Virus genome (UHGV): UHGV-0240017 | Direction: 5' to 3' (one strand) | Length of the DNA: 64,000 bases | From: a virus | Part shown: in pieces, positions 1 through 64,000 of the stretch | How positions within the stretch are numbered: position 1 is the first letter of the stretch | Layout of the letters: every line of letters starts with the position of its first letter | Translations under genes and position numbers: made by a program | Notes under the pieces: model-generated | Databases searched by the model: none | The model's input: only the letters and a program-made list of their open reading frames with translations | Told to the model about the DNA's origin: nothing

Positions 1-1139
1 TGTTTCAGTGTATCCGGCTCCTCTGCCTGAGTATTGAAATATTGCAGTAGGCGCTCAGACATTTTACGGATGCGGAACACCTCATCGATCGTACGCTTCA
101 GCATTTCTTCCGGATCGTCAATATCGCGAATATCTTCGATACCATCGATTGCCTGGCGGGTGGCAGTATAAAATTCTTGAAGGTAAGTTTTGCTCGAGTC
201 CGTACTTACCATCGGGAACAATTTATACTCACTTTCGGTTTTCACCATCACGTCCGCTTCATCATAGACGCAATAATCGATGTCTTTATTATCGATGATT
301 TCGTCAACCTTTTCTGACCAATTGTGATGGCTAGAATACGGTGAATTTTTGATGCGTTCGTTAAGTTCTTTTGGCGTAAGAATGTTTTTCTTAATCTGTT
401 CTCTAAGTTCGTGATCTAAATAGTCTTCCACAATTTCTACCCGGAAATGATCGATGATAGGTTTATTGTAACGTTCGACAAGTTCTTCGATAGTTTTCTC
501 GTCGAGCTCACGCGGCTTGTTAGCTTCCACCATAGAGTGCGAAACAGTCGGTTGTGGCTGTGCCTGTTGCACGGGTTGTTGTGCAGGCTGTTGTGCAGGC
601 TGACCGAAGTTACCTTGCGGTTGCGCTGATTGCTTCTGTGCCGCTGTACGCGGATCGTAAGTTGACATTGGGATAGAACCCCCTTCTACCGCTGTTGCTG
701 GTCGTGGGCTACCGTGGCCACTGCCTGTAAAGCTAGACGCGGGCATCGCTAAGCTCGGCGAAGCGGGCATTGTTGGGCCAGCGAAAGAGCTCGAATGTCC
801 CATAAGCTGTTTAGCTTGTACCGCATACTGATTCGCCGTACGGAATTCCTGTTCCAGCTGGCTGTGAATACGCGGGTCCAATGGCTGCATACCACGCCCC
901 AGTAAGTCACTATACAGCGTCGATTTAAATGTTGCCAGAATCGCCGATGCAGTTTCGTTATCTGGAAGACGGTTGTATACAAACCACGTGGCGACGGTAA
1001 CGGCATTATCCATGTATTTGTCGTCATTCATTCCGGCAGCACGTGCTTGATTACAAAGGTATGATAAAAGTTCGTCGCGGCCACTAGAGATTGTGCTATA
1101 GATGTGGTTACGAATTGCGTCTTTATTGACAGTTGCCAT
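1..1139 (-). CDS. hypothetical protein, N-terminal ~379 codons only (gene runs past the window start); Gln/Pro/Ala/Ser-rich low-complexity middle
   Basis: ATG at 1139 with AGGAG 7 nt upstream; frame checked open at 1-120, 601-660 and 1000-1139; absent from ORF track because no in-window stop; track ORF 749..1027 is in another frame. Confidence 0.5.
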   Translation of the reverse strand, partial: MATVNKDAIRNHIYSTISSGRDELLSYLCNQARAAGMNDDKYMDNAVTVATWFVYNRLPDNETASAILATFKSTLYSDLLGRGMQPLDPRIHSQLEQEFRTANQYAVQAKQLMGHSSSFAGPTMPASPSLAMPASSFTGSGHGSPRPATAVEGGSIPMSTYDPRTAAQKQSAQPQGNFGQPAQQPAQQPVQQAQPQPTVSHSMVEANKPRELDEKTIEELVERYNKPIIDHFRVEIVEDYLDHELREQIKKNILTPKELNERIKNSPYSSHHNWSEKVDEIIDNKDIDYCVYDEADVMVKTESEYKLFPMVSTDSSKTYLQEFYTATRQAIDGIEDIRDIDDPEEMLKRTIDEVFRIRKMSERLLQYFNTQAEEPDTLK

Positions 1140-1178
1140 TATTATACTCCTGTTACGTCTTTTCTATAATTTAATTCG

Positions 1179-2954
1179 TTAACGGCCAATCTTCGCAATG
1201 TCTTCTTCAGTTGCTTGGATCAAGTCGTTGAGTTTTGGATTACGTACCATCACCAGTTGGGTATTCGTCTTCATATACGGATTGAGGATGCCCGATTTGA
1301 ACGGTGATGATTTCGGAATGTAATACACGTTACCACATTCCAGATGAGATGCAGAGGCATGTTTTGTCCGGTCGTTAAGGTTAACCGTCTTACCGCCCTT
1401 ACTGCTACGTTTTGATTCTGTTTCTGTCTGGCTGATAGCATGGGTTGAAACCCCCAGCACCATAGACTCTGTAGAAGCGTTGAAATAACTTACACCGCCG
1501 TTACCGGTAATGTTGCGCAATACCAGGCTGGTTACAATGTCTTTATTCAACGCACTGCGTATCATGTTCGCACAAGACTCCGGTGTTCTATTCTCCGTTT
1601 GTCCCAAGTGAAAACGAATCGCAGCAATGGTAGGTGTAAAGCCACGTTCACCCAATAACAGGTAATCTGTTACGGTCAGACGTTTTCCATACATTGACGG
1701 AATATCACCTTGTTTCGTGAGGCGTGTTCTCACCATCAACTTCGTCGCGTACCAGAAGAAATCAAACATATCCATATCGTCCGGGATATCGGGATCTGAC
1801 ATCATTAACTCGCCACGGAATGTTGAGTTAACGTAGCGTTCACACTCCGTATAGTGTTTCGTCATGCTGTGTGCCAGTTCAATATCTGACGGTTTAAGTC
1901 CAACAATACTTCTCCCCAAAATCTCCCGCCAAATTGCGGAGGAATTCAGGTTTAGAACATCGTCCTCCATTGCAAGTTCGTTAATAGCGGTAAACAACGG
2001 CGGTAAAGGAACAACGTTGCCGTTTTTAATCGCTTGCTTTCCGCAATAATAGTGCGCTGCTTTAAAGAATGCAGAAATCGCCACGAGTAATAAGTGCTCG
2101 TTTTGATCCCATCCCGCTTTATCGAGATTCGGTAAAGCCTCTGCAGGAACCGTCACTACGTACATAATCGACCGATTATGTTTAGGCTCACCTGAACCGA
2201 TTACTACTTTTTTATCGAGATCGATTTCAGGTACTTTGAATGCAGGATATATCTCCACATCCACGCCAGTATAACGTTTGATGGCTTCCTTAAATCCATA
2301 ACGTCCGAATAGCCAGTACATTAACGGCTTTTCGTCCGTGTCAGGATGTGTGGCGTTTTTGGCTTTAAACAGATTGTTTGTTCCTGGCAAGAACAACTCT
2401 TCTTTCTTCCCATTCACTAAAATACGTACCGGGTGCTTACAGAATTTTAGTGACGCTTTACGTTTAAAGTCAAAATTAACAAACACCCCACCGTGCTCAC
2501 GACAGATACCCGGCTGATGAATAACAGGTGCAACGTGATATGTTGTTCCGTAATAGTTCATCAACCCACCACGACGAATGAAAGGCAAGTTAATCGGTCT
2601 TGAGATCGGCCTTGAGTCGCCAGGAATACGGAACGACGACATGACCATATACGCATCGGTATTCGCTATAGACATCACACCACGACGCTTATCCATCCTG
2701 CTGCTCTCTGAACGAGACAGCTTATAGATAAAAGTTTCGAACGGCGACATTAAACGAACACCCAACACGGCCAAGCCTTCAGGAACACGAGGGTTCTCTA
2801 CAGGATGGTAATCTAGCTCACGTTTCAAGATTCGATGAACGCGATCATGAATACCATCTTTGGCTTGCGTATAACCGACTCCTTCCGCAATCGCACGGTT
2901 AAAGGGTACTATTTTACCACTCTCTTTAAGCTTTTTGATTGCATCTTTAAACAC
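1179..2954 (-). CDS. hypothetical protein (591 aa)
   Basis: Long ORF; GTG start 6 nt after AAGGAG; packed directly after upstream gene. Confidence 0.7.
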   Translation of the reverse strand: MFKDAIKKLKESGKIVPFNRAIAEGVGYTQAKDGIHDRVHRILKRELDYHPVENPRVPEGLAVLGVRLMSPFETFIYKLSRSESSRMDKRRGVMSIANTDAYMVMSSFRIPGDSRPISRPINLPFIRRGGLMNYYGTTYHVAPVIHQPGICREHGGVFVNFDFKRKASLKFCKHPVRILVNGKKEELFLPGTNNLFKAKNATHPDTDEKPLMYWLFGRYGFKEAIKRYTGVDVEIYPAFKVPEIDLDKKVVIGSGEPKHNRSIMYVVTVPAEALPNLDKAGWDQNEHLLLVAISAFFKAAHYYCGKQAIKNGNVVPLPPLFTAINELAMEDDVLNLNSSAIWREILGRSIVGLKPSDIELAHSMTKHYTECERYVNSTFRGELMMSDPDIPDDMDMFDFFWYATKLMVRTRLTKQGDIPSMYGKRLTVTDYLLLGERGFTPTIAAIRFHLGQTENRTPESCANMIRSALNKDIVTSLVLRNITGNGGVSYFNASTESMVLGVSTHAISQTETESKRSSKGGKTVNLNDRTKHASASHLECGNVYYIPKSSPFKSGILNPYMKTNTQLVMVRNPKLNDLIQATEEDIAKIGR

Positions 2955-2964
2955 GCCATGCTCC

Positions 2965-3975
2965 TTACGTTAGCATCCCTATAAATGCGACACCCGCCGC
3001 CAAATACGCAGGGACAGATTTAAATAGGTCTGAGCCGTCCTTACGAATGTAAGAACGCGTCTCGTAGAATTCTTTACGCGCCTCAGCCCGTGACTTCGCT
3101 TCCAATTCCTGTTGCTTGAATGCTAAAGTCAATCGCTCCTTTTCTAAAGCCATGCTCTGTAGTTGTTTCTTGTGTTCCAATTCTAGCTTGTCTTTTGCCG
3201 AATCCAAGCTTTCTAATTTTTCTTTGTACTGCTCCTCTAAACGCTGCTTAATCTCAAAGAGACCGGGAACCGCTTCTTGCCATCGAAACGCGTCAGCCGC
3301 TGCCTCATCCTTAAATAATCTAAACGGTGAAGTAATGTCGTCAAATTCAAAATGAATCATTCGACTGCCTTCCACCCTCGTTCCACCTCCTATTATCATG
3401 TAAACGCCCGGTTCATAATAGCGTGACGTTATTGGTTCGATTTTCATTTTCGTACCGTAGAAACGTAGCCACCGATAATTGTCAGGCTCGTCGTAGCGCT
3501 GCACAACAACAACACCCAATGTAAATTCAGTGCGCTCACCTCCAGGGCGCATAGTTGGGGGTTTACTATCTAAGCGTATCGGTGTTGTTGAGAAAGCAAA
3601 GCCTAATTGCTTTAGTACAACCAAATCTCCTCGCAGCAACGCACCAACATCGTTTACTGCATACTCTAACGTTACCTCCCCTTTTTCTTTCAATTGGTCG
3701 CAAAAGCGAGAAAACTGTTTTCCCGGCATCAGTTCAGCAAACCCATTGAGATTCGCACATCTTCCGTATGATTGATACGTCACGTAAACGATAACCCCAT
3801 GCTCATCAGCGGGGTTTTTCGAAGCATTTAAAATAAAGCTACCGCCACTGGTTTCAGTGACGTGGATAGGCACGCCAGTGTTATTTTCAAACGTAACAAG
3901 TTTCCTCAATCCAGACGTTTGACATAACGAGCGTTCAGAGATACTGGGCACCACATCAATATCAAGACGTTTCAT
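2965..3975 (-). CDS. hypothetical protein with C-terminal coiled coil and hydrophobic C-terminal anchor
   Basis: ATG start; C-terminal ~90 aa rich in heptad-like E/K/L/Q, ending in hydrophobic VPAYLAAGVAFIGMLT. Confidence 0.65.
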   Translation of the reverse strand: MKRLDIDVVPSISERSLCQTSGLRKLVTFENNTGVPIHVTETSGGSFILNASKNPADEHGVIVYVTYQSYGRCANLNGFAELMPGKQFSRFCDQLKEKGEVTLEYAVNDVGALLRGDLVVLKQLGFAFSTTPIRLDSKPPTMRPGGERTEFTLGVVVVQRYDEPDNYRWLRFYGTKMKIEPITSRYYEPGVYMIIGGGTRVEGSRMIHFEFDDITSPFRLFKDEAAADAFRWQEAVPGLFEIKQRLEEQYKEKLESLDSAKDKLELEHKKQLQSMALEKERLTLAFKQQELEAKSRAEARKEFYETRSYIRKDGSDLFKSVPAYLAAGVAFIGMLT

Positions 3976-4072
3976 GGGAACCCAAGCTAAATTTTAATGA
4001 TGACACATATCTTTAGTTTAAACTGTATTTTTTCCATACATACTCCTTTAAAACCAACTGGCCGTCTCCCTT

Positions 4073-4087
4073 TAATAATATCTATCC
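4073..4087 (-). promoter_or_regulatory. weak copy of the ATAATATCTA promoter-like motif upstream of 2965..3975
   Basis: TAATAATATCTATCC between the 4158..6452 terminator and the next minus-strand gene; resembles the 10953 and 19208 motifs. Confidence 0.3.
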
Positions 4088-4100
4088 AAAAAATAATAGA

Positions 4101-4150
4101 AAGAAAAAAAAATAAAAGGTCTAAGCCCCGAAGGGCTTAGACTCTTTTTA
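4101..4150. terminator. intrinsic terminator (A-tract, TCTAAGCCC-CGAA-GGGCTTAGA hairpin, T-tract) after the 764-aa structural gene
   Basis: Perfect 9-bp GC-rich stem with flanking A and T runs, directly 3' of the 4158 stop. Confidence 0.8.
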
Positions 4151-4157
4151 AGCAAGA

Positions 4158-6452
4158 TTACTTACCAGCAGCAGCTTTGCCTTCGCCAGCAACGTTACCT
4201 GCTACACCACCTTCGGTTTGTTTCTGACCGTTCTGTTCAACAGAAACATTGTAAGCCAGTTTTTCTTCAACCAGTTTGGTGATGCCTTTAACCCAGATCA
4301 GACCAGTGATCGGGCAGTGGCAGATGTGCGCGTTGCGCGGCTGTACGGCCAGCTCTTTAGAGGTAGAACCGTTACGCTGAATGTTGATGTTAGTAACCAT
4401 GATCGGAGACCAGAAGTGGTTACCCCAGTTCAGCACGTTGTAGGAACCATCGTCCGCAGTCGGAACTTTCAGGAACCATTGCAGACGACGAGTCCAGGAA
4501 CCGTCAGCTGCGTTGTAGATACGCCAGCGGTCATCGTTGGTGGTGATCACTTCGTATTCGTAGCGATCGCCCAGCAGACGTTGGTCACCTTGTACCAGCA
4601 GCAGCATGGATGCAGTCGGTTCGTCGGTTGCAATAACAACCTTCGGCAGAATGTCCGGATCGGCAGTGTACAGACGCAGCGCAGGAATGAAGCGAGATTC
4701 CTGGATAGCCTGAGTTACCTGATTACCGATACGCTGTACCAGGCCCTGACGAGCGTTGATCAGTGCATCTTTGGTATCCAGGGACTGTACAACTTTATCA
4801 ACGTTGTAGTCAGACTCTTTGAACCACGGAGCAACCCAGTGACGGCCCAGGCCACGAATGGCCGGTTTGTCCCACGGAGTGATCATGCTTGCAGCAGCGT
4901 TACGTACCGCTTCGGTGTAAGACAGCGTCTGAGTGATAGCCAGCTGTTCGTTACGGATGTTAACTGCGGAAATCAGGTCGTCCAGACGTTCGGTATCGTC
5001 GTATTCAACGCCAACCGGAGACTTGGTCAGAATCGGAGAACCGTATTGCAGCTTGTAGTTTTCTTGTTCCCAGATTGGGTCGAGCAGCAGACCCTGGGTA
5101 CGACGGTTTTCGTTGGTACGAGTACCATCGAAGCGCCAGCCGATCAGTTCAAGTTTCAGATTTTCCAGGACAGCTTTGCCGGTACCAGTCTTGATATCAA
5201 CTTTGTTACCGGTAGCGTCGTACAGACCTTCGATTTCCAGTTTGTGACCAGCAATGTCAACTTTACCACCGAACTGACCGGTAGTGAACAGAGACATGTT
5301 GATGGTGATCACGTAACGCAGAGTGTAGGAGTTCTGTTCCAGTGTTTTCAGAGCCGGAATAGCTTCGCCTTTCCAGTCGGTAGTTTTCGCGTTCAGAGAG
5401 AACGCAGTACGACGGAATTGCAGTACCAGCTCACGGCCATCACCTTCAGCAGGACGCTGGAAGGTTGCGAACTGCATGTCACGAACGTGCAGTTTAATGA
5501 ATTTACCTGCTTTTGCATCTTCAGCCGCTTTACGTACGGAAATCAGCAGGCTGCCCAGAGCACAACCCGGCGCGATTTCATCAGTTTCGTCGTAACCTTC
5601 GATGACGATACCCGGATGCGCAGACAGCTGGAACAGGTTCAGAGTGTCTTTAGCAAAACTCAGGTAGTTAGTCGGGTACGGAGGTACACGGCCCAGGCGA
5701 ACAGATTCGTTCGGTACCAGATCTTCGCTTACGAAGTATTCCGCGTTTTCACCGGTTTCCATTACGTAAGGAACGATGTTGATCGCTTCGTCCTGGAGAA
5801 CGGTGTGGTCAGTCAGCGCTTCGTGCAGGTTACGACGATGATCTTCAACAACATCTTTGCTCAGCAGTGCGTTCATTACACCACGAGAAACGGTGGTCAC
5901 TTTGGTACGTACGGTAATACCAACATCGTTGGTGTCAACAGTGATGGTCGGGAACAGAGTCTCAGCGAAACGAGACTGGGTTTCCAGAGCACGTACGTTC
6001 AGCGTCCAGGTCAGACCCAGGTTTTTGTCGTAGTCTTTGTTGGTGTAGTATTCCTGAGCGACAACCATACGCTCTTTGCCCCAGTCGCCGTTACCAGCTT
6101 GGGAACCAGGAATCGCAACGTCCAGGTTAAAACGGCTATGGAATTCTGGCTTAGCGTATTCTTGCGCTACTTTTTCTTGCAGGTCCATACCGTGACCAGC
6201 AGCACCCAGAATCATTGCAGAAGCAACTTCCGCAGCGTGGGACATTTTCTTACCGCCAGCAAACGCGTTTGCGTAGTGCTGTGCAGCATCGTCACGCAGG
6301 GTACCAAAAACTTTCGTGTTGCTACGTACAGACTCACCAGCAACGATGGTGTTCCACATTTCGCCAGCAGTGTTGTTACTAATGACGCTTTGTACCAGCG
6401 AGTTACCAGCTTGTACGAGTTTCTCCAGATTAGAGATTCGGGTATCTTTCAT
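4158..6452 (-). CDS. highly expressed major virion structural protein, probably major capsid protein (764 aa)
   Basis: AAGGT Shine-Dalgarno and ATG; antisense strand stop-free over the whole gene (strong codon bias); size matches phiKZ-type capsid proteins (~750 aa, from memory); strong terminator. Confidence 0.6.
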   Translation of the reverse strand: MKDTRISNLEKLVQAGNSLVQSVISNNTAGEMWNTIVAGESVRSNTKVFGTLRDDAAQHYANAFAGGKKMSHAAEVASAMILGAAGHGMDLQEKVAQEYAKPEFHSRFNLDVAIPGSQAGNGDWGKERMVVAQEYYTNKDYDKNLGLTWTLNVRALETQSRFAETLFPTITVDTNDVGITVRTKVTTVSRGVMNALLSKDVVEDHRRNLHEALTDHTVLQDEAINIVPYVMETGENAEYFVSEDLVPNESVRLGRVPPYPTNYLSFAKDTLNLFQLSAHPGIVIEGYDETDEIAPGCALGSLLISVRKAAEDAKAGKFIKLHVRDMQFATFQRPAEGDGRELVLQFRRTAFSLNAKTTDWKGEAIPALKTLEQNSYTLRYVITINMSLFTTGQFGGKVDIAGHKLEIEGLYDATGNKVDIKTGTGKAVLENLKLELIGWRFDGTRTNENRRTQGLLLDPIWEQENYKLQYGSPILTKSPVGVEYDDTERLDDLISAVNIRNEQLAITQTLSYTEAVRNAAASMITPWDKPAIRGLGRHWVAPWFKESDYNVDKVVQSLDTKDALINARQGLVQRIGNQVTQAIQESRFIPALRLYTADPDILPKVVIATDEPTASMLLLVQGDQRLLGDRYEYEVITTNDDRWRIYNAADGSWTRRLQWFLKVPTADDGSYNVLNWGNHFWSPIMVTNINIQRNGSTSKELAVQPRNAHICHCPITGLIWVKGITKLVEEKLAYNVSVEQNGQKQTEGGVAGNVAGEGKAAAGK

Positions 6453-6464
6453 TTGTTTAATACC

Positions 6465-6989
6465 TTAATGAGATAAATGACATGCGTATAATTGCGTCAG
6501 CACTTCGTTAGCGGCAAACTGCGTTGAGGTACTGAAGCAGTCATCCACGACGCGAGTCTTGGTACGCATATATTTAAAAAGTTCTGCGCAGAACATCTTT
6601 TTCGCAGCGTGGTCTTCACCCGAAGAAAAACCCGAACCGGACTTCGCTTCTGCAAATGACGCCACAATCGTATCACCACGTTGAGTAAACACCCAACGTA
6701 CGCGACAAGGAATTGTTTCCCCATATAAATCGTCAAGGGAAACCTTTTCGCCTGATTCGACCAGACGTAACACCTGATCATAATATTTACCTGGAAGCAC
6801 AGGCGGAGCCATCAGTGCTTTATAAATAGCAGAACGACTTACTTCAGGTAAGATAATAGAACTGAAACCATTCGGACAGTCATATAACCAGTTAAAGAAC
6901 CCTGCCTGGAGCAATTCTATACTTTTAACGGCAGCGCCTTTATCTATGTTAGGTTGAACTTCCCACGGTGGACTAAAACGAATTTGCAT
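6465..6989 (-). CDS. hypothetical protein (174 aa)
   Basis: ATG with GGAG upstream; ends 13 nt before next gene start. Confidence 0.6.
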   Translation of the reverse strand: MQIRFSPPWEVQPNIDKGAAVKSIELLQAGFFNWLYDCPNGFSSIILPEVSRSAIYKALMAPPVLPGKYYDQVLRLVESGEKVSLDDLYGETIPCRVRWVFTQRGDTIVASFAEAKSGSGFSSGEDHAAKKMFCAELFKYMRTKTRVVDDCFSTSTQFAANEVLTQLYACHLSH

Positions 6990-7002
6990 TTAAGGATGCT
7001 CC

Positions 7003-8565
7003 ATGAATAACAAAATGATGTTGATAACCGCCTTAGCCACATTATACGCTGAAAGTCTTCTGACCGATCCTGAAAAGGACCACGACATCATAAGAAAAGT
7101 GCTGTTAGAGGCTAAGCTTCCTGATTACGCAGAAGAAGGTGACGAACGTGCCGCCCTCGTCGAAATCAAGGATATCATCACATCCATCATAGACGGCGGT
7201 ATGCCTTACGACCACACAAACGTCATGAAACGTTTGAAACTGGCCACTACGCAAATACGTCCTCTATACGATACGATTACCAAATTCCTGGAAGATGATA
7301 TTCCAGAAGAACCAGAAGCACGCATCGAGCATCTTAATCGCCAAGTAGCACAATACTACTTTCAGTTACGTCAAGCTATTCAAGGCGTACAACTGAAACA
7401 AAAATTGGGTCGTACGTTAGGCGCACTGAACGGCACTGAAACGCGTGTTGATTTACAAACGGCGCTCAACGACCTTAAGGATACCTTATCCACGTTCAGT
7501 GAACGCTCTCATAATAAGATTCCTTCTCTGGTAGGGGAATTGATTACTGACAATAAAGCACCCTTCGTACATGTATTCGACTCTATCAGTAAGAAAGCGG
7601 CAGGGAACGGGTTGCGTACGGGCTGGAAAGCAATTAACCAAATGCTCGGTTGTAACAAAGGGATCACTGAAGAACTCTGGCTAATGCCTGCACTGCCCTT
7701 TAACTGTAAGTCATTATTCAGTTTATTGCTCTCTATTAGCATTCCTGTATTCAACACTCCAGAAAAGGTGATGGCGAATGTTAAAGGTGACTTACAACCG
7801 GTTATTCTGGATTTAAGTTTAGAAAACGAATTAGATGTTAACTTGGCTTACGCGTATCAAGCACTTTACGGACACTTTGAAGGTACAGCTCCGGTAATGG
7901 TTGCACCTGAAACAGCAACTGACGAAGAAAAAGCGCTACACAATGCACAAATGTCAGATTACCTCTGTAGTAAAATGCGGGCAAACGGTTGGGAGTATAT
8001 TTTCCAAAAACACACAAACTCCGATTTTAAAATTCACTATTTGAATGATTTGATTTTAGATTTAAAACGTCGAGGTTATCATGTAGCTGGAATACGCGGA
8101 GACTATTTCGGTACTATCAGCAAAGCAGGGCACGGTAACGGTATTGCGGGTAGCGACATTAAAGAAATTTATCGTATCGCGCGAAACATCCAAGTGGTAC
8201 GTAATCGTGGTTTCCTCTTAGCACCACACCAAATCTCACCTGAAGGCAAAAAATTAAAAGCACTCGACCCAGCAAGTTTCTGTAAGAGCTTACCTGGTCG
8301 TGGTCTTTACGACAACTGCTCTAGCTTAGACAACGAAGCTGACGGTGAGATGTATTTTAACAAACGTGTCGTCAGCGGACACAGCTATTTAGAAGTACAA
8401 CGCGGTAAACACCGTACCATTATTGACACCAAAGAAGCTTATCATTATACTGTAATACCTTTCCGTGATGTTGGCATTTTGCCTTGGGATTGTGATAAAG
8501 AAGAAACTGTAACAGCCTCGTCGATTAACGTATTTACCGGCGGCATGGGTGACGAACTCTTTTGA
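7003..8565 (+). CDS. DnaB-like (RecA-fold) helicase-family protein with degenerate Walker A
   Basis: GLRTGWKAINQMLG...ALPFNCKS resembles DnaB GVPTGFTDLD...ARPSMGKT but P-loop reads NCKS; VILDLSL Walker-B-like; lone plus-strand gene with AAGGA SD. Confidence 0.45.
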   Translation: MNNKMMLITALATLYAESLLTDPEKDHDIIRKVLLEAKLPDYAEEGDERAALVEIKDIITSIIDGGMPYDHTNVMKRLKLATTQIRPLYDTITKFLEDDIPEEPEARIEHLNRQVAQYYFQLRQAIQGVQLKQKLGRTLGALNGTETRVDLQTALNDLKDTLSTFSERSHNKIPSLVGELITDNKAPFVHVFDSISKKAAGNGLRTGWKAINQMLGCNKGITEELWLMPALPFNCKSLFSLLLSISIPVFNTPEKVMANVKGDLQPVILDLSLENELDVNLAYAYQALYGHFEGTAPVMVAPETATDEEKALHNAQMSDYLCSKMRANGWEYIFQKHTNSDFKIHYLNDLILDLKRRGYHVAGIRGDYFGTISKAGHGNGIAGSDIKEIYRIARNIQVVRNRGFLLAPHQISPEGKKLKALDPASFCKSLPGRGLYDNCSSLDNEADGEMYFNKRVVSGHSYLEVQRGKHRTIIDTKEAYHYTVIPFRDVGILPWDCDKEETVTASSINVFTGGMGDELF

Positions 8566-8670
8566 GTCTGGGGAGCTTCGGCTCCCCCTATAACCCCTTA
8601 TGCGTCTCGAAAAGCAAAAAAAAACAGAAGACTATTAATTATGAACGGAAAACAACTACCGAACTAAGCA

Positions 8671-8697
8671 GGGGGTGGTAGCAACACCCCCTTTATT
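8671..8697 (+). terminator. plus-strand intrinsic terminator (GGGGGTG-GTAGCAA-CACCCCC then TTTATT)
   Basis: 7-bp GC stem followed by T-run, about 100 nt after the 7003..8565 stop. Confidence 0.55.
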
Positions 8698-8707
8698 AGT
8701 TAGTAAC

Positions 8708-8869
8708 TTATCTCCTTACAGGTGGTTGGTGAACATTGTGGTTGTTAACCGTTTTCGGTGCCGCAACGAGGCCGAGACGAACATATTCGTCCATGCGTTG
8801 GTTAAACTGAATTTGTTTCTCACGATTTCGCATCGCGGTATTGAACATCTGTATTTGATATTCGTTCAT
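8708..8869 (-). CDS. small basic protein, paralog 1 of a triplicated family (53 aa)
   Basis: ATG 7 nt after AAGGT; N-terminal half similar to paralogs 2 and 3. Confidence 0.5.
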   Translation of the reverse strand: MNEYQIQMFNTAMRNREKQIQFNQRMDEYVRLGLVAAPKTVNNHNVHQPPVRR

Positions 8870-8927
8870 TTTCATTACCTTTTGTAATGTTGTAAAAACG
8901 TCAACAACTTTATGCGTTGACACCGTA

Positions 8928-9020
8928 CAGTAGAGACTGGTGGAACAGCCTCTACTGCTTTAACTTCTCTTTGGAAAAGTTAAAGCTAAGAAAAGGGGTG
9001 GTGGTGCACCCCTTTTTATT
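8928..9020. repeat. structured repeat unit A: 10-bp stem, 9-bp stem, GC hairpin plus T-run (candidate ncRNA or leader element)
   Basis: CAGTAGAG..CTCTACTG, CTTTAACTT..AAGTTAAAG, GGGGTG..CACCCC TTTTTATT; same architecture as units B and C. Confidence 0.55.
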
Positions 9021-9059
9021 ATACCTACGACCACCATCTCGGCAGGTTACTGTACGAGG

Positions 9060-9091
9060 AGGAGGGGCGTGTCAGCGTCCCTCCTTTATTT
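9060..9091 (+). terminator. plus-oriented hairpin AGGAGGG-N12-CCCTCCT followed by TTTATTT
   Basis: 7-bp stem and T-run; abuts the stop codon of the minus-strand small gene 9093..9266. Confidence 0.4.
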
Positions 9092-9092
9092 G

Positions 9093-9266
9093 TTAGTAGT
9101 GTTCACTCCTCTTTTCAGTGAATATCTGCGTGAAACGGTTGGTAGACGGTTTTAACCGTTTATCCATGCCGAGCTGACTATACTTGTAGATACGTTGCTG
9201 TAAATTGGTCTTTGCTGCACTCTGTTCTGCAAGCATTTTGTCAGTAAAGTAGTAACCATTGTTCAT
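9093..9266 (-). CDS. small basic protein, paralog 2 (57 aa)
   Basis: ATG with AGAGGG SD; shares QLG..KRLKPS.N...QIFTE.RS..Y with paralog 3 using synonymous codons. Confidence 0.55.
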   Translation of the reverse strand: MNNGYYFTDKMLAEQSAAKTNLQQRIYKYSQLGMDKRLKPSTNRFTQIFTEKRSEHY

Positions 9267-9328
9267 GGTAAGCCCTCTTTGTAGGGTGATTAAAGAAATC
9301 CACTACGGAAACGTGGTGGTGCTGTAAA

Positions 9329-9420
9329 GGGTACGCTGGTGCTACAGCGTACCCTGCTTTAACTTCTCTTTTCGAAAAGTTAAAGCTTTGATAAGGGGTG
9401 TGACGCCACCCCTTTATTTT
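9329..9420. repeat. structured repeat unit B (same three-hairpin architecture)
   Basis: GGGTACGCTG..CAGCGTACCC, CTTTAACTT..AAGTTAAAG, GGGGTG..CACCCC TTTATTTT; stem 1 sequence differs from unit A but stays paired. Confidence 0.55.
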
Positions 9421-9422
9421 AT

Positions 9423-9593
9423 TTAGTAGTTACTTCTCCTTTCGGTGAAGATTTGTACTCGAGGATTATTAGAAGGTTTAAGCCTTTTATTTAATCCTAG
9501 CTGTTGAACTTCTCTTAATCGTTCATTAAACCTCGCTTGTTCTGCATAGCTGTTCGAGATAGAAGTAAAGATACGTGTATTGTTGTTAGTCAT
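9423..9593 (-). CDS. small basic protein, paralog 3 (56 aa)
   Basis: ATG with GAGG SD; conserved C-terminal block shared with paralog 2. Confidence 0.55.
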   Translation of the reverse strand: MTNNNTRIFTSISNSYAEQARFNERLREVQQLGLNKRLKPSNNPRVQIFTERRSNY

Positions 9594-9649
9594 GTTAAAA
9601 CCTCACACGAGTTGGGTATTAAGCTATTACGTACCGGTAATAGCGACAA

Positions 9650-18513: not shown

Positions 18514-19155
18514 TCATAAATCTTCAAAGAAAGTAACAACTGCTTCCGAAAGACTAATTTCGAATAGTCCGAAGGTGTTCTCATCTTCGTATTCTTTACT
18601 AGCTATTAGGGGTAATAATTTAAAACAATCGAAAGCCCCATCAGTAACTTTCAACACACGTGGGATTCTTTTCATCCCTTCTATAAGTTCTGACACCGTT
18701 TCCATAACAGCTTCCGCCGATTTTTCAACGGTTTCATACACAGCTTCGTTTTCTGTTGGTGCGATTAAGTGAAAGAAACAAACTGAATCGTACATCCCAT
18801 TTTCTTTTTCACGCAATGCTACGTGACTATCAAGAAACGCATGGTACGTTACTCCGTCATATTCGGCACATCCGATGTCGCGAGTTTTATGCTTGCCGTT
18901 CAGTTCTTTAGCAATGCTGTCCAGTTTATCTTGGGTTATGTCTTTGAAAACAAACTCACGTGTACCAACTAATAAGCCACCCTTCGCTTGGTCTTTAGGT
19001 TTCTTACCAGAAAGTAAGCGCAACCAGGTAGAAATAGAAATCAGTTCTACCGGATTTAAAGTAACAACTTTACTATTCGGTGCCACCATCGTAACAACAC
19101 CTTTATCCGTAGACACAACACCATCAACAAAATCAGTTAAATTAATGCGGCTCAT
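18514..19155 (-). CDS. hypothetical protein (213 aa)
   Basis: ATG at 19155 with AGGAGA SD; promoter-like motif 50-80 nt upstream; bidirectional terminator at 18487-18510. Confidence 0.7.
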   Translation of the reverse strand: MSRINLTDFVDGVVSTDKGVVTMVAPNSKVVTLNPVELISISTWLRLLSGKKPKDQAKGGLLVGTREFVFKDITQDKLDSIAKELNGKHKTRDIGCAEYDGVTYHAFLDSHVALREKENGMYDSVCFFHLIAPTENEAVYETVEKSAEAVMETVSELIEGMKRIPRVLKVTDGAFDCFKLLPLIASKEYEDENTFGLFEISLSEAVVTFFEDL

Positions 19156-19207
19156 GATATTTCTCCTAAACGTAATAAACAAGTCGTAAAGAGATTACTG
19201 TGTAATC

Positions 19208-19232
19208 TCACCTAGGTAATATATATCTGAAA
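19208..19232 (-). promoter_or_regulatory. phage promoter-like element, second copy of the 10953 motif
   Basis: TCACCTAGGTAATATATATCTGAAA on plus, i.e. TATATATTACC on minus, upstream of 18514..19155. Confidence 0.5.
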
Positions 19233-19246
19233 ATTATTTTAATCGA

Positions 19247-19293
19247 AAAAAAAAAGAAAAGAGAGAACCACCCCATTACAGGGTGGTTCTCTT
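19247..19293 (-). terminator. intrinsic terminator after acidic paralog A
   Basis: AAGAGAACCACCC-TGTAATG-GGGTGGTTCTCTT hairpin followed by T10 on the minus strand. Confidence 0.8.
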
Positions 19294-19309
19294 ACTAAAC
19301 AATCAGGGA

Positions 19310-20575
19310 TTATTTAGATTTTTCGTAAGCGCCGATACCGGCACTCAGGTAACCGTTCAGACCACCGGCCAGGTGTTTCTGAGTAGAAGCAATAACCTTC
19401 TCACCCAGAGACAGACCCTGGTTAACGCTGGTGATGAAACGACGGGCAGCACGTACACCTTCGGTCAGTTCCGGTTTTTCGTCGATCTTAACTTTATCGA
19501 CTTCTTTCAGGAGCTTATCGATATTATCTTCAAAGGTTTTACGCGCGCTTTCGACTTTACGATAATCCTGAACGTTTTTCTCAATCTGTTTACCCACTTC
19601 GTTGAAGAGGGCATTAATTTTGGCCAGTTCGCCAACAGACGGAGTTTTCACGCTAGTTTCAACGCTGTTTTCAGCTTCAACAAAGGTGGAGCTGAAGCCG
19701 CCTTCGTTGTCATACTCGGTTTTCACCGCCATGTTACCGAGCTTGAAGTTTTGGAGACTGTCTTGTTTGGACAGTTCGGTAAAGTCGGCTTTCAGTTTTT
19801 CAACTTTAACACCATTACCTTTGGTAACATCGGAAACCACTTCAGCAGCTTTAGCGGCCATGGCAGGCATCTTAGCGCTATAGAACGAGGAGACCTGGTT
19901 AAGGATACCTTTCAGTTTCGGAATATTATCGCCGACGAACTTGCCGTCGATAGACAGAGACTTGATAAAGCCACCAGAGATCTCATCTTTCTTCTGTTTG
20001 CCCAGCTTACGAATAACTTCATCGTATTTCTTAGCACGCGCCTGAATAGATTTACCCTGGTTGTGGAATTTCAGCCAGCGATCTTTCAGTTTGCGGCCTT
20101 GTTCTTTCAGCCAATCGAGAATACGGCCCAGGAAGGCTTTGATGTCTTCCCACAGGGATTCACGAGCAACCTGACGACGGTTACGAGAACCGTAGGATTC
20201 GTGAGCAACAGAAGAACGGTGTTCGAAGTTCCAACGAGAACGGATAGATTCCTGAGCAACGTCCAGCGCAGTCGCAGCGTCGTCCGGCATATCTTCTTCG
20301 GCGTCCATCGGTTCTTCACCGTCTTCGCCAGCACCTTCACCGTCAGCAGCAGCCTGAGCTTCATCCAGAACATCCAGCTGAGCGTCAGTTTCGTCGCCGT
20401 CTTCTGCCAGCAGTTCAGCGTCAGCGTCCAGAGCTTCGATCGGTTTGGTGTCATGCTCGATATCGGCCAGAGTGCCTTCTACGGATTCTGCTGGCAGTTC
20501 GATGCCGTCTGGAACTACAGTAGAAGTAGACTCCATAGACTCACGAGCAATTTTGTTTTTGTAGAAATTCGCCAT
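19310..20575 (-). CDS. highly expressed acidic protein, paralog A (N-terminal D/E-rich region, K-rich coiled-coil-like middle); possible head scaffold or internal virion protein
   Basis: ATG at 20575 with GAGGAAAAG SD; stop-free antisense strand (codon bias); same architecture as 20658..21929. Confidence 0.65.
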   Translation of the reverse strand: MANFYKNKIARESMESTSTVVPDGIELPAESVEGTLADIEHDTKPIEALDADAELLAEDGDETDAQLDVLDEAQAAADGEGAGEDGEEPMDAEEDMPDDAATALDVAQESIRSRWNFEHRSSVAHESYGSRNRRQVARESLWEDIKAFLGRILDWLKEQGRKLKDRWLKFHNQGKSIQARAKKYDEVIRKLGKQKKDEISGGFIKSLSIDGKFVGDNIPKLKGILNQVSSFYSAKMPAMAAKAAEVVSDVTKGNGVKVEKLKADFTELSKQDSLQNFKLGNMAVKTEYDNEGGFSSTFVEAENSVETSVKTPSVGELAKINALFNEVGKQIEKNVQDYRKVESARKTFEDNIDKLLKEVDKVKIDEKPELTEGVRAARRFITSVNQGLSLGEKVIASTQKHLAGGLNGYLSAGIGAYEKSK

Positions 20576-20657
20576 TTTAAGCTTTTCCTCTAAGGGGAAC
20601 AATACGTTCCCCTGATGATTTATTTCAAGAACTGTACGGAACTACGAATCTAAATGA

Positions 20658-21929
20658 TTATTTAGATTTTTCGTAAGCACCGATACCAGCACCCAGGTAG
20701 CCATTCAGACCGCTAATAACGGTGTTAGCAACATAGCTAACTGCGCGGTTCAGGGTCTGGTAGTTCTTAACAGACCAATCGGCAGCTTGACGTGCGTTAC
20801 GCAGGCCATCCCACTTGCTATCGTCTTTTTCGTTGTTCAGCGCCTTAGCAGCATTCTCAGCAGCCTGTTGCAGCTTCACGATTTCAGAATCGTAAGCACG
20901 GAAATCTTTCAGTACGGCTTCGAAGCCTTTACCGATTGCTTCCAGAGCAGAAGCAGCACCAGCCATTTCAGAAACAGACGGAGTTTTCACGTCTTTATCG
21001 TCAGAAGCGTCACCGGTGCTCATGAAAGCAATTGCGGTGAACTTGTGGCCGCCAGCCAGTTCTTTAGTACCAGCCTGAATGTATGCGTTGCCTGGCAGTG
21101 CCAGCAGTTTAGACGCATCGCCTTTTTCAAAATTCGGCAGAGAATGCAGTTTAGACGCTGCTTTACCGAACAGGTCTACAGGCTGATCGCCGCGCATTGC
21201 TTTGAAGGAATCGTCGTCACCCTTGCTCACAGCAGTTACAGCTTCACCGGCCTGTTTTTCCAGAGCACTGATGGAACCTTTAGCTTTACCAGCAGTAACT
21301 TCTTTCGCAATAGCGATAGAGCCAGCAGCATCGAATTTACCTTCGATAGACAGCTTGGTGATAAACCCGCCAGAGATTTCATCTTTCTTCTGTTTGCCCA
21401 GCTTACGCAGCATTTCCTGATATTTCTTCGCACGTTTCTGCGCGGTCTTACCGACGTTGAAATATTTCAGTTTCAGGTCTTTGATCTTCGCAATCACTTC
21501 TTTACAGAACTGAATGAAACGATCGTAAAGATCTTTCAGGGTTTCTTTCCAACCTTCCTGGGCAGCAGCAGTCATACCACGGCCACGACGATAGGATTCG
21601 CGAGCCAGTTTAGTACGTTCCAGGCACCAACGACGTGCGATGGATTCCTGTGCCACTTCGTGCAGGGCAACCGCTTCTTCCGGCATTTCTTCACCGTTAG
21701 CAACGGCTTCTTCCGCCTGTTCGATAGCGTCTTCAGTACGCTCGGTATCGGCAGCCAGGGTTTCACCGTCGGTTTCCAGCTGATCGAGCTGACCGTCGAT
21801 AGATGCTACGTCCGCAAGTTGGACGTCCAGGTTCTCTTCTGCCGGTTCAACGTTGCTGATACCGTCGATTACTTCATCGGCCGCTTCCATCGATTCACGA
21901 GCGGCGCGAGTTTTTGCGAAATTTGCCAT
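20658..21929 (-). CDS. highly expressed acidic protein, paralog B
   Basis: Starts MANFAKTRAARESME versus MANFYKNKIARESME in paralog A; shares KKYxEx(I/L)RKLGKQKKDEISGGFI and C-terminal GLNGYLxAGIGAYEKSK; stop-free antisense strand. Confidence 0.7.
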   Translation of the reverse strand: MANFAKTRAARESMEAADEVIDGISNVEPAEENLDVQLADVASIDGQLDQLETDGETLAADTERTEDAIEQAEEAVANGEEMPEEAVALHEVAQESIARRWCLERTKLARESYRRGRGMTAAAQEGWKETLKDLYDRFIQFCKEVIAKIKDLKLKYFNVGKTAQKRAKKYQEMLRKLGKQKKDEISGGFITKLSIEGKFDAAGSIAIAKEVTAGKAKGSISALEKQAGEAVTAVSKGDDDSFKAMRGDQPVDLFGKAASKLHSLPNFEKGDASKLLALPGNAYIQAGTKELAGGHKFTAIAFMSTGDASDDKDVKTPSVSEMAGAASALEAIGKGFEAVLKDFRAYDSEIVKLQQAAENAAKALNNEKDDSKWDGLRNARQAADWSVKNYQTLNRAVSYVANTVISGLNGYLGAGIGAYEKSK

Positions 21930-21944
21930 TTCGTTTATTTCCTT

Positions 21945-21956
21945 TGGTTATATAAC
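21945..21956 (-). promoter_or_regulatory. GGTTATATAACC palindrome, possible promoter variant for acidic paralog B
   Basis: TATATAACC resembles TATATTACC; about 20 nt upstream of the 21929 ATG. Confidence 0.3.
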
Positions 21957-21988
21957 CCAATTACACGCCCCTAGAATGAGGGGCCCCC

Positions 21989-22549
21989 TTAGGGACGTGC
22001 GATTTTCAAAAACACTGCTAACGACGAGATCATGTCGGACAACCCGTTCGGGCGCGTCATCCAGCGTGCCAGCAGTTCATGGTCTGCATAAGATAAAAGA
22101 CGTTTGCTACACTCAACAGATTGGTGAGCAGAGCCCATATTACGTACAGTACCTCGGCGACCAAACGCAGCAGCTAATAGACGCGAGCCTAATGCACCCG
22201 TCTGTTCAACATTCTTCGTGTTACGAACATCGTTCATATACGACGACAGCAAAGTCGACCACTGCCCTAACGTCACATTACGTCGCTTACCATCCAGCAA
22301 GAAATCTACACTTTCGTTATAAAACGTATTAAAGGTAAATCCGACCTGCGGATATTCGTCATATAATACCTGCTGCAATGAGTCAGCAGCCATCAGACGA
22401 AAATACGGTAAAACAACGGCAGCGGCTTCCAGCGTTTTGTGAATAACTTCGTCATCGTGTGTGTCGATTGGGTTTTTCGATAAAATCGACATGTAGGATT
22501 TAATGCGCTCTACAGCAACATTAAATTCTGGACTATCGTGCTCAAACAT
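21989..22549 (-). CDS. hypothetical protein (186 aa)
   Basis: ATG with AGGAGAGG SD. Confidence 0.7.
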   Translation of the reverse strand: MFEHDSPEFNVAVERIKSYMSILSKNPIDTHDDEVIHKTLEAAAVVLPYFRLMAADSLQQVLYDEYPQVGFTFNTFYNESVDFLLDGKRRNVTLGQWSTLLSSYMNDVRNTKNVEQTGALGSRLLAAAFGRRGTVRNMGSAHQSVECSKRLLSYADHELLARWMTRPNGLSDMISSLAVFLKIARP

Positions 22550-22566
22550 TCGCCTCTCCTAACGGT

Positions 22567-23502
22567 TTACGCTAAACCGTATTTCTTTTCAAGACGCTCA
22601 CGCTTGTGCTTGAGTTCCATCAGATGCTTTTCACTGATTTCAATCAGTTTCTCAATGTGGGCATCACCCTTACCTTCTGCGACTTGCTTTTTGTAAAGCA
22701 AGATACGCAGTTCCGCCGCTTTCGCCGCTTCTACACACTCGTCGTACTTATCCATCTGCCGTTCAGCGATATTCAAACGTACGCGCAATATCAGCGAGAT
22801 TGGGAACGGTACACTACTCATTCCCAGTGGGTCAACGGAGCTCGAACCGAACTGTTGCGCCAACTCACCGTAAGTTTCGTCGTTAAAGATCGCTTCAGGA
22901 ATTTCCGCATAATCCGCTTTCAGTTTATTCAGCGGCGTTGCCAGCACACGGACAGCAATGCAGTAAGAAATAGAACGAGTATTGAGGTATTGAAGGTCAT
23001 TCGGACCGACGCCTTTTACTTCAATATTCGAGCCTTCTACGGCGGCTATTTCTTCTGCGGTTACGTAGTTAAGTAAGGTGGCACTGTAGCCTGTAAAGAA
23101 GTCAATCAGGTCAAGCAGTCTGAGCACCGTTAATTTATTAAACGTCATTGAAGACGTGACTAACGCTTTACCAATGTCACGCGTAATACATTGGTCTAAG
23201 AAAGAACGCAATTGTAGCGTGTTTTCCATCGAGGCAACGATGTATTCCAGCATCGAAGGATTACGGAGACCTTTGGCTTCCAGACCGGAATTCCGCAGGT
23301 ACTTAACCAAATCATCCGACATGTCCTGCACCGTTTTCGATTTAAACGGCTTGCCTTCTTTCGACGCTACCAGCTCTTGCAGAGACTGGAAACGTGGTAA
23401 AAGTTGTTCACCAATCGCATCACAGTTTGATGAGAGTTGGTTTTTCAAGTTTGTTGCTTCAAAGCTCGGCAACAACATAGCGAGCATATTCGGGATTGCC
23501 AT
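22567..23502 (-). CDS. hypothetical protein (311 aa)
   Basis: ATG start; contiguous operon-like packing. Confidence 0.7.
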   Translation of the reverse strand: MAIPNMLAMLLPSFEATNLKNQLSSNCDAIGEQLLPRFQSLQELVASKEGKPFKSKTVQDMSDDLVKYLRNSGLEAKGLRNPSMLEYIVASMENTLQLRSFLDQCITRDIGKALVTSSMTFNKLTVLRLLDLIDFFTGYSATLLNYVTAEEIAAVEGSNIEVKGVGPNDLQYLNTRSISYCIAVRVLATPLNKLKADYAEIPEAIFNDETYGELAQQFGSSSVDPLGMSSVPFPISLILRVRLNIAERQMDKYDECVEAAKAAELRILLYKKQVAEGKGDAHIEKLIEISEKHLMELKHKRERLEKKYGLA

Positions 23503-23512
23503 GCCTTACCCC

Positions 23513-24619
23513 TTAAAGAACTGGCTGAGCGCCAGAGCGATACGCTTCGATGATTTTATTCACATCGGCGCTACCAGACTTCGATTTACTAAAGTCAGAT
23601 TTATCGAGTTCCTGAGAGCCATTCTGACCACGGGTATAAATAGTGACACGATTCCAGGTGGTGTCCACAACAACATAGTAGACAGTCAAGGTGTCTTTGA
23701 ACACACGCTGACGGATATTGAAATCGTCAAATTCGCCACCTAGCTGTGCGGTCAAACCGTCGATAGTGTCTTGAGAAACCACCATAACGGAAGAAGCGTT
23801 ATTGATAGACGGTGCCAAAGACAGCAGACCAGACAGCCAGTTACCGTTCTTCTTCTCCATCATCTTACGGTAATAACCGGACTTATCACGATAACGGTTC
23901 TTACGATATTCTTCTACCAGGTCGTTACAGAACGCAATGTCTTTTACGTAACCCAACGCACCAACGCGCGCACGCAGCCAACGTTCCCAGAATGTTTTCG
24001 TCTGGTCACTGAACGCAATCAGCGTTTCAATTTGTTCGGTCGGTAAGGATTTCACATCCAAACGTAGGCGCATTGGGAGTTCGACTTTATTACCGTCACG
24101 TTCGAATGTTACTGAGAACATCTTCCCGTTGGACAACCCTTCTTGATCGAAAAGCTGTTTAATCGGATCACCTTTCCCGCCACTGACCGAACCTTTTGAT
24201 TCCTGAGCAACACGACGAGCAGATTCACCGACCGCAATGCCGATTTTATCGTATGACGGTAAACCATAACGGGCAGACTCGCCGACCGCAAGCGCTGCTA
24301 AGCGGGAACCGCTGCGGACTGCATTATCGAGCGCACTACGACGTGTGCTGACCTGATCCAGTGTACCGATAATATCGACATCCGGTACACCAGTTAACAG
24401 GGAGATAGCCGTTAATTGGTTTCCTGCCAGCAAAATTTGGATTTTCTCCAGAATTCCCGGAAGGTAATCTAAACCCAGCAGGCTTTGTTCGACTAAGGTA
24501 ATGTGCTCGTTATAGAGCACTGAGTTAAATTCCTCCATCGACTCCGCACGCGAACGAAACAGCATGGGAAGTCTGGAGAGGAAAGAGACAACGCTTGTCT
24601 CAAACGTTTTTTCTAACAT
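23513..24619 (-). CDS. hypothetical protein (368 aa)
   Basis: ATG start; divergent from plus-strand gene at 24646. Confidence 0.7.
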   Translation of the reverse strand: MLEKTFETSVVSFLSRLPMLFRSRAESMEEFNSVLYNEHITLVEQSLLGLDYLPGILEKIQILLAGNQLTAISLLTGVPDVDIIGTLDQVSTRRSALDNAVRSGSRLAALAVGESARYGLPSYDKIGIAVGESARRVAQESKGSVSGGKGDPIKQLFDQEGLSNGKMFSVTFERDGNKVELPMRLRLDVKSLPTEQIETLIAFSDQTKTFWERWLRARVGALGYVKDIAFCNDLVEEYRKNRYRDKSGYYRKMMEKKNGNWLSGLLSLAPSINNASSVMVVSQDTIDGLTAQLGGEFDDFNIRQRVFKDTLTVYYVVVDTTWNRVTIYTRGQNGSQELDKSDFSKSKSGSADVNKIIEAYRSGAQPVL

Positions 24620-24645
24620 TTTCCTAATGAACTCCGGAGTTAAAG

Positions 24646-25944
24646 ATGAGTGACGAGACAGATAAGAACGATCCGGGGTATGACCCGAATACTGATTACG
24701 ACGATTCTCTCCACAATCCGAATAATGCGGACGCAGTGCCTTCGGTCGCAGGGTATTTCGACGGACGGATTAGTAATGCTAACCCCCCGACGCCTTACGA
24801 CGCTAATACTGAACTTACGGCATGGAACGATCGTATCCGTCTTACTGTAGGTTTGGGTCTTGCTGCGCAGCGTTTGACCAACCCCTACATGGGGTTCAAC
24901 CATATGATGGCGTCTAACCCCACGCCAATCAACCGAGAATACGGTGGACTAACTTTTATTACCCGGCCCGATTTTAACCTGTGCTACGACAACATTGCTA
25001 AGTCTCGTAAAATGTCGAACATGGCAATGCAGCCAAAGGACTCCATAGATTATTCGATTTTAGCTGCGCTTGACCCCGATTTTGAACTCGGATTTACGGA
25101 CGCACCTATGGAAAACGGTAGGCGGAAAAATCGCTTAGGTACACCGTTTATGCCTCAAGTAAAATTCGATAATCTACAAGCGTTCATACCAATACTCAGT
25201 ACGCAGCTGATTAGCCTTAGTGGTGCACCCGATCAATCGATTGATAACTGGATGGCAAGTGAAGGTTTAATGCGTGAACAGTGGGGGATGGTTGACTCTA
25301 CCCACGAAGTTAACAACAGCTTTTCCATCAGCATGTCATTAAACAACCCCTATGGCGACCCATTAATGAAAATGATGGGGGTGTGGCTGGAGTATATGTC
25401 TGGTGTGAAGATGGGTAAATTCCGTCCGAAAATGCGTAACTCCATTCAACGCAGAATCGATTATCAATCGCGAATTTACGGGATGCGTTACGATGCCTTA
25501 GGGAACATCACCCGTTTCTGGACGATTTGTGTCGCATGGCCGATGAACGATAACGCGGGACAAATGGCGAACGTTGATAACTCCAAACCGCAGTTAAACG
25601 ACGATGTTACGATTACTATTAACTGGCAAGCTATCGGTGCACGGTTTAACGATCCGCTATACATGGAAATGTTTAACCGCACCGTTTCCATTTTTAATCC
25701 AGATATGTTGCCGCAACCCGGTTCTATCCAGTCGGGCAACTTCATCCCGATTGCCAGTGACCAATTAGTCCCCATCGCGCCACAATTACTGCCGTTGTTT
25801 AACTATTACGGTTATCCGCACATCGATTCCGTACGACGCAAACTTACCTGGTATGTTTACCAGGCAGACTACCAACATATTCTCAAGAAAGCGGGATTAC
25901 TGGATAACGCTAATGCCGCTTCACTACCGACAGGTAATAACTGA
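24646..25944 (+). CDS. hypothetical protein (432 aa)
   Basis: ATG with GGAG SD; translationally coupled to next gene (TGATG). Confidence 0.7.
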   Translation: MSDETDKNDPGYDPNTDYDDSLHNPNNADAVPSVAGYFDGRISNANPPTPYDANTELTAWNDRIRLTVGLGLAAQRLTNPYMGFNHMMASNPTPINREYGGLTFITRPDFNLCYDNIAKSRKMSNMAMQPKDSIDYSILAALDPDFELGFTDAPMENGRRKNRLGTPFMPQVKFDNLQAFIPILSTQLISLSGAPDQSIDNWMASEGLMREQWGMVDSTHEVNNSFSISMSLNNPYGDPLMKMMGVWLEYMSGVKMGKFRPKMRNSIQRRIDYQSRIYGMRYDALGNITRFWTICVAWPMNDNAGQMANVDNSKPQLNDDVTITINWQAIGARFNDPLYMEMFNRTVSIFNPDMLPQPGSIQSGNFIPIASDQLVPIAPQLLPLFNYYGYPHIDSVRRKLTWYVYQADYQHILKKAGLLDNANAASLPTGNN

Positions 25945-28898
25945 TGAGTTCTACGACTTACGATACTTTGGCAAAGAACATATTGTTGTTTGCCCACCAT
26001 CCGGCAGCGATGCAAACACTGCTCTTGAATCAGCTTCTGGATGTAGAAGACGCCGAAGGCCAAATAGTGTTACGTGACCCAACAGACCCTGTTGTTTATT
26101 TGGCGGAAATGGGGACAATGTTGGGCCATGCAACGCTTATGGGGTTGCAAGAATCGGTGCCAAAGACATTTCCATCGATGGCACAAACGTACGATGACCT
26201 GTTCCGACATATGTCCGATGTGGACTACGTTGATGTGTTCGCCCAACCTTCAACCACCGAGTTGTTGTTATTAATCGATGTTGATAGCTTAATCTCCAAG
26301 GCGTACCCTTTACAAATAGCGGGCGTGCGTAAGGTTGTTATCCCACGAGACACAATTTTCACGGTGTCAGGTTACACCTTTGCCATCCAGTATCCGATTG
26401 AAATCAGGGTACTTCCTTACGGTACCAATGAAAACCCGGCGTTTCAGGTTCTTTGGATTACCGAAACACAGTCACCTATTTCTCCTGTGTCGACGAATGC
26501 GCTGGATTGGGAGTTGACGTCGTCTAACACCACGGCTTCGCAACTACTGGCAATCCATATCCCGGTCATGCAGTATGCGGTGAAAAACGAAAGTGACACC
26601 GTTGCGGGGAAAAATACCTTTGTCATGACCCGTCATTACACTAACAAATTTTTCTACGTAAGGGTGTGGATGAAATCAACCAACGATAACAAGTGGGTTG
26701 AAATTCAACATACGCACAGTCGTGACGTTTACGACCCCAACACCCCAACCGCGTTAATCCAGGTCGGTGACGGTGTTATACGGTGTACTATCCCCTCGAT
26801 CTACATGGCGAAGAATTTGGTCAGCGGCGAAATTCGTATGGATATCTACACGACCTTAGGGCCTTTAAGTGTCGATATCTCAGCTTATCCGTCTGACGAA
26901 TACACGTTTACATTGCGTGATTTAAACGGCGAATACGACGAAAACTACGTTAACCCGATTAAGAGTTTTTCCATCAAACAGATGGCTGCAAAAGCAGGTA
27001 AAATGTTATCAGGTGGTCGTAGCCAGCTCACGTTCGAAGATTTGCGTACACGTGTAGTCAATAACGCTGTAGGTGCACGAAAACTCCCTGTAACGGAGAA
27101 ACAATTAGAGGCAACGGTTTCTGACTACGGTCTAACGTTGTCGAAACCAAACGACTATGTTACTAGCCGTACATACTTCTTAACGGCACCGATGCTCGAA
27201 TCGACAATTCCCAATGTCAGTTCTCCCATCGGGACGATCACGGCACCGTTCTATTTCTCCTGGAATGAATTGGTTAATCTACCGACGGTAAAGGTTAACG
27301 GTAATCGCCTGACGATTCTTCCTGACACACTTTATCGGTTCACCGACACCAGCCTGACGGTTGATGCGGAGATGACGGTCTTGGCAAAAACCATGCGTAA
27401 AGAAGATTTGATTAATGCGGCCAACGCTAATCGTTATCTCTTTACACCATTCCATTACGTTGTGGATATCAACAATAAAGCCATTGACGTTCGTATTTAT
27501 CAATTAGATAAACCGACGTTAAACTCCAAACGCTTTATCGCCACTAACGTAAGCACGGAACTCAGTGTGGTAACAGCCGACTACACTATCGAAAAGACCG
27601 AAGCCGGTTATGTATTGCGCACCGTAACGAAGTCAGAGGCACCTTATCAAGCACTGACCGACGACCAAGTTTTTGCACAGCTATCGTTCCGTCCACGTAA
27701 CGCAGACAACACTTTAGCGTACATCAACGGTACGTTAGTCGGTAAACAGGGTAGTGAACGCGTATGGGAATTCCTGTTGGAAACCAACCTGGACGTCGAC
27801 CGTAATGACGAATTGGTGCTAACGAACACACGCATTAGTAGTAGCACAGCCACGGAAACGCCTGTACCGCTGACAACGGACTTCAACCTGTTCTACGGCT
27901 GCACCGGTTATTATCCTGGTAATTACGAACGTGCGGAAATGGATGCGTTAATCACTGCCCCGTCACGCGATGCTATTGGTATTACTCACGAGATTTTCAA
28001 AATCGAATTGGGTAAAGCAATGACGTACTACTGGCGTAAAGCGCGTGCTGTTACTGACAGCATTAACTACCAGTATTACGAAAAAGACGTGATGGCAACG
28101 TGGGAAATCGATGTGGTTAAACGCGATGAGAACGGTGTACCAATCTACACCTACGACGCAGGTCGCACGCCGCCACTACAGATTACGTACGAGCATCGTA
28201 AAGGTGATCCTAAACTCGACGAGGCTGGAGAACAGATCGTCCTACATCGTGAAGGAGACTTAGTTAAAGACGAGTTCGGCAATCCGAAAATTGCGAAATC
28301 GCGTTCTATCAAATTCCGTAGTGAGATGGCGGTATTCGATGCGCGATATAAATTCGCGACGACACCTTCTGCAAAATCGTATCTGAATGAAGTTATCGAA
28401 AACATCGTTAACTACGTCACGGTAATACTCCCGACTTTGAAGCCTATGTTGTTAGAACGCACCGAAGGTTACTTTGTGCCGATTACAACAATGGGGTATA
28501 TCGACGCTCGTACAGAGGACGGGGTAGTAACACCTGTCCCTGCGGAAAACCAGTTCACAGTACGCTATTACCTAACGGCTGCTAACCGTAATAACACCGA
28601 GCTCTTAACGCAGATTCGTAAGAAAACTTCTCAGGTTATCAACGATTACTTGGGTAGCCATCTAACAATCTCTGCAACAGAAATCGGTAATGCGTTGAGT
28701 GAAACCCTCGATGCGTCTATTATCGGTGTTGAACTCGATGCTATGGGACCAGATAAAGACATGCGTCTCTTTACCGTTGTCTCAGAAGCATCAAGAGCAA
28801 CTATAGGTAAAAAGCTGGACATTGAGGCCAGCGGCGACATCGGGCTTAAAGACGATATCGTTATTGTTTATAATCGCCACGATACTACCGCCGATTAA
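25944..28898 (+). CDS. large hypothetical protein (984 aa), possibly a virion structural protein
   Basis: Long ORF, start overlaps upstream stop; strong terminator downstream. Confidence 0.7.
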   Translation: MSSTTYDTLAKNILLFAHHPAAMQTLLLNQLLDVEDAEGQIVLRDPTDPVVYLAEMGTMLGHATLMGLQESVPKTFPSMAQTYDDLFRHMSDVDYVDVFAQPSTTELLLLIDVDSLISKAYPLQIAGVRKVVIPRDTIFTVSGYTFAIQYPIEIRVLPYGTNENPAFQVLWITETQSPISPVSTNALDWELTSSNTTASQLLAIHIPVMQYAVKNESDTVAGKNTFVMTRHYTNKFFYVRVWMKSTNDNKWVEIQHTHSRDVYDPNTPTALIQVGDGVIRCTIPSIYMAKNLVSGEIRMDIYTTLGPLSVDISAYPSDEYTFTLRDLNGEYDENYVNPIKSFSIKQMAAKAGKMLSGGRSQLTFEDLRTRVVNNAVGARKLPVTEKQLEATVSDYGLTLSKPNDYVTSRTYFLTAPMLESTIPNVSSPIGTITAPFYFSWNELVNLPTVKVNGNRLTILPDTLYRFTDTSLTVDAEMTVLAKTMRKEDLINAANANRYLFTPFHYVVDINNKAIDVRIYQLDKPTLNSKRFIATNVSTELSVVTADYTIEKTEAGYVLRTVTKSEAPYQALTDDQVFAQLSFRPRNADNTLAYINGTLVGKQGSERVWEFLLETNLDVDRNDELVLTNTRISSSTATETPVPLTTDFNLFYGCTGYYPGNYERAEMDALITAPSRDAIGITHEIFKIELGKAMTYYWRKARAVTDSINYQYYEKDVMATWEIDVVKRDENGVPIYTYDAGRTPPLQITYEHRKGDPKLDEAGEQIVLHREGDLVKDEFGNPKIAKSRSIKFRSEMAVFDARYKFATTPSAKSYLNEVIENIVNYVTVILPTLKPMLLERTEGYFVPITTMGYIDARTEDGVVTPVPAENQFTVRYYLTAANRNNTELLTQIRKKTSQVINDYLGSHLTISATEIGNALSETLDASIIGVELDAMGPDKDMRLFTVVSEASRATIGKKLDIEASGDIGLKDDIVIVYNRHDTTAD

Positions 28899-28916
28899 GA
28901 AAAAAAATAATAAAAG

Positions 28917-28946
28917 TTACCCTACTCCTCCGGGAGTAGGGTAATC
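28917..28946. terminator. bidirectional terminator GTTACCCTACTCC-TCCG-GGAGTAGGGTAAT (copy 1)
   Basis: At a convergent gene junction with A-run before and T-run after; near-identical copy at 34276. Confidence 0.8.
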
Positions 28947-28950
28947 TTTT

Positions 28951-30621
28951 TTAATCAATCAATTTATTGAACTTCCCACCTTTCACAAGTGGGTTGGACT
29001 TGGCACGCTTCAACACCGTTGCCATAGACCCTGCGGCCTTGCACCACATGTTAATCATGTTTGCACTGTGCGCAACAGAATCCCAGACATTACGGTCAGG
29101 GTTTAACACCATCATCGTGGTCAGCTCACGACCGTGAAGGTTAAAGTTCTCCCCTCGCGTCACTTGGTCTTTAAACGCCTGTTCCATCGCCTGCCATTTC
29201 TGACTGTCGACGCCAGAACGTGACTGACGCGCCATCTCTTTCAGCGTTTTTACAACCTGATCGACACGTTTTTCCAACACCTTATACTTGTCTAGCGCAG
29301 TATTCGCTACACCATCCGAGATACCACTACGTGCCAGTGTAATCAGACATGCCAACAGCTCACGGTAATCCCCGTTACTTAAACTCAACTCCTGGCGCAT
29401 CATCTCCAGGTTTGTTGTGGAGCCAAAGAAAGAGTTAGCGCCGATTGATGCAATCATCCAACCGTTGTCTAATTCACGTGTGGTATAACCGAGAAGCTCA
29501 ACCTTGTCTTTCACACGCAAAATTGGGCCCGGGCTACCTTTCTGTCGACCGAACTCCGTAGCAGAATATTCAATTCGACCGTTGATCTCACCTAACGCAC
29601 GGACCAGATGCACCGCAGCAACTTGGTTCTCTTGCGACGTCCCTACCTTCGGGTTATTTGACAGGTAGTAAGTTTTGATGTCTTTCAGCGACTGGTCTAA
29701 GTCCTGAAGCGCACCGCCAAAACTGTCAAGAATCGTGCTCATTAAGTTGAACTGAATATCTGACGGAATGTTCACCCCAGCACGTTTCACATCAGGCGGC
29801 AAACCGTTATAGACTTCCTCAGCAACCCCGAAGTCAAATACACCGTAACCGATGTTCGTCCGTAGCAGCGTATCTAGCAGATCCTGAATAACCTGCAGCT
29901 CATTCTGACGACGTTTAAGGTGGTTCTTAAACGTATCGATAAACGGCGATTTCCCTAACGCGGCGGCGAGTTTATTTAGAAACTCTTCAGCTTCCATGTT
30001 CACAAAAACATCGTCAGCCAGCGAAAGAGATAACTCCAGGTTGCTTAACTCGCTGTCTTTCAAACCTTTTGACAGTACCAGATAAACTTCTTTCAGTACG
30101 GTTGTTTTCAGGCGCTCTGTGAAAGGAACATCGGCCAACTTCTCTTCCAGTTTCTCGCGATAGTCGTTCCCGTCAATATTCGCAGCACCTGCAAAAGGAA
30201 CGGCGTTGCTGATAATCCAACTGAGGATTTTCATTATCCCCATCATCACCATCACGATAAGGCTAATCTTACCAAAATTGGCGTAAGACTCTAATGCCAC
30301 CACCGTTTCTTTCTGGTGTGTTTTGGAATAATTCGACGTCAGAACACTTTGTACCGCCTTCGGGATTGTGCCAGGACGCAACGATTCAGTCGCTACAGCA
30401 ACATCACGGTTCAACCCTGCATTACGTATTTCCCGTAAGATCGCTTCAATTTGCGCGATAAGGCGAGAACCGTAAATCAGGTCTGCTTCATTACGTTGCA
30501 TGTAGAGATTGAGTTGGCTAACAGAATCGATGCGTTCTTCCATGCGCTGTTCTAACAGTGCAGGAAGTTCATCGAGTTTCCATTGCGGTTGCGCAATGTT
30601 TGCTGTCATCTCCATACTCAT
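28951..30621 (-). CDS. hypothetical protein (about 556 aa) with internal hydrophobic segment
   Basis: Track ORF 28951..30684 starts with GTG; ATG at 30621 overlaps upstream stop (ATGA). Confidence 0.6.
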   Translation of the reverse strand: MSMEMTANIAQPQWKLDELPALLEQRMEERIDSVSQLNLYMQRNEADLIYGSRLIAQIEAILREIRNAGLNRDVAVATESLRPGTIPKAVQSVLTSNYSKTHQKETVVALESYANFGKISLIVMVMMGIMKILSWIISNAVPFAGAANIDGNDYREKLEEKLADVPFTERLKTTVLKEVYLVLSKGLKDSELSNLELSLSLADDVFVNMEAEEFLNKLAAALGKSPFIDTFKNHLKRRQNELQVIQDLLDTLLRTNIGYGVFDFGVAEEVYNGLPPDVKRAGVNIPSDIQFNLMSTILDSFGGALQDLDQSLKDIKTYYLSNNPKVGTSQENQVAAVHLVRALGEINGRIEYSATEFGRQKGSPGPILRVKDKVELLGYTTRELDNGWMIASIGANSFFGSTTNLEMMRQELSLSNGDYRELLACLITLARSGISDGVANTALDKYKVLEKRVDQVVKTLKEMARQSRSGVDSQKWQAMEQAFKDQVTRGENFNLHGRELTTMMVLNPDRNVWDSVAHSANMINMWCKAAGSMATVLKRAKSNPLVKGGKFNKLID

Positions 30622-31061
30622 ACCAGCTCGCCTCGCGTTTCTTCCATATAGAATTTCACCGTTTCCATGAAACGTTCCAGCCACAGATTAACGGTATCCC
30701 ATACATCGTCGCCCAAGGCTTCATTGAAAATCTCACGGACAGAGAAATTCTCAATAGCACGACGACCGCCCCAAGCGCTATCGTAGCGGTTACAAAACAG
30801 CGCCACTGTCAAATCTTCAATAGTGCCCAGATCGACACAATAAAGCTCGTTTACGTCCGAAACAACATTTTTCATCAGCGGGCGAAGCTTTAGCTGCGAC
30901 ACTTCATTCGACCCAAACGGGCCATTATCGGGCATGTCGGTATTATAAGCCAATGCGAATGCGACCAGGCCAGTCAGTGCGCGTTGTGCCTGTACACCTT
31001 TACCCTCGTTCGTACGTTTAAAGTCCAGAACCAGGGAATTTAAAGAAACTTTATGCGTCAT
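30618..31061 (-). CDS. hypothetical protein (147 aa)
   Basis: ATG start, coupled to downstream gene. Confidence 0.65.
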   Translation of the reverse strand: MTHKVSLNSLVLDFKRTNEGKGVQAQRALTGLVAFALAYNTDMPDNGPFGSNEVSQLKLRPLMKNVVSDVNELYCVDLGTIEDLTVALFCNRYDSAWGGRRAIENFSVREIFNEALGDDVWDTVNLWLERFMETVKFYMEETRGELV

Positions 31062-31075
31062 GATTTTACCTTTAC

Positions 31076-32410
31076 TTATTCGACATTAAACATGGCTGAA
31101 GCAATACGAAGATCGTTCGACATATACTTCCCAATCGCACGCTGGTAATCAACGGCAGCACGTGAGCGACGACCCTTCGGCGTTAAAGTATTCCAGATAA
31201 ACTGATACAAGTTATCTTTATCTTTTACGGTTTCTAATAACTTGTCGATAACCGCAATACCATCTAAAATACGTTTACGTTGCTCGTTAGCCGCTTTCGT
31301 ATTTTTGTCTTTAATCGTATTGAGTTCTTCAACGAGTGTACGTCGCATTGCCTCAAAACGCTGCTGCGGCGGATCGTAAATGGTGTTATCCGGGTCATTT
31401 AAGATCATTCCGAACGTCACGGAAATCACTGGAATAATTGGAATCGTAGAAGAGACTATTAACGCGGTCACGCGGAAAAGTTCTACTGTCAAATGGACAC
31501 CCATGTTCATATACGCTGAGTTCCGCAGCAAATAGAACGAACTGGTTTCCATTTTATACAGCGCAGAGGCCAGATAAGGAGCGCCTCCGAAACGGGAAGC
31601 AAAATCATCCGCAGCACGTTCCCACGTTCTGTTAGCAAAGCCTTGACTGCCGCTAATGAACGGGCGATCTAATAACAACTGCGTGACTAAGTGCATGTAG
31701 ACGTTTTCTTTTTTGTACTCGGTACAAATCGTTTCTGGCTGATTCACTTTCGTGTTCAGCATCTTCTCTACGTCTTTAACAATGCGCAAGCGGACAGTCT
31801 GGTCTTCTGTTTCCATGATGCGGTTAGCCGCAGCATCTGCCAGCAAATCAGTCACCACGGTACGCATTAGCGTACGGAAATAATAATAGATGTGGCCGAC
31901 TTCGTGAAGAATCACCGAGGCGATTTCCAGATCGGTCAGATTTAATTTTTCCAGCAGCACCGGGGTAAGATAAAGCGGAGAACCCACTTTGCTTAGATCG
32001 CCACTGATTTTTGCGCTGCTATCATCGATTGATGTGTTCAGTTCGTTTTCTTTGATGAACTTACTGTACATATCCAGGTCTTTGTTACCTGCGTACAGTG
32101 CGCGAGTCATCGATGCAATGATTGGACTGTTTGCATCCAATTTCGGTGGTTCTACGCCTGCAAAAGCAACGTCAACAAGACCCAATTCGCTACCGTTCTT
32201 AAAGTGAATCGTAATGCCGATATTCTTAAATACCCAATCCGAAACCCCGGCACTTTCGTAGCCTGCAGGACTGAAATCACCTGCCCCACGAAACTTAGCA
32301 ATAACATCAGCCAATTCTGCCAGCTTCTTTTTGTCTTGGAATTTAATCGATTCTGCGGCTACAACCTTTGCATCCGCAACTGATGCAATGTGATTTTGCC
32401 AATATCCCAT
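31076..32410 (-). CDS. hypothetical protein with HExxH motif (possible zinc metallopeptidase)
   Basis: SVILHEVGHIYYY; track start 32443 is GTG; in-frame ATG at 32410 has AAGGA SD. Confidence 0.55.
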   Translation of the reverse strand: MGYWQNHIASVADAKVVAAESIKFQDKKKLAELADVIAKFRGAGDFSPAGYESAGVSDWVFKNIGITIHFKNGSELGLVDVAFAGVEPPKLDANSPIIASMTRALYAGNKDLDMYSKFIKENELNTSIDDSSAKISGDLSKVGSPLYLTPVLLEKLNLTDLEIASVILHEVGHIYYYFRTLMRTVVTDLLADAAANRIMETEDQTVRLRIVKDVEKMLNTKVNQPETICTEYKKENVYMHLVTQLLLDRPFISGSQGFANRTWERAADDFASRFGGAPYLASALYKMETSSFYLLRNSAYMNMGVHLTVELFRVTALIVSSTIPIIPVISVTFGMILNDPDNTIYDPPQQRFEAMRRTLVEELNTIKDKNTKAANEQRKRILDGIAVIDKLLETVKDKDNLYQFIWNTLTPKGRRSRAAVDYQRAIGKYMSNDLRIASAMFNVE

Positions 32411-32481
32411 TTGTGTTTCCTTTTGAGAAATTACATTACCCACAAATCAGTATAGCAGCCGCTAGATTTGAGAGTGAAATC

Positions 32482-34263
32482 ATGAATAACTATTACGCAC
32501 CGGAAGACGTTATTGCCAAGGAGTGCAAGTTTGTTTCTTACGCAACCGATCAGCAGAAAGAAAACGACTTCGTGCTCATAAAGGAGGTCGTCCATACTAA
32601 AGATGGCAGATATATCCCACGAATTGTCATGCGTGAAAATCTGAAACGGCCCATCTACATTACTTTACCACAACATCGTAACCACAAGGAAAAGAAAGAA
32701 TACGAAGAACGTAGTAAGTGCCAGGAATATTTAACAACGGATGTAATGATGTCCTCAACCATACAGATGGGTCTGGGGATTCGTTTTCCCGATAAAAAGA
32801 AACCACTCCGCCAGGTTTGTACTTCACCGTATGTTTACTGGGCCGATTTGCCCATTACTAGCTGGATTAAAGAAAAGTACATACGTAAATGGCCTAATGC
32901 TGTTTCACCTAACCGCATCTGTGTATACGACGTGGAAACTCGAGAAGAAGACAAATCTCGAGACCCCTGGATTATGAGCTTTGTTTTAGACGACGAAATT
33001 CATTTCTTTGCTACGAAAGACTACGTCACCCGTTGCGGACGTGAAAACTTTGAAGCGCGACTCGTCAAACGTGCTCAAGAATTGCTTTCTAAAATCGCTT
33101 TTCGTGGAAAAGACGAGAACGACAATCCTATCGTTAAATACAAAAACGTTATCGATGGTTACAAAATCTTCGTTTACGAATGCCTCAATTCAGGTTGTTG
33201 TATTCAACGGATGTTTGAGGAAATCCATCCTCGGCTTCCTGACTTACTCGTCGCATGGAACCACGAGTTCGATATTTCACGTATGTTGGAGGCTTTAGAA
33301 GCTGCGGGGATTCCACCGGAAGACGTCTTCTGTCATCCTGACGTGCCAAAACAGTACCGTCGTGTCTACTTCAAGAAAGACGAAGCATCGAAGAAAACGG
33401 AATCAAAATCATTAACAAAAGCGCCTTCGCAACAGTGGCACATTCTTTATTGTACGGCGTCATTCTACTGTGTAGATGCAATGTGTCTATTCCGTTCATT
33501 GCGTGTACACGAGGGACAACGCCCCTCTTACAAACTTAACGCGATACTGGAAACCGAGTTGGGTTTAAACAAGTTGGACTTACCGGAACTGCCCTACGAG
33601 GAAAAGTTGGAATGGCACTTAAAGGCGCAGAAAGATTTCCCGTTAGAATACTGCGTTTATAACATCTTCGATAACTTGATGATTGTTCTGCTGGATAAAA
33701 AGACGAACGATCTGTCTTCTGCTATTTCAGTTTTGGCGGGGTATTCGATGTATGATATTTTCCCTTCTCTACCGAAGCGAATCTGTATTGCATACACGTA
33801 TTACCTCTATGAACAGGGCCTGGTTATCGGTTGTGTGGGTAGCGCGATGCGTAACGATTTCGACAATGAAGTCATTGGGACGGATGGTTGGATTGTTACG
33901 TTGACTGCGTGTATGAACGCAGAGAATGGGTTACGAAACATCATCAAGGAAGTTGATGATTTCTACACGGCTTTCCGTGGGCAAACAGCGGATGCTGACT
34001 TAACCCAGGCATACCCATCTGCAACGAACATGATGAACCAGTCTCGTGAAACAACGTTAATCGAGCTACTGAGCATTCACGGTGTTCCTGAAGAAGTACG
34101 ACGTCGTGTCGGTATTAACCTTACTGCGGGGCGTGTCAATGCAATGGAAATCGCAACTGATTTCTTCCTATTGCCCGATAAAAACGACGTCTTAGAAGCT
34201 TTTCTACGTAGACAAGGAGAAACGATTACCGATCCTTTTGAATACATCAAAGCTGCAAAGTAA
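32482..34263 (+). CDS. DEDD 3'-5' exonuclease-domain protein, probably the N-terminal/exonuclease part of a split family-B DNA polymerase
   Basis: CVYDVETRE (Exo I D-x-E), AWNHEFDISRM (Exo II), YCVYNIFDN (Exo III-like); no palm motifs in this ORF; start set at ATG 32482. Confidence 0.55.
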   Translation: MNNYYAPEDVIAKECKFVSYATDQQKENDFVLIKEVVHTKDGRYIPRIVMRENLKRPIYITLPQHRNHKEKKEYEERSKCQEYLTTDVMMSSTIQMGLGIRFPDKKKPLRQVCTSPYVYWADLPITSWIKEKYIRKWPNAVSPNRICVYDVETREEDKSRDPWIMSFVLDDEIHFFATKDYVTRCGRENFEARLVKRAQELLSKIAFRGKDENDNPIVKYKNVIDGYKIFVYECLNSGCCIQRMFEEIHPRLPDLLVAWNHEFDISRMLEALEAAGIPPEDVFCHPDVPKQYRRVYFKKDEASKKTESKSLTKAPSQQWHILYCTASFYCVDAMCLFRSLRVHEGQRPSYKLNAILETELGLNKLDLPELPYEEKLEWHLKAQKDFPLEYCVYNIFDNLMIVLLDKKTNDLSSAISVLAGYSMYDIFPSLPKRICIAYTYYLYEQGLVIGCVGSAMRNDFDNEVIGTDGWIVTLTACMNAENGLRNIIKEVDDFYTAFRGQTADADLTQAYPSATNMMNQSRETTLIELLSIHGVPEEVRRRVGINLTAGRVNAMEIATDFFLLPDKNDVLEAFLRRQGETITDPFEYIKAAK

Positions 34264-34275
34264 AAAAAAATAAAC

Positions 34276-34305
34276 GTTACCCTACTCCTTCGGGAGTAGG
34301 GTAAT
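34276..34305. terminator. bidirectional terminator GTTACCCTACTCC-TTCG-GGAGTAGGGTAAT (copy 2)
   Basis: Same stem as 28917..28946 with one loop change; convergent junction. Confidence 0.8.
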
Positions 34306-34309
34306 ACTT

Positions 34310-34819
34310 TTATGCCGCGTTGAAGCAGTAAGCCAGTAAGTGTTGCAGTTCTGGATCAGTCACACGTTGTACCAAACGTCCAACGTTGTCACGCTGAGCA
34401 AAGTTTGCTTTATCCTGAGAATTTGCGAAACGTACTAACATATTGATAAACACGACGTATGTTTCACGTTCAGCGGAATCGTAAAACCAATCCAAATGGT
34501 AGTTCACATTCGGATAGTAGAAGATACCACGTTTGTGTTTAATTGCAGCTTCAACGAACACGTTGAACGCATCAATGAATGCTTGGCCACGTAGTTCAAA
34601 TAACGTACGGAACGATTGATGCAGCTTACGGAAAGCGTCGTCAGCTTCTGGGGTATCTTTCGGTTTATTTTGGCTAATTGCTCCGCCAGCCTCATCGAGC
34701 TGAGTAGCAATAAGTCGCACCTGGTACGCATCATCCTGACTGTAAGTTACCGCATTTTCCTCAGCGCGTCTTACGGCTGATGGGCGTTCATCTTGTGTCG
34801 AAATATCTTTAGTTGCCAT
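34310..34819 (-). CDS. hypothetical protein (169 aa)
   Basis: ATG start; terminator immediately downstream. Confidence 0.7.
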   Translation of the reverse strand: MATKDISTQDERPSAVRRAEENAVTYSQDDAYQVRLIATQLDEAGGAISQNKPKDTPEADDAFRKLHQSFRTLFELRGQAFIDAFNVFVEAAIKHKRGIFYYPNVNYHLDWFYDSAERETYVVFINMLVRFANSQDKANFAQRDNVGRLVQRVTDPELQHLLAYCFNAA

Positions 34820-34832
34820 TGGCTAATAATCC

Positions 34833-36134
34833 TTACGTAATGTGGATCGATGGATTAAATTCGTGTACCACAGTCTCTTTACCGTGCATCGCGGCCATTG
34901 CCACGGACATAACGTTAGAGAACGCCGAGGATATATCCGCAGCGATTGCGCGAGGTTCTTCCCCTTTATTCGCAGACGAACACGCTGTGCAGGTGTCGAT
35001 GTGGCCATACTGACATAAGATGGGTCGGCGTAACCGCACCACTTTACCTAACTGCTGTTTTAAATATTCCTCAGTCAGTGGTGTCAGCTTACCATTAACC
35101 ATCGCATTCATCCCAACGTAACGTTTTACGTTATCTTCGGTAATCACAACTGGATACGTTAGTTTCGTTCCACAGTCACCAGGGACGATTCGGTGGTTCT
35201 GGAAAATCATCTGGATAATACGTACCTGCTCACCCCCTTTCGCTGTTTCCGCACCACGAGAGAACGAACCTTCACGAATAGAGTTGAATTTCGCGACCAG
35301 GTTTTCCATCCCCGCTTTATCAACTTCAACTAATGCGTTCGGAATGAGCGTATAATGACCCCCTTCCTGAAAAGACGATTCAATACCGTACATCAGCATT
35401 AATTTACGTCGACGCATCCGCGATTTCGGCGAGTTATAAAACTCAATAGATTGGTCACCCGACAACCACTCTTTATCTAACTCATCCAGCGCTTTTTCAA
35501 TCTTAACGATAACGGCAGGATCGTCTAACTCGTCTTTGTGCTTCAACAGTAACGCGTCGCGGATTTTATACGCATCAGGATGCACAGTGAGGCTACGCAA
35601 CGTACCGGTTGGTGCAATACCTGACGTGAGCGGTGCGAGCTCGTGTAAGCCGCTTACAAAGCGCTCAATCATACTCGGTCGAATTGCACCCTCGTTTTCT
35701 GGCTCATCAGTTTCATGGTCTAAACAACGACGATGCATCTCTTTGCGATATTCCAACGGGTTTTGTGAAATCGCCAGATAAGGTAAGCGTGTACCGAATG
35801 CATACCAGATAACAATCCAGTTAAAAACGTAACGGCCTACTGTTGTGGGAATAGGACCGTCTAAACCGGGATAATCGTCAGGGCGTAGCTCGAACTGTTC
35901 TTCGGGGATAAACAGCTCCTGGTCCTTTACGCCGTCAGTAATCGGTTCCCAACTGCCCTTACCGTCTTCTACAGCGTAATAATGCGGTAAGCCGTCGATA
36001 TACGTTATATCAAACGCTTCGGGTTCTTCGCGCCCTGTTGGAAACACCGACATGTTAAAAATAGCAATACGCCAAACCAGACGTCGCCACGCTTCTGCTT
36101 TACATGCCGCTACTAAGAACTCAAACCTCGTCAT
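34833..36134 (-). CDS. hypothetical protein (about 433 aa) with C-terminal Cys/His cluster
   Basis: Track start 36152 is TTG; ATG at 36134 follows GAGGAGG; CQYGHIDTCTAC near C terminus. Confidence 0.6.
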   Translation of the reverse strand: MTRFEFLVAACKAEAWRRLVWRIAIFNMSVFPTGREEPEAFDITYIDGLPHYYAVEDGKGSWEPITDGVKDQELFIPEEQFELRPDDYPGLDGPIPTTVGRYVFNWIVIWYAFGTRLPYLAISQNPLEYRKEMHRRCLDHETDEPENEGAIRPSMIERFVSGLHELAPLTSGIAPTGTLRSLTVHPDAYKIRDALLLKHKDELDDPAVIVKIEKALDELDKEWLSGDQSIEFYNSPKSRMRRRKLMLMYGIESSFQEGGHYTLIPNALVEVDKAGMENLVAKFNSIREGSFSRGAETAKGGEQVRIIQMIFQNHRIVPGDCGTKLTYPVVITEDNVKRYVGMNAMVNGKLTPLTEEYLKQQLGKVVRLRRPILCQYGHIDTCTACSSANKGEEPRAIAADISSAFSNVMSVAMAAMHGKETVVHEFNPSIHIT

Positions 36135-36975
36135 CGTGTTCTGCCTCCTCAACCTGATAAATCAGCCGTAGGCTTTTTAATGCAGGTTGTAAAACAGTAA
36201 TGGGTTGTAACCCATCATTATTAAGTTTCTCTAAGTTCGTCGAAAGATCGGCATAGGCGTCATCGAAATCATCGTTATCGATAATCGAAAGTCCTACCGT
36301 ATACATCTCGAGTAATTCTGTTTCGCTGTAATCTTCGACGTCAAACACCAACGATTGTTGGACAACCGTCAAATCAGGATCTTCAGGTAAGTTTAAGAAT
36401 ACGAACGCAGAGGGGTTTTGCGGATAAAGGCGCAAGTATTCTGCAATACGCGCCAGACGCGCATCGTTACCTACTGCGAGTTGTTCATCCACAACCATAG
36501 CTGAGAGATAGTTACGCATCACCGTCATTACACGGGGTGAAACACGAATGACCAAATCTTCAAAATGGATATTGTCGTCGCCGTATACGTAACGACAAAT
36601 ACTTTCCAGGATAAACTCTGGCGTCTCTCCAGACATCACGAGACCGTATAGCGTATCTGTGTCTTCGAACTCTTCGAATTTAGACGTAATACCATCCAGA
36701 ATACGCACGGTCTCTTTCGGTTTACGGAAAACTTCTTGTGGGTTTAAAGCAACGCCTAAACGGTTGCCTAACGCCACGGCGCATTTTACAATAATCCCTT
36801 CCAGTCTTACAGTTTCGTCAGCAGGATCGGACGACGGTTGCCAATACACATCGCTTAACGCAACATCGTAACCGTAATCCATACACAGCGTTACTAAGTC
36901 CAGGAAAGGCGCAGCACGTTCTTCCGCACGATTGACGGTAAGAACGGCGGCGTAATCGGTATAAATGTCAATCAT
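36121..36975 (-). CDS. hypothetical protein (about 284 aa)
   Basis: Track start 36987 is TTG; first in-frame ATG at 36975. Confidence 0.6.
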   Translation of the reverse strand: MIDIYTDYAAVLTVNRAEERAAPFLDLVTLCMDYGYDVALSDVYWQPSSDPADETVRLEGIIVKCAVALGNRLGVALNPQEVFRKPKETVRILDGITSKFEEFEDTDTLYGLVMSGETPEFILESICRYVYGDDNIHFEDLVIRVSPRVMTVMRNYLSAMVVDEQLAVGNDARLARIAEYLRLYPQNPSAFVFLNLPEDPDLTVVQQSLVFDVEDYSETELLEMYTVGLSIIDNDDFDDAYADLSTNLEKLNNDGLQPITVLQPALKSLRLIYQVEEAEHDDEV

Positions 36976-37056
36976 AGCCTTTTCCAATACAAGGGGTTCA
37001 TACCAAAGCGAAAAAAAAAAGAAAAAGCTAAGGGAGTCGTAAAGACTCCCTTATAC

Positions 37057-37362
37057 TTAATTTTTCAGCTTAAGTTCTTTCTCCAAACCTTGTAGCTCTG
37101 GATCACCGGCAGTAACGTCACTCATGACTTTCTTAATCGCAGCTTTACGACGATTAAGCACACGGAGCATCATCATAATCTCCCACCGTGGCCGATCTAA
37201 CCACTCGTCGAAGGTCATTCTGAAATGCTCGCCTATCTGCTCACGCAGATACACTTCCATCCAGATTTCATACAGACTCCCGTATTCGGGGTTTTCAAAA
37301 TCTGATAAGCCAACGTGTCTCGTCCCGGTGTCTAGGCCGACCGATAAGTCGTACGCACCCAA
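37057..37362 (-). CDS. hypothetical protein (101 aa)
   Basis: ORF directly after terminator hairpin 37030-37052; start probably non-ATG. Confidence 0.5.
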   Translation of the reverse strand: MGAYDLSVGLDTGTRHVGLSDFENPEYGSLYEIWMEVYLREQIGEHFRMTFDEWLDRPRWEIMMMLRVLNRRKAAIKKVMSDVTAGDPELQGLEKELKLKN

Positions 37363-37478
37363 AAGCTCATCGTGGGCTTCCTGATAAGTTATCGGGCGCG
37401 TGCTACGTTGTTTGAACAGAGAGGTGGTATCAAGCTTAAGCGTATTAATGACGTGATCCGAAGGAATCTCGTTCGGGT

Positions 37479-39437
37479 CTAGCCAATAACGGCGTATTGA
37501 TCCCTCAGATACCGCTGAATCTCGGACACCACTCGAGATAGCTCGAAAAAAACGCGGTCCGGTGAGATCGTCACAATACCACGGTAAGTGCCTTCTTTTT
37601 CGCCTTCATGAGTTTTACCGCAAGACGGACATTTCTGACCCATATATCCGAACACCGCCAAACGACTACGTTCGTTATAGTTCGCCGCAGCCGCCTCAAA
37701 CTCGTACACATAGTGACGATCGGAAGACAGCTCCTCCAGAATCTGGATAATCTTATCGGTATCCGTTTCTGTGGTGCTTACCTCACGAATTTCATCGTCC
37801 TGCATAACTTCTTCAGTTACCGTAATGGATTCCACCATATACGCATAACGTGTTAAGCGACGTGCTTCGGTAATGAGACGAAGGTGATCTTCACGCTCCC
37901 GCTCGGTGCCTTTCTCAGCCAACGCAGATGTAGACGCGGTGTTGTTCTCTTCCACCCAACGTTCTGTATTATCAAAGAACTTACCTAACGTCGAACGACC
38001 GAATTTAACGGTAATCCCGTCGCTTACGAATGTCGCAGACGGATCTTTCAGGTGTTCTTCAACAAACTTACGTTGTTCCAAACGACTGATCGTAACGTCT
38101 TCTTTACCACGCTGTTGGGCCCACAGGCTACGCTGCATATCGGTGTAAAGTGACGTACCCATACGGATACAACGGGCCAGGTTCAGACGAATATCTTCTT
38201 GATAACCACATCCCTCATGGCCACAGATTAACGTCCACGGCAAACCGCCGGGATATTTCGCTTGCATCACACCAATCAGCAACAGCCAATAATCCGCAAG
38301 ATCGATAGTATCCAACAGCACGGTCTTCATGTCGTTCCCTTCGCAATCCAACGTGCAGTCGGTAACGAAGCGTAACGCAAATTCAACCATATGGCTTAAA
38401 TAGATACCCGAAGATGCGGATAACATCAGACCGTAGGTCTGCATACCGATTTTTGCAGTTTCCAGGGTCAGCTGAATATCAAAATCGCAGATTTCGCGTT
38501 CTAACGGTGCACGGAAGCCTACAAAGATACCCGTTGCGGGTAACCATACCCAGTTAGGGATACCTGACTTACGACGACGACGAAGTGCCGCAATAGCACC
38601 AGTGTGCTGACTGTTACGTGGTGTAATAAAGCCAACCGGCTTAGACATTCCCGGCAACTGCACACGCTGTTCCCAGGCGGTATCTTCGCGAGACAACGCG
38701 CCATCGAATGCTTGCTGTTGGTTTTGTAAACGCGGTGGCATCATGTTCAGGGCACGATACAAACGCTCGTACAGGTCACGCTGTTCTTCCGATTTAAACA
38801 GGAGCCGACCGTCACTACCGCGCGGAACACTGGAAAAGAATTTCTTCAGTTCGCTACCGATGAGGTTCGGGTCTTCACGTAAACCAATCAGTGTATTGAA
38901 CTCCGTCAGAACTCGACCTGGATCGTCTTCGGGCAATTCACTGATTTCCTCGTGTGGTGCTTGCGTACCAAAATTCACATGGTGCTCAGCTGGTTGTTCT
39001 TTCACTGCCGGGGATGCTTCAGGTTCGTGATCAGCGGCAATCTGTGAACCTTCGATCGCTTGAGGAACGTAAGGTTCTTCGGCTTTCTTCTCTACCACCG
39101 GCGCAGGTTTGTCTACGGCAGGGGCAGGATCAGGTTGCTGAATAACCGGCTCAACGACAACGGGTTCTGGCTCAGCAATCGTTACTACCGGAGCAGGTTC
39201 TTCTTCGTAAACCGGTTTAGGTAGAACGGGTTCTTCAGCAGGTTTCACTTTTACGAGATTGTGATACATCTCTTCTGCTTGAGCAAATGAAAAATGGGGA
39301 TTACTGCGTTTGATTGCCATAATCCCATCGTCGGCGGACATCGTAGACAAGTCAGCCTCAGGTACGACGACATGAGGTGTGTCTTCCTGAACCCGACGAC
39401 GCCCATTGCCTGGGCGTTGGTCTAAAGTATCTGACAT
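37479..39437 (-). CDS. hypothetical protein (652 aa) with Pro/Val/Glu-rich repeat region near N terminus
   Basis: ATG start; EEPAPVVTIAEPEPVVVEPVIQQPDPAPAVDKPAPVV low-complexity segment. Confidence 0.7.
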   Translation of the reverse strand: MSDTLDQRPGNGRRRVQEDTPHVVVPEADLSTMSADDGIMAIKRSNPHFSFAQAEEMYHNLVKVKPAEEPVLPKPVYEEEPAPVVTIAEPEPVVVEPVIQQPDPAPAVDKPAPVVEKKAEEPYVPQAIEGSQIAADHEPEASPAVKEQPAEHHVNFGTQAPHEEISELPEDDPGRVLTEFNTLIGLREDPNLIGSELKKFFSSVPRGSDGRLLFKSEEQRDLYERLYRALNMMPPRLQNQQQAFDGALSREDTAWEQRVQLPGMSKPVGFITPRNSQHTGAIAALRRRRKSGIPNWVWLPATGIFVGFRAPLEREICDFDIQLTLETAKIGMQTYGLMLSASSGIYLSHMVEFALRFVTDCTLDCEGNDMKTVLLDTIDLADYWLLLIGVMQAKYPGGLPWTLICGHEGCGYQEDIRLNLARCIRMGTSLYTDMQRSLWAQQRGKEDVTISRLEQRKFVEEHLKDPSATFVSDGITVKFGRSTLGKFFDNTERWVEENNTASTSALAEKGTEREREDHLRLITEARRLTRYAYMVESITVTEEVMQDDEIREVSTTETDTDKIIQILEELSSDRHYVYEFEAAAANYNERSRLAVFGYMGQKCPSCGKTHEGEKEGTYRGIVTISPDRVFFELSRVVSEIQRYLRDQYAVIG

Positions 39438-39440
39438 TAA

Positions 39441-40013
39441 TTAACCCTCTGCTTCAACGACGGTGTCTGGTTGTTTTACAGCCTGCTCAGCCTGCTGTAG
39501 AAGTTCGTACGCTTCGGCGAACGTGCTGCCTTGTTGCATTGCACGTTTTACAAAATCCGCGCGACTATTGTACAATGACAAGATTTCAATCGCGGCACCC
39601 TGAATATCTTTGCCCAGGAAGATCGCATCGGTTTCCAGGTTAGTCACCAGCAGAGTATCCAGCTCGTATTGCTCTTTGACATTGGCCCAATTTGTGCTTT
39701 CCAACATCGTTTTGGTTTTGGTTGCCACTTCATCGATCGCAATCAATTTAGCACCCAGCTTTTCTTTCCCCTCTGCCATCAGACCCACGAAAGCCGCTTT
39801 CGCTTCGTCTAACGCGTTAATGGCAAACTCTTTGTATTCTGGTTCTTGCAGTGCGTCCAGAATCTCGCGTTCTTTGTCGATACGCTCAGCCAAAATTTTC
39901 ATTTGGTCTTCGAACAGAATGACCAGTTTATACACGTTCTTCACGCTATCACGAAGGGTTTTCTTCGCCAGAGCACGTGGATTATAAGCGGGTTTCTTTT
40001 TACGACGTGACAT
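39441..40013 (-). CDS. hypothetical protein (190 aa)
   Basis: ATG start; terminator hairpin at 40042-40062 upstream. Confidence 0.65.
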   Translation of the reverse strand: MSRRKKKPAYNPRALAKKTLRDSVKNVYKLVILFEDQMKILAERIDKEREILDALQEPEYKEFAINALDEAKAAFVGLMAEGKEKLGAKLIAIDEVATKTKTMLESTNWANVKEQYELDTLLVTNLETDAIFLGKDIQGAAIEILSLYNSRADFVKRAMQQGSTFAEAYELLQQAEQAVKQPDTVVEAEG

Positions 40014-40074
40014 TTTTATATTCCTTTAGCAAAAAAAGAAAGGGTGTACACAATATACACCCGTTCTGTTCTTT

Positions 40075-40458
40075 TTAACCGTTATCATGAGGAACGGTTA
40101 CCCAACTGTGCCATTTCTCGGAGTATAACCGATAGGCCACTTTCGGGTTTTGGTCTACGTTACCTGCGGGGTTTTCAGACCACAGAACCCAACTGTACAA
40201 TTCATAAGACGAAGTATTACGAATACTGGAGTTACGTGTGATATAATAACATTTACCACGTTGGAAAATCTGCATTCCTGCATAGTGTTCATTCACCATG
40301 TAATAGTGAAATGCAACGCCCATCACAGGATCGGTACAGAGTTTATTTACGACGTCTAAAACGTCGGGATACGCCTTTAAAACTTTTTCGAGAAAACTTG
40401 CTAAGTTCAGACCGGCATACGGCGCGGTTGGCTCTGTTGGCTGCGGCGGTAGTAACAT
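40075..40458 (-). CDS. hypothetical protein (127 aa)
   Basis: ATG at 40458 with AAGGAA SD, although it overlaps the helicase 3' end by 116 nt. Confidence 0.5.
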   Translation of the reverse strand: MLLPPQPTEPTAPYAGLNLASFLEKVLKAYPDVLDVVNKLCTDPVMGVAFHYYMVNEHYAGMQIFQRGKCYYITRNSSIRNTSSYELYSWVLWSENPAGNVDQNPKVAYRLYSEKWHSWVTVPHDNG

Positions 40459-42052
40459 CAGCTTTCCTTACAATATACGGTGAGGTGGCTATCTTAAACG
40501 ACAACACAGAATCACTCAGTGATTTTTGACGCGCATTCAAATAATTACAATGCTTCGGTATCGAATAAGAATGGAATAACCACACAACGGGATCGAGTTC
40601 ACCCCAGTCGTTGTGGAGAATCTTACGAGGGCGTCCGGCCATCTGGCGGTTTAACTGCTGGTCTTCCACAGGGGTAGTGATGTACATGTGTACCAACCCC
40701 GGTTTGTCGACCGCAGTACCTGCTTTCCCTGGTGTTGAAATAGAGAAATCCGCTTGAATAAAGTCGTCATACGAATCCCCTGCGTTATATTTCGCAACCA
40801 TCAAAGCGTGGAACTTATCAGATTGTGCGAGCTTCTCTCGCACGTAATCCGTAAAGAACTCACACATTGCGACGGTTGCAAACAACACCAACACTTTCTG
40901 ACCAGGTTGATAACCTGCCAGATACGTCCGTTCTATTACATCCCAGACCATATCCGCGTACGACTGATGAAGGTTTTCGCTAATCAGCTTCCCTTCAAAC
41001 AGTTTGTGGTTATACGGGGTCATCTTCGTTGCCCACCACGCAAACCGTTTATTCTCAATTCGGTAATACAACGCTTTCACGTGCACCGCAGGAATAATCG
41101 GAATGGTGATACGTGCCTCTTGTGGGAAACGTTCTTTATACCGTTCTGCCAAGAACGCTTTCGATTCACCCGGTTGGAGTGTGGCTGACATCTCAACAGA
41201 GGGCGGCGGATTCAACATAATTCCAGCCATGTACACCAAGTGGAAATGTTCGTGCACTTCATCCATCGATAAAAACCCAACACCTAGCGTGTTATAGAAA
41301 TCATCGATGTTCACTGGGTTAGTCGCAGCGGTATTGATATATTCTTTCAAAAACCGCTGTAACGTCACTGTAGAGACAATAATAACTTTGATGCCACGTT
41401 TATCCAACTCACCACTTTCACCCATTTCTAGCGCTTCGTAGACCGCTTGTACGCCCTGTATAACCAAGACGTCCTCTTTCGATTCACGAAGTCCAGTAGG
41501 ATCTTCCGTTAAGTCGAATAACCATTTAGAGATGTACGTGGGTCGATGAATCAATAACGTTCTTACCCCTTTACGAACCATCACTTTCATGTTCGTCTTC
41601 GACTTACCCATCCCTGTACCAATCTCAAAGATGGTTTGTAAGCGGTTAGGCTGGCACGCTGTTTCTACAACGCCATTCTGATAAAAGAAGCGTGACGACT
41701 CATCTTCTTCTATCATGTTAAAGCCGTAGTTTTCAAACGTACAGCGGTAAGGTGTTCCCTGGGTTAAGTGATGCTCGTAGAGTTTAAAGTCAATTGCAAA
41801 CTCAGCGGCAGTTCGGTTAATAATGATTCGTAAACGTTCGGAAAAATTCCGGTGGAATATAAAGGTACGGATAGAAGGTATATGCGCGTAATACGGATCG
41901 CCACGTTCGGTGATGATTCTTCCGTATTGTTTACCCATTTTCGGGGCGTGCATATTCTCTTCTGCCCACTTTAGGATCGCCGACTCTATAGGTCGACAAG
42001 GGACTTCGACCCTCACGCCCATACTCGTAAAGGTCATGTGGAATTCGTACAT
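40343..42052 (-). CDS. superfamily 2 DExH-box helicase
   Basis: Motif I GTGMGKS, motif II DEVH, motif III SAT, motif VI QMAGRPR in canonical order; ATG with GAGGGG SD. Confidence 0.75.
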   Translation of the reverse strand: MYEFHMTFTSMGVRVEVPCRPIESAILKWAEENMHAPKMGKQYGRIITERGDPYYAHIPSIRTFIFHRNFSERLRIIINRTAAEFAIDFKLYEHHLTQGTPYRCTFENYGFNMIEEDESSRFFYQNGVVETACQPNRLQTIFEIGTGMGKSKTNMKVMVRKGVRTLLIHRPTYISKWLFDLTEDPTGLRESKEDVLVIQGVQAVYEALEMGESGELDKRGIKVIIVSTVTLQRFLKEYINTAATNPVNIDDFYNTLGVGFLSMDEVHEHFHLVYMAGIMLNPPPSVEMSATLQPGESKAFLAERYKERFPQEARITIPIIPAVHVKALYYRIENKRFAWWATKMTPYNHKLFEGKLISENLHQSYADMVWDVIERTYLAGYQPGQKVLVLFATVAMCEFFTDYVREKLAQSDKFHALMVAKYNAGDSYDDFIQADFSISTPGKAGTAVDKPGLVHMYITTPVEDQQLNRQMAGRPRKILHNDWGELDPVVWLFHSYSIPKHCNYLNARQKSLSDSVLSFKIATSPYIVRKADVTTAAANRANRAVCRSELSKFSRKSFKGVSRRFRRRK

Positions 42053-42094
42053 GCTCCCCTCTTACAAAAAAAGAGGGGCGCAGGCCCCTCTCGT

Positions 42095-44194
42095 TTACTC
42101 AATGATAGTCGCGGCCACCGTATTGTCGTATAACGACGCCGGACGTTTACGCGACGTGTAGAAACGCACGTTGTCCAGGTTTTTCTGTTGGCCTTCGAAT
42201 AACAACATCGGTACCGCTGAACGCATCGCAATCAACGTATTGTGATCCTCGAAACGTTTGCCATCCATCGCATCAGCATCTTCACTATCAAACCCAACCG
42301 CCGGGAAAGGATTGGTCGGTGATTCAACGCGTGATATCGCCAGCATAATCGCGATGTGTGTCATCGGAATACCACCGAGCTTACGTTGGATATATTTAAA
42401 CACATCAAATAACGCGTGCGTACATTGTTTCTCCGTAGCACCACGCATCTGAACCAGAGTCGTTGGTTTTACCTTACCTGACTTCTTGCTCAAACGCATT
42501 GAGTCATCAGAGAACTGTTCGAAAGTATCCGATTTATCAGACGCAACCGAACGAAGTTTCAATTCTAACCCTGCTACAAACTCCGCCATAGATTCAGACC
42601 GATTCGTATAAATTAGTATCGGCCAACTCGGTTTCCATCCTTTCAGGGGAATCCGTACCAGCTTCTTCGACGGGAAGGTAATGTTATCGCGCTGTTTCAG
42701 GAAGAAATGCAAGAAGGCTTTCGAGAAGTTACCACAAACCCCCATACGGACGTCAATGGGATCTTCAGCCAACACATTCCCAGCTTCATCCAACCGCAAA
42801 AAGGTCAGTTCGTTAATCTCCGGCAATGCCGTTTCGTCAATCACTTCCAAATCGTCGTGATACGCGATTTGGCTGATTTCAGAATAGACTTCATCAGAAA
42901 TAACGAGTTGGTATTCATCCCAATTACCGTACTGTGGTTTCTCCCGTAAACTCAACCCTTTTACGGAGTTGTGTTTATACTCCCCAAGATAATCCCGCAT
43001 TCTTGGGGTCAGCACCAGATTCAGCAGATAGCGTAAGAAGTCCAGGTGTTTCGTTGAGAGAATCCCCTGCGTACCCTTTTCAGATATCGAGGTTGAAGCC
43101 AAGTGACCTGGGGACGTTCCCGGCGAAAGGTTATAAATCAAATCACCCATGCACGTTGCACAAATGCTTTGACGTGCCATCCCCTTACAACACATCGCAC
43201 TACGAAACTCAATAGGTTTGCCTAAGACTTTCTCAAACTCCCCTTTCTCGAAACGTAGCCACGGACCCCCCACACCTTCAAAACGATAACGCATTCCCAC
43301 CATCGCATCGTACTTCTTACGCTCCAGTTTACTTTCTGTAAACGTGTGACGGTGAACATGATGCGTACCACAATCGTCGTATTCGAAATACATTAACACG
43401 TTAGCTGCTAACTGTAGCTTACGTGACGCATATTCCGCATCGGCGATTTTATCGGTGTTATACAGGTGAGAACGTGACGTTGCACCTGCTTCTTTCAGAC
43501 GGCTAATTACAGAATGTAGGCCCGTGAAGAAACCTTCCCATACCTGGTTAGAATAAACACGAGAATCAATCTCTGATGTTTTCCCGCGTATATACGCCTG
43601 AAGAACCTGGTTCATTTTGATGGTCTTATCCAAGACCGACATCACCACAGGGTTTAAACGAAGTTGTGGGTCTTTGAAGATATCTTCGATAAGAAGATAC
43701 GCTTCCTCAACCATATCCCGACCTTCTTCGTCGTATCCAGTAGGATACATTTGTGCCCACTGATGAATCTGCGTAAAATTTCGGTGTTGGTAAATTTCCA
43801 TCATCGTATCGTAGTCAATCGTGACGCAATACGACAACAGATTTTTCACCGATAAGTTAAACGCATCCGCATAGACGTGCTGCTGCAATAAATAGCGGGT
43901 ATCTGCTAAATCCACACCCGCTTTACGTGCTGCCACAGCTGCCAATGACATAAACTTCAGATGTGCGTCATCTGTAGCAGTGTCGCCATGTTTATACGCC
44001 ATTTGCGAACTGATTGGGATCTGCGGATAAAATCGTGTTAGCCCCCAATAAGGCCAACTGATTTTAATGTGGCGTCCTGACATGTTTAAGGTTATTCCGT
44101 CATCGAACGTCACTTCATATCTGCCGCGCAATAGCCACACCTGATCCGAGTTCAGTTTACACAGATCACGCACGTGAACTGGAGTGCCCTTCAT
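42095..44194 (-). CDS. putative RNA polymerase subunit (beta-prime-like fragment, speculative), coupled to the beta-like gene
   Basis: Start overlaps stop of the beta gene (rpoB-rpoC-like order); internal CCKGMARQSICATCMG resembles the beta-prime zinc finger, otherwise divergent. Confidence 0.4.
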   Translation of the reverse strand: MKGTPVHVRDLCKLNSDQVWLLRGRYEVTFDDGITLNMSGRHIKISWPYWGLTRFYPQIPISSQMAYKHGDTATDDAHLKFMSLAAVAARKAGVDLADTRYLLQQHVYADAFNLSVKNLLSYCVTIDYDTMMEIYQHRNFTQIHQWAQMYPTGYDEEGRDMVEEAYLLIEDIFKDPQLRLNPVVMSVLDKTIKMNQVLQAYIRGKTSEIDSRVYSNQVWEGFFTGLHSVISRLKEAGATSRSHLYNTDKIADAEYASRKLQLAANVLMYFEYDDCGTHHVHRHTFTESKLERKKYDAMVGMRYRFEGVGGPWLRFEKGEFEKVLGKPIEFRSAMCCKGMARQSICATCMGDLIYNLSPGTSPGHLASTSISEKGTQGILSTKHLDFLRYLLNLVLTPRMRDYLGEYKHNSVKGLSLREKPQYGNWDEYQLVISDEVYSEISQIAYHDDLEVIDETALPEINELTFLRLDEAGNVLAEDPIDVRMGVCGNFSKAFLHFFLKQRDNITFPSKKLVRIPLKGWKPSWPILIYTNRSESMAEFVAGLELKLRSVASDKSDTFEQFSDDSMRLSKKSGKVKPTTLVQMRGATEKQCTHALFDVFKYIQRKLGGIPMTHIAIMLAISRVESPTNPFPAVGFDSEDADAMDGKRFEDHNTLIAMRSAVPMLLFEGQQKNLDNVRFYTSRKRPASLYDNTVAATIIE

Positions 44195-46431
44195 TATTCA
44201 TCGCCCCTTTTCATTTTCACCAATTCAAACCCTTCACAGCTGTGGATGTTTTTCATCATCCTGTCAATCTGCGAATCCCCTAACGGGAATTTATTCCGGT
44301 CTACCAGTGGACCTGGATTAGACGGGGTTTGAGATCGATAAAGCCCTACTAAAATCTCACGATGCACCGCAGGGTTATTTGCCCTGTCGTGAACTTCTTC
44401 GTAGTTACCTGGACCATAACCCGCTAACAGTCGTTCTTCCGAAGGACCAGCCCATTTTAGCGTTTTATAGTTTATCGGATACGAACCACGTCCTTGGTTA
44501 GACGCGTCTATCGTACCCAGATAATTCAGATACATTGACGAGATACTGGAAAACTCACGACCTGTTTTATCCAGACGTAATGTCTCCACACCACCTACGT
44601 AAAACTCATTTTTTGTCCATTCCTGTTTACCATCGAAATTAGTAATCAGGAGTTTGGATTTACGCGGTTTAAATTCACCCAACCGTTCACTAATATCGAC
44701 TGGTGTGTCGTCAAGTTCATGTGGTAAGTAAATACGGATTGTAAAATCGTAAATCTCTTTGAAAAGTTCGCGTTGTAAATCCTCCGTAGGATGTGTTACC
44801 TGTAGTGTGTTGGCCCATTCAGGATTAAAGCGTGACAGATAATCCATCAGAATTTCCCAACACTCACTGATACGACCTTCGTCCAGCATCGGTTTAAGAC
44901 GCATCTTCAACTGCTCAGACGCAGCTGACCAATACATGTGGAATAATGCTGCATAAGTCGAGCGACGAATTACAGCGTTCATCGAACGTAAAACGTGAAC
45001 ACGTTCACCGAATTCGTTAATCGGCATCTGTTCAACGGGTAATACACGACCAACAATCCCTTTCGTGCCCGAGCGGTCGGTAATCTTAGACGACACCGTT
45101 ACCGGGATCGGATAACGAACAGCAATACGAATGGTATACGTGTTGATGGGATCGCTGAGTCCGCGTTGTACTGGCGAGGTCAACTTAGAAAGAATCTGCT
45201 GACTGACATTTTCTTTACCGTATTCACCACGACGAATTGCTTCATCAATCACCACGCGTATCTCTTCACGAAACTCGTGATAGACCTCGTACGTTTCAGA
45301 AGCGAACGCTTTTTCCAACAACACACACGCTTTCGGCGACCAGATAATATTTTTGTCACGGGACATCGAGAAATAGAATCGTACGATGGCATTGTAATAG
45401 TCTTTCAATGCTAACGCGTATTTATCCAGCTCTCGTTTGTTCTCTTCGGTACAAGAAATATTGTTAGCACCATTCGCACAAGACGTTTCATCACGCCACA
45501 CCTGGATATCGACGATACGTGTACCGCTACGTTCCATCAGTTCTTTGTCACCTGCAAGACGTGCTTTATAGTGAACGGGATCGGCATCCACATATTCGCA
45601 GCTATCGAAGAACGGAGAGACGTGTTGGGTTTCCCCAAGCGACGCATCAATTGCACCGTAAAGCTCATCGAAACGACGCGATGCAATGACCAACCCATCG
45701 TCACGAATAGCCTCTCCTACATCCGGGAAATACCGTGGGACGCGATTACCGTTCGGATCGATATAACCGTAAGTATCCAGTAAAAACTCGTCTTCACGTA
45801 GCGTCTTTTCAACGATTTTCAAACCATAACCGTGGAGTTTTTGGGCGGCGTACTCAGAGATGGTGTAGGAATCCTCGATGATATCAGGATGCGAAATCGT
45901 AACGGTTGGTAGCACGACGCTATCGGCGTACTCGCCTTCCACCATACACGACATCGTTGTAAGGATTTCATCCTTTTCCAACTGATCGGTTTCGCCACGT
46001 AAAATACTACGCAGTTTCATCGACTCACGTTTCTCAGATGAGAAGATGTTGTCGTGGTTAGTATAGAAATTAATCTCCAGCACATCTATCATGGTTTTAC
46101 CGCCCTTCATTTCTGCACGGCGGAAGAAGATAGCATGTTCCAACGCTTTAGAATCCCCACGACGTCCATAACGTGTAAACGTCGCGCGGCGCTGACGACC
46201 GTCTTTGGTCATATAGTGGCAGATGCTACCGGGATCTTCTACAACGTCATTGAACAGAAAATCGTGGTAGTTTATATCAGCCCCTGTAAAATGTGGCGAT
46301 GGTTCAGGATTGTCGATAGGGACCGCAGACTTCATATGGTTGCCTACCATCGATGCCCTTGCACCTGATACTTCGGTGATATTAATCTCACGGTCAGCCA
46401 CACTGCTCATTAGCTCTACTGGCGTTTTCAT
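44194..46431 (-). CDS. RNA polymerase beta subunit homologue, C-terminal half
   Basis: DRSGTKGIVGRVLPVEQMP...VHVL..NAVIRR matches GDKMAGRHGNKGV...PVEDMP...VDIVLNP.GVPSR; GTRIVDIQVWRDE matches GTVIDVQVFTRD; LNYLGTIDASNQGRGSY matches LNHLVDDKMHARSTGSY. Confidence 0.7.
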   Translation of the reverse strand: MKTPVELMSSVADREINITEVSGARASMVGNHMKSAVPIDNPEPSPHFTGADINYHDFLFNDVVEDPGSICHYMTKDGRQRRATFTRYGRRGDSKALEHAIFFRRAEMKGGKTMIDVLEINFYTNHDNIFSSEKRESMKLRSILRGETDQLEKDEILTTMSCMVEGEYADSVVLPTVTISHPDIIEDSYTISEYAAQKLHGYGLKIVEKTLREDEFLLDTYGYIDPNGNRVPRYFPDVGEAIRDDGLVIASRRFDELYGAIDASLGETQHVSPFFDSCEYVDADPVHYKARLAGDKELMERSGTRIVDIQVWRDETSCANGANNISCTEENKRELDKYALALKDYYNAIVRFYFSMSRDKNIIWSPKACVLLEKAFASETYEVYHEFREEIRVVIDEAIRRGEYGKENVSQQILSKLTSPVQRGLSDPINTYTIRIAVRYPIPVTVSSKITDRSGTKGIVGRVLPVEQMPINEFGERVHVLRSMNAVIRRSTYAALFHMYWSAASEQLKMRLKPMLDEGRISECWEILMDYLSRFNPEWANTLQVTHPTEDLQRELFKEIYDFTIRIYLPHELDDTPVDISERLGEFKPRKSKLLITNFDGKQEWTKNEFYVGGVETLRLDKTGREFSSISSMYLNYLGTIDASNQGRGSYPINYKTLKWAGPSEERLLAGYGPGNYEEVHDRANNPAVHREILVGLYRSQTPSNPGPLVDRNKFPLGDSQIDRMMKNIHSCEGFELVKMKRGDE

Positions 46432-46446
46432 TTTAATGCTCCTTTA

Positions 46447-46467
46447 GGTTGATTCAGTAGGATAATA
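46447..46467. promoter_or_regulatory. ATAATATCTA-type promoter-like motif in a divergent intergenic region
   Basis: GTAGGATAATATCTATCTCAC between minus gene start 46431 and plus gene start 46495; related to the 60064 and 60143 repeats. Confidence 0.4.
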
Positions 46468-46494
46468 TCTATCTCACTTATTTTAGGAACGATT

Positions 46495-46818
46495 ATGTTA
46501 GACAATTTTATTACCCTAGAAGAATTCATACCTGCGCCTTACACCACGACATGGAAAGTGATGCACGATTACACAGACTATCTGCGTAAACACCCGAAAA
46601 CTAAAATAGAAAATGTTGACCCACGCTACAGTTGGCCTGAGGTCCACAATTTCTACGCCTACTGTAAACTCAAAGGTTACGCCGATATCATTATCTATCC
46701 GATGATGCTATTAAACGGGCTAGAAGACCCCATGAATTTCACCCCTGAAATCACGCAACTAATCGTACCCGACGTCGGAACGGTTAGTGAGATTATTAGC
46801 ACCATCGGTAATGATTAA
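46495..46818 (+). CDS. hypothetical protein (107 aa)
   Basis: ATG; terminator hairpin 46823-46841 immediately downstream. Confidence 0.6.
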   Translation: MLDNFITLEEFIPAPYTTTWKVMHDYTDYLRKHPKTKIENVDPRYSWPEVHNFYAYCKLKGYADIIIYPMMLLNGLEDPMNFTPEITQLIVPDVGTVSEIISTIGND

Positions 46819-46855
46819 AAAAAGAAGGGACCGAGTCCCTTCTTTTATACTTCAC

Positions 46856-48211
46856 TTAACGCGTAAATGCCGAAGTTGCAAATCCACCGAAACTGCTGTT
46901 CGTTGCAAATGCTGAACTCGTGCTAAACGCGCTAGTCCCACCGACATCCCCGCTGAAAGAATTATTCCCTCCACCAAAGGTACTTGCCAAAGAACCTCCG
47001 GTATTCCCTACACCAAAAATACTCTGACCACCGAAAGGTGACACCTTGCGCTCACCACCAAACGCATCCACAACAGAAATTCGACTTACCATACCGTTGG
47101 CAGGGCTAGTTGTTCCGTGTTGCTCAGCGTAACGTTGCATCGCTGGCGTCAAATTCCCATAAGGACTTCGCGCGGCCATGTTACGTTCACGAGCACGGAA
47201 GAATTCCATCGGATCTGACTTATCCGCTTTATCCGCATCCGATGCACGTTTTTGTGGAATCTGCTGCGGAGCCTGCGCACGATCGATACGGAAATCATGC
47301 GCCGTGGTATCACGTTCAGGGCTGTCAGAACGTGGGCCGGTGTTATACGGTAAAGTCTGAATAACGTTATCGTAAATATCCATATTGTCCAGCTGAGAAA
47401 TCCATTCATCTTCCAACGGACGTAAAGATGTGTGGTCGCGCAATCCCTTAACGACATTATTGTAATTCACAACGTACTGCGCCCAGCCACGTGCTAAGCA
47501 ACCGAAATACGGACGCGAATCATTAGACCCCGTTACGCTCGGATACCAACCGAACACGGTGGTCAGTAAACGGTGGATAATGATTTTGTCTTGTTTACGT
47601 TGAAGCTTCGCAGAGAAGTACATTGCAGTACCATCTAACGATTCTTCTTCGAACATATTCCGATAATTAGCTACGCGGTTAAACTTCACGCCGTCGATAA
47701 CTAAATCAGATGCAATAAAAAGCTGGGTGATCTTGTGCTTTTTATCTTTTTCCAATTGTCCATAGACGAACGCTTTCACCGCTTCCCAGGATTTCACCAA
47801 ACGTTCGTCGAACGTCGGATCTTTCATCCCTTCGCAAATCTGTTCTGTTAAGAACTTCTTGTAGGATGCAGAACGTACTGCTTTACCACTTGCCCCCGTT
47901 TCCAGAATCGCGTCGATTAATGCAAAGGAGCGAATGAACAGGTTCGCATTAATGGATTTCTTCAGGAAACGAATTGTCCCTGATTCACCTGCCAGTACCG
48001 ATTCACACAGTGGATGAAATGCCTGACATTCGCGACCATCATCGTCTTCCATACCACGCTTAATCATCGCTGGGGTGGGAAGCGCCAAACGGCGCTTCAC
48101 TTTGTTATACGTAAACTCTGCCGGTTCACCACCGTCACGAGTGAGTAAATCGTTTTCAAAATCGAATCCTTGTGATTTAAGAAACGATTTGTAGAATTCA
48201 ATAATTTTCAT
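46856..48211 (-). CDS. hypothetical protein (451 aa) with Gly/Ser/Phe-rich disordered C-terminal tail
   Basis: ATG start; last ~65 aa FGGQSIFGVGNTGGSLASTFGGGNNSFSGD...SSFGGFATSAFTR. Confidence 0.7.
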   Translation of the reverse strand: MKIIEFYKSFLKSQGFDFENDLLTRDGGEPAEFTYNKVKRRLALPTPAMIKRGMEDDDGRECQAFHPLCESVLAGESGTIRFLKKSINANLFIRSFALIDAILETGASGKAVRSASYKKFLTEQICEGMKDPTFDERLVKSWEAVKAFVYGQLEKDKKHKITQLFIASDLVIDGVKFNRVANYRNMFEEESLDGTAMYFSAKLQRKQDKIIIHRLLTTVFGWYPSVTGSNDSRPYFGCLARGWAQYVVNYNNVVKGLRDHTSLRPLEDEWISQLDNMDIYDNVIQTLPYNTGPRSDSPERDTTAHDFRIDRAQAPQQIPQKRASDADKADKSDPMEFFRARERNMAARSPYGNLTPAMQRYAEQHGTTSPANGMVSRISVVDAFGGERKVSPFGGQSIFGVGNTGGSLASTFGGGNNSFSGDVGGTSAFSTSSAFATNSSFGGFATSAFTR

Positions 48212-48233
48212 TTAAGAGTCCTTGATTAATCTT

Positions 48234-49940
48234 TTACTCGCCGAATGCACCAAAGCCAGACACTGGCGCAGAGGTTGACATATCGCCACCACCAAAGCTA
48301 CCGAAGCTACCCAGGCTCGTAGGTGCAGACACAGGGGCAGTTGGGATATTCGACAGGATATTCGAACGGTTCTGACCACGGTTGAATTCTTGGTACCCTT
48401 CTTCCACTTTGTTCATCAGCTGCGCTGTTTCTGCAGCTAACTGGTTCGTGTACTGAAGGTCAGTCGTTGTACCACAATGCAGACGTGCTTTCATGAACGA
48501 CGCATGAGTATAATACTCAGGTAGCTCACCATCGATTTCGATTTCGATACGTGAAACCACACCAACGATACACGTTACGGTCATCTTACAACGAATACGG
48601 TTGTGTTTAGTCACTTGCAAGAATACGCCTTGTAAATCACTCAAGAAGCGACGTGCTAACACATCCGGTAATCCGTCTTCAGTTAATGCCCCAACGTTGT
48701 GTTTTGACACTTGCAGTAGAGGTGGTGTTGCAATATCCGCCATACGGTTATCGTAGAAGAAAGTCACTTCGCCGATAAGGTTACGAGTGACCACAGGCCC
48801 CAGTAACATGGCTAAATCAAATGCCACCAACGAACCCTGAGTAGAATAGTTATTACGTCCTACCCAATCATCGGTGCGTTCAATTTCACCAAAACCACGA
48901 CGAGCCGCGACAGCCAGTGAGTGCGCAATTGCAGCATCCACATCTTCGGGATTAATCACCGCGTTACGCAAGTCGCACAGTTTGAATGCTGCACGGTTCG
49001 CAACGTTCCAACCGCTAGTCATATCGGACGTAGCGTTGGACATGGCTGTTCTAAAAGCCTTCACCAACTCGTAACTGTTGAAATTACGCATCACACCAAT
49101 CTGGCTAAGTTCAGATTCTACCCCAAGAGAATGATCTCCTGCGAAGAAGCTGTCTACTGCGCTCAACTCCGTTTCAATCCCCATGGTGTTAATAAAGGAA
49201 TTGGAGATCGCCGTCACGAAAGATTCTGGTCTGGTTAATTGACTAGACATCAACTGTGGCGCACGCTGGCAATTAGCGGAGATAACGGTGTTGTTATCCA
49301 GCTCAATCTGCTCACCTGCTTTCACCACTTTACGCACCATATCAGCTGCTTTCGCGGTAGAAATAACGTCAATGGTGTGCTCTACATAGCTGTCTGCGGT
49401 TAATGTCTTAGACAGCACATAGTTGTCTATCAAGCGGAAGGAATCCGGGTTGATACGGCGTCCACCGAACGCATCGGTGATATACGTACATTGTAACCCG
49501 TATATTTCGTTGATATACAGAACCATGTCATCCGGCAGGTGATTAAACATGGATCGCTCTGCCTGGGACGTATACCCGGAAACAACATAACGTGTTTCTT
49601 GAGTCCGTGTGTCATTTAACGAGTTCGAAACAATAATCGCCACGAAGTTATACACACCAGTATCGCGAGAATTATACGCAAAATGGATTGGTTGCGATTC
49701 GTTATCACTCACGTTAATGAATGGACGTTCAATACCAGTTGGGGTATTGTCGAAACCCACAATCTGCCCCAAGGCTTCTTGATAAGCCCGAGAACCTGTT
49801 GCTTTATCACCATGTTCTGCAACCACATCCACTAACTCATCCAAAGCGTGCTGCGATTCAAAGAACCCAATGCGACGACGAATCTGCTCTGGGATTTCGT
49901 ACACTGGATACATTTGTAGTTTCAAAAGTTTCATTGCCAT
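48234..49940 (-). CDS. hypothetical protein (568 aa) with FG-rich C-terminal tail
   Basis: ATG with AAAGGAG SD; C terminus SLGSFGSFGGGDMSTSAPVSGFGAFGE. Confidence 0.7.
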   Translation of the reverse strand: MAMKLLKLQMYPVYEIPEQIRRRIGFFESQHALDELVDVVAEHGDKATGSRAYQEALGQIVGFDNTPTGIERPFINVSDNESQPIHFAYNSRDTGVYNFVAIIVSNSLNDTRTQETRYVVSGYTSQAERSMFNHLPDDMVLYINEIYGLQCTYITDAFGGRRINPDSFRLIDNYVLSKTLTADSYVEHTIDVISTAKAADMVRKVVKAGEQIELDNNTVISANCQRAPQLMSSQLTRPESFVTAISNSFINTMGIETELSAVDSFFAGDHSLGVESELSQIGVMRNFNSYELVKAFRTAMSNATSDMTSGWNVANRAAFKLCDLRNAVINPEDVDAAIAHSLAVAARRGFGEIERTDDWVGRNNYSTQGSLVAFDLAMLLGPVVTRNLIGEVTFFYDNRMADIATPPLLQVSKHNVGALTEDGLPDVLARRFLSDLQGVFLQVTKHNRIRCKMTVTCIVGVVSRIEIEIDGELPEYYTHASFMKARLHCGTTTDLQYTNQLAAETAQLMNKVEEGYQEFNRGQNRSNILSNIPTAPVSAPTSLGSFGSFGGGDMSTSAPVSGFGAFGE

Positions 49941-49970
49941 TGTAAATGCTCCTTTAGGTCAAGCCGAAAA

Positions 49971-51683
49971 TTATTGATTAAACCATGCTACTTCTTCGCA
50001 TTTCTTTCTGTTTTGAATTAACAGAAATTCTGCTAACATGTTCTGAAGTCGCGGATGAGGTGAATAGTCCAACATCACTGTCCCACACCGTAACATTCTG
50101 GCTGCTTCCGGTGTTGCCCTGAGATTGAAGTTGAACGGCGCAATATGTTCACGAACCAACAAGCTGAGAGAATCCTTCAATGTTGATTGTTCGTAAGTAT
50201 TACGATGTTTACGGTATGCTTGTGGATAATATCTATCCGTTTTTATTTTAATCTCATTATCGATAGGCTCGATGGGATACCCGCCATTTAGTGGTGCCCG
50301 GATCATTTCACAACTTAACAACTGTGCAATCTCAGGCATTCCGTAATAGATGTAAACGGCTTGGGATATACCCATCGCATTCTTAAACGCTTCTGCGTCG
50401 ATTTCCTTGTATGTACGACGATCTGCAAATCGGTGCATCACTGCCGCCACCAACCATTCGTAGAGTTCGTAGAACGGATACTGATGGTTAATGTTGATAG
50501 AATCTATCAGCACTTTCACATCTGCGGGAGCAATATCGAGATTCAAAGCACGCACCGCACGACGATAGTCATTAAAGAATTCTTGAGTACGAACGAATTC
50601 CTTCATTGGTGCTTTAGTCCGAGCTTGAACCAAGTCAATCGACGAAGTTTTCCCCTTCTCGCCATTGAACATGATTTTCTCAGGATTCGCTTTTAGCATC
50701 ACGTTTTGGCCGGAAATTTTTCCCGCGAAGCCCGTTTCGATTTCTTGTCGAATATTGAAATACATCCCCGCCACGATGTTGTTTTCAACCATCGTACCTG
50801 GCGGTAGTTCGGCACCGATTAACTTCATTGCAATTAAACGGATAACGGCGAACGCTATGATGTATTCCTCTACCATATCCGTACCGTAGCCACAGATAGA
50901 TGCCAGGACGGTAAGGTTTGCAGTATTAGGTCCTTTACTCCCCCCGTCCTGAACTTTCGAAATCACCGACACTAAAAACTCACGCAACTTTGTAATGGCT
51001 GGCAGTGTAGCAATCTCGGTATCAGACAACAACTCCATGCAGTAGGTCAGGTTATAAACACTTTTGCGCTTCGACTCAACAGAAGCACGTGTTGCAGGAA
51101 AAGCGTCCAAAATCAAGAATACGGGAATAAACGGTTTTGTCATCAAAGACAAAATCACCAATTCGTAATAATCTTGTACGATATACGTCATCTCTTTTGG
51201 ATAATTCGACGACATCTCTTCGTACGTTTCGTGGACGTTTTGAGGAATCCACACCGAACCGTGTGGATAAAGCTGGCGGAATCTATCTGCGTGGTGAAAT
51301 TTAGCAATTCTCGCGACGAGCGTGGGGACGTGTTCACGAATAACTTCTGGGGGCTCATTAGCTAACAACTCTAATTCTTCGTAAACTGAAAACAGTTCGC
51401 TTTTCTCTTCAGGCGTTAAAGTTGACCAATAACGCTCGATTTCCATGAACATGATTTTATCGTGCGTTACGATCTGTCCGAAACTATCGCGTACGTCTGG
51501 CACATTCACGTCTTTACGTCCATTTCGGAAACCATTAAACGCGACCTCTTTTTCGCCGTACTTTATCACTAAACGGTCACGATTCTTTTCAATGCGCATT
51601 TTAAAATCTCCAGGAATAACATAGTCGTCCACTAAGATAAAATCTATCTCAGATAACTTCGACTGTATTCTACACACATACAC
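49971..51683 (-). CDS. hypothetical protein (570 aa)
   Basis: Long ORF; start probably GTG; terminator hairpin 51692-51711 upstream of next gene. Confidence 0.65.
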   Translation of the reverse strand: MYVCRIQSKLSEIDFILVDDYVIPGDFKMRIEKNRDRLVIKYGEKEVAFNGFRNGRKDVNVPDVRDSFGQIVTHDKIMFMEIERYWSTLTPEEKSELFSVYEELELLANEPPEVIREHVPTLVARIAKFHHADRFRQLYPHGSVWIPQNVHETYEEMSSNYPKEMTYIVQDYYELVILSLMTKPFIPVFLILDAFPATRASVESKRKSVYNLTYCMELLSDTEIATLPAITKLREFLVSVISKVQDGGSKGPNTANLTVLASICGYGTDMVEEYIIAFAVIRLIAMKLIGAELPPGTMVENNIVAGMYFNIRQEIETGFAGKISGQNVMLKANPEKIMFNGEKGKTSSIDLVQARTKAPMKEFVRTQEFFNDYRRAVRALNLDIAPADVKVLIDSININHQYPFYELYEWLVAAVMHRFADRRTYKEIDAEAFKNAMGISQAVYIYYGMPEIAQLLSCEMIRAPLNGGYPIEPIDNEIKIKTDRYYPQAYRKHRNTYEQSTLKDSLSLLVREHIAPFNFNLRATPEAARMLRCGTVMLDYSPHPRLQNMLAEFLLIQNRKKCEEVAWFNQ

Positions 51684-51732
51684 GATAAAGAGCCCCAGGA
51701 TATCCTGGGGCTATGTTATAGTTTTACATTAT

Positions 51733-52377
51733 TTAGATAATATCGTCAAAATCGTTAGTTGGTGTTGGGGCTTTTGCACCGGATTGGTTGTTATAACCGC
51801 CGCCATTGCCGCCGTTATTGTAACCACCACGACCGTAACTACCACCACCCGCATTATTAAACTCACGCGGTTTGTAGTTGTCACGGAAATCTTCCAGGAA
51901 TACATCCGCATTTTTCAGGAACGCGCGTAGCTGACGCTCTGCCAGTTCCAGATCGGAGACCAGTTGTCCATTACGGAAAACACGATAACCTTTCGGATAA
52001 GTGAAATAGAATTTCTTCTGACGCGCACCAACCCCTGGGATCTCGCCGCTCAGTGCAAAGAACGGTGTCAGGTTTTCATCACGACCTACGTGTAAGCTAA
52101 CCGGTGCCTTCTTACCTTTTGCATCTTCCCATTTGAAAACAACTTTTTCGGGTTTCTGCATCACCGTACGTAGGGTTTCAAAGATATCAACGCAAACGGT
52201 ATAGCCTGCGGTGAAATAAAGACCTTCGCCTTTACCAAAGGAGTAGTGGAATTTCATCAGTTCCACATCACCATTGAACTCGTTCAGTTCAATGCCCAGT
52301 TTACGCGTACGGCCCTGTTGATCCGGCTCAGTCTGCGGGTAAAGCCATTTCTCTTTAAGGAAGTTTTTATTGACCAT
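51733..52377 (-). CDS. single-stranded-DNA-binding-like protein with Gly-rich linker and acidic tip NDFDDII
   Basis: C terminus GGGSYGRGGYNNGGNGGGYNNQSGAKAPTPTNDFDDII resembles the bacterial SSB tail ending DFDDDIPF; AGGATAAG SD. Confidence 0.6.
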   Translation of the reverse strand: MVNKNFLKEKWLYPQTEPDQQGRTRKLGIELNEFNGDVELMKFHYSFGKGEGLYFTAGYTVCVDIFETLRTVMQKPEKVVFKWEDAKGKKAPVSLHVGRDENLTPFFALSGEIPGVGARQKKFYFTYPKGYRVFRNGQLVSDLELAERQLRAFLKNADVFLEDFRDNYKPREFNNAGGGSYGRGGYNNGGNGGGYNNQSGAKAPTPTNDFDDII

Positions 52378-52435
52378 TTACTTATCCTATTTTTACATTT
52401 TCGGAGTGCTCAAACTAACAAAACGATCTGTAAAA

Positions 52436-53272
52436 TTAGCGAGACAATCTACGAAGGAACTCAATGACAAAGGGTTCGTTAACCAACTTCAAACAACTGT
52501 AAATACGATCCATAGTCGTATCTTGTCGCCAGTGGTATTTCTCGGCAGTATTCAACACCACCTTACGAACCTTTCTGTCAAGTGGGGAGAACATATACCC
52601 ATCGCCAAATAGCGTTAGGAACGCTTTGTTAAACGGGATCTGTTCGGGTTTACCGTAAAGCTTCGTGTACCATTCTAACCGACCTTTAATTTTCCCCGTG
52701 TGTGATTCTAACAGATTCAACAGCGGGAAATCTTTGTAGGCCAGTAGATCGGCGGGGTAATGGGTTAAAATCAATGTGTCATGCTGCCCTTTCGGAAACA
52801 CATCAAAGCTTTTGAATTGTTCAGGGTATTTTTCACCATATAACTTTAACGTATCGTGTTCTAGCGCATTAAAGTGATGCTGGTTAGGTGTCATCTTTTC
52901 CTGCCCTCCTGCAATCGTACGGAACGCTGCTTCGGGGAAGATTCTGTTCGCACTTTTATACGTACAGATATAGGGGACACATAGCACCGAAGGCGCTACC
53001 GCTTTCGCGGTAGCGTTAATAGAAGCAATATCTTCTTCAATCGATGCCAGCAACACTTCAGGTGTTAATCGTTCACGATTCGTTTCAAACGCGTAAAACG
53101 CGTTACGGAACAACGTCCGTAGATTCAGGTAAATATCCTGATACTTGTGGATAGGGACAGGACCCTTCCAATCGGCATATTCTCCTTCATGGAGAAGCCC
53201 TTCAAAAGCCAACGATGTAGCAATTGACATTTGATAAAACCCAAACGTGCGATCAACACTGATTGGGGTCAT
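52436..53272 (-). CDS. hypothetical protein (278 aa)
   Basis: ATG overlaps upstream stop (ATGA coupling). Confidence 0.7.
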   Translation of the reverse strand: MTPISVDRTFGFYQMSIATSLAFEGLLHEGEYADWKGPVPIHKYQDIYLNLRTLFRNAFYAFETNRERLTPEVLLASIEEDIASINATAKAVAPSVLCVPYICTYKSANRIFPEAAFRTIAGGQEKMTPNQHHFNALEHDTLKLYGEKYPEQFKSFDVFPKGQHDTLILTHYPADLLAYKDFPLLNLLESHTGKIKGRLEWYTKLYGKPEQIPFNKAFLTLFGDGYMFSPLDRKVRKVVLNTAEKYHWRQDTTMDRIYSCLKLVNEPFVIEFLRRLSR

Positions 53273-54417
53273 TTGATGCTCCTGATAATGTCAGTGACAA
53301 TTTGTGCATCGTATTTAAACGGCACTAATGCTTCTAACAAAATCGCTTCAACATTCTCTTCAGAGATGGTTTCCTCGACCTCTGCGTCGATAGCAAAACC
53401 GGCTGCGAGAATTTGCTCCTCTTCAGGCGTACGTATACGCGTACCTGAAATATGGAAAGAATATTGTGATTTCCAACGAGTAATGGCTTCCGCCAATGGA
53501 GAATCAGGGTAATATTCAATTTCCAATCGTCCTATCATTGAGGACGGATGAGTATCAATGTACTCAAGCGCAGAGAGACATTTCGCGTACTGCGATTCAT
53601 AGTCCTCCTCCGCAGCAATTTTAATCTGCGGGCAAGCGCGTTCATTAACCAAGAAATAATCTCTGGCTAAATCAGGAGTGAAATCGACAATAGCAAAGCC
53701 TTTGTCCTCTTCTTCACCCATTGCCAGGCGATCAGGGCTGCCTGGTACACGAATCTTACCCAATTGTTTCCTACGATGATCGTGATGGATGATAATCAAA
53801 TGCTTGACTAACGGTTCCCAAAAATCCGTATGGAAAAAGCGGGTAGACTCAACGGGAACTTGGAACTGAAAGCAGCCATGCATAAAGCAGAAATCCATCT
53901 GCTGTATACCACGCGTGGCTAATAATTCAGCCATTTCCTGTTCTGTTGCGGCAGCATCAATGGATTCGGAGCCCAGGGCTTTATACTCGTCCTGGACCCA
54001 ACCGACTGTCGCTCCTAACGCCTCGTCGTAAAACACGCCAATCTTATCCAGATACAAACAATCTGCACCCACCGCCCGATTTAACTCTTCAACGATTTTC
54101 GATTGTTTGTGATCGTGGGAGGGTGTTCCTTCCAAGACACGAATAGCGGTATTCGTCTGTTTGGCCCAGAGCAATAACCAAGTTAAAAACCCTATGGCTT
54201 CCTGAGAATCTTCTTGCCGCAAATGCCGGGAATCATCAAATAAATCACCAGCTATATAAATAGCGTCAATCGTATTATCGAACCGTTCTAAGGTTTCCTT
54301 GAGCACGTTAACAATATGCCACGTCGGTACACGACGGTGCAATAAGTGTACATCGCCCGTTGAGAAAATGCGCTTAACGCCAACTGGTTTCGGTGGCGGA
54401 TTAGTAATCCTCTTCAT
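53269..54417 (-). CDS. calcineurin-like metallophosphoesterase, Mre11/SbcD-like nuclease
   Basis: Phosphoesterase motifs in order: GDVHL, AGDLFDD, EGTPSHD, FMHGCF, IIHHDH. Confidence 0.7.
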   Translation of the reverse strand: MKRITNPPPKPVGVKRIFSTGDVHLLHRRVPTWHIVNVLKETLERFDNTIDAIYIAGDLFDDSRHLRQEDSQEAIGFLTWLLLWAKQTNTAIRVLEGTPSHDHKQSKIVEELNRAVGADCLYLDKIGVFYDEALGATVGWVQDEYKALGSESIDAAATEQEMAELLATRGIQQMDFCFMHGCFQFQVPVESTRFFHTDFWEPLVKHLIIIHHDHRRKQLGKIRVPGSPDRLAMGEEEDKGFAIVDFTPDLARDYFLVNERACPQIKIAAEEDYESQYAKCLSALEYIDTHPSSMIGRLEIEYYPDSPLAEAITRWKSQYSFHISGTRIRTPEEEQILAAGFAIDAEVEETISEENVEAILLEALVPFKYDAQIVTDIIRSIK

Positions 54418-55069
54418 CGATGATTCTTCTTCCCTTAGCAGGGGAGGACTGTTCAGGCTGTGCCGCCGTTACAGGTTTCTTTTGTCCCTGGATACGATTG
54501 CACAATTCTTCAAGTCCTTCAGGATAAGGTAATTGTCCTGACACGTTATAACGACGGAAGATCCAGTTTAACAGATCGATAACCTGTTTCGCACGAAGTG
54601 CATTTTCTTCGTACGACAACTTTTCGATGCCGTCCAACGTATAGTCGATCATCTGATACATCTGCCGTTCACCGACCTCGGAAATGATATCGGCTTGTTG
54701 GCGAATCATCTCTGTTTCTTCAGTGAGCGACGGCTGACCATCGACGTGTTGGAGCGACCGACCAGTATTAAGCAGGGGCGGGATCGTAAAGAGTAGTTTT
54801 GAATTATCCGAATCCGAAACAATCTGTAACGGAACGAAAGCACTACCTACATAATCCGTCCAGGTATCTTCGTTAAACGTACCGTCCAACATCCCCGACA
54901 ACAACGGCAAACCTTGTCGACGGAACATCGATTCAGTAAACACGCTGCACACACCCTGGCCCTGTTTAAGCATCTCTTCCATTTCAAGAAGTTTCTCAAA
55001 CTCAAACTTAGCACGGCCAGAAAGTTCTTCAATGGGTACCCCATTAAATTTTCCCGGTTCTTGATCCAT
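54401..55069 (-). CDS. hypothetical protein (222 aa)
   Basis: ORF in contiguous minus block. Confidence 0.65.
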   Translation of the reverse strand: MDQEPGKFNGVPIEELSGRAKFEFEKLLEMEEMLKQGQGVCSVFTESMFRRQGLPLLSGMLDGTFNEDTWTDYVGSAFVPLQIVSDSDNSKLLFTIPPLLNTGRSLQHVDGQPSLTEETEMIRQQADIISEVGERQMYQMIDYTLDGIEKLSYEENALRAKQVIDLLNWIFRRYNVSGQLPYPEGLEELCNRIQGQKKPVTAAQPEQSSPAKGRRIIDEEDY

Positions 55070-55071
55070 CC

Positions 55072-55455
55072 TTACTCATCCTCAATGACTGATGATTCAG
55101 TTTCAACGTATCGTTCCACATCATACCACACCCCGCCCGACATAACGCGAGCTTGGATAATGATACGATAGCGTACATCGGTATCCGGTAAATATTCCCA
55201 GGTTGTCTCTACTTCAACCCCTTCAGGAAAAATATGTTCGTAAAGCGTGGTTAAGTCTGTTTTCACCCGATTGGCTAAGCCGTCGGGATCTTGAGCAAAC
55301 ATTTGCTTTGCTTTCGCAAGTGACCGGACATTGCCTTGATAAATTTGCGATTGGCTATACCCCGCTTCCGTGTAATGATTCATCATCTCACGAATACGTT
55401 CACGGGGAGTTTTTGCCCAGCCGCGTGTAGAAACCGTGCCTACTGCAATCGCCAT
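55072..55455 (-). CDS. hypothetical protein (127 aa)
   Basis: ORF; terminator hairpin at 55502-55524 upstream. Confidence 0.6.
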   Translation of the reverse strand: MAIAVGTVSTRGWAKTPRERIREMMNHYTEAGYSQSQIYQGNVRSLAKAKQMFAQDPDGLANRVKTDLTTLYEHIFPEGVEVETTWEYLPDTDVRYRIIIQARVMSGGVWYDVERYVETESSVIEDE

Positions 55456-55532
55456 TCTCTACTCCTATCACATTGATAGCTGCTGCTGTAAATAAGAAAA
55501 AAGAAGGGGGTGCCCAATCCCCTTCTTTTTGA

Positions 55533-56120
55533 TTAACACGAAGCGCCGAGTTCAGAACACGGATCTTCGTCTTCCCAATCAAAACTCCGCATACGTGCCC
55601 AGTTGATTTGCATGTCAACTTGCTCCACACGCGTGAGTTTGTTGGATCGATCTTCGTTGGATACCCAGTTCCAAATACGATCTTCATCGTACTCGTTGGA
55701 CATACCCGACGTTACTTCGCGGAAGTTATCGTCCGTATGCATATACGCCGAACCACGGAAGTTATCGATTTTCGAATACCCGTTCTCGTAACCGGTCGCC
55801 ATGTTGTTATTGTACAATTGTCGATATTCTGGCAATGCCATCAGCAACGGCTGTAAAGTTGCGTTTGCAAACTGGAATTGTCCTATCTTCTCCAATTGTC
55901 GTACAACGTCAGTCGCATCGCTGTGCTGTACTTTGCGTGCGGCTGCATACATCTCACGGAAACGCTCTAATGAAATTAACTCATTACATTTTCGTTTAAC
56001 GCTTTCGATCATGTCAGGAGCAAAGGCGTTAATATCGAAATTGTCTCTGAAATAGCGATACATCCCGCTATTTTCAGTTTGTCGCGTCCAGATGGTTCCG
56101 CCTAAGTTCCACATGCCCAT
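55533..56120 (-). CDS. hypothetical protein (195 aa), coupled to the beta-prime exon-2 ORF
   Basis: ATG 5 nt after the stop of 56127..56411. Confidence 0.6.
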   Translation of the reverse strand: MGMWNLGGTIWTRQTENSGMYRYFRDNFDINAFAPDMIESVKRKCNELISLERFREMYAAARKVQHSDATDVVRQLEKIGQFQFANATLQPLLMALPEYRQLYNNNMATGYENGYSKIDNFRGSAYMHTDDNFREVTSGMSNEYDEDRIWNWVSNEDRSNKLTRVEQVDMQINWARMRSFDWEDEDPCSELGASC

Positions 56121-56126
56121 GTTTCA

Positions 56127-56411
56127 TTACCCCGCCAATTTTAATAATTCCGAGTCAAGCGCGATACCGGCTTCCAAGTCCTCTTCAGTATCCTGGAAGA
56201 AACTGTTTATGTTGCTGATATTCTCGTTATGGAGAATCATGCAACTCGAAACCTCGTCCACATTCGTGCTTGACATAAACCCGTTGTCTGGGCGATAAGC
56301 CATGCCCAGTTCCATTTCAATCTGGTCGATTGCCAATCTGCATTGTAACTGGTCGCCATCGAAATCCTGTTTGTCCACTCCATTCCTTTTGGAGCAGGTG
56401 TGCAATGACAC
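56127..56411 (-). CDS. RNA polymerase beta-prime homologue, 3' exon (contains DFDGDQ catalytic motif)
   Basis: ...SLHTCSKRNGVDKQDFDGDQLQ... versus bacterial LHPLVCAAYNADFDGDQM; track start is a GTG inside the intron/exon boundary, true exon probably begins near 56402-56408. Confidence 0.7.
   Translation of the reverse strand: MSLHTCSKRNGVDKQDFDGDQLQCRLAIDQIEMELGMAYRPDNGFMSSTNVDEVSSCMILHNENISNINSFFQDTEEDLEAGIALDSELLKLAG

Positions 56412-64000: not shown

Follow-up and report, generated by a model that had tools for sequence, protein, structure and literature searches.

A tandem pair of genes for probable internal head proteins, with conserved prohead-protease sites, in the jumbo phage genome UHGV-0240017

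Two adjacent genes with extreme codon bias in a 64,000-nucleotide stretch of the virus genome UHGV-0240017 (the window) raise the question of whether their products serve as a scaffold of the prohead or remain in the head as internal proteins that are ejected with the DNA. An earlier note on this DNA had offered both readings. The coordinates and lengths given there are correct; the strand, left unstated, is minus for both genes. Gene B (20658-21929, minus strand) encodes 423 aa and is the first transcribed; gene A (19310-20575, minus strand) is the second of the tandem pair and encodes 421 aa. The open reading frame of gene A extends upstream to a TTG, and the 421 residues are counted from an ATG that we take as the start because of homology and an AGAGGA ribosome-binding site. 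The two proteins are paralogs (36% identity, BLASTP E 9e-59) and have in common, as described earlier, their N-terminus (MANFYKNKIARESME in A, MANFAKTRAARESME in B) and a basic block (KKYDEVIRKLGKQKKDEISGGFI and KKYQEMLRKLGKQKKDEISGGFI). A C-terminus reported as common to the pair is indeed shared, apart from a minor slip: it reads GLNGYLSAGIGAYEKSK in A, and B carries G where A has S. The acidic N-terminal stretch of about 100 aa is likewise present in both, with 34.8% D+E and 1.1% K+R in residues 16-104 of A and 32.0% D+E and 1.3% K+R in residues 16-90 of B.

A and B are very probably the major internal head (ejection, E) proteins of this phage, being members of the Pfam family PF12699 (phiKZ_IP, "phiKZ-like phage internal head proteins") and orthologs of SPN3US gp54 and gp53, respectively. 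The profile scores are 244.2 bits for B and 195 bits for A, against a curated gathering score of 27 bits, and the matches extend over residues 44-414 of B, which align to positions 2-387 of the 387 in the profile, and over residues 42-411 of A. Both proteins also match PHROG 2497, "internal head protein" (E 5e-148 for B and 9e-120 for A). When the family HMM was run against all six-frame open reading frames, it returned A and B only, with no third PF12699 paralog in the window. B is 73% identical in amino acid sequence to its counterpart in Erwinia phage Asesino and is closer to its SPN3US ortholog gp53 (68%) than to its own paralog A (36%). Both paralogs occur in tandem in 63 of 63 close phage records and in SPN3US, and the 115 homologs comprise 53 gp53-like and 62 gp54-like proteins. 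No megablast match in the phage collection covers at least 80% of the region.

The resemblance to SPN3US (Seoulvirus) goes well beyond the two proteins. Its copies of the pair are annotated "internal head protein", stand in the same order and are of similar length (425 and 419 aa, against 423 and 421 aa in the present phage). They have the same MANF...ARES leader, acidic propeptide and basic mature part, and the mature N-termini, GWKETLKDL and SLW(E/D)DIK, are nearly identical. The flanking genes correspond as well, with gp50-52 upstream and DHFR and head genes downstream, which places the pair inside a head-gene cluster, and an intercistronic hairpin adjacent to a ribosome-binding site (RBS) and a terminator are also present. 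The differences are that B is only 68% identical, that the leaders of the pair, identical to each other in SPN3US, differ in this phage at 4 of their 15 residues, that the third site of A is AHE here and AQE there, and that the SPN3US genome measures 240 kb, compared with approximately 220-225 kb in the lineage studied here. In SPN3US, proteomics has identified gp53 and gp54 as high-copy head proteins cleaved by the protease gp245 (PMC5694885, PMC10052503). For each of them the number of copies per virion exceeds 600, and they have been assigned to pfam12699 and to paralog family A (PMC5694885).

Processing of the pair by a prohead protease, as anticipated in the earlier note, is supported by the conservation in both proteins of the sites mapped for gp245. 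SPN3US gp53 is cut at ARE-12, AQE-95 and AQE-125, giving rise to the peptide (E)GWKETLKDLFER (PMC10052503 Table 2, Fig. 3), and gp54 at AQE-124 and ARE-137, giving rise to (E)SLWDDIK (PMC10052503). All of these sites are kept in register in A and B, and the predicted mature N-termini hardly differ from those mapped. The A-x-E sites of B are ARE-12, AQE-95, ARE-111 and AQE-125, the last being the predicted maturation site, followed by GWKETLKDL; those of A are ARE-12, AQE-109, AHE-126 and ARE-139, the predicted maturation site, followed by SLWEDIK. Cleavage at AHE-126 is plausible, since the X position has been described as any residue. Four A-x-E/S sites are in register across the 115 homologs, and the A-x-E-S motif is enriched relative to shuffled sequences (4 observed, 0.34 expected, P = 0.0004). 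The conserved sites are confined to the N-terminal third of A and B, and cleavage would divide each protein into parts of opposite charge. In B, the predicted propeptide comprises residues 1-125 (21555-21929, minus strand; 13.7 kDa, net charge -19, pI 4.23) and the predicted mature protein residues 126-423 (20661-21554, minus strand; 298 aa, 32.0 kDa, pI 9.31). In A, the predicted propeptide comprises residues 1-139 (20159-20575, minus strand; 15.1 kDa, net charge -27, pI 4.07) and the predicted mature protein residues 140-421 (19313-20158, minus strand; 282 aa, 31.3 kDa, pI 9.44). The window encodes further substrates of gp245 whose sites are likewise kept, namely the orthologs of gp47 and gp50 and the capsid protein. 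A gene for a gp245-type protease is not found in the window. The protease is present in the same phage lineage: contigs with a 96-98% identical gene pair (L005-L007) carry, in addition, a gene for a gp245 homolog of 81% identity (L035, L036, L038), in which Ser153 and the AQE/S autocleavage site are intact.

The codon usage of the pair points to high expression. It had been noted that the extreme bias of A and B is matched only by a 764-aa structural gene and a 615-aa gene, and the effective number of codons bears this out: the major capsid gene (764 aa) has a value of 33.0, A one of 35.8, the 615-aa gene one of 36.1 and B one of 36.9; the next lowest value in the window is 40.1, and all remaining genes are at 45 or above. 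As an indicator of copy number these values are a proxy only, copy number itself being known from measurements on the orthologs. The genes prefer CTG, CGT, GGT, TCT and ACC, which are the enterobacterial optimal codons.

Structure prediction by AlphaFold2 (pLDDT 84.5, pTM 0.83) suggests that mature B forms a bundle rich in helices, interrupted by a beta-rich insert at approximately residues 176-315, and that a long helix of the propeptide, H34-77 (pLDDT 80-91), is packed into the bundle. A Foldseek comparison with BFVD, in which the structures on both sides are predicted, gave 106 matches at E <= 0.001, including proteins of 201phi2-1 and PhiPA3 and entries named "internal head protein". No solved structure of the PF12699 domain was found.

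The choice between the two readings offered earlier depends on the fate of such proteins in the head and on the identity of the scaffold. A classical scaffold or core protein would give the prohead its shape, undergo degradation by the protease and be gone from the head before or during DNA packaging. The acidic N-terminal part and the long helices of A and B amount to a scaffold-like composition. Moreover, synthesis of the SPN3US orthologs follows the kinetics of the capsid protein, and in protease-minus capsids they are arranged as an ordered T=1 inner shell (PMC7552025), and the mutant SPN3US 243(am) loses incorporation of gp53 and gp54 and has unstable heads (PMC5694885). Against this, the orthologs persist in mature SPN3US virions, at the high copy numbers given above, as fragments of 30-31.5 kDa, the conserved cleavage sites of A and B spare the C-terminal two thirds, and a separate protein, gp22, acts as scaffold, being abundant only in protease-minus proheads (PMC7411985). 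The 615-aa gene of the window (58169-60016, minus strand) encodes the ortholog of gp22 (51% identity) and is thus a scaffold candidate in its own right. PDB, Pfam and PHROG annotation of the 615-aa protein was uninformative, and its identity came from the literature and from SPN3US gp22. An open reading frame on the plus strand at 58076-60025 was rejected as the antisense shadow of this gene. Because the SPN3US orthologs stay in mature heads and the scaffold candidate is the gp22 ortholog, the internal or ejected half of the earlier proposal fits better than the scaffold half, which we consider very improbable. The phiKZ-like reading is supported by the matches to PF12699 and PHROG 2497, by synteny with SPN3US and by the conserved cleavage sites. 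A core-like role of A and B in the prohead is possible in addition, given the inner shell formed by gp53 and gp54 in protease-deficient capsids.

Another function may be carried by the part that is cut off. In phiKZ, fragments bounded by protease sites (residues 14-84 of gp93 and 19-134 of gp162) have been resolved on the inner face of the capsid (PMC11297242), and an N-terminal fragment of A or B, e.g. residues 13-95 of B, might similarly act as a capsid-lining "cement" that bridges capsomers, with the helical domain located elsewhere. This would add to the assignment as internal head proteins and would not exclude it. The pair belongs to the same family as gp93 and gp162, the boundaries ARE-12 and AQE-95 of such a fragment are conserved, and peptides of the gp53 propeptide are still found in purified SPN3US heads (PMC10052503). 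However, the propeptide is strongly acidic and predicted to form a long helix in the bundle, whereas the gp93 fragment extends as an S-shaped arm. Sequence similarity to the deposited phiKZ capsid chains was detected neither with the protein nor with the family profile, and literature searches found no high-resolution map of an SPN3US-type capsid. On balance, we regard a cement function as rather unlikely. An origin outside the virion, as abundant cytoskeletal or phage-nucleus-associated proteins with a merely compositional likeness to head proteins, would agree with the codon bias, which alone shows only high expression. It is effectively refuted by homology and deserves next to no credence, considering the full-length profile matches, the orthology and synteny within the head-gene cluster and the identification of the orthologs in purified heads by mass spectrometry.

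As internal head proteins, A and B can be compared with three further systems. The PF12699 proteins of phiKZ (gp93, gp95, gp97, gp162 and others) belong to the same Pfam family, have a predicted helix-rich fold, are present in high copy in the head and are encoded next to the gene for a gp91-like vertex protein. They are processed N-terminally by the prohead protease after a small residue-x-Glu motif, including a site at approximately residue 12-13 (SLE-13 in gp93). Where the present phage probably has two dominant paralogs and keeps a strict A-x-E motif, the family in phiKZ numbers 5-8 paralogs, each at about 100-200 copies, and cleavage is at S/A/G-x-E; the similarity is detectable only with profiles, and an ordered "inner body" is reported for phiKZ only. 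Most but not all PF12699 members are ejected: of the phiKZ proteins, gp93, gp95 and gp97 are and gp162 stays in the head (bioRxiv 10.1101/2024.03.24.586471). Escherichia coli phage Goslar, like the present phage an enterobacterial chimallivirus, has abundant PF12699 proteins (gp53-gp58) in a syntenic head-gene region, with one dominant member and five minor ones rather than a balanced pair. [quoted passage not shown] Goslar is absent among the BLAST-level relatives of the pair. A functional analogy exists to the T4 proteins IPI, IPII, IPIII and Alt, which are basic, packaged with DNA and ejected, and which carry a common N-terminal targeting peptide (CTS) of about 10 residues that is removed by the prohead protease after Glu (PMC5694885, PMC7411985). 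The predicted propeptides of A and B are longer (125-139 residues) and would be cut at several sites, and the copy number would be higher. The likeness is functional only, since Pfam and PHROG scans returned only PF12699 and jumbo-phage internal-head PHROGs and no T4 internal-protein family.

The N-terminal leaders of the pair have a history of their own. The 15-residue leaders of B (21885-21929, minus strand) and A (20531-20575, minus strand) evolve in concert across phages: leader identity between the paralogs within genomes is 0.874, compared with 0.696 after permutation, and none of 20,000 permutations gave a value as high. In a 95% identical relative (L008), the leader of gene A is identical to that of gene B at 45 of 45 nt, which indicates a fresh gene-conversion tract. 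The same explanation was rejected for a 16-aa identical block, RKLGKQKKDEISGGFI, that is identical at 45 of 48 nt. With 13 of 16 codons identical, it does not clearly exceed the background of 0.65 among identical residues, and across genomes there is no excess of within-genome identity (0.66 vs 0.64). The concerted evolution of the leaders points to a common targeting receptor. Tentatively, and with less than even confidence, we suggest that the leader is a capsid-targeting or docking signal for one shared partner (gp22, gp243 or the protease), kept matched by selection and short-tract gene conversion, and that the hairpin adjacent to the RBS of gene A sets the ratio of B to A.

This intercistronic RNA hairpin (20593-20613, minus strand; AGGGGAAC-GUAUU-GUUCCCCU) is located 1 nt upstream of the invariant Shine-Dalgarno sequence of gene A (AGAGGA; 20586-20591, minus strand), which is itself 10 nt ahead of the ATG, and its stem is followed by no U-tract. 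A perfect hairpin of 7-10 bp is found in 16 of 16 genomes with 11 distinct stem sequences that covary, while shuffled sequences yield a comparable hairpin in 1.8% of cases; the count was anchored on structure because a MAFFT alignment placed some of the hairpin sequences out of register. Together with the concerted evolution of the leaders, this RBS-adjacent hairpin appears to be new, both being small observations. Upstream of gene B, a 5' hairpin element (21963-22000, minus strand; GCACGTCCCTAAGGGGGCCCCT..CTAGGGGCGTGT) spans the stop codon of the gp52 ortholog, approximately 30 nt ahead of the RBS of gene B. This element occurs in a single copy in the window and is near-identical in 16 genomes although the proteins are only 55-73% identical. 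An Rfam search of the locus, this element included, gave nothing at threshold. Between the element and the gene B ribosome-binding site is a palindrome, GGTTATATAACC (21946-21957, minus strand), with GGTTATAACC or GGTTAACC at the same position in all relatives; it may be a promoter or an element of the 5'-UTR. The idea that the palindrome is a recurrent promoter motif was rejected, the window holding one exact copy and near-matches barely above the shuffle expectation. A scan of the locus for sigma-70 promoters found fewer sites than in shuffled sequences; it is uninformative, which was to be expected of a phage with RNA polymerases of its own. Gene A is followed by an intrinsic terminator (19246-19292, minus strand) with a GC-rich stem of 13-14 bp and a T-tract (-24.2 kcal/mol, z = -4.4), and a hairpin with T-tract is found at the same place in 16 of 16 genomes.

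These elements suggest a model in which the pair would be expressed at a very high level as a late unit of two genes, consisting of the 5' element, B, the RBS-adjacent hairpin, A and the terminator. For cleavage, copy number, inner shell and ejection, the model draws on orthologs that are 68% identical (SPN3US) or related at the profile level (phiKZ, Goslar). Each precursor would consist of a leader of 12-15 residues and about 110-125 further residues of acidic propeptide, the helices of which are predicted to pack on the basic helical body. The precursors would enter under the T=27 capsid shell at prohead assembly, possibly as a T=1 inner shell as in SPN3US. A prohead protease of the gp245 type (MEROPS S80) would then cut after A-x-E, at residues 12, 95, 111 and 125 of B and 12, 109, 126 and 139 of A, and these cuts at four conserved sites would fragment and free the acidic propeptide. 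Hundreds of copies of the basic domains (31-32 kDa, pI approximately 9.4) would remain in the DNA-filled head, where they probably associate with the DNA. Their ejection with the genome into the cell is probable by analogy, since ejection and DNA association of PF12699 members have been reported for phiKZ gp93, gp95 and gp97 (bioRxiv 10.1101/2024.03.24.586471) and for Goslar gp58 (bioRxiv 10.64898/2026.04.21.720040); ejection of SPN3US gp53 and gp54 themselves has been assumed in the literature rather than shown. Neutralisation of DNA charge or organisation of the genome is a speculative molecular role. The role of PF12699 proteins has been called "a key unsolved mystery" (bioRxiv 10.64898/2026.04.21.720040), which makes the DNA-binding step a conjecture.

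In conclusion, the pair is largely explained already by the known gp53 and gp54 of SPN3US, and the window adds no new kind of system. What it contributes is a divergent ortholog pair, 68-73% identical to those of characterised phages, that keeps every mapped cleavage site and thereby strengthens the SPN3US processing map. In this enterobacterial jumbo phage of the nucleus-forming type, the pair would make up the most abundant internal cargo, and the role of PF12699 is a key question for chimalliviruses. The leads provided by the leader and the hairpin may help in engineering the packaging of proteins into, or their delivery by, jumbo phages. If the proposed targeting function is true, leader and propeptide would constitute a portable tag for directing foreign proteins into chimallivirus heads and from there to the early infection vesicle.

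We have very little doubt that the two adjoining genes B (20658-21929, (-), 423 aa), which is transcribed first, and A (19310-20575, (-), 421 aa counted from its ATG) are the orthologs of gp53 and gp54 of the Salmonella jumbo phage SPN3US, in family PF12699. Both give full-length matches to PF12699, the phiKZ-like internal head proteins (B 244 bits, A 195 bits; Pfam cut-off 27), and also match PHROG 2497 'internal head protein' (B E 5e-148, A E 9e-120), and the syntenic position in SPN3US is occupied by two tandem 'internal head proteins', the gp53 and gp54 of the literature. As proposed in an earlier note, the genes are paralogs (full-length BLASTP match, 36% identity, E 9e-59) that share an N-terminus (MANFAKTRAARESME and MANFYKNKIARESME) and a basic block, KKY.E..RKLGKQKKDEISGGFI. 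The C-terminus that it described is also common to both, as GLNGYL(S/G)AGIGAYEKSK, but B has G where the note wrote S. The acidic N-terminal regions are equally evident, with 34.8% D+E and 1.1% K+R in residues 16-104 of A, and 32.0% and 1.3% in residues 16-90 of B. The window encodes no third PF12699 member.

The strong codon bias of the pair was said to be matched only by the 764-aa major capsid gene and a 615-aa gene (58169-60016, (-)), and the effective number of codons (ENC) bears this out. The values are 35.8 for A, 36.9 for B, 33.0 for the capsid gene and 36.1 for the 615-aa gene, that is, 33.0-36.9 compared to 40.1 for the next gene in the window and at least 45 for all others. The biased genes prefer CTG, CGT, GGT, TCT and ACC, the enterobacterial optimal codons. 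Antisense ORFs at 19283-20593 (436 aa), 20787-21974 (395 aa) and 58076-60025 (649 aa), all (+), sit opposite three strongly biased minus-strand genes and have no family hits; codon bias is almost certainly what creates these spurious shadow ORFs.

By tblastn, B-like genes were found in 64 phage records. All except the distant Vibrio phage pVa-21 have two copies, and are SPN3US-like Salmonella phages or Erwinia and Cronobacter jumbo phages. The closest matches to B are from Erwinia phage Asesino (73% amino acid identity) and SPN3US (68%), and megablast against the phage collection returned no record spanning at least 80% of the locus. An identical B protein is found on unannotated Logan contigs. 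Copies that are 96-98% identical reside on IMG/VR contigs of 220-225 kb, so the window phage belongs to an uncharacterised lineage of ~225 kb in this jumbo-phage group. Assemblies of Salmonella, Shigella and E. coli isolates in NCBI and ENA contain many homologs (P0002, P0061, P0066, P0069, P0076 and others), on contigs of ~220-227 kb. This suggests that clinical isolates of enterobacteria frequently carry jumbo phages of this supposedly virulent, nucleus-forming lineage, perhaps through pseudolysogeny or a carrier state, or are sequenced along with them.

In SPN3US, gp53 and gp54 constitute 'paralog family A' (pfam12699) with >600 copies of each per virion (PMC5694885). Both are cut after A-x-E by the prohead protease gp245 (PMC10052503), gp53 at ARE-12, AQE-95 and AQE-125 and gp54 at AQE-124 and ARE-137, the last of each being the maturation site, giving (E)GWKETLKDLFER and (E)SLWDDIK, respectively (PMC10052503 Table 2, Fig. 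3). The A-x-E sites in the window proteins (predicted cut marked by ↓) are ARE-12, AQE-95, ARE-111 and AQE-125↓GWKETLKDL in B, and ARE-12, AQE-109, AHE-126 and ARE-139↓SLWEDIK in A. When 115 full-length homologs (53 gp53-like, 62 gp54-like) are aligned, the two paralog groups have their four A-x-E↓S sites in the same columns. A-x-E-S is enriched over shuffles in A (4 observed vs 0.34 expected, P = 0.0004) and in B (3 vs 0.37, P = 0.005), and the density of A-x-E-[SG] in the pair is the highest among all predicted window proteins. Sites in other gp245 substrates are kept as well: ATE-79↓S and ALE-111↓S in the gp47 ortholog (28951-30621, (-)), AQE-140↓S in the gp50 ortholog (23513-24619, (-)), and AQE-134↓YYTNKD in the major capsid protein (4158-6452, (-)), compared to ATE-130↓YYTNKD in SPN3US. 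The RefSeq start codons of SPN3US gp50, and possibly gp47, disagree with the numbering in the papers. The gp245-type protease gene lies outside the window; its 81%-identical homolog, on contigs bearing the 96-98%-identical pair, has an intact catalytic Ser153 context (VCFSLRA) and AQE↓S autocleavage site. We consider cleavage of A and B at their predicted maturation sites highly probable. Cleavage would release propeptides of residues 1-125 from B (13.7 kDa, net charge -19, pI 4.23) and 1-139 from A (15.1 kDa, net charge -27, pI 4.07), leaving mature proteins of 298 aa (32.0 kDa, pI 9.31) and 282 aa (31.3 kDa, pI 9.44), values close to those of the gp53 and gp54 products.

The earlier note had suggested either a prohead scaffold or an internal, ejected protein processed by the prohead protease. 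Uncleaved gp53 and gp54 make a T=1 inner shell in protease-deficient 'mottled' capsids; this shell is lost upon maturation and the two proteins remain in the head (PMC7552025). The scaffold candidate is a separate protein, SPN3US gp22, which is abundant only in protease-minus proheads (PMC7411985). Its ortholog is the 615-aa protein (51% identity; 67.2 kDa, compared to 617 aa and 67.1 kDa in SPN3US), which has no Pfam or PDB hit and falls in PHROG 8316, listed with unknown function. With this assignment, the four window genes of strongest codon bias prove to be the counterparts of those for the capsid protein, gp53, gp54 and gp22, the four proteins that are most abundant in proheads. Of the two suggestions, an internal or ejected protein processed by the prohead protease is the better fit for A and B, and the family matches, the synteny and the conserved sites support this interpretation. 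Among the phiKZ proteins of the family, gp93, gp95 and gp97 enter the host with the DNA, and gp93 then stays with the genome inside the early infection vesicle (bioRxiv 10.1101/2024.03.24.586471); the inner face of the capsid is lined with N-terminal fragments of gp93 and gp162 (PMC11297242). Goslar virions contain ~2150 copies of gp58, and the authors of that study term the role of PF12699 proteins 'a key unsolved mystery' (bioRxiv 10.64898/2026.04.21.720040). We find it rather probable that the mature domains of A and B are ejected into the host; that they act mainly by DNA binding or neutralisation appears doubtful.

An AlphaFold2 model of B (71-sequence alignment; pLDDT 84.5, pTM 0.83) has long helices at 34-77, 84-100, 119-175, 319-365 and 372-417, with a beta-rich insert at ~176-315. 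It is in this insert that the paralogs diverge most (identity ~0.1-0.2). The propeptide helices have pLDDT 80-91, and the sites at 95, 111 and 125 are at helix ends or in a low-confidence linker (101-120). The model suggests that processing takes out part of a helical bundle and forces a rearrangement, which would agree with the disappearance of the inner shell as heads mature. Among viral predicted structures, Foldseek matches it to internal head or virion proteins of other jumbo phages.

The layout of the locus is common to 16/16 genomes. Immediately upstream of the pair is the 186-aa gp52 ortholog (21989-22549, (-)), which matches PF25618 (PhiKZ_gp91 vertex-binding protein; 29.7 bits, cut-off 27). 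A nearly invariant hairpin element of ~38 nt (21963-22000, (-)) spans its stop codon, the 5´ arm consisting of the last codons and the stop. The element has no Rfam match, occurs once in the window, and is followed by a GGTTATA(TA)ACC palindrome and the ribosome-binding site of B. Between B and A is a perfect, GC-rich hairpin of 7-10 bp (-12.6 to -19.1 kcal/mol). An invariant AGAGGA begins 0-1 nt after it, and a further 7-10 nt separate this sequence from the second gene's ATG. The 16 genomes have 11 distinct stem sequences, all fully paired; shuffled sequences yield a comparable hairpin 1.8% of the time. No U-tract follows it, and a scan of the window found no other hairpin of this kind adjoining a ribosome-binding site. 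Its role would most likely be in stabilisation or processing of the mRNA or in tuning translation of the second gene. Gene A is followed by a strong intrinsic terminator (19246-19292, z = -4.4) and then by CAGATATATATTAC (19216-19226, (-)). In the form (T)TTCAGATATATATTACCTAGGTGAG, the motif is near-identical at 19216-19226 and 10961-10971 (-), both intergenic and just after terminators, with GATAGATATTAT variants near 4075, 46462 and 50226 (-). It resembles AAATATATATTAT, the consensus of the early promoters that the virion RNA polymerase of jumbo phage AR9 uses (PMC5312081), and related phages have the same motif after the gp54 terminator. Further downstream, ~1.7 kb from the pair, comes a dihydrofolate reductase gene (17068-17604, (-)), assigned to PF00186 from the identical Logan contig, and SPN3US has one in this position too; a 241-aa TTG-start ORF probably over-extends this gene, the true one being ~178 aa.

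The leaders, residues 1-15 of each paralog, evolve in concert. Across 16 genomes, leader identity between paralogs is 0.874 within genomes vs 0.696 (sd 0.027) when genome pairing is permuted, with 0/20,000 permutations as high; for the rest of the protein there is almost no excess (0.297 vs 0.288). Parallel changes recur in separate clades, position 5 being V/V, I/I or M/M, position 9 L/L, V/V, I/I or A/A, and Ala2 being lost in both paralogs. In a 95%-identical relative (L008, IMGVR_UViG_3300045988_095954), the first 45 nt of the two genes are identical (45/45; locus positions 3849-3893 vs 2501-2545), compared to 30/45 for A and B, which marks a short tract of recent gene conversion confined to the leader. 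In SPN3US and three others (L012, L014, L019), the leaders are identical at 15/15 residues with 8-10/14 identical codons, vs 0.52-0.56 elsewhere in the proteins, and differ synonymously at the background rate, so it seems that selection has kept the two leaders alike through time. The leader motif is absent from all other ORFs in the window. The identical N-termini in SPN3US were noted previously, and a role like that of the T4 capsid-targeting sequence was proposed (PMC5694885); concerted evolution or gene conversion of the leaders is not described in the SPN3US papers.

In conclusion, A and B belong to an already well-described kind of internal head protein. What this locus newly offers are two modest leads, the co-evolution of the leaders and the covarying hairpin beside a ribosome-binding site.

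Follow-up and report, generated by a model that had tools for sequence, protein, structure and literature searches.

Probable N-terminal subunit of a two-gene family-B DNA polymerase in an SPN3US-like jumbo phage

The gene at 32482..34263 is located on the plus strand of a 64,000-nucleotide stretch of viral DNA (UHGV-0240017; here, the window), and its product of 593 aa is referred to as DNAP-N. An ORF check placed the ATG at 32482 and the stop at 34263, bearing out the reading frame and coordinates of the first-pass annotation, and the same gene has been called publicly, where the identical 593-aa product is found on metagenome contigs; furthermore, DNAP-N homologues align from residue 1. The exact protein was recovered from metagenome contigs only, and its closest named counterpart shares 95% identity. 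A longer variant initiated at TTG (from 32368) would overlap the divergent minus-strand gene 31076..32443. The following features were identified in and directly after the gene:

32482..34263, plus strand: DNAP-N gene, 593 aa, with an N-terminal domain, a 3'-5' exonuclease, the first palm fragment with motif A and a probable first palm-insertion segment
32929-32940, plus strand: Exo I motif DVET (D150, E152), aa 150-153
33259-33273, plus strand: Exo II motif NHEFD (N260, D264), aa 260-264
33658-33672, plus strand: Exo III motif YNIFD (Y393, D397), DEDDy type, aa 393-397
33991-34020, plus strand: polymerase motif A DADLTQAYPS (D-x-D-x4-YPS), aa 504-513, in which D506 (codon 33997-33999) is the predicted catalytic Asp
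34078..34260, plus strand: C-terminal helical segment, aa 533-593, boundaries approximate
34276..34305, no strand assigned: bidirectional intrinsic-terminator hairpin between the convergent DNAP-N gene (plus) and 34310..34819 (minus)

The hairpin has a 13-bp stem and a TTCG loop, with an A-run on its 5' side and a T-run on its 3' side. Regarding transcription, TTACCCAC, which occurs upstream of both polymerase genes described here, was considered as a promoter and rejected, being mostly a terminator-hairpin motif together with a coincidence in coding sequence.

The three proofreading motifs reported by the first-pass annotation (DVET, NHEFD and Y-x3-D) are indeed present, the third reading YNIFD, and they are invariant or nearly so in an alignment of 30 DNAP-N family members sharing 24-95% identity. 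All sequences of this alignment share D150, E152, Y393 and D397, and conservation at N260 and D264 is at least 90%. Exo I aligns to D151/E153 of PhiKZ and to 'FDIEV' of RB69, Exo II to PhiKZ D251 and RB69 'WNVESFDIPY', and Exo III to PhiKZ D452 and RB69 'YNIIDV'. Of 20000 shuffled versions of the protein, 17 showed the ordered ExoI-II-III pattern, and among the 35 stop-free stretches of at least 300 aa in the window just one did, that of DNAP-N itself; with motif A added, none of 20000 shuffles reproduced it. Rarity in shuffles and in the other stretches, together with conservation across the family, indicates that these motifs are more than a chance occurrence.

The first-pass annotation was mistaken in stating that the gene has no recognisable polymerase palm motifs, since motif A lies at aa 504-513. 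Residues D504, D506, Y511 and P512 of this motif are invariant in the family alignment, and it aligns both to 'ADLDIVSTYPN' of PhiKZ gp82 (D562) and to 'SFDLTSLYPS' of RB69 gp43, residues 405-431 (D411). When the family profile was compared with RB69 gp43, three collinear blocks were obtained, corresponding to Exo I-II, Exo III and motif A (E 3.5e-8), and hhalign matched DNAP-N aa 141-526 to gp43 residues 105-431 with a probability of 97.4. In the same way, a Foldseek search of the PDB with the AF2 model of DNAP-N returned RB69 gp43 as the top match (E 1e-13, about 480 columns). These profile and fold matches cover the N-terminal half of gp43 only, and motif B, motif C and a thumb were absent from DNAP-N by motif search, family alignment and model. 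Because motif A, with one of the two catalytic aspartates, stands near the C-terminus, DNAP-N is not merely an exonuclease domain; it is the N-terminal half of a family-B polymerase (PolB) through motif A. Modelled as a chain by itself, DNAP-N is confident over aa 1-453, and aa 454-553 fall below a pLDDT of 50, as would be expected if the piece of palm with motif A folds only against a partner chain. The helical segment at aa 533-593, which corresponds approximately to residues 589-638 of PhiKZ gp82 according to the alignment and the published domain limits (PMC13648687), is probably the first of three palm-insertion segments shared with the partner protein, by analogy with gp82.

Regarding annotation resources, DNAP-N matches phrog_3011 'DNA polymerase' over residues 3-583 (E 1.4e-250), and gave no meaningful match in Pfam, with no polymerase domain found there. 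The N-terminal subunit is not represented by any Pfam model. In GenBank, the gene is labelled 'hypothetical protein' in many records and an RNA polymerase subunit in one. Searches with phmmer of DNAP-N and of its partner against PDB sequences, in a copy that does not include the PhiKZ cryo-EM chains, gave noise only.

The partner, DNAP-C, is the gene containing DTDS that the first-pass annotation described 27 kb away on the other strand. Both its position and its character as a polymerase were confirmed, its 770-aa product matching end to end the Pfam family PF20286 (divDNApol, Divergent Family B DNA polymerase; E 2.7e-279). Its features, with conservation judged in a 30-sequence DNAP-C family alignment, are as follows:

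61519..63831, minus strand: DNAP-C gene, 770 aa, GTG start, with palm-insertion segments, fingers, the rest of the palm and the thumb; orthologue of PhiKZ gp50
63337..63363, minus strand: motif B (fingers) KTLNNGMSG; K157, N160/N161, S164 and G165 invariant
62554..62565, minus strand: motif C DTDS (D423, D425), aa 423-426; S422-D-T-D-S-T427 invariant
62323..62331, minus strand: K-x-Y motif (K501-H-Y503), invariant; counterpart of RB69 KKRY 705-708
61522..61644, minus strand: clade-specific acidic C-terminal tail, aa 730-770 (...DDEEDEDEEEVFDDE), from comparison of tails across the alignment

DNAP-C also matches phrog_2927 and, weakly at the fingers (positions 98-190), PF00136. The protein begins with palm-insertion helices, followed by the fingers, whose motif B region aligns in profile comparison to residues 1020-1099 of the Pol zeta fingers. 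In the alignment to gp50, D425 corresponds to D426, the second catalytic Asp. A motif search found neither motif A nor exonuclease motifs in DNAP-C. When its profile was compared with RB69 gp43 by hhalign, the K-x-Y block alone was recovered, aligning to RB69 706-765 with a probability of just 22. The AF2 model has a pLDDT of 83, and its top Foldseek match is again RB69 gp43 (E 4e-5). Since similarity to canonical PolB is weak at the sequence level, the assignment of DNAP-C to this family rests mainly on PF20286, the motifs, the Foldseek match and orthology with gp50.

Taken across both proteins, the motif order ExoI-ExoII-ExoIII-A-B-C-KxY is complete, and the canonical architecture of one PolB polypeptide is absent, motif A being encoded at 32482..34263 and motifs B and C at 61519..63831. 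In this context, the gene at 32482..34263 is very probably the N-terminal subunit of a heterodimeric family-B replicative polymerase of a nucleus-forming PhiKZ/SPN3US-like jumbo phage. The first-pass annotation had proposed that the replicative polymerase was divided into separately encoded exonuclease and polymerase polypeptides; its two-gene split polymerase stands, but the boundary between the chains does not fall where it was drawn, for the break lies within the palm, between motif A and the fingers that bear motif B, and motif A belongs to the supposed exonuclease chain. Since the split runs through the palm, and not between exonuclease and polymerase, the polymerase active site would be composite and neither gene product should be able to polymerise alone.

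This two-chain organization is shared by the PhiKZ-like, nucleus-forming jumbo phages as a whole and has been studied in PhiKZ. The 'split subunit DNA polymerase' of this phage is mentioned by Thomas et al. (2016; PMC5105663) as identified in 2012, citing Cornelissen et al., and Iyer et al. (2021; PMC7824862) described a divergent PolB clade, noting a separately encoded 3'-5' exonuclease. More recently, the gp82-gp50 complex of PhiKZ was purified and solved by cryo-EM at 2.1 A (Basu et al., bioRxiv preprint, October 2026; PMC13648687), revealing an obligate 1:1 polymerase/exonuclease with 'extensively interdigitated' chains and an active site contributed by both. In this structure the polymerase is split within a large palm insertion, and DNAP-C contains the rest of the palm, motif C with D426, the fingers and the thumb; polymerase activity is lost in gp82 D562A and exonuclease activity in D151A/E153A (PMC13648687). 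A third protein, Rhc (gp155, with RNase H and clamp-like domains), binds transiently and strongly stimulates synthesis (PMC13648687).

We observed collinear full-length similarity to this pair, with the same two-gene architecture and the same split point after motif A within the palm insertion. BLASTP of DNAP-N against gp82 covered aa 14-575 at 34-35% identity (E 6e-55 and 1e-39), and that of DNAP-C against gp50 covered aa 5-729 at 35% (E 4e-147). The five catalytic residues published for gp82 are all kept, D151, E153, D251, D452 and D562 corresponding to D150, E152, D264, D397 and D506 of DNAP-N. The sole large alignment gap is the 'little finger' (LF) insertion of gp82 (350-415), which is missing from DNAP-N of the window and is confined to some Pseudomonas phages (PMC13648687). 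On the other hand, DNAP-C of the window continues beyond gp50 with an acidic tail of about 40 aa, the alignment ending at ...SDFY. As in PhiKZ, the polymerase genes are tens of kb apart and DNAP-C lies near the gene for a gp55-like non-virion RNA polymerase beta subunit, whereas the strands of the two polymerase genes are opposite in the window and the same in PhiKZ. The window contains two minus-strand genes for RNA-polymerase beta-like subunits, 34833..36152 and 56585..58084, the latter being the gp55 homologue; with these subunits, one of them a gp55 homologue, the neighbourhood agrees with a PhiKZ-like identity.

By analogy with the PhiKZ orthologues, DNAP-N would provide the N-terminal domain, a DEDDy proofreading exonuclease, the first palm strand and helix with motif A (D506), and a helical tail, and DNAP-C would provide the fingers (motif B), the remaining palm (motif C, D425) and the thumb. 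The DNAP-N tail and two DNAP-C segments are predicted to fold into a palm-insertion domain that may lock both chains into a stable 1:1 enzyme, with a composite polymerase site to which each chain would contribute one aspartate (D506 and D425), and with proofreading probably located wholly in DNAP-N. A third protein, a counterpart of Rhc with its RNase H and clamp-like domains, may boost synthesis. For this phage, we infer the complex, its enzymatic activities and its dependence on Rhc from the PhiKZ system. A tblastn search with PhiKZ Rhc gp155 gave no match in the 64-kb window, nor did searches with PhiKZ gp49 (a small SH3-like neighbour according to Iyer et al.), gp51 and the chimallin gp54. 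A full-length Rhc homologue was found in the related SPN3US-like phage SPFM11 (98% coverage, E 8e-29), and the Rhc gene of this phage is presumably outside the window.

By DNAP-N, Erwinia phage Asesino (80%) is the nearest isolate, followed by Salmonella phage SPN3US (75%). With the clade of SPN3US, Erwinia phage Asesino, phiEaH2 and CR5 (SPN3US YP_009153338.1, annotated 'DNA polymerase'), the window shares 75-80% protein identity, the local gene order, in which the gene stands as a lone plus-strand gene among minus-strand genes, and the opposite orientation of the DNAP-N and DNAP-C genes, about 27-28 kb apart. Unlike the members of this clade, the window phage is not a sequenced isolate; it is uncultivated, SPN3US-like and about 224 kb in size. 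In every relative with both positions listed, the two genes are 27-37 kb apart, for example:

SPFM21: 102291-104057 (plus) and 131648-133822 (minus), with spacing and orientation as in the window
Machina: 44194-45918 and 13998-16250
PhiKZ: 40578-42773 and 77960-79876

Furthermore, tblastn retrieved 300 phage records with a DNAP-N homologue and 300 with a DNAP-C homologue, and, among the matches listed, every one that spans the greater part of either query comes from a PhiKZ/SPN3US-type jumbo phage. The genus counts were equal for both halves in Pseudomonas, Erwinia, Vibrio, Serratia, Aeromonas, Klebsiella, Ralstonia and Escherichia, and differed between DNAP-N and DNAP-C records in Salmonella (25 versus 24) and Staphylococcus (8 versus 5). 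Both genes are present in some 300 sequenced jumbo phages, as a rule 27-37 kb apart. When 1.84 billion representatives were searched with the DNAP-N profile, 2025 proteins matched, the best 150 of which have 489-894 aa, with the profile ending a few residues from their C-termini, and no fused N+C polymerase was found among these 150. The 894-aa member (P0188) was considered as a fusion and rejected, its extra length being only an acidic low-complexity extension.

Among well-known polymerases, RB69/T4 gp43 is the best structural match of both halves, sharing the DEDDy exonuclease and the ExoI-ExoII-ExoIII-A-B-C-KxY order, at just about 15% identity in the structural alignments. Nevertheless, gp43 is a single polypeptide of 903 aa, compared with 593 plus 770 aa in the window phage, has no palm-insertion domain and, in place of Rhc, uses a ring clamp (gp45) with its clamp loader. 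Other split PolBs likewise distribute the catalytic domain over two genes and rebuild the enzyme from two polypeptides, and gp43A/B of a T4-like Aeromonas phage is one of them. The PolB of Methanothermobacter thermautotrophicus, the DNAP of group-B magroviruses and cyanophage P-SSP7 are further examples, cited in PMC5434244. These splits are independent events at other positions, with no shared palm-insertion domain, and their genes are adjacent or nearly so, in contrast to the 27 kb between the genes in the window.

The first-pass annotation left room for a stand-alone proofreading exonuclease, that is, a protein similar to DnaQ (epsilon of Pol III) and loosely bound to a self-sufficient polymerase encoded at 61519..63831. 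Like epsilon, DNAP-N has a DEDD-superfamily 3'-5' exonuclease encoded apart from the main polymerase chain; the exonuclease motifs are what stands out most in the protein, Pfam detects no polymerase domain there, and the wording of Iyer et al. (2021) points in the same direction. Nevertheless, epsilon is small, consists of one DEDDh domain and adds nothing to the polymerase active site, whereas DNAP-N, of the DEDDy type, has 593 aa with a PolB N-terminal domain, a palm-insertion tail and an invariant motif A aligned to RB69 D411 and PhiKZ D562, and DNAP-C itself lacks motif A. Moreover, in PhiKZ the D562A change in the N-subunit abolishes polymerisation and the chains are interdigitated rather than loosely associated (PMC13648687). 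In view of these data this alternative is not supported, and we consider it very unlikely.

Even less credible is protein trans-splicing, in which a split intein would join the translated halves to give a single canonical PolB chain. PolB genes that are split or interrupted by inteins do occur in other phages and archaea, as in MIJ3 and in cases cited in PMC5434244, but neither protein gave an intein/Hint or homing-endonuclease match in Pfam (E up to 1), and the C-terminus of DNAP-N and the N-terminus of DNAP-C align end to end with gp82 and gp50, which are separate chains in the cryo-EM structure. We assign the same negligible chance to a complete, independent polymerase, or an unrelated nuclease with coincidental motifs, at 32482..34263, with the DTDS gene being unrelated to it. 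Short motifs can occur by chance and motif spotting was the only initial support; against this stand the shuffle counts, the lack of motif B, motif C and thumb in DNAP-N, the restriction of RB69 gp43 matches to its N-terminal half, and the co-occurrence of DNAP-C with DNAP-N. The profile searches that the first-pass annotation named as able to reveal such an outcome returned instead the hhalign match of DNAP-N to RB69 gp43 and the PF20286 match of DNAP-C. The evidence therefore favors the N-terminal subunit of a heterodimeric polymerase, and this feature is already known, as an orthologue of the experimentally characterised PhiKZ system; it is real but ordinary.

Possible differences from PhiKZ are minor and comprise the acidic DNAP-C tail and the arrangement of the genes on opposite strands. 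In the SPN3US-like clade the tail has about 40 aa, is strongly acidic and carries an aromatic residue at its end (...EEEVFDDE). In PhiKZ, the DNAP-C C-terminus adjoins the C-terminus of Rhc, so the tail can be read, speculatively, as a tether for Rhc; it is doubtful, though conceivable, that this clade has a modified three-subunit enzyme in which the tail serves as an extra tether or DNA mimic for the basic, DNA-binding face of Rhc, or as a dock for helicase or SSB. Docking of helicase or SSB by the tail could resemble the action of the acidic tails of T7 gp4 and gp2.5 on T7 polymerase. Separately, the subunit genes may belong to different transcription units 27 kb apart, which could allow stoichiometry to be regulated, with free DNAP-N acting as an exonuclease.

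In brief, these data raise no new biological question beyond those already under study for PhiKZ and Goslar, and their main value is the correct annotation of the DNAP-N gene, which is often recorded as 'hypothetical protein'. The location of the split within the palm, and not between exonuclease and polymerase, is a useful refinement, and it is relevant for expressing, engineering and inhibiting the replicase of those nucleus-forming jumbo phages that serve in phage therapy.

DNAP-N, the N-terminal subunit of the split family-B DNA polymerase and the orthologue of PhiKZ gp82, differs from gp82 in that the "little finger" insertion (~65 aa, residues 350-415) is missing from the protein of the window, at the following site:

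33550-33580, DNAP-N residues ~357-366, site matching the absent "little finger"

This insertion has been described as confined to some Pseudomonas phages (Basu et al., bioRxiv, PMC13648687), and its absence here agrees with that restriction. Furthermore, extra modules were observed on a few DNAP-N relatives outside the window, namely an acidic C-terminal extension of ~330 aa in P0188, and N-terminal extensions of ~130 aa in P0227 and P0303.

In DNAP-C, the partner subunit, residues 730-770 (61522-61644, minus strand) form a strongly acidic C-terminal tail (...SERAGDDEEDEDEEEVFDDE), whereas the sequences of many relatives, PhiKZ gp50 among them, stop at ...SDYY or soon past it. Among sampled homologues, similarly high-acidic tails were found mainly in the clade of SPN3US- and Asesino-like phages, and the tail may serve as a protein-protein tether or as a DNA mimic. 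A 63-aa ORF (61374-61565, minus strand) overlaps the 3' end of the DNAP-C gene by 47 nt, in a different frame; it had no match in a Pfam search and may be spurious.

The surroundings of DNAP-N comprise a divergent neighbour and, at convergent gene ends, two hairpins:

31076-32443, minus strand, divergent neighbour of DNAP-N, whose SPN3US counterpart is annotated as a virion structural protein
28916-28945, hairpin between convergent genes 25944..28898 (plus) and 28951..30684 (minus)
34276-34305, hairpin between convergent genes DNAP-N, 32482..34263 (plus), and 34310..34819 (minus)

The neighbour encodes a zinc-metallopeptidase-like motif, HEVGH, accompanied by a sub-threshold match to Peptidase_M48 (E 0.0057). 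The hairpins are nearly identical (GTTACCCTACTCC-T(C/T)CG-GGAGTAGGGTAAT), each with an A-run before and a T-run after it, and they look like one bidirectional intrinsic terminator that has been reused. The motif RTTACCCWMC was counted 6 times against 0.68 expected.

The place held in PhiKZ by the chimallin gp54, with DNAP-C on one side and the RNA polymerase subunit resembling gp55 on the other, is taken here by the following gene:

58169-60016, minus strand, 615-aa protein, phrog_8316, function unknown

Its product showed no BLAST similarity to PhiKZ gp54 and no match in a Pfam search, and its identity to the nearest isolate homologues is only 53%, compared with 75-80% for the polymerase halves. 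This gene is also one of four minus-strand ORFs opposed by an antisense, almost coextensive, stop-free plus-strand ORF (395-752 aa):

58076-60025 (plus) / 58169-60016 (minus), antisense pair
4218-6476 (plus) / 4158-6452 (minus), antisense pair
19283-20593 (plus) / 19310-20602 (minus), antisense pair
20787-21974 (plus) / 20658-21929 (minus), antisense pair

In the first pair, the PHROG family match belongs to the minus-strand ORF. The long plus-strand ORFs are probably mirror ORFs arising from codon bias, which could lead gene callers astray.

Two separate fragments were annotated as "RNA polymerase beta subunit":

34833-36152, minus strand, phrog_2962
56585-58084, minus strand, phrog_2987

Phages of this kind typically have split multisubunit RNA polymerases, of which these two fragments are parts; the fragments' separation in the window means that, besides the DNA polymerase, a second essential enzyme is encoded in pieces.

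Follow-up and report, generated by a model that had tools for sequence, protein, structure and literature searches.

Organization of the locus

The DNA analyzed is a stretch of 64,000 nucleotides of the virus genome UHGV-0240017 (hereafter, the window), in which two adjoining genes were investigated, together with the junction between them:

44194..46431, minus strand: beta-C gene, non-virion RNA polymerase (nvRNAP), 745 aa
44192..44196, minus strand: stop/start overlap TAATG, read from the sequence
42095..44194, minus strand: beta-prime-C gene, nvRNAP, 699 aa

Both open reading frames, which had been delineated in an earlier sequence-only reading, were confirmed on the minus strand with a single shared base: the beta-C stop codon TAA (44196..44194) and the beta-prime-C ATG (44194..44192) have position 44194 in common (...GAT GAA TAATG AAG...). 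The two genes overlap, by 1 or 4 nt, in each of the 16 related IMG/VR loci that were examined (53–99% amino-acid identity), and an overlap is also present between the counterparts of SPN3US as annotated. This arrangement permits translational coupling. A purine-rich, Shine-Dalgarno-like AAAGGGG lies just upstream of the beta-prime-C ATG, within the end of beta-C; that beta-prime-C has such a stretch of its own is a point against taking the overlap as proof of coupling.

The window comes from an uncultivated SPN3US/Asesino-like jumbo phage, whose proteins are 70–77% identical to those of deposited phages. Orthologues of the pair in SPN3US, Asesino and phiEaH2, at 70–77% identity, are annotated as RNA polymerase (RNAP) subunits, and SPN3US gp35 has been explicitly named the nvRNAP beta-prime subunit (PMC5105663). 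The gene order around the pair is that of phiKZ gp65–gp75 and SPN3US gp30–gp36.

The C-terminal half of beta

The upstream gene had been proposed to match the active-site region of the beta subunit, and profile searches bear this out. Pfam RNA_pol_Rpb2_6 recognizes residues 430–507 with 24.3 bits (E 2.1e-5; gathering score 23.4), and bacterial beta chains from the PDB match with E ~2.5e-5, residues 433–503 being placed on beta 859–931 of a 1169-residue chain and residues 444–518 on E. coli beta 1060–1134 of 1342. Since about 430 residues precede a motif that in bacterial beta lies close to the last quarter of the chain, the protein corresponds approximately to the C-terminal half of the subunit.

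Over its whole length (residues 1–744), beta-C matches phrog_3295 (E 3.2e-251), labeled RNA polymerase beta subunit in PHROG. It also matches chain C of the phiKZ nvRNAP cryo-EM structure (7ogp_C), with E 3.5e-29, or 2.8e-40 when the beta-C profile is built without phiKZ. By blastp, phiKZ gp73 and gp71 are retrieved with E-values of 1.8e-18 and 9e-12, and gp178 with 1.2. The lysine residues K386 and K394 of phiKZ gp71-73, named in the paper describing 7OGP (PMC8287921), map onto the double-psi beta-barrel lysines K449 and K457 of beta-C, both of which are invariant in alignment A1. On these homologies, the ORF is identified as the orthologue of phiKZ gp71-73 and SPN3US gp34, that is, the C-terminal half of the nvRNAP beta subunit. 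Similarity to cellular beta is significant on its own only in the active-site barrel (residues 430–520), and Smith-Waterman scores of beta-C against E. coli beta were not above those of shuffles.

The C-terminal half of beta-prime

The downstream gene, in which a beta-prime-like cysteine cluster had been noticed and which had otherwise been left unassigned, encodes a full-length homologue of phiKZ gp74, the match to 7ogp_D covering residues 8–689 (E 2.5e-32). The protein also matches phrog_3015 (E 1.3e-224; PHROG label RNA polymerase beta subunit). The cluster itself is a zinc site of four cysteines, in which C275, C336, C345 and C348 correspond by alignment to the gp74 ligands C288, C341, C350 and C353. 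In the 7OGP paper, these ligands are described along with a bridge helix (L242–Y279) and a trigger helix (T365–V383) (PMC8287921), which map onto residues 229–266 and 360–378 of beta-prime-C (approximate limits of the bridge helix and of the first trigger helix, respectively); the latter is followed by H383. Three of the four cysteine ligands are invariant in alignment A2, phiKZ gp74 included, and C275 sits in a DDCGT motif conserved across the clade. By homology, the ORF is thus assigned as the orthologue of phiKZ gp74 and SPN3US gp35, the C-terminal half of the nvRNAP beta-prime subunit.

Residues 179–384 match E. coli beta-prime 718–937 in a profile search of the whole PDB (E 1.2e-6), so that, as for beta-C with Rpb2_6, similarity to the cellular subunit is significant; it is so on its own only in this region. 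Pfam Rpb1_5 scored 15.8 bits on beta-prime-C, under its cut-off of 28.5, and an NCBIfam search with this protein gave no match. For the remaining parts of both proteins, similarity to cellular subunits is non-significant, and the assignment therefore leans on the phiKZ structure.

A non-virion rather than a virion polymerase

Beta and beta-prime fragments come in two sets in jumbo phages of this group, and the labels of related records ('beta subunit 1', 'beta subunit 2') leave virion and non-virion enzymes undistinguished. Both ORFs could in principle encode subunits of the packaged virion RNAP, which is injected along with the DNA and transcribes the early genes. A weak match of beta-prime-C to the phiKZ virion subunit gp80 near the zinc site (E 0.004 by blastp; 1.2e-6 by profile in a 15-sequence database) points in this direction. 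However, gp74 is retrieved by the same blastp with E 3.4e-41, and overall the non-virion gp71/gp73 and gp74 (1e-18 to 3e-41) lead by more than 15 orders of magnitude, while the virion subunits gp178, gp149 and gp180 gave no significant match to either ORF. In addition, the virion beta subunit is split elsewhere, into pieces of 1451 and 224 aa in phiKZ, the gene order is that of the phiKZ nvRNAP cluster gp68–gp75, and the true gp80 orthologue is another gene of the window (34833..36152). In SPN3US, gp35 is likewise treated as nvRNAP, the virion set being gp241, gp218, gp240, gp42 and gp244 (PMC5105663). A virion origin is thus very improbable, and the comparison with both phiKZ sets places the two ORFs in one enzyme, the nvRNAP.

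A complete set of partner subunits

All five nvRNAP subunits are encoded in the window. Beyond the pair, the polymerase genes are the following:

56127..58084, minus strand: beta-prime-N, orthologue of phiKZ gp55 / gp56.1 (phrog_2987 E 4.5e-141; PDB 7ogp_A E 4.7e-32)
56367..56716, minus strand: group I intron of 350 nt within beta-prime-N (Rfam RF00028, 56.9 bits, gathering 50, E 8.6e-12, covering 56415..56732)
~49971..51598, minus strand: gp68-like fifth subunit (phrog_3209 E 2.8e-154; PDB 7ogp_B E 4.4e-10)
1179..2954, minus strand: beta-N, orthologue of phiKZ gp123 (phrog_2943 E 7.1e-170; PDB 7ogp_E E 2e-17)
34833..36152, minus strand: virion RNAP beta-prime-like piece, orthologue of phiKZ gp80 (phrog_2962 E 5.6e-169; blastp gp80 9e-47)

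In phiKZ, gp68 is described as sigma-like. The start of the gp68-like gene is likely the ATG at 51598 and not the GTG at 51683; the phrog_3209 match begins at residue 27 of the ORF, and a hairpin and a copy of an AT-rich motif (51634..51647) lie upstream of the gene. The beta homologue is indeed split, as had been suggested, its N-terminal half being the separate gene at 1179..2954 (blastp against gp123: 1.7e-18, residues 58–583).

The intron-containing beta-prime-like gene previously noted at 56–58 kb proved to be the N-terminal half of beta-prime. By tblastn, it appears as two pieces in different frames, exon 1 (56717..58084) and exon 2 (56127..56366), which are separated by the group I intron; this splits the catalytic motif between NA and DFDGD. 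The spliced product, of 535 aa and containing NADFDGD, aligns gap-free with the intron-less homologue of pEa_SNUABM_29. From this homologue alignment, the 5' exon would end with U and the intron with G. No endonuclease ORF was found within the 350 nt.

The gp80-like gene is outside the nvRNAP. It bears on the suggestion that the window might hold pieces of two polymerases, which it does: the full non-virion set of five subunits, plus one of the virion enzyme. In phiKZ, gp80 carries the annotation of a structural head protein and is listed among the virion RNAP subunits (PMC8287921).

The extreme divergence of both ORFs from cellular RNAP, with significance confined to short segments, would also be compatible with diverged, catalytically dead relics having another role or none. 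Against this, every residue that the phiKZ structure singles out as important for function is retained, and the partner set is complete, with NADFDGD intact after splicing. The dN/dS of ~0.04 for both genes, against a relative at 88–92% amino-acid identity, indicates strong purifying selection, and full length and coupled arrangement are kept in relatives down to 53% identity. Moreover, the phiKZ nvRNAP has been reported to be essential (bioRxiv 10.64898/2026.09.21.753271). Loss of function is accordingly an extremely improbable explanation. The pair is almost certainly a translationally coupled unit encoding beta-C and beta-prime-C of a phiKZ-type non-virion multisubunit RNAP.

Candidate transcription signals and proposed expression

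Three elements flank the pair:

46459..46472, minus strand: AT-rich motif ATAGATATTATCCT, 29 nt upstream of the beta-C ATG, candidate early promoter
42066..42092, minus strand: intrinsic-terminator-like hairpin GAGAGGGGC-CUGC-GCCCCUCUU followed by a T run, from a terminator scan
46816..46846, no strand assigned: hairpin flanked by an A run and, on the opposite side, a T run, read from the sequence

The motif ATAGATATTATCCT is kept at the same position in 12 of 12 relatives compared. With up to two mismatches, it occurs nine times in the window against 1.27 expected, a number reached in none of 100 shuffles, and other copies lie 30–50 nt upstream of gene starts. In RNAP-encoding jumbo phages, AT-rich motifs of ~10 nt mark early promoters, according to a review (PMC7598289), and the copy at 46459..46472 is a candidate early promoter which might be read by the virion RNAP. 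The hairpin at 42066..42092 (-16.8 kcal/mol, z -3.05) begins 2 nt past the beta-prime-C stop, ahead of a helicase gene (ATG at 42052); in all 15 relatives with sequence reaching there, stem and T run are kept and the loop is variable. The hairpin at 46816..46846 (-16.0 kcal/mol, z -4.53; none of 200 shuffles as good) lies between a gp70-like gene (ending at 46856) and a convergent small plus-strand gene (46495..46818), and is probably a bidirectional terminator shielding the unit from upstream transcription. These putative promoter and terminator roles are argued from consensus and conservation.

A scheme for expression can be proposed by analogy with phiKZ, from which the time of expression, the absence of the proteins from virions, their assembly into a complex and its activity are taken over, at ~25% identity. 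The injected virion RNAP would transcribe the pair early, probably from the AT-rich motif, and transcription would probably end at the conserved hairpin 42066..42092. Ribosomes ending beta-C probably restart at the overlapping ATG, which would keep the amounts of both halves matched. The products would then join beta-N, the gp68-like, sigma-like subunit and the spliced beta-prime-N, the last contributing the Mg-binding NADFDGD. With five subunits and neither alpha nor omega, the enzyme thus formed would transcribe the late genes of the phage without recourse to the host polymerase.

Comparison with known polymerases

The nvRNAP subunits are a well-known hallmark of phiKZ-like jumbo phages, and the gene pair, while correctly recognized, is ordinary: both ORFs are straightforward orthologues of the already annotated SPN3US gp34 and gp35 (SPN3US_0034, SPN3US_0035). 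These and the counterparts in the Erwinia phages Asesino, phiEaH2 and pEa_SNUABM_29 have equal lengths (745 and 699–701 aa), 70–77% identity and the 1-nt stop/start overlap, and the same flanks, namely the gp70-like gene, the small antisense gene and, past the hairpin, the helicase gene. No functional difference from these counterparts was detected. Unlike them, the present phage is undeposited; at the DNA level its best match is 72%, over 79% of the region, and 99% matches occur only among uncultivated IMG/VR contigs.

With phiKZ gp71-73 and gp74 (PDB 7OGP), identity is only ~25%, and the proteins share full-length homology, barrel lysines, bridge helix, trigger helix and Cys4 zinc site, along with the neighbourhood, the five-subunit set and the position of the beta-prime-N intron just before DFDGD. 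However, the beta-C gene, continuous and without intron here, is broken in phiKZ by an intron that contains the HNH endonuclease gene gp72; gp73 and gp74 are 30 nt apart instead of overlapping; and the phiKZ beta-prime-N intron carries gp56, while the one found here has no endonuclease gene.

Similarly to bacterial RpoB, beta-C residues 442–521 align with E. coli beta 1057–1136, including K1065 and K1073, and the region shared by beta-prime-C and RpoC spans the F loop, the bridge helix, C814/C888/C895/C898 and the first trigger helix. Unlike in RpoB and RpoC, each subunit consists of two genes scattered in the genome, and scores are far lower than the equivalog cut-offs (24 bits vs 801). The phiKZ-type nvRNAP also has no alpha or omega subunits (PMC8287921).

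The split beta-C and beta-prime-C architecture is also that of the Bacillus phage AR9 nvRNAP (PDB 7S00, chains C and D), with profile E-values of 5.6e-19 for beta-C against 7s00_C and 5.6e-14 for beta-prime-C against 7s00_D. AR9 is much more distant than the other phages compared; it has a uracil-containing genome, no phage nucleus and a promoter-specificity subunit which reads the template strand (PMC7598289).

Identity of the Two Coupled Polymerase Genes

The two genes, whose coordinates are exactly those proposed by an earlier reading of the sequence alone, were compared with phage protein families, solved structures and curated models of cellular RNA polymerases:

44194..46431, minus strand: beta-C, 745 aa, PHROG 3295 "RNA polymerase beta subunit"
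42095..44194, minus strand: beta-prime-C, 699 aa, PHROG 3015

The match of beta-C to phrog_3295 (E 3.2e-251) covers residues 1-744 on profile positions 8-695 of 698. In the PDB, beta-C retrieved gp71-73 of the phiKZ non-virion RNA polymerase (nvRNAP) in two collinear stretches (7ogp_C, E 3.5e-29), and a beta-C profile built without phiKZ reached the same chain with an E-value of 2.8e-40. The same PDB search returned chain C of the AR9 nvRNAP (E 3.6e-14) and many bacterial beta subunits (~2.5e-5), while Pfam Rpb2_6 just passed its gathering score (24.3 bits vs 23.4), so that the beta active-site motif noticed in the sequence-only reading proved statistically significant. The bacterial and Rpb2_6 matches are confined to residues 430-520, equivalent to E. 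coli beta 1057-1136 of 1342, where SSK449-ITDRSGT-K457-G aligns to DK1065-MAGRHGN-K1073-G in the second double-psi beta-barrel. Both lysines are invariant in an alignment across six relatives, and they are the counterparts of K386/K394, the conserved barrel lysines of phiKZ gp71-73 (PMC8287921). Replacement of the second barrel lysine by arginine (R462) was considered and dropped, as E. coli numbering puts K1065/K1073 on the conserved K449/K457.

Because 430 residues precede the active-site motif, beta-C is assigned as the C-terminal half of a beta homologue. The split inferred earlier is real: the N-terminal half is a gene of its own (beta-N, 1179..2954, minus strand), homologous to phiKZ gp123 (PDB 7ogp_E, E 2e-17; blastp to gp123, 1.7e-18). 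When segments 1-80, 150-260 and 600-745 of beta-C were aligned locally with E. coli beta, the scores did not exceed those of shuffled sequences; the resemblance seen by eye to the E. coli motifs "NRALMGANMQRQAVP" and "FEDS" is therefore a hint only, with some support for the first from one stretch of a profile alignment to a cyanobacterial beta subunit, collinear though not significant.

The second ORF, which had been left without assignment, is the C-terminal half of the nvRNAP beta-prime subunit, as supported by its homology to phiKZ gp74 and a conserved zinc site. It matches phrog_3015 over residues 5-694 (E 1.3e-224) and gp74 in the PDB (7ogp_D, E 2.5e-32; residues 8-689 on chain 8-667). 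Using a profile of seven relatives searched against the whole PDB, residues 179-384 were aligned to E. coli beta-prime 718-937 (E 1.2e-6). Structural landmarks of gp74 include the zinc ligands C288/C341/C350/C353, a bridge helix spanning L242-Y279 and a trigger helix spanning T365-V383 (PMC8287921). By global alignment, the zinc ligands correspond to C275/C336/C345/C348 of beta-prime-C, whose E. coli equivalents are C814, C888, C895 and C898; the beta-prime-like cysteine cluster recognized earlier is thus a conserved zinc site. C336, C345 and C348 are invariant in a seven-sequence alignment including phiKZ, with C275 also among the listed columns, and the STKH383 motif is likewise among the invariant columns. 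The same global alignment suggests that residues 229-266 form the bridge helix and residues 360-378 the trigger helix. The segment GATSRSHLYNTDKIADAEYASRKLQLAANV aligns with 30 residues of E. coli beta-prime, and the conserved histidine of the first trigger helix would be the last residue of SISEKGTQGILSTKH383, aligned to E. coli SIGEPGTQLTMRTFH936.

Apart from Rpb2_6, curated cellular models gave only sub-threshold scores, which fit the known extreme divergence of the phage enzymes. Among NCBIfam models, TIGR02013 (rpoB) scored 24 bits on beta-C against a cut-off of 801, and beta-prime-C had no match; no Pfam family was above threshold for the latter (Rpb1_5, 15.8 bits vs a cut-off of 28.5). 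The two proteins are distant homologues of RpoB and RpoC fragments, not bacterial-type subunits.

Assignment to the Non-virion RNA Polymerase

phiKZ-like phages encode two polymerases, a virion enzyme (in phiKZ, gp178, gp149, gp180, gp80) and a non-virion enzyme (gp55, gp68, gp71-73, gp74, gp123) (PMC8287921). All these subunits were taken from the phiKZ record and compared with the proteins of the window, a comparison which had been proposed in the sequence-only reading and which places both ORFs with the non-virion set. By blastp, beta-C matched gp73 (1.8e-18) and gp71 (9e-12) vs gp178 at E 1.2, and had no match to gp149; beta-prime-C matched gp74 (3.4e-41) vs gp80 at 0.004, and had no match to gp180. 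Profile searches agreed, and neither ORF had its best similarity to gp178, gp149, gp180 or gp80. An assignment of the pair to the virion polymerase could invoke a sole similarity, that of beta-prime-C to gp80, which is local and located at the zinc site. It is ruled out by the preference for gp71/gp73 and gp74 among the paralogues, by the virion beta subunit being split in a different pattern and by synteny with the phiKZ nvRNAP gene cluster. Indeed, the gene order is that of phiKZ gp65-gp75: SbcD-like, two unknowns, gp68-like, gp69-like, gp70-like, beta-C, beta-prime-C and helicase. Collectively, these comparisons indicate that beta-C and beta-prime-C are most probably subunits of a phiKZ-type nvRNAP.

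Partner Subunits and the Group I Intron

The earlier suggestion of at least one, and possibly two, polymerases is consistent with the gene content, which comprises one full polymerase and part of another. Since all five non-virion subunits and an orthologue of gp80 were located, the window holds a complete nvRNAP and one virion subunit. In addition to the three genes discussed so far, these are:

49971..51683, likely start ATG 51598, minus strand: gp68-like fifth subunit (PDB 7ogp_B, E 4.4e-10)
56127..58084, minus strand: beta-prime-N (PDB 7ogp_A, E 4.7e-32)
56367..56716, minus strand: group I intron within beta-prime-N, 350 nt, no endonuclease gene, between NA and DFDGD
34833..36152, minus strand: gp80 orthologue, virion RNA polymerase (phrog_2962; blastp to gp80, 9e-47)

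The GTG start of the gp68-like ORF at 51683 is probably wrong, as a terminator hairpin and an AT-rich motif fall within its first 28 codons; the ATG at 51598 is preceded by a ribosome-binding site.

The beta-prime-like gene at 56-58 kb does contain an intron, as had been supposed (Rfam RF00028, 56.9 bits, E 8.6e-12). The intron-less homologue from Erwinia phage pEa_SNUABM_29 aligns to this gene as two pieces in different frames, and removal of 56367..56716, which is preceded by U and ends with G, yields a 535-aa protein with an ungapped alignment to that homologue. The spliced product reads ...KAPNADFDGDQ..., in which the universal Mg-binding motif is restored. In phiKZ, an intron occupies the same site, the annotated gp55 ending ...KAPNG, but the phiKZ intron carries an HNH endonuclease gene.

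Regarding beta-C and beta-prime-C, chance ORFs are excluded. That they are relics of a dead polymerase is unlikely, given the conservation of the key residues, purifying selection (dN/dS ~0.04) and the intact set of partner subunits.

Relatives

The closest deposited relatives include pEa_SNUABM_29, which lacks the beta-prime-N intron, and the Erwinia phages Asesino and phiEaH2 (76-77% identity for beta-C), while Salmonella phage SPN3US and its relatives share 70% and 75% identity with the two proteins. The nearest matches found to the phage (99%) come from IMG/VR, as uncultivated contigs 220-225 kb long. The SPN3US counterparts are gp34 and gp35, with an identical one-base overlap; gp35 has been named the nvRNAP beta-prime subunit in a genetic and proteomic study, in which the virion polymerase consists of gp241, gp218, gp240, gp42 and gp244 (PMC5105663). 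beta-C and beta-prime-C are thus plain orthologues of annotated, partly characterized genes, and only the phage is new. The enzyme, its split architecture and the beta-prime-N intron were known already from phiKZ and SPN3US. The analysis assigns the window to a phiKZ-like, polymerase-encoding jumbo phage of the SPN3US/Asesino group and places its five non-virion subunits; beyond annotation its value is little. The conserved coupling, the terminators and a candidate motif are minor additions to the known picture. Kept across the clade, the overlap, the flanking terminators and the AT-rich motif provide simple, testable signals of how the polymerase genes are laid out for expression.

Gene Junction, Terminators and Candidate Promoter Motif

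The overlapping stop and start described earlier are present in the junction GAT GAA TAATG AAG, in which the beta-C TAA and the beta-prime-C ATG share one base (44194). An overlap of 1 or 4 nt is found in each of the 16 related IMG/VR loci examined (53-99% protein identity). A programmed frameshift fusing the two proteins was rejected: the junction lacks a slippery site, and the beta-prime-C frame carries a TGA two codons ahead of the ATG. Upstream, a ribosome-binding site rated good (AAAGGAG) is located 7 nt 5' of the beta-C ATG. The elements flanking the pair are:

42092..42066, minus strand: GC-rich hairpin and T run, -16.8 kcal/mol, z -3.05
46820..46846, strand not assigned: probable bidirectional hairpin terminator, -16.0 kcal/mol, z -4.53
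46495..46818, plus strand: small conserved gene between the gp70-like gene and beta-C (phrog_3455, equivalent of SPN3US_0033)

The downstream hairpin begins 2 nt 3' of the beta-prime-C stop, ahead of the helicase gene; its stem and T run are kept, with a variable loop, in every relative whose sequence extends there. On the other side, the gp70-like gene runs to 46856; next comes the probable terminator, with an A run at one flank and a T run at the other. The small gene lies on the strand opposite to its neighbours and converges on this hairpin.

An AT-rich sequence, ATAGATATTATCCT, is located 29 nt 5' of the beta-C ATG (46459..46472, minus strand), and at the same position in 12/12 relatives compared. 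With up to two mismatches, the motif ATAGATATTATCYT has 9 matches in the window vs 1.27 expected, a number reached in none of 100 shuffles:

46459..46472, 51634..51647, 60065..60078, 19213..19226, 10958..10971, minus strand: AT-rich motif copies
50223..50236, minus strand; 60144..60158, both strands; 19517..19530, plus strand: further copies

Copies stand 30-50 nt 5' of the likely gp68-like start and of the genes 58169..60016 and 18514..19182. Those upstream of genes often come directly after a hairpin. A scan for sigma-70-type promoters gave 16 sites vs 15.6 in shuffles, and such a lack of excess is what a phage independent of the host polymerase should show. For the SPN3US-like clade, we know of no early-promoter consensus proposed before; this 14-nt motif, a candidate for that role, would be the first, if true. 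Each polymerase-encoding jumbo phage has been described to possess its own ~10-nt AT-rich motif, located around -10 in early promoters and recognized by the virion polymerase (PMC7598289). Based on the overlap, the terminators, the motif and this review, we infer that beta-C and beta-prime-C may form an early two-gene transcription unit.

Proposed Mechanism

The analysis shows homology, conserved catalytic and structural residues, the full subunit set, synteny and purifying selection. By analogy with phiKZ, the five proteins would assemble into one enzyme without alpha or omega. The second barrel and the flap would belong to beta-C, along with a portion of the clamp, and beta-C would touch the gp68-like protein. 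From beta-prime-C would come the bridge helix and trigger loop as well as the zinc finger; the Mg site would lie in beta-prime-N, with the gp68-like protein behaving as an integral sigma factor. As in phiKZ, this nvRNAP would transcribe late genes with no need for the host polymerase.

In phiKZ, nuclear import of single subunits is reported to depend on others, including gp74 and gp71-73 (2026 preprint, bioRxiv 10.64898/2026.09.21.753271), so that matched synthesis of beta-C and beta-prime-C may, speculatively, be useful. A more elaborate proposal, which we regard as rather doubtful, is that the pair constitutes an insulated early bicistron with its own promoter and flanking terminators, whose overlap enforces a 1:1 ratio and possibly co-translational pairing as a prerequisite for assembly and for the subunit-dependent nuclear import.

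Other Genes in the Window

One further gene is located directly upstream of beta-prime-N, after a copy of the AT-rich motif:

58169..60016, minus strand: 615-aa gene, phrog_8316

Its position is that of phiKZ gp54, the chimallin forming the nuclear shell. It had no match in PDB or Pfam, and BLAST to gp54 gave an E-value of 0.25. The SPN3US chimallin is reported in the literature to be ~10% identical to the 201phi2-1 protein, and a chimallin-like shell protein is a possible identity for this gene.

Antisense ORFs of almost full length (4218..6476, 58076..60025, 19283..20593 and 20787..21974, all plus strand) lie opposite the genes for the major head protein, the 58169..60016 product and two internal head proteins, and probably arise secondarily from the codon usage of highly expressed genes. 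The two internal-head-protein genes (19310..20602 and 20658..21929, minus strand) are adjacent paralogues, both belonging to phrog_2497.

Follow-up and report, generated by a model that had tools for sequence, protein, structure and literature searches.

Disordered tails of several phage-nucleus proteins appear to share a lineage-specific hydrophobic-glycine motif

In a 64,000-nucleotide stretch of the virus genome UHGV-0240017 (hereafter the window), two adjacent genes encode proteins with C-terminal tails that are rich in Gly, Ser and Phe and predicted to be disordered. Comparison with related phages suggests that these tails follow a lineage-specific code of a hydrophobic residue plus Gly, which appears to change in parallel in the import factor PicA/Imp1, the gp70-like protein encoded next to it, the tails of the shell protein chimallin (ChmA) and the gp78 family. 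The motif is FG or SF in the window, NPF in the CR5 clade, LG/LLG or GNSLLD in relatives, among which SPN3US-like and Caitlin-like phages carry L or LL, and Met/Gln-rich in Pseudomonas phages. The papers that we consulted make no mention of this tail feature. PicA/Imp1 is, to our knowledge, the only core import factor known. How proteins cross the shell is the main open question on the phage nucleus, with a pore, a flippase and an unfoldase still under consideration in reviews from 2025-26. A motif co-evolving in PicA, gp70, gp78 and chimallin would offer a concrete, cheap and testable hypothesis on attachment or crossing. It would also link three orphan proteins to the shell, and could help to explain the mutual exclusion of nuclear proteins between related phages.

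The window is from an SPN3US/phiEaH2-like chimallivirus, that is, a nucleus-forming jumbo phage. The original prediction singled out two adjacent ORFs ending in G/S/F/T/A-rich tails with FG and GF dipeptides; both are present, on the minus strand, and encode 451 and 568 residues (Table 1). We are highly confident that they are, respectively, a shell-associated protein of the gp70/gp64 family and PicA/Imp1. Both sit in the early nvRNAP/chimallin block, outside the structural genes, in the order ChmC, nvRNAP sigma-like subunit, PicA, gp70, nvRNAP beta/beta', about 8 kb downstream of chimallin. The same order is found in 13 reference phages (SPN3US, phiEaH2, Caitlin, CR5, Kwan, Machina, Phobos, PhiPA3, Goslar, RAY, a Vibrio phage, phiKZ and 201phi2-1). 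Four block proteins have full-length PHROG matches (E 1e-123 to 1e-154), and these four PHROGs also include the experimentally studied PhiPA3 gp61-64. The position that PicA occupies, between the gp68-family sigma-like subunit and the gp70 family in a chimallin-encoding genome, holds for the window.

Table 1. Features of the window discussed in the text
Feature	Coordinates	Strand	Basis or remark
SPN3US gp78-family protein, N-terminal 379 aa	1..1139	-	phrog_8185; ATG at 1139; gene runs past window start
gp78-family internal disordered stretch, residues 114-196 ('SSSFAGP', 'ASSFTGSG', 'GNFGQP')	552..800	-	translation
Non-virion RNA polymerase beta-like (44194-46431) and beta'-like (42095-44194)	42095..46431	-	Pfam Rpb2_6, Rpb1_5; phrog_3295, phrog_3015; end of block
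phiKZ gp70 / PhiPA3 gp64 orthologue, 451 aa, shell-associated family	46856..48211	-	phrog_3520, E=2.4e-123
gp70-like distal FG/SF-rich disordered tail, residues 387-451	46859..47053	-	pLDDT <50 for 385-451
gp70-like proximal linker, residues 290-386, mostly low confidence	47054..47344	-	pLDDT 33-67; predicted helices 334-343, 356-365
PicA/Imp1 orthologue, 568 aa	48234..49940	-	phrog_3141, E=1.9e-127, residues 1-536; synteny with SPN3US gp31, PhiPA3 gp63, phiKZ gp69
PicA disordered FG tail, residues 532-568: IPTAPVSAPTSLGSFGSFGGGDMSTSAPVSGFGAFGE	48237..48347	-	pLDDT <50, composition, shuffle test
phiKZ gp68 orthologue, fifth (sigma-like) non-virion RNA polymerase subunit	49971..51683	-	phrog_3209, family also of PhiPA3 gp62
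ChmC/Imp6 orthologue, 214 aa	51733..52377	-	phrog_3284, family also of PhiPA3 gp61
Probable diverged chimallin (ChmA), 615 aa, major nuclear-shell protein	58169..60016	-	phrog_8316, family also of SPN3US_0022
ChmA C-terminal tail, residues 595-615: PSAFGSDFGMSFAATDWRPTY	58172..58234	-	alignment; position equivalent to linker plus CTS2
ChmA N-terminal tail, residues 1-53 ('PSFGGAG', 'NAFGGM')	59858..60016	-	alignment; upstream of conserved NTS-like 'FDKAFGY'

The 568-aa protein resembles the characterized PicA/Imp1 proteins (phiKZ gp69, PhiPA3 gp63, Goslar gp174) in its PHROG, length class and neighbourhood, and in having no detectable fold relatives. PhiPA3 gp63, which is PicA, belongs to phrog_3141 with E=4.2e-170, and direct BLASTP between the two proteins gives a weak but colinear alignment (E=0.014). 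The 451-aa protein shares with phiKZ gp70, PhiPA3 gp64 and 201phi2-1 gp126 its PHROG, its place right after PicA and a long low-complexity C-terminal region. PhiPA3 gp64 matches phrog_3520 with E=1.8e-133, and BLASTP links the window protein to the gp70/gp64 family with E=2e-18 in an alignment that covers the N-terminal 300 aa and takes in the invariant 'FHPLCES' region; 34 positions are invariant among 39 homologues. Neither window protein matches a Pfam family at E<=0.01, or a PDB entry by sequence or fold.

The suggested link between the two proteins and a proteinaceous phage nucleus is supported by these orthologues, which have been reported at the shell. PicA/Imp1, a core gene of the Chimalliviridae, is an essential import factor, found as a punctum on the shell, that licenses the import of cargo, according to experiments in phiKZ, PhiPA3 and Goslar. 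PhiPA3 gp63 and gp64 localize to the shell, are missing from virion proteomes and are recovered together with the shell hub ChmB. A pull-down of phiKZ Imp1 in E. coli did not recover gp70, and phiKZ gene 070 does not figure in the list of ASO knock-down hits that we consulted.

The 615-aa protein is probably a diverged chimallin, such as has been described in SPN3US (Laughlin 2022), and belongs to the same PHROG as SPN3US_0022. Its gene keeps the conserved place upstream of the nvRNAP beta' N-terminal fragment, and hhalign against PhiPA3 ChmA yields a weak but colinear match (E=0.005, probability 7%). The Pfam Chimallin_Phikzvirus model does not match the window protein, and phmmer against the PDB returns nothing; its homologues in genomes L031 and L036 have precomputed Pfam chimallin matches, of which that in L031 was not reproduced by a fresh hmmscan. 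The protein had been noted for an FGG-containing start, and two such motifs indeed lie within its first 50 residues. At the corresponding positions, L-type sister phages have 'APLGGLG' or 'APLGGNA...SSLGNVG'. Near the C-terminus the window protein has 'SAFGSDFGMSF', and relatives carry 'SDFGLGVSLSNFKL' at the position of the C-terminal tail.

The tails of the two adjacent proteins are similar in composition. The tail sequences quoted in the original prediction are real but had been swapped between the proteins: the 568-aa protein ends in '...SLGSFGSFGGGDMSTSAPVSGFGAFGE', and the C-terminal region of the 451-aa protein reads '...SPFGGQSIFGVGNTGG...SSFGGFATSAFTR'. The disorder proposed for them agrees with AlphaFold2, which assigns pLDDT <50 across residues 532-568 of PicA and across 290-330 and 385-451 of the gp70-like protein. 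The 37-aa PicA tail contains 22% Gly, 19% Ser and 11% Phe with 2 charged residues. Gly comes directly after each of the four Phe, and FG adjacency exceeds the composition expectation (shuffle P=0.012). The 65-aa distal tail of the gp70-like protein contains 22% Gly, 20% Ser, 14% Phe and 11% Thr with 5 charged residues; its nine Phe lie at intervals of 3-13 residues, with small residues on either side of each, and form 5 FG/GF dipeptides. Here FG adjacency equals the composition expectation (shuffle P=0.34), and 'small-F-small' repeats is therefore a more fitting name than strict FG repeats. The FG/GF density is 13.5 per 100 aa in the PicA tail and 7.7 in the gp70-like tail versus 0.73 in the folded parts; the tails are 10-18 times denser. 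The proximal linker of the gp70-like protein holds a partly conserved 'S(L/V)xxAxGG' segment.

Other proteins of the block end differently. The C-terminus of the gp68 orthologue is ordinary, without a low-complexity tail. ChmC/Imp6, encoded two genes upstream, is also shell-associated with a disordered Gly-rich C-terminal tail, which is known to drive RNA-protein condensates, and phiKZ Imp6 binds Imp1 directly. The ChmC tail differs from those described here in being G/N/Y/Q-rich, with an acidic end ('NDFDDII' after a G/N/Y-rich stretch in the window), and in being of constant type across lineages, without the F/L code.

Across phages, the motif type of one tail tends to follow that of the others in the same genome. 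Sharing within a genome exceeds sharing between genomes with permutation p values of about 1e-4 to 6e-3, in tests that take clade representatives as exchangeable, and the signal may stem from only three to five evolutionary switches. For shared 3- and 4-residue words, PicA versus gp70 tails give p=5e-5 and 1e-4 with 14 clade representatives and p=0.0017 and 0.0007 with 11 deep-clade representatives; the ChmA C-tail versus the gp70 tail gives p=0.0013 and 0.005, and the ChmA N-tail versus the PicA tail p=0.003 and 0.011. The Phe share of hydrophobic residues in the ChmA C-tail correlates with that in the PicA tail (rho 0.86, p=9e-5). Two F-rich groups were sampled, the window and the CR5-like phages, and the F/L difference is seen in the PicA, gp70-like and ChmA tails. 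We infer that these two groups arose independently from an L-type background.

The match sometimes extends to the last four residues. In L032, ChmA and PicA both end in ...SFNF; in L037, ChmA and gp70 both end in ...GFTW; in L035, PicA ends in ...TFNY and gp70 in ...SFNY. PicA and gp70 of PhiPA3 both end in ...LGLL, and the 201phi2-1 pair in ...LGLL and ...MGLI. When the test is restricted to the final five residues, significance is lost (p=0.17-0.36), and in the window ChmA, PicA and gp70 have different extreme C-termini. In Pseudomonas phages the ChmA C-terminus (…GFY, …TWY) is unlike the ending shared by PicA and gp70, and mimicry of CTS2 is therefore not general.

A genome-wide motif scan of CR5 revealed a fourth NPF-motif protein, CR5_074, assigned to phrog_8185, the family of SPN3US gp78. 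Its internal disordered stretch contains 5x 'NPF' in CR5 and 'GGLGGSGGLGGG..GGLLGG' in SPN3US. This family allowed an out-of-sample test: in the homologues from six other lineages, the motif is of the type predicted from the gp70 tail, including F in the window. The Phe share of the gp78-family stretch tracks that of the gp70 tail (rho 0.91), and word sharing between the two is significant both with CR5 (exact p=0.0002-0.0008) and without it (0.0014-0.0056). SPN3US gp78 and gp29 (ChmC) are essential, non-virion proteins; loss of gp78 blocks the production of many proteins, and gp78 is needed for late protein production.

Based on these sequence comparisons, we tentatively suggest, as our preferred reading, that co-evolving short linear motifs may tether shell proteins or make them cohere, a docking or velcro mechanism that could well operate, although we hold it with somewhat less than even confidence. 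The disordered C-terminal tails hold several motif copies, each with one hydrophobic residue among Gly, Ser, Asn and Thr, and at the nuclear shell they could work as a multivalent velcro of low affinity. The motif, common to PicA, the gp70-like protein, both terminal tails of chimallin and the internal stretch of the gp78 family, might dock in those hydrophobic lattice sites that serve chimallin's own tails, or the motifs might stick together, or both. PicA, gp70 and gp78 would thereby be concentrated at the shell, probably at a site of import or export. We propose that the motif changes in all proteins together because all partners must stay compatible. There is a precedent in chimallin's terminal segments NTS, CTS1 and CTS2, which dock onto neighbouring protomers and build the shell (Laughlin et al., 2022). 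These are likewise extended terminal peptides with hydrophobic anchors, and the tails of the window chimallin bear the same SFGG and AFG motifs. The peptides considered here differ in residing on non-chimallin proteins, for which docking is a conjecture, and their extreme C-termini do not match those of chimallin in the window or in Pseudomonas phages. Further points against this mechanism are the composition-level FG adjacency of the gp70-like tail, the shortness or absence of the PicA tail in several phages (see below) and the phiKZ results on Imp1 and gp70 given above.

We also considered whether the tails of PicA, gp70 and gp78, together with thousands of chimallin N-tails, might form a cohesive meshwork in or at a shell opening, a nucleoporin-like permeability barrier into which cargo surfaces or PicA would partition. 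The analogy with nucleoporins drawn in the original prediction stands as a resemblance in composition. Like FG domains, especially the GLFG/SLFG domains of the Nup98 type, the tails are predicted to be disordered, are nearly uncharged and repeat Phe or Leu flanked by Gly or Ser among N/S/T/G/Q spacers, and both belong to the setting of a compartment that needs selective protein import. The gp70 tail of L031 is built of GLFG/SLFG units ('...NNSLFGTSNNGGLFGSSGGGGSLFGNTGSNNLF'), the motif types of Nup98. Engineered Nup98-like repeats in which Leu replaces Phe continue to form selective phases, with client specificity dependent on motif identity (Ng et al., 2023); the F/L/M code of the lineages, and the species specificity of import reported for phiKZ versus PhiPA3, run parallel to this. 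The condensates of the neighbouring ChmC and the single punctum of PicA are also in keeping with such a phase. The analogy does not extend to homology or to size. No nucleoporin homology was found. With 37 aa and 4 Phe in one and 65 aa and 9 Phe in the other, the tails are 10-20 times shorter than FG domains, which run to hundreds of residues and contain tens of motifs; spacers measure 3-14 aa, most relatives use Leu, and neither a pore scaffold nor transport receptors are known. No pore is known from the chimallin lattice, and import selectivity has been mapped to folded surfaces of PicA and its cargo. Moreover, the Gly-rich tail with repeated F or L, 25-55 aa long in the window PicA and its SPN3US-like relatives, has only a short counterpart in phiKZ and PhiPA3 and none in Goslar and RAY. 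PicA works without it in the latter two, and the tail therefore cannot be essential to the core import mechanism. Finally, gp70 tails are Arg/Asp-rich in a Vibrio phage and, unlike the FG/SF-rich tail of the window, rich in Met, Gln and Pro in those Pseudomonas phages in which the protein has been localized; a hydrophobic-Gly phase is therefore not universal. We consider such a phase unlikely. It is similarly improbable that a meshwork of these tails evolved independently of eukaryotes as a selective gate, in which the F/L/NPF/M code would help to exclude foreign phage and host proteins, though if the tails did form a cohesive selective phase, the convergence with the nuclear pore would be striking.

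Alternatively, the tails could be recognized by one partner other than chimallin, such as a ChmB-like hub, the PhuZ cytoskeleton or a host chaperone or protease, whose pocket varies with lineage or host. Word sharing peaks in the PicA-gp70 and gp78-gp70 pairs and is weaker with chimallin; PhiPA3 gp63 and gp64, both recovered with ChmB, share their last four residues, and chimallin ends otherwise in PhiPA3 and 201phi2-1. Yet ChmB homologues are reported only from Pseudomonas phages, no candidate partner was found in the window, and chimallin tails shift between F and L in step in both F-type clades, so that we think a third partner rather doubtful.

The tails might instead be inert: entropic linkers or bristles with repeats made by slippage, whose likeness reflects a shared mutational or codon bias. 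Repeats are gained and lost quickly, as illustrated by the SFG-SFG repeat in the PicA tail, encoded by a 9-bp tandem unit (48291-48311), and by an 8-aa indel, 'GQPQSSFG', in the gp70-like tail relative to the near-identical IMG/VR genome L003, whose PicA and gp68 are 100% identical. Tail composition also varies widely across the family, and the FG adjacency of the gp70-like tail stays at the composition level. Against this, the Phe share in folded domains is flat, 0.10-0.22 in every genome, and a genome-wide bias is therefore not indicated. The tails show no similarity at the DNA level: shared stretches of tail-coding DNA reach only 7-10 nt, equal to codon-shuffled controls, which also speaks against gene conversion. 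The motif type recurs in four unlinked genome regions and was correctly predicted for the fourth protein in six lineages, and a tail of at least 100 aa is present on every gp70 homologue examined. Co-variation of the motif among several nucleus proteins of one phage argues for a specific interaction function over inert linkers, and we judge inert spacers to be a poor explanation.

The alternative raised in the original prediction, virion or inner-body proteins with linker tails that the head maturation protease cuts away, is very improbable. In its favour, many head proteins are processed in giant phages of this group, and the phiKZ prohead protease is reported to cut chimallin. The alternative is nevertheless not supported: the orthologues are reported to be expressed early, to localize to the shell and to be absent from virion mass spectrometry, the genes lie away from the structural ones, and the SPN3US virion-protein paper does not mention gp31 or gp32 and classes their neighbours gp29 and gp78 as non-virion.

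Two further ORFs of high FG content in the window are antisense shadows of genes on the opposite strand. Among the 105 window ORFs of at least 80 aa, the real genes densest in FG are those of the 568-aa, 451-aa and 615-aa proteins.

Two adjacent genes with FG/GS-rich C-terminal ends lie at the coordinates given in the original prediction; both are on the minus strand, and they encode proteins of 451 and 568 residues. Both tails quoted there exist but had been assigned to the wrong proteins: the 568-aa protein ends '...IPTAPVSAPTSLGSFGSFGGGDMSTSAPVSGFGAFGE' and the 451-aa protein ends '...ERKVSPFGGQSIFGVGNTGGSLASTFGGGNNSFSGDVGGTSAFSTSSAFATNSSFGGFATSAFTR'. Gly makes up 22% of the tails, Ser about 20% and Phe 11-14%; charged residues number two in the tail of the 568-aa protein and five in that of the 451-aa protein. 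FG/GF dipeptides occur at 13.5 (568-aa tail) and 7.7 (451-aa tail) per 100 residues, compared with 0.73 in the folded parts of neighbouring proteins. Gly follows each Phe of the 568-aa tail, an adjacency exceeding the expectation from composition (shuffle P=0.012); in the 451-aa tail Phe is flanked by G, S, A or T, with no excess of FG dipeptides over composition (P=0.34). Of the window's 105 ORFs that reach 80 aa, the true genes richest in FG are these two and that of the 615-aa protein, whose N-terminus has the expected FGG-containing stretch. Two further FG-dense ORFs were rejected as antisense shadows of real minus-strand genes. Disorder of both tails, which had been proposed for checking, is predicted by AlphaFold2 models built with 34-39 homologues. 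The 568-aa protein has a confident fold over residues 1-531 (pTM 0.77) and pLDDT <50 at 532-568; the 451-aa protein is confidently folded over residues 1-289, with pLDDT <50 at 290-330 and 385-451.

Both proteins belong to known families, one of which, PicA, has a known role. No nucleotide relatives turned up when the region was compared by megablast with 50,697 phage records. At the protein level the relatives are SPN3US-like jumbo phages, namely phiEaH2 (62-72% identity) and SPN3US (56-64%), and IMG/VR includes contigs, about 225 kb long, that are nearly identical. Four consecutive minus-strand genes match PHROGs (E-values 5e-51 to 3e-154) that also hold PhiPA3 gp61, gp62, gp63 and gp64. They are followed by the genes for the beta and then the beta' subunit of nvRNAP, the non-virion RNA polymerase. 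The order SbcD - x - ChmC - gp68 - PicA - gp70 - (small opposite-strand gene) - nvRNAP beta - beta' is kept in 13 of 13 reference phages, with chimallin about 8-10 kb upstream of the block. Neither the PicA-like nor the gp70-like protein has a match in Pfam, or in the PDB by single-sequence and profile searches. The mechanical gp68-family ORF opens with GTG. In homologues and in the alignment consensus the protein starts with 'M(K/R)IEK', residue 29 here, so the real start is probably an ATG at about 51599, giving a protein of about 542 aa. The small opposite-strand gene, 105-121 aa long in relatives, lies at the equivalent place in SPN3US (gp33), phiEaH2, Caitlin, CR5, Kwan, Machina, Phobos, Goslar (gp172), RAY (gp246), 201phi2-1 (gp127), a Vibrio phage and every metagenomic locus that reaches this position. 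In two metagenomic loci, L031 (17932-20664) and L036 (16164-18929), the gene at the helicase position after nvRNAP beta' is ~910-921 aa long instead of the usual ~565; a LAGLIDADG match indicates that this is probably an intein or homing-endonuclease insertion, which is absent from the window.

Features of the window discussed in the text
Feature	Coordinates	Strand	Length (aa)	Family or remark
ChmC/Imp6 orthologue	51733-52377	-	214	PHROG 3284
phiKZ gp68 orthologue, nvRNAP sigma-like subunit	49971-51683	-	570	PHROG 3209
PicA/Imp1 (phiKZ gp69) orthologue	48234-49940	-	568	PHROG 3141
phiKZ gp70 / PhiPA3 gp64 orthologue	46856-48211	-	451	PHROG 3520; BLASTP 2e-18
Small ORF between gp70-like gene and nvRNAP beta	46495-46818	+	107	
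Probable chimallin (ChmA)	58169-60016	-	615	
gp78-family protein, N-terminal part	1-1139	-	379	start at 1139; runs off window edge
gp78-family internal low-complexity stretch	552-800	-		'SSSFAGP', 'ASSFTGSG', 'GNFGQP'
Acidic paralogue 1	19310-20602	-	430	
Acidic paralogue 2	20658-21929	-	423	
FG-dense ORF	19283-20593	+		antisense shadow
FG-dense ORF	20787-21974	+		antisense shadow

We identify the 615-aa protein as the probable diverged chimallin of the SPN3US-like group. It shares a PHROG with SPN3US_0022, sits at the chimallin position and aligns colinearly, though weakly, with PhiPA3 ChmA in hhalign; a diverged SPN3US chimallin of 10% identity has been described (Laughlin et al.). Pfam and PDB searches with it return no chimallin match. 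In our scans the Pfam model Chimallin_Phikzvirus misses the SPN3US-type chimallin, yet a precomputed table lists this model for the homologues in L031 (306-2108) and L036. SPN3US-type chimallins are easily overlooked by automated annotation.

We compared ChmA, ChmC, PicA and gp70 from 12 annotated genomes, six IMG/VR loci and seven Logan/JGI contigs, with phiKZ and 201phi2-1 also included. Every gp70 homologue carries a low-complexity C-terminal region of ~100-150 aa, whose chemistry varies by lineage: FG/SF in the window clade; NPF repeats in CR5, Derbicus and Phobos; SLFG/GLFG in L031; LG/LLGG in SPN3US, phiEaH2 and Kwan; GNSLL(D/G) with RLGGLGG in Caitlin and Machina; M/Q/P-rich in PhiPA3, phiKZ and RAY; and R/D-rich in a Vibrio phage. 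The PicA tail is 25-55 aa long in the SPN3US-like group, short in PhiPA3 and phiKZ, and missing from Goslar and RAY. Its motif is that of the gp70 tail of its own genome ('GNSIL' in Caitlin, 'GGSLL' in the metagenomic relative L032, 'SFGG'/'FGGG' in the window). The chimallin tails change motif along with those of PicA and gp70. The N-tail reads 'PSFGGAG...NAFGGM' in the window, 'APLGGLG' in SPN3US and 'APLGGNA...SSLGNVG' in phiEaH2, and the C-terminus reads 'SAFGSDFGMSFAAT' in the window and 'SDFGLGVSLSNFKL' in relatives. Chimallin of the CR5 clade, the second clade to use Phe as the hydrophobic motif residue, has 'GFSVG' and 'SAFDFAQQSGYFSM'. The type of the ChmC tail is unchanged across lineages. 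In the window it is a G/N/Y-rich stretch followed by 'PTNDFDDII', and an acidic, aromatic end, reminiscent of bacterial SSB C-terminal tips, is kept throughout ('FDDII', 'YDEFL', 'FDEYL', 'YDEMF'). Compared with window positions 46859-47053, the near-identical IMG/VR contig L003 (13473 onward) differs in the gp70-like tail by eight inserted residues, 'GQPQSSFG', and a small number of substitutions (459 versus 451 aa), and its PicA and gp68 are 100% identical to those of the window. The tails thus gain and lose repeat units in evolution, even where two genomes are otherwise nearly identical.

Co-variation was quantified as the fraction of words, 3 or 4 residues long, that tails of the same genome have in common, relative to permuted genome pairings with one representative per clade. 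These p-values are to be read with the phylogenetic non-independence of the representatives in mind, since only a few switches may underlie the signal: for PicA and gp70, 5e-5 (3-mer) and 1e-4 (4-mer) with 14 representatives, and 0.0017 and 0.0007 with 11 deep clades; for the ChmA C-tail and gp70, 0.0013 and 0.005 (13 representatives); and for the ChmA N-tail and PicA, 0.003 and 0.011 (11 representatives). The Phe share of hydrophobic residues in the PicA tail follows that in the ChmA C-tail (rho 0.86, p=9e-5) and N-tail (rho 0.71), and correlates weakly with that in the gp70 tail (rho 0.24). In folded domains the Phe share is constant (0.10-0.22), which rules out a genome-wide compositional bias. 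Gene conversion between the tails was ruled out as well: the longest common DNA words are 7-10 nt, as in codon-shuffled controls, so the DNA encoding the tails is no more alike than expected by chance and the likeness does not stem from recent conversion.

An out-of-sample test came from CR5, whose whole genome was scanned for low-complexity windows that are uncharged and contain Phe. Hits were the gp70-like protein, PicA and CR5_074, together with two weaker ORFs in the tail-fibre region and one antisense shadow. CR5_074 (514 aa) contains five internal copies of 'NPF', which is also the gp70-tail motif of CR5, and belongs to phrog_8185, the gp78 family, present in 62 of 62 SPN3US-like records. 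In the other members the corresponding stretch reads 'GGLGGSGGLGGGSNAGGLLGG' in SPN3US gp78, 'GGGLGGGGIGG' in phiEaH2, 'SGGLLGGGNTGTSILG' in Kwan and 'GGLRLGGLGGNGISGG' in Caitlin, where the gp70 tail has 'QRLGGLGGLGG'. In six of six lineages besides CR5 the motif type agrees with the one that the gp70 tail predicts; it is F in the window and LG in SPN3US, against NPF in CR5. The Phe shares of the gp78-family stretch and the gp70 tail correlate with rho 0.91, and word sharing between them gives exact p=0.0002-0.0008 (0.0014-0.0056 with CR5 left out). These comparisons show a lineage-specific motif common to four nucleus-related proteins, with neither a DNA-level nor a compositional explanation.

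Published work places these proteins at the phage nucleus. PicA/Imp1 is essential, appears as a punctum on the shell and controls which proteins enter, with selectivity mapping to folded surfaces. PhiPA3 gp63 and gp64 are early, abundant and shell-localised, co-purify with ChmB and are absent from virion proteomes. The relation to the phage nucleus that had been raised for the tails is thereby supported, and their alternative interpretation as flexible linkers of virion proteins is not. In E. coli pull-downs phiKZ Imp1 binds Imp6/ChmC and not gp70, and the listed phiKZ ASO hits include 065-069 and not gene 070. The disordered tail of ChmC drives condensates with RNA. SPN3US gp78 is an essential non-virion protein whose loss stops production of many proteins and which is needed for late protein production; SPN3US gp29 (ChmC), too, is an essential non-virion protein. 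The import, interaction-network and review literature searched is silent on disordered PicA or gp70 tails, and our search found no paper joining the phage nucleus with FG or phenylalanine-glycine repeats. The co-evolving hydrophobic-Gly disordered motif deduced from the sequences of PicA, gp70, gp78 and chimallin, of which the FG version occurs here, is not described in that literature. It would turn an open question of the phage-nucleus field into simple tail-swap and tail-deletion experiments.

We suggest that the hydrophobic-Gly motifs are functional short linear motifs that may provide multivalent weak contacts at the nuclear shell. They could dock at the sites used by chimallin's own terminal segments (NTS/CTS), or could stick to one another and to the chimallin N-tails. 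Docking mimicry is favoured by identical terminal tetrapeptides in some genomes, 'SFNF' in ChmA and PicA of L032 and 'GFTW' in ChmA and gp70 of another metagenomic relative, L037. Such identity with ChmA is absent from the window and the Pseudomonas phages, which argues that mimicry accounts for only part of the pattern; the PhiPA3 proteins PicA and gp70 both end '...LGLL' and ChmA ends '...GFY'. General mimicry of chimallin CTS2 by the extreme C-termini was rejected, as BLOSUM scores of the last five residues do not separate same from other genomes (p=0.17-0.36). The tails may instead have a nucleoporin-like role. Even with Leu alone, Nup98-type repeats form selective phases, in which client specificity varies with motif identity, and L031 has true GLFG/SLFG repeats; however, the tails are short, no pore is known, and Goslar PicA works without a tail.

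Two minor observations concern other genes or other genomes. The adjacent acidic paralogues in the window, named for their acidic N-terminal regions, share N-termini ('MANF.K...ARESME') and C-termini ('GLNGYL.AGIGAYEKSK') and correspond in position to genes that carry the annotation internal head protein in CR5; long F-rich shadow ORFs on the strands opposite the paralogues resemble FG-rich proteins. In the Salmonella phages SPFM5-20, the deposited proteins of the PicA and gp70-like genes, P0044-P0048 and P0084-P0087, look like rearranged blocks of SPN3US gp31/gp32 in which short segments are identical but reordered, which suggests assembly or annotation artefacts in these records.

Follow-up and report, generated by a model that had tools for sequence, protein, structure and literature searches.

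The locus and its gene neighborhood

The window, by which we mean the whole 64,000-nucleotide stretch of the virus genome UHGV-0240017 that was analyzed, belongs to a SPN3US/phiEaH2-like jumbo phage and encodes multisubunit RNA polymerase (RNAP) genes together with a divergent family B polymerase (PF20286). The gene studied here is an open reading frame (ORF) of 214 aa that begins with ATG and ends with a stop codon at 51733-51735. It lies on the minus strand, which the preliminary description of this DNA did not state. The locus comprises the following features:

48234..49940, minus strand: positional orthologue of phiKZ gp69 (Imp1/PicA) and SPN3US gp31 (56% identity to SPN3US gp31; PHROG 3141)
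49971..51599, minus strand: downstream neighbor, orthologue of phiKZ gp68 and SPN3US gp30 (tblastn, PHROG 3209)
51691..51712, minus strand: intrinsic-terminator-like hairpin, AGCCCCAGGATATCCTGGGGCT, then a T-rich tract, 20 nt 3' of the stop codon (terminator scan)
51733..52377, minus strand: complete gene of 214 aa, very probable ChmC/Imp6 orthologue (ORF list, PHROG, tblastn, hhalign, synteny)
51736..51756, minus strand: acidic/hydrophobic tip NDFDDII, residues 208-214, SSB-Ct-like but without Pro-Phe (sequence, conservation)
51757..51858, minus strand: disordered Gly/Asn-rich linker, residues 174-207 (pLDDT <50, composition, indels)
51859..52377, minus strand: Whirly/PUR-like domain, residues 1-173, predicted single-stranded nucleic-acid-binding module
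52385..52388, minus strand: Shine-Dalgarno-like AGGA, 7 nt 5' of the ATG (read from the sequence)
52436..53272, minus strand: upstream neighbor of 278 aa, orthologue of phiKZ gp66 and SPN3US gp28 (tblastn, PHROG 3229)
53269..54417, minus strand: SbcD-like nuclease, orthologue of phiKZ gp65 and SPN3US gp27 (PHROG 100, E = 6e-60; tblastn)

The protein matches PHROG 3284 (E = 5e-51), and tblastn searches with it gave matches in 62 SPN3US/phiEaH2-like phages. It is 83% identical to its orthologue in NZ_CP173450.1. Because the folded domains of these two proteins are separated by 73 synonymous and only 16 non-synonymous codon differences, the 214-aa ORF is a real gene under selection, and the possibility that it is not a gene is ruled out. 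The terminator-like hairpin 3' of it has a stem of 9 bp with 7 GC pairs. Megablast of the locus against phage genomes gave no match, and at the DNA level this phage is only distantly related to deposited phages.

The gene sits in a block (SbcD, gp66, ChmC, gp68, gp69) over which proteins of phiKZ and SPN3US give colinear tblastn matches on the window, and the same gene order is found in phiKZ, PhiPA3, 201phi2-1, Goslar, and SPN3US. The upstream neighbor was matched by phiKZ gp66 in tblastn (E = 1e-26) and is 78% identical to SPN3US gp28; the corresponding values for the downstream neighbor are E = 2e-11 with phiKZ gp68 and 53% identity to SPN3US gp30. In phiKZ, gp68 is a subunit of the non-virion RNA polymerase (bioRxiv 10.1101/2024.03.27.586873 and further literature). 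To judge from the sequence, the true start of its orthologue in the window is likely the ATG at 51599 rather than the listed GTG at 51683. Pairwise BLAST of the ORF in the Imp1 position against PhiPA3 gp63 was not significant, and its assignment to Imp1 follows from gene order only. The same is true of a 615-aa ORF (58169-60016) flanked by the genes for DNA polymerase and RNAP beta: it occupies the ChmA position, pairwise BLAST against phiKZ gp54 was not significant, and the assignment to ChmA is positional only. The DNA polymerase gene lies at 61519-63831, and the ORF at 7003-8565 is, to judge from its position, a probable counterpart of the DnaB-family ATPase annotated in NZ_CP173450.1. Asesino, a phage for which nucleus formation was shown experimentally, has a homologue that is 69% identical to the window protein.

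Fold and family of the protein

In the AlphaFold2 model, pLDDT is mostly 81-95 at residues 11-170 and falls below 50 at residues 174-214. Residues 1-173 are confidently predicted to adopt a Whirly/PUR-type fold, not an OB fold, with the topology beta-beta-beta-alpha plus beta-beta-beta-beta-alpha; their net charge is +4. The preliminary description had remarked that the N-terminal ~170 aa do not look like the bacterial OB fold, and both the model and the lack of a Pfam SSB match agree with this. It had also proposed predicting the structure of this part and had counted a fold unrelated to nucleic-acid binding against its reading; such a fold is not what was found, because Whirly/PUR is a single-stranded nucleic-acid-binding fold. 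The likeness to Whirly/PUR proteins is at the level of the fold only, with identities of 5-9%. Foldseek searches against the PDB gave weak matches (best E = 5e-3), the top ones again of the PUR/Whirly class, and the structural matches in BFVD were chimallivirus proteins, including Eowyn ORF067, which is also matched by tblastn from phiKZ gp67. Neither the Whirly nor the SSB (PF00436 type) model of Pfam matched the window protein at E <= 1; the one Pfam match at this threshold was a spurious, low-complexity match to RhlB. Single-sequence searches of Pfam and of PDB sequences produced low-complexity noise only, and phmmer with the OB domain of E. coli SSB did not match the window ORF.

The protein very probably belongs to a named family that the preliminary description had missed: ChmC (Chimallin C), also known as Imp6, whose member in 201phi2-1 is gp123 (Enustun et al., NAR 2024, PMC11077065). 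By profile comparison and synteny, the window gene appears to be the orthologue of SPN3US gp29, phiKZ gp67, PhiPA3 gp61, and Goslar gp176. When the tails were removed and the SPN3US-like clade was compared with the phiKZ/PhiPA3/Goslar clade, hhalign gave a probability of 98.6% (E = 1.1e-15, 119 columns, spanning residues 52-172 of the window protein only); this result and the phiKZ-like gene order together point to an unannotated ChmC orthologue. The profile of close homologues compared with phiKZ gp67 alone gave 95.5% probability in hhalign. Searching 1.8 billion proteins with a profile built from 11 close homologues yielded 61 representatives with lengths of 210-260 aa; 59 of them, combined with the close homologues and reference ChmCs, make up our working set of 72 sequences, 52 of which had a phmmer match to phiKZ gp67. 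Since pairwise BLAST of the window protein itself against phiKZ gp67 was not significant, the homology rests on profiles, fold, and synteny; tblastn from phiKZ gp67 did not reach the SPN3US clade.

The window clade is divergent from ChmC of phiKZ, PhiPA3, and Goslar, with about 18% identity over the aligned domain. The window protein is shorter (214 aa versus 246-262 aa in phiKZ-type ChmC) and lacks the N-terminal extension and the inter-repeat insertion of the latter, whereas the Whirly-like domain, the gene neighborhood, and an N/G-rich disordered tail with an acidic end are common to both. Only two of the six basic residues that were mutated in PhiPA3 ChmC are also basic in the window protein, and the binding surface may therefore differ. 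Taking all of this together, we put the probability that the gene is a ChmC/Imp6 orthologue of a SPN3US/phiEaH2-like nucleus-forming jumbo phage, carrying an SSB-like tail, at about 0.85.

The linker and its acidic tip

The C terminus had been quoted correctly in the preliminary description (residues 177-214 are GGGSYGRGGYNNGGNGGGYNNQSGAKAPTPTNDFDDII), and the architecture that it recognized there, that of the bacterial SSB tail, proved to be a property of the family: a nucleic-acid-binding fold is followed by a Gly-rich disordered linker and an acidic amphipathic tip. We defined an acidic/hydrophobic tip as having at least two D/E, no basic residue, and a hydrophobic residue in the last three positions. 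Such a tip is present in 66 of the 72 family members, compared with a mean of 1.8 and a maximum of 8 in 2000 shuffles of their own tails, and in 18 of 155 background ORFs. The canonical SSB-Ct pattern was found in 16 of the 72 (0.001 expected) and in none of the 155 background ORFs; it occurs in phages of Erwinia, Salmonella, Xanthomonas, and Ralstonia and is exemplified by the ending PPMDFDDSIPF. Tips in the window clade (DFDDII, YDEFL, FDSFI) are without Pro-Phe. In the window tip, DFDDII, the stretch D-F-D-D and a hydrophobic end are present, but the penultimate Pro and final Phe with which E. coli SSB ends (DFDDDIPF, sequence verified) are absent, as are the Pro and the aromatic last residue that many other ChmC members have. 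An acidic tip is missing from one member, that of Vibrio phage Yong XC31. As far as sequence can tell, the resemblance to the bacterial SSB docking tail holds across the whole family; we found no discussion of it in the available ChmC literature.

Conservation is distributed unevenly along the tail. Its length ranges from 30 to 72 aa across the family, and in the window protein, where Gly and Asn make up fractions of 0.29 and 0.20, the linker differs from that of the closest relative by indels and 7 non-synonymous differences. The last eight residues have a net charge of -3. Across 11 homologues, D211 never varies and the [FY]-D pair is kept; the 83%-identical relative has the same FDDII, with different residues just before it.

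Function of the protein and readings of its tail

Residues 1-173 are predicted with confidence to form a single-stranded-nucleic-acid-binding domain, and they are homologous to PhiKZ gp67, PhiPA3 gp61, and Goslar gp176. By transfer from these homologues, the protein would be an abundant, early, and essential homotetramer that binds ssRNA and ssDNA, associates with mRNA and with the shell, and binds Imp1. Its tail may work like the bacterial SSB tail, with the flexible linkers of each tetramer holding out four acidic/hydrophobic tips. Such a tip could dock on the basic nucleic-acid-binding face of neighboring tetramers, leading to self-association and to an auto-inhibition that would be released upon nucleic acid binding; alternatively, it could dock on another protein encoded by the phage, either at the shell or within the machinery for replication/transcription. 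The outcome would be that ChmC and the molecules bound to it are concentrated where single-stranded RNA or DNA emerges. We consider the chances that the tail is indeed a docking module to be evenly balanced.

That the family is essential is known from several phages: SPN3US gp29 was identified through an amber mutant as an essential non-virion protein, phiKZ orf67 received no transposon insertions, antisense knock-down lends further support, and ChmC is essential in phiKZ and Goslar too. PhiPA3 ChmC is a homotetramer by SEC-MALS, and the ChmC tail is required for shell localization, condensates, and rescue of the knock-down (PMC11077065). Imp6 (phiKZ gp67) binds the import factor Imp1 directly, as shown with a pull-down construct for which the text gives gp67-FLAG and the figure legend FLAG-Imp6 (bioRxiv 10.1101/2024.03.27.586873); if the tag was C-terminal, a free C terminus is not needed for this interaction.

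It is possible, if somewhat unlikely, that the tail is a generic low-complexity region without a specific docking site, so that its likeness to SSB is a superficial convergence of composition; the N/G/Q-rich stretch would serve phase separation, and the acidic end would increase solubility and reduce non-specific binding. The authors of the ChmC study themselves explain the effects of the tail by condensates and an "electronegative cluster" rather than by docking at a specific site, and in their hands removal of the C-terminal region abolished condensates and left RNA binding and the tetramer intact (PMC11077065). The freedom of the linker to vary in length and sequence fits this reading as well. 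However, the end pattern (aromatic-Asp, one to three acidic/polar residues, and, as the very last residues, a hydrophobic pair or I-P-F) is position-specific, and composition alone is insufficient to account for a tip in 66 of 72 members when shuffles predict 1.8. Moreover, FDDII remains unchanged between two relatives whose preceding residues differ, and a solubilizing acidic patch has no need of terminal hydrophobic residues. Very improbable, in our view, is that the tail is a decoy or hijacker of the host SSB interactome, with the tip filling the SSB-Ct pockets of host proteins (ExoI, RecQ, RecJ, PriA, Topo III, RNase HI, Ung, and others) that would be neutralized or brought to the nucleus. 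This idea draws on the close match of some family tips to those of hosts (P0067 ends in PPMDFDDSIPF and E. coli SSB in PPMDFDDDIPF, P0033 and P0044 end in DFDDDIPF, Erwinia phage pEa_SNUABM_37 in FDSDIPF, and Salmonella phage SA002 in FDESIPF) and on the import of a host topoisomerase into the phiKZ nucleus (bioRxiv 10.1101/2024.03.27.586873). Yet Pro-Phe is absent from the tips of the window clade, and the Yong XC31 member does without an acidic tip altogether. Tips vary strongly among the phages (DFDDII, SYDEFL, VAFDGLAF, FDEDMPSF), although the SSBs of their hosts presumably all end in a DDDIPF-type tip; such wide variation with a fixed host tip is not expected from mimicry and points instead to a phage partner that co-evolves with the tip or to a looser, electrostatic role. 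As proteins that co-purify with ChmC, the paper mentions ribosomal proteins, RNAP subunits, ChmB, and phage RNAP subunits, and it reports no host SSB partner (PMC11077065). The tail DNA showed no similarity to chromosomal ssb genes in 5,426 E. coli genomes, where BLAST, its power limited by the low-complexity filter, matched the orthologous phage gene only; capture of the tail from a host ssb gene is therefore rejected at the DNA level. For the window clade, the host-decoy idea is weak.

Another reading concerns the whole protein: it might primarily be a replication/recombination SSB, a Whirly-fold tetramer that takes the place of an OB-fold SSB in chimalliviruses. It would cover ssDNA at replication forks and in recombination intermediates within the phage nucleus, bind RNA only secondarily, and bring in DNA-metabolism enzymes of the phage, or imported ones of the host, through its SSB-like tip. 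We regard this as unlikely; it overlaps with our best explanation and is not exclusive of it. On the one hand, a tetramer with a disordered linker and an acidic tip is the blueprint of E. coli SSB, the canonical D-D-x-I-P-F tip is present in 16 of 72 members, and Whirly proteins are ssDNA-binding proteins that maintain the genomes of plant organelles. PhiPA3 ChmC binds ssDNA cooperatively (Kd 184 nM, Hill coefficient about 2), ChmC was found via proximity labeling from the recombinase UvsX inside the nucleus, it is an early protein and the second most abundant non-structural one in 201phi2-1 infection, and its knock-down results in small nuclei (PMC11077065). An OB-fold SSB is a hallmark of group 2 jumbo phages, and none has been assigned to the PhiKZ-like ones (group 1); no SSB is present among the PGAP product names of the closest complete genome (222 kb), and phmmer with E. 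coli SSB found no SSB-like ORF among 786 ORFs, although both searches are insensitive to very divergent or novel SSB folds. On the other hand, the ssRNA affinity of PhiPA3 ChmC is 58 nM, ssRNA is preferred about 3-fold over ssDNA, ChmC cross-links to phage mRNAs in vivo, its knock-down leaves mRNAs trapped in the nucleus and causes a global drop in protein levels, and PhiPA3 ChmC localizes to the shell and the cytoplasm instead of filling the DNA mass (PMC11077065). Binding of the import factor Imp1 also argues against a primary role at the fork. Our literature search found no paper on a Whirly-fold SSB of nucleus-forming phages. The suggestion of the preliminary description that this is the phage SSB or a decoy thus holds insofar as the protein appears to be an SSB-like single-strand binder, but the published role of its homologues is RNA-centered and the decoy part is weak for this clade; ssRNA preference, mRNA binding, mRNA export, and Imp1 binding do not speak for a replication-fork SSB.

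A tentative extension is that ChmC could be the missing SSB-equivalent, a Whirly tetramer that convergently acquired the entire bacterial SSB tail module, with its disordered Gly-rich linker and D-D-x-I-P-F-type tip, and became a recruiting hub. Doubtful as it is, the tail of such a hub might recruit replication, recombination, or RNA-processing enzymes to ssDNA and nascent RNA in the phage nucleus. Its partners might be the phage's own RNase H, helicase, polymerase, and UvsX, joined by imported host SSB partners where the tip is canonical; the RNA-export and import phenotypes might then, again tentatively, be partly downstream of the hub function.

Assignment to ChmC/Imp6, our preferred reading, provides a name and an experimentally grounded function for a gene annotated as "hypothetical protein" in all matching phage records among the matches listed, and likewise hypothetical in a phage genome of 222 kb that is recorded as an E. 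coli "plasmid." It also accounts for the essentiality of SPN3US gp29, and the SSB-like tip offers a testable handle on tethering and recruitment by ChmC/Imp6 in the phage nucleus. A conserved docking peptide, if true, would imply a specific partner pocket, in contrast to the current attribution to condensates, and would link ChmC to the apparent lack of a canonical SSB in PhiKZ-like phages. The combination of linker and acidic tip known from bacterial SSB, T7 gp2.5, and T4 gp32 would then be seen a second time, on a fold unrelated to theirs.

Compared with E. coli SSB, the window protein shares the aromatic-Asp acidic tip and the hydrophobic C terminus (MDFDDDIPF in E. coli), an A/P/S/T-rich approach to the tip (AKAPTPTN versus SAPAAPSNEPP), and a similar Gly content of the linker (0.29 versus 0.26 over E. 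coli residues 113-178). Asn makes up 20% of the window tail, whereas the E. coli SSB linker has 17% Gln; the window linker is Asn-rich, not Gln/Pro-rich. ChmC homologues (PhiPA3) are tetramers like SSB, but the window core is predicted to be Whirly/PUR, not the OB fold of bacterial SSB, and the homologues prefer RNA. The window protein has no sequence-level membership among the Whirly/PUR binders StWhy2, p24/PBF-2, MRP1/MRP2 of T. brucei, and Pur-alpha, and to our knowledge an SSB-like Gly-rich linker is not a feature of Whirly/PUR proteins. The closest functional analogy for a tip that would co-evolve with phage partners is provided by T7 gp2.5 and T4 gp32, which we liken to the window protein by description. 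Both are OB folds, unlike the window core, and demonstrated fork SSBs; in common with it they have an acidic C-terminal tail, which in their case has a hydrophobic/aromatic end, auto-regulates binding, and recruits phage replication proteins.

The gene and its closest relatives

51733-52377, minus strand: ChmC-like ORF of 214 aa with an ATG start, from the ORF list

The coordinates assigned to this gene in the preliminary description are borne out by an ATG-initiated minus-strand ORF, and the C-terminal sequence quoted there, GGGSYGRGGYNNGGNGGGYNNQSGAKAPTPTNDFDDII, is exactly the last 38 residues of its translation. This is a discrete, well-signalled gene: AGGA lies 7 nt upstream of its start codon, and 20 nt past the stop codon comes a GC-rich hairpin with a 9-bp stem and, after it, a T-rich tract. 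The mechanical start of the neighboring gp68-like gene (49971-51683, minus strand), a GTG at 51683, falls inside this terminator hairpin; the sequence and its alignment with SPN3US gp30 point to the ATG at 51599 as the true start, which leaves an intergenic region of ~130 nt with the terminator within it.

Among deposited phages, no megablast match to the locus was found. At the protein level, the ORF matches 62 jumbo-phage records, all of them "hypothetical proteins," with 69-71% identity to those of Erwinia phages phiEaH2, Stratton, and Asesino and about 65% to those of Salmonella phage SPN3US and its relatives. It falls into PHROG 3284, a group with no assigned function, and its SPN3US ortholog, in matching gene order, is gp29 (SPN3US_0029); in an amber-mutant study (PMC5105663), gp29 was essential, non-virion, and without a known function. 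The closest complete genome is NZ_CP173450.1 (221,873 bp), which is 83% identical to window positions 49900-54420. Its record calls it a circular plasmid, "p98232-contig_4," from a human urinary isolate of E. coli (strain 98232), and labels nearly all genes "hypothetical protein." In fact, the sequence is the genome of an SPN3US-like jumbo phage, which either was carried by the strain or persisted in it as a pseudolysogen, or else entered the assembly as a contaminant and was taken for a plasmid. In the folded part of the protein, codon differences from this relative are 73 synonymous and 16 non-synonymous, so this part is under purifying selection.

Fold and assignment to the ChmC/Imp6 family

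An alignment of 11 homologs comprises a conserved N-terminal region of ~173 aa, a Gly/Asn/Gln-rich stretch of variable length, and a conserved end, [FY]-D-[DES]-hydrophobic-hydrophobic. From this alignment, AlphaFold2 predicted with confidence (pLDDT mostly 81-95, pTM 0.71) a domain in which a beta-beta-beta-alpha unit precedes a beta-beta-beta-beta-alpha unit, followed by a tail that is disordered from residue 174 on. Foldseek searches against the PDB gave weak matches with PURA/Pur-alpha at the top and no OB-fold protein among them, and a Pfam search of the protein returned neither an SSB nor a Whirly match. Given this layout and these matches, the N-terminal part is predicted to be a Whirly/PUR-type single-strand-binding fold, in agreement with the initial impression that it is unlike the bacterial OB fold.

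In fold, size, and an N/G-rich, then acidic tail, the protein matches the published description of ChmC, known as gp61 in PhiPA3, gp67 in PhiKZ, gp176 in Goslar, and gp123 in 201phi2-1. Pairwise BLAST against phiKZ gp67 was not significant. A close-homolog profile searched against 1.8 billion representative proteins yielded 61 proteins of 210-260 aa; 59 of these, together with close homologs and reference ChmCs, formed a working set of 72 sequences, 52 of which matched phiKZ gp67 in phmmer searches. With tails removed to keep low complexity out, profile-profile alignment of the SPN3US-like clade (n=19) with the phiKZ/PhiPA3/Goslar clade (n=33) gave 98.6% probability (E = 1.1e-15) over 119 columns, corresponding to window residues 52-172. 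A search of predicted viral structures ranked chimallivirus proteins highest, among them Klebsiella phage Eowyn ORF067, which phiKZ gp67 also matches by tblastn. Finally, the window, phiKZ, PhiPA3, 201phi2-1, and Goslar have a common gene order: SbcD-like nuclease, gp66 homolog, ChmC gene, gp68 homolog (non-virion RNAP subunit), and the gp69 (Imp1/PicA) position. The best-supported statement, judging from these comparisons, is that the window protein is a ChmC/Imp6 ortholog, which adds a divergent member to an established family; with its SSB-style tail it would be, by analogy with its homologs, a tetramer that binds single strands through a Whirly fold. The divergence of this clade explains why it is still unannotated.

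Some family entries have unusual architectures. Three (Salmonella phage SPFM9 and metagenomic entries; P0014, P0022, and P0023) contain the same protein with segment blocks in reversed order and look like mis-joined wrong-strand gene models rather than real variants. A metagenomic protein of 420 aa, P0067, has two matched stretches, that is, two tandem Whirly-type modules per chain.

Beyond the shared gene block lie the divergent family B DNA polymerase and RNAP beta genes. Other features of the window are:

56415-56732, minus strand: group I intron, matching the full length of Rfam model RF00028 at 56.9 bits (gathering score, 50; E = 1.5e-13)
58169-60016, minus strand: 615-aa ORF in the ChmA position, flanked by the DNA polymerase and RNAP beta genes; PHROG 8316 (unknown function)
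4158-6452 (minus) and 4218-6476 (plus): both-strand ORF pair 1
19283-20593 (plus) and 19310-20602 (minus): both-strand ORF pair 2
58076-60025 (plus) and 58169-60016 (minus): both-strand ORF pair 3

The intron splits the gene for the RNA polymerase beta subunit, and no long ORF resembling a homing endonuclease gene was apparent within it. SPN3US gp23 matches the parts on both sides of the insertion (aa 6-456 at 58069-56717, aa 445-528 at 56414-56151); thus, SPN3US lacks this intron. The 615-aa ORF holds the position of chimallin (gp54) in phiKZ without significant pairwise similarity to it, and is therefore probably a very divergent ChmA. The three ORF pairs (430-760 aa) are each open on both strands of one stretch; at least in pair 3, family support falls on the minus-strand ORF.

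The acidic tip across the family

The SSB-like tail architecture proposed at the outset, a disordered linker with an acidic/hydrophobic tip, was confirmed and extends to the family: in 66 of the 72 members, the C-terminal end has two or more acidic residues, lacks basic ones, and carries a hydrophobic residue within its final three positions; when each tail was shuffled (2000 trials), the count averaged 1.8 and never exceeded 8. The canonical SSB tip, defined as [DE][DE]x0-1[ILVMF]P[FWYM] at the C-terminus, occurs in 16 of 72 members (e.g., PPMDFDDSIPF, DDFDDDIPF, and NFDDIPF) against 0.001 expected and in 0 of 155 background ORFs. Near-canonical tips are found in cultured phages: Erwinia pEa_SNUABM_37 (FDSDIPF), Salmonella SA002 (FDESIPF), Xanthomonas LucasX (DDDIPM), and Ralstonia RP31 (SDDIPW). 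Tips that depart from the pattern are those of phiKZ (FDEDMPSF), PhiPA3 (FDDEIPNF), Goslar (VAFDGLAF), 201phi2-1 (SFDW), SPN3US (SYDEFL), and the window (DFDDII); the closest relative of the window keeps FDDII with changed residues preceding it. The ortholog in Vibrio phage vB_VmeM-Yong XC31 (L015, 623-1306) has a short Gly-poor tail that ends in SGSSTGW with no acidic tip; this naturally occurring exception might be useful as a tail-function control.

Possible roles of the protein and its tail

PhiPA3 ChmC is a homotetramer that binds ssRNA with a Kd of 58 nM and ssDNA with a Kd of 184 nM (Hill coefficient about 2), and its condensates require the C-terminal disordered region (PMC11077065). 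ChmC is early and abundant, is proximity-labelled from ChmA and the nuclear recombinase UvsX, and localizes to the nuclear shell (PhiPA3) or to puncta in and on the nucleus (Goslar); its knock-down, which results in small nuclei, mRNAs kept in the nucleus, and globally reduced phage proteins, is not rescued by tail-less ChmC, which loses shell localization (PMC11077065). PhiKZ gp67 was independently named Imp6 because it directly binds the import factor Imp1 (gp69), at about 2:1 (bioRxiv 10.1101/2024.03.27.586873); it tolerated zero insertions in a transposon study and scores in an antisense screen.

In a comparison of 224 jumbo phages, the classic OB-fold SSB characterized group 2 rather than the PhiKZ-like group 1, and other groups were speculated to have recruited their own single-strand binders (PMC7824862). 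NCBI pipeline product names in NZ_CP173450.1 include a DnaB-family ATPase, family B polymerase, RNase H, ThyA, and others, with no SSB among them. A comparison of E. coli SSB with the 786 ORFs of that genome and the window gave no relevant match (best E = 0.45), and only the ChmC ortholog among them combines a G/N/Q-rich linker with an acidic tip; a novel SSB fold would escape all of these checks.

The preliminary description had suggested a phage SSB or a decoy, an interpretation that is supported in part: the homolog data uphold an SSB-style single-strand binder. That the window protein is the phage's SSB, a reading that overlaps with the ChmC/Imp6 explanation, would fit the blueprint, the abundance of ChmC and its proximity to UvsX, the cooperative ssDNA binding of the homolog, and the lack of another detected SSB in the lineage; however, the homolog prefers RNA, cross-links to mRNA, and has an export phenotype, which makes this role doubtful. 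A decoy for host SSB partners is unlikely in the window clade. The window tip has no Pro-Phe, tips differ among phages whose hosts generally have a DDDIPF-type SSB tip, and the tail DNA of the window gene is unrelated to host ssb genes, as compared across 5,426 E. coli genomes. At about even odds, we favor a docking function over a purely compositional role, because conservation is positional and includes the terminal hydrophobic residues: the tip may dock onto the basic face of adjacent tetramers or onto a phage partner.

The ChmC authors described the tail end as an S/D/E-rich "electronegative cluster" (PMC11077065). The word "SSB" is absent from that paper, two recent reviews, and the core-genome, transposon, and antisense papers; within the literature searched the likeness has not been drawn out, although it may be mentioned elsewhere. 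What is added here is the family-wide SSB-tip pattern and a hypothesis that is thereby testable. In P0067, the end PPMDFDDSIPF is identical in 10 of 11 residues to that of E. coli SSB, PPMDFDDDIPF (checked against PDB 1eqq).
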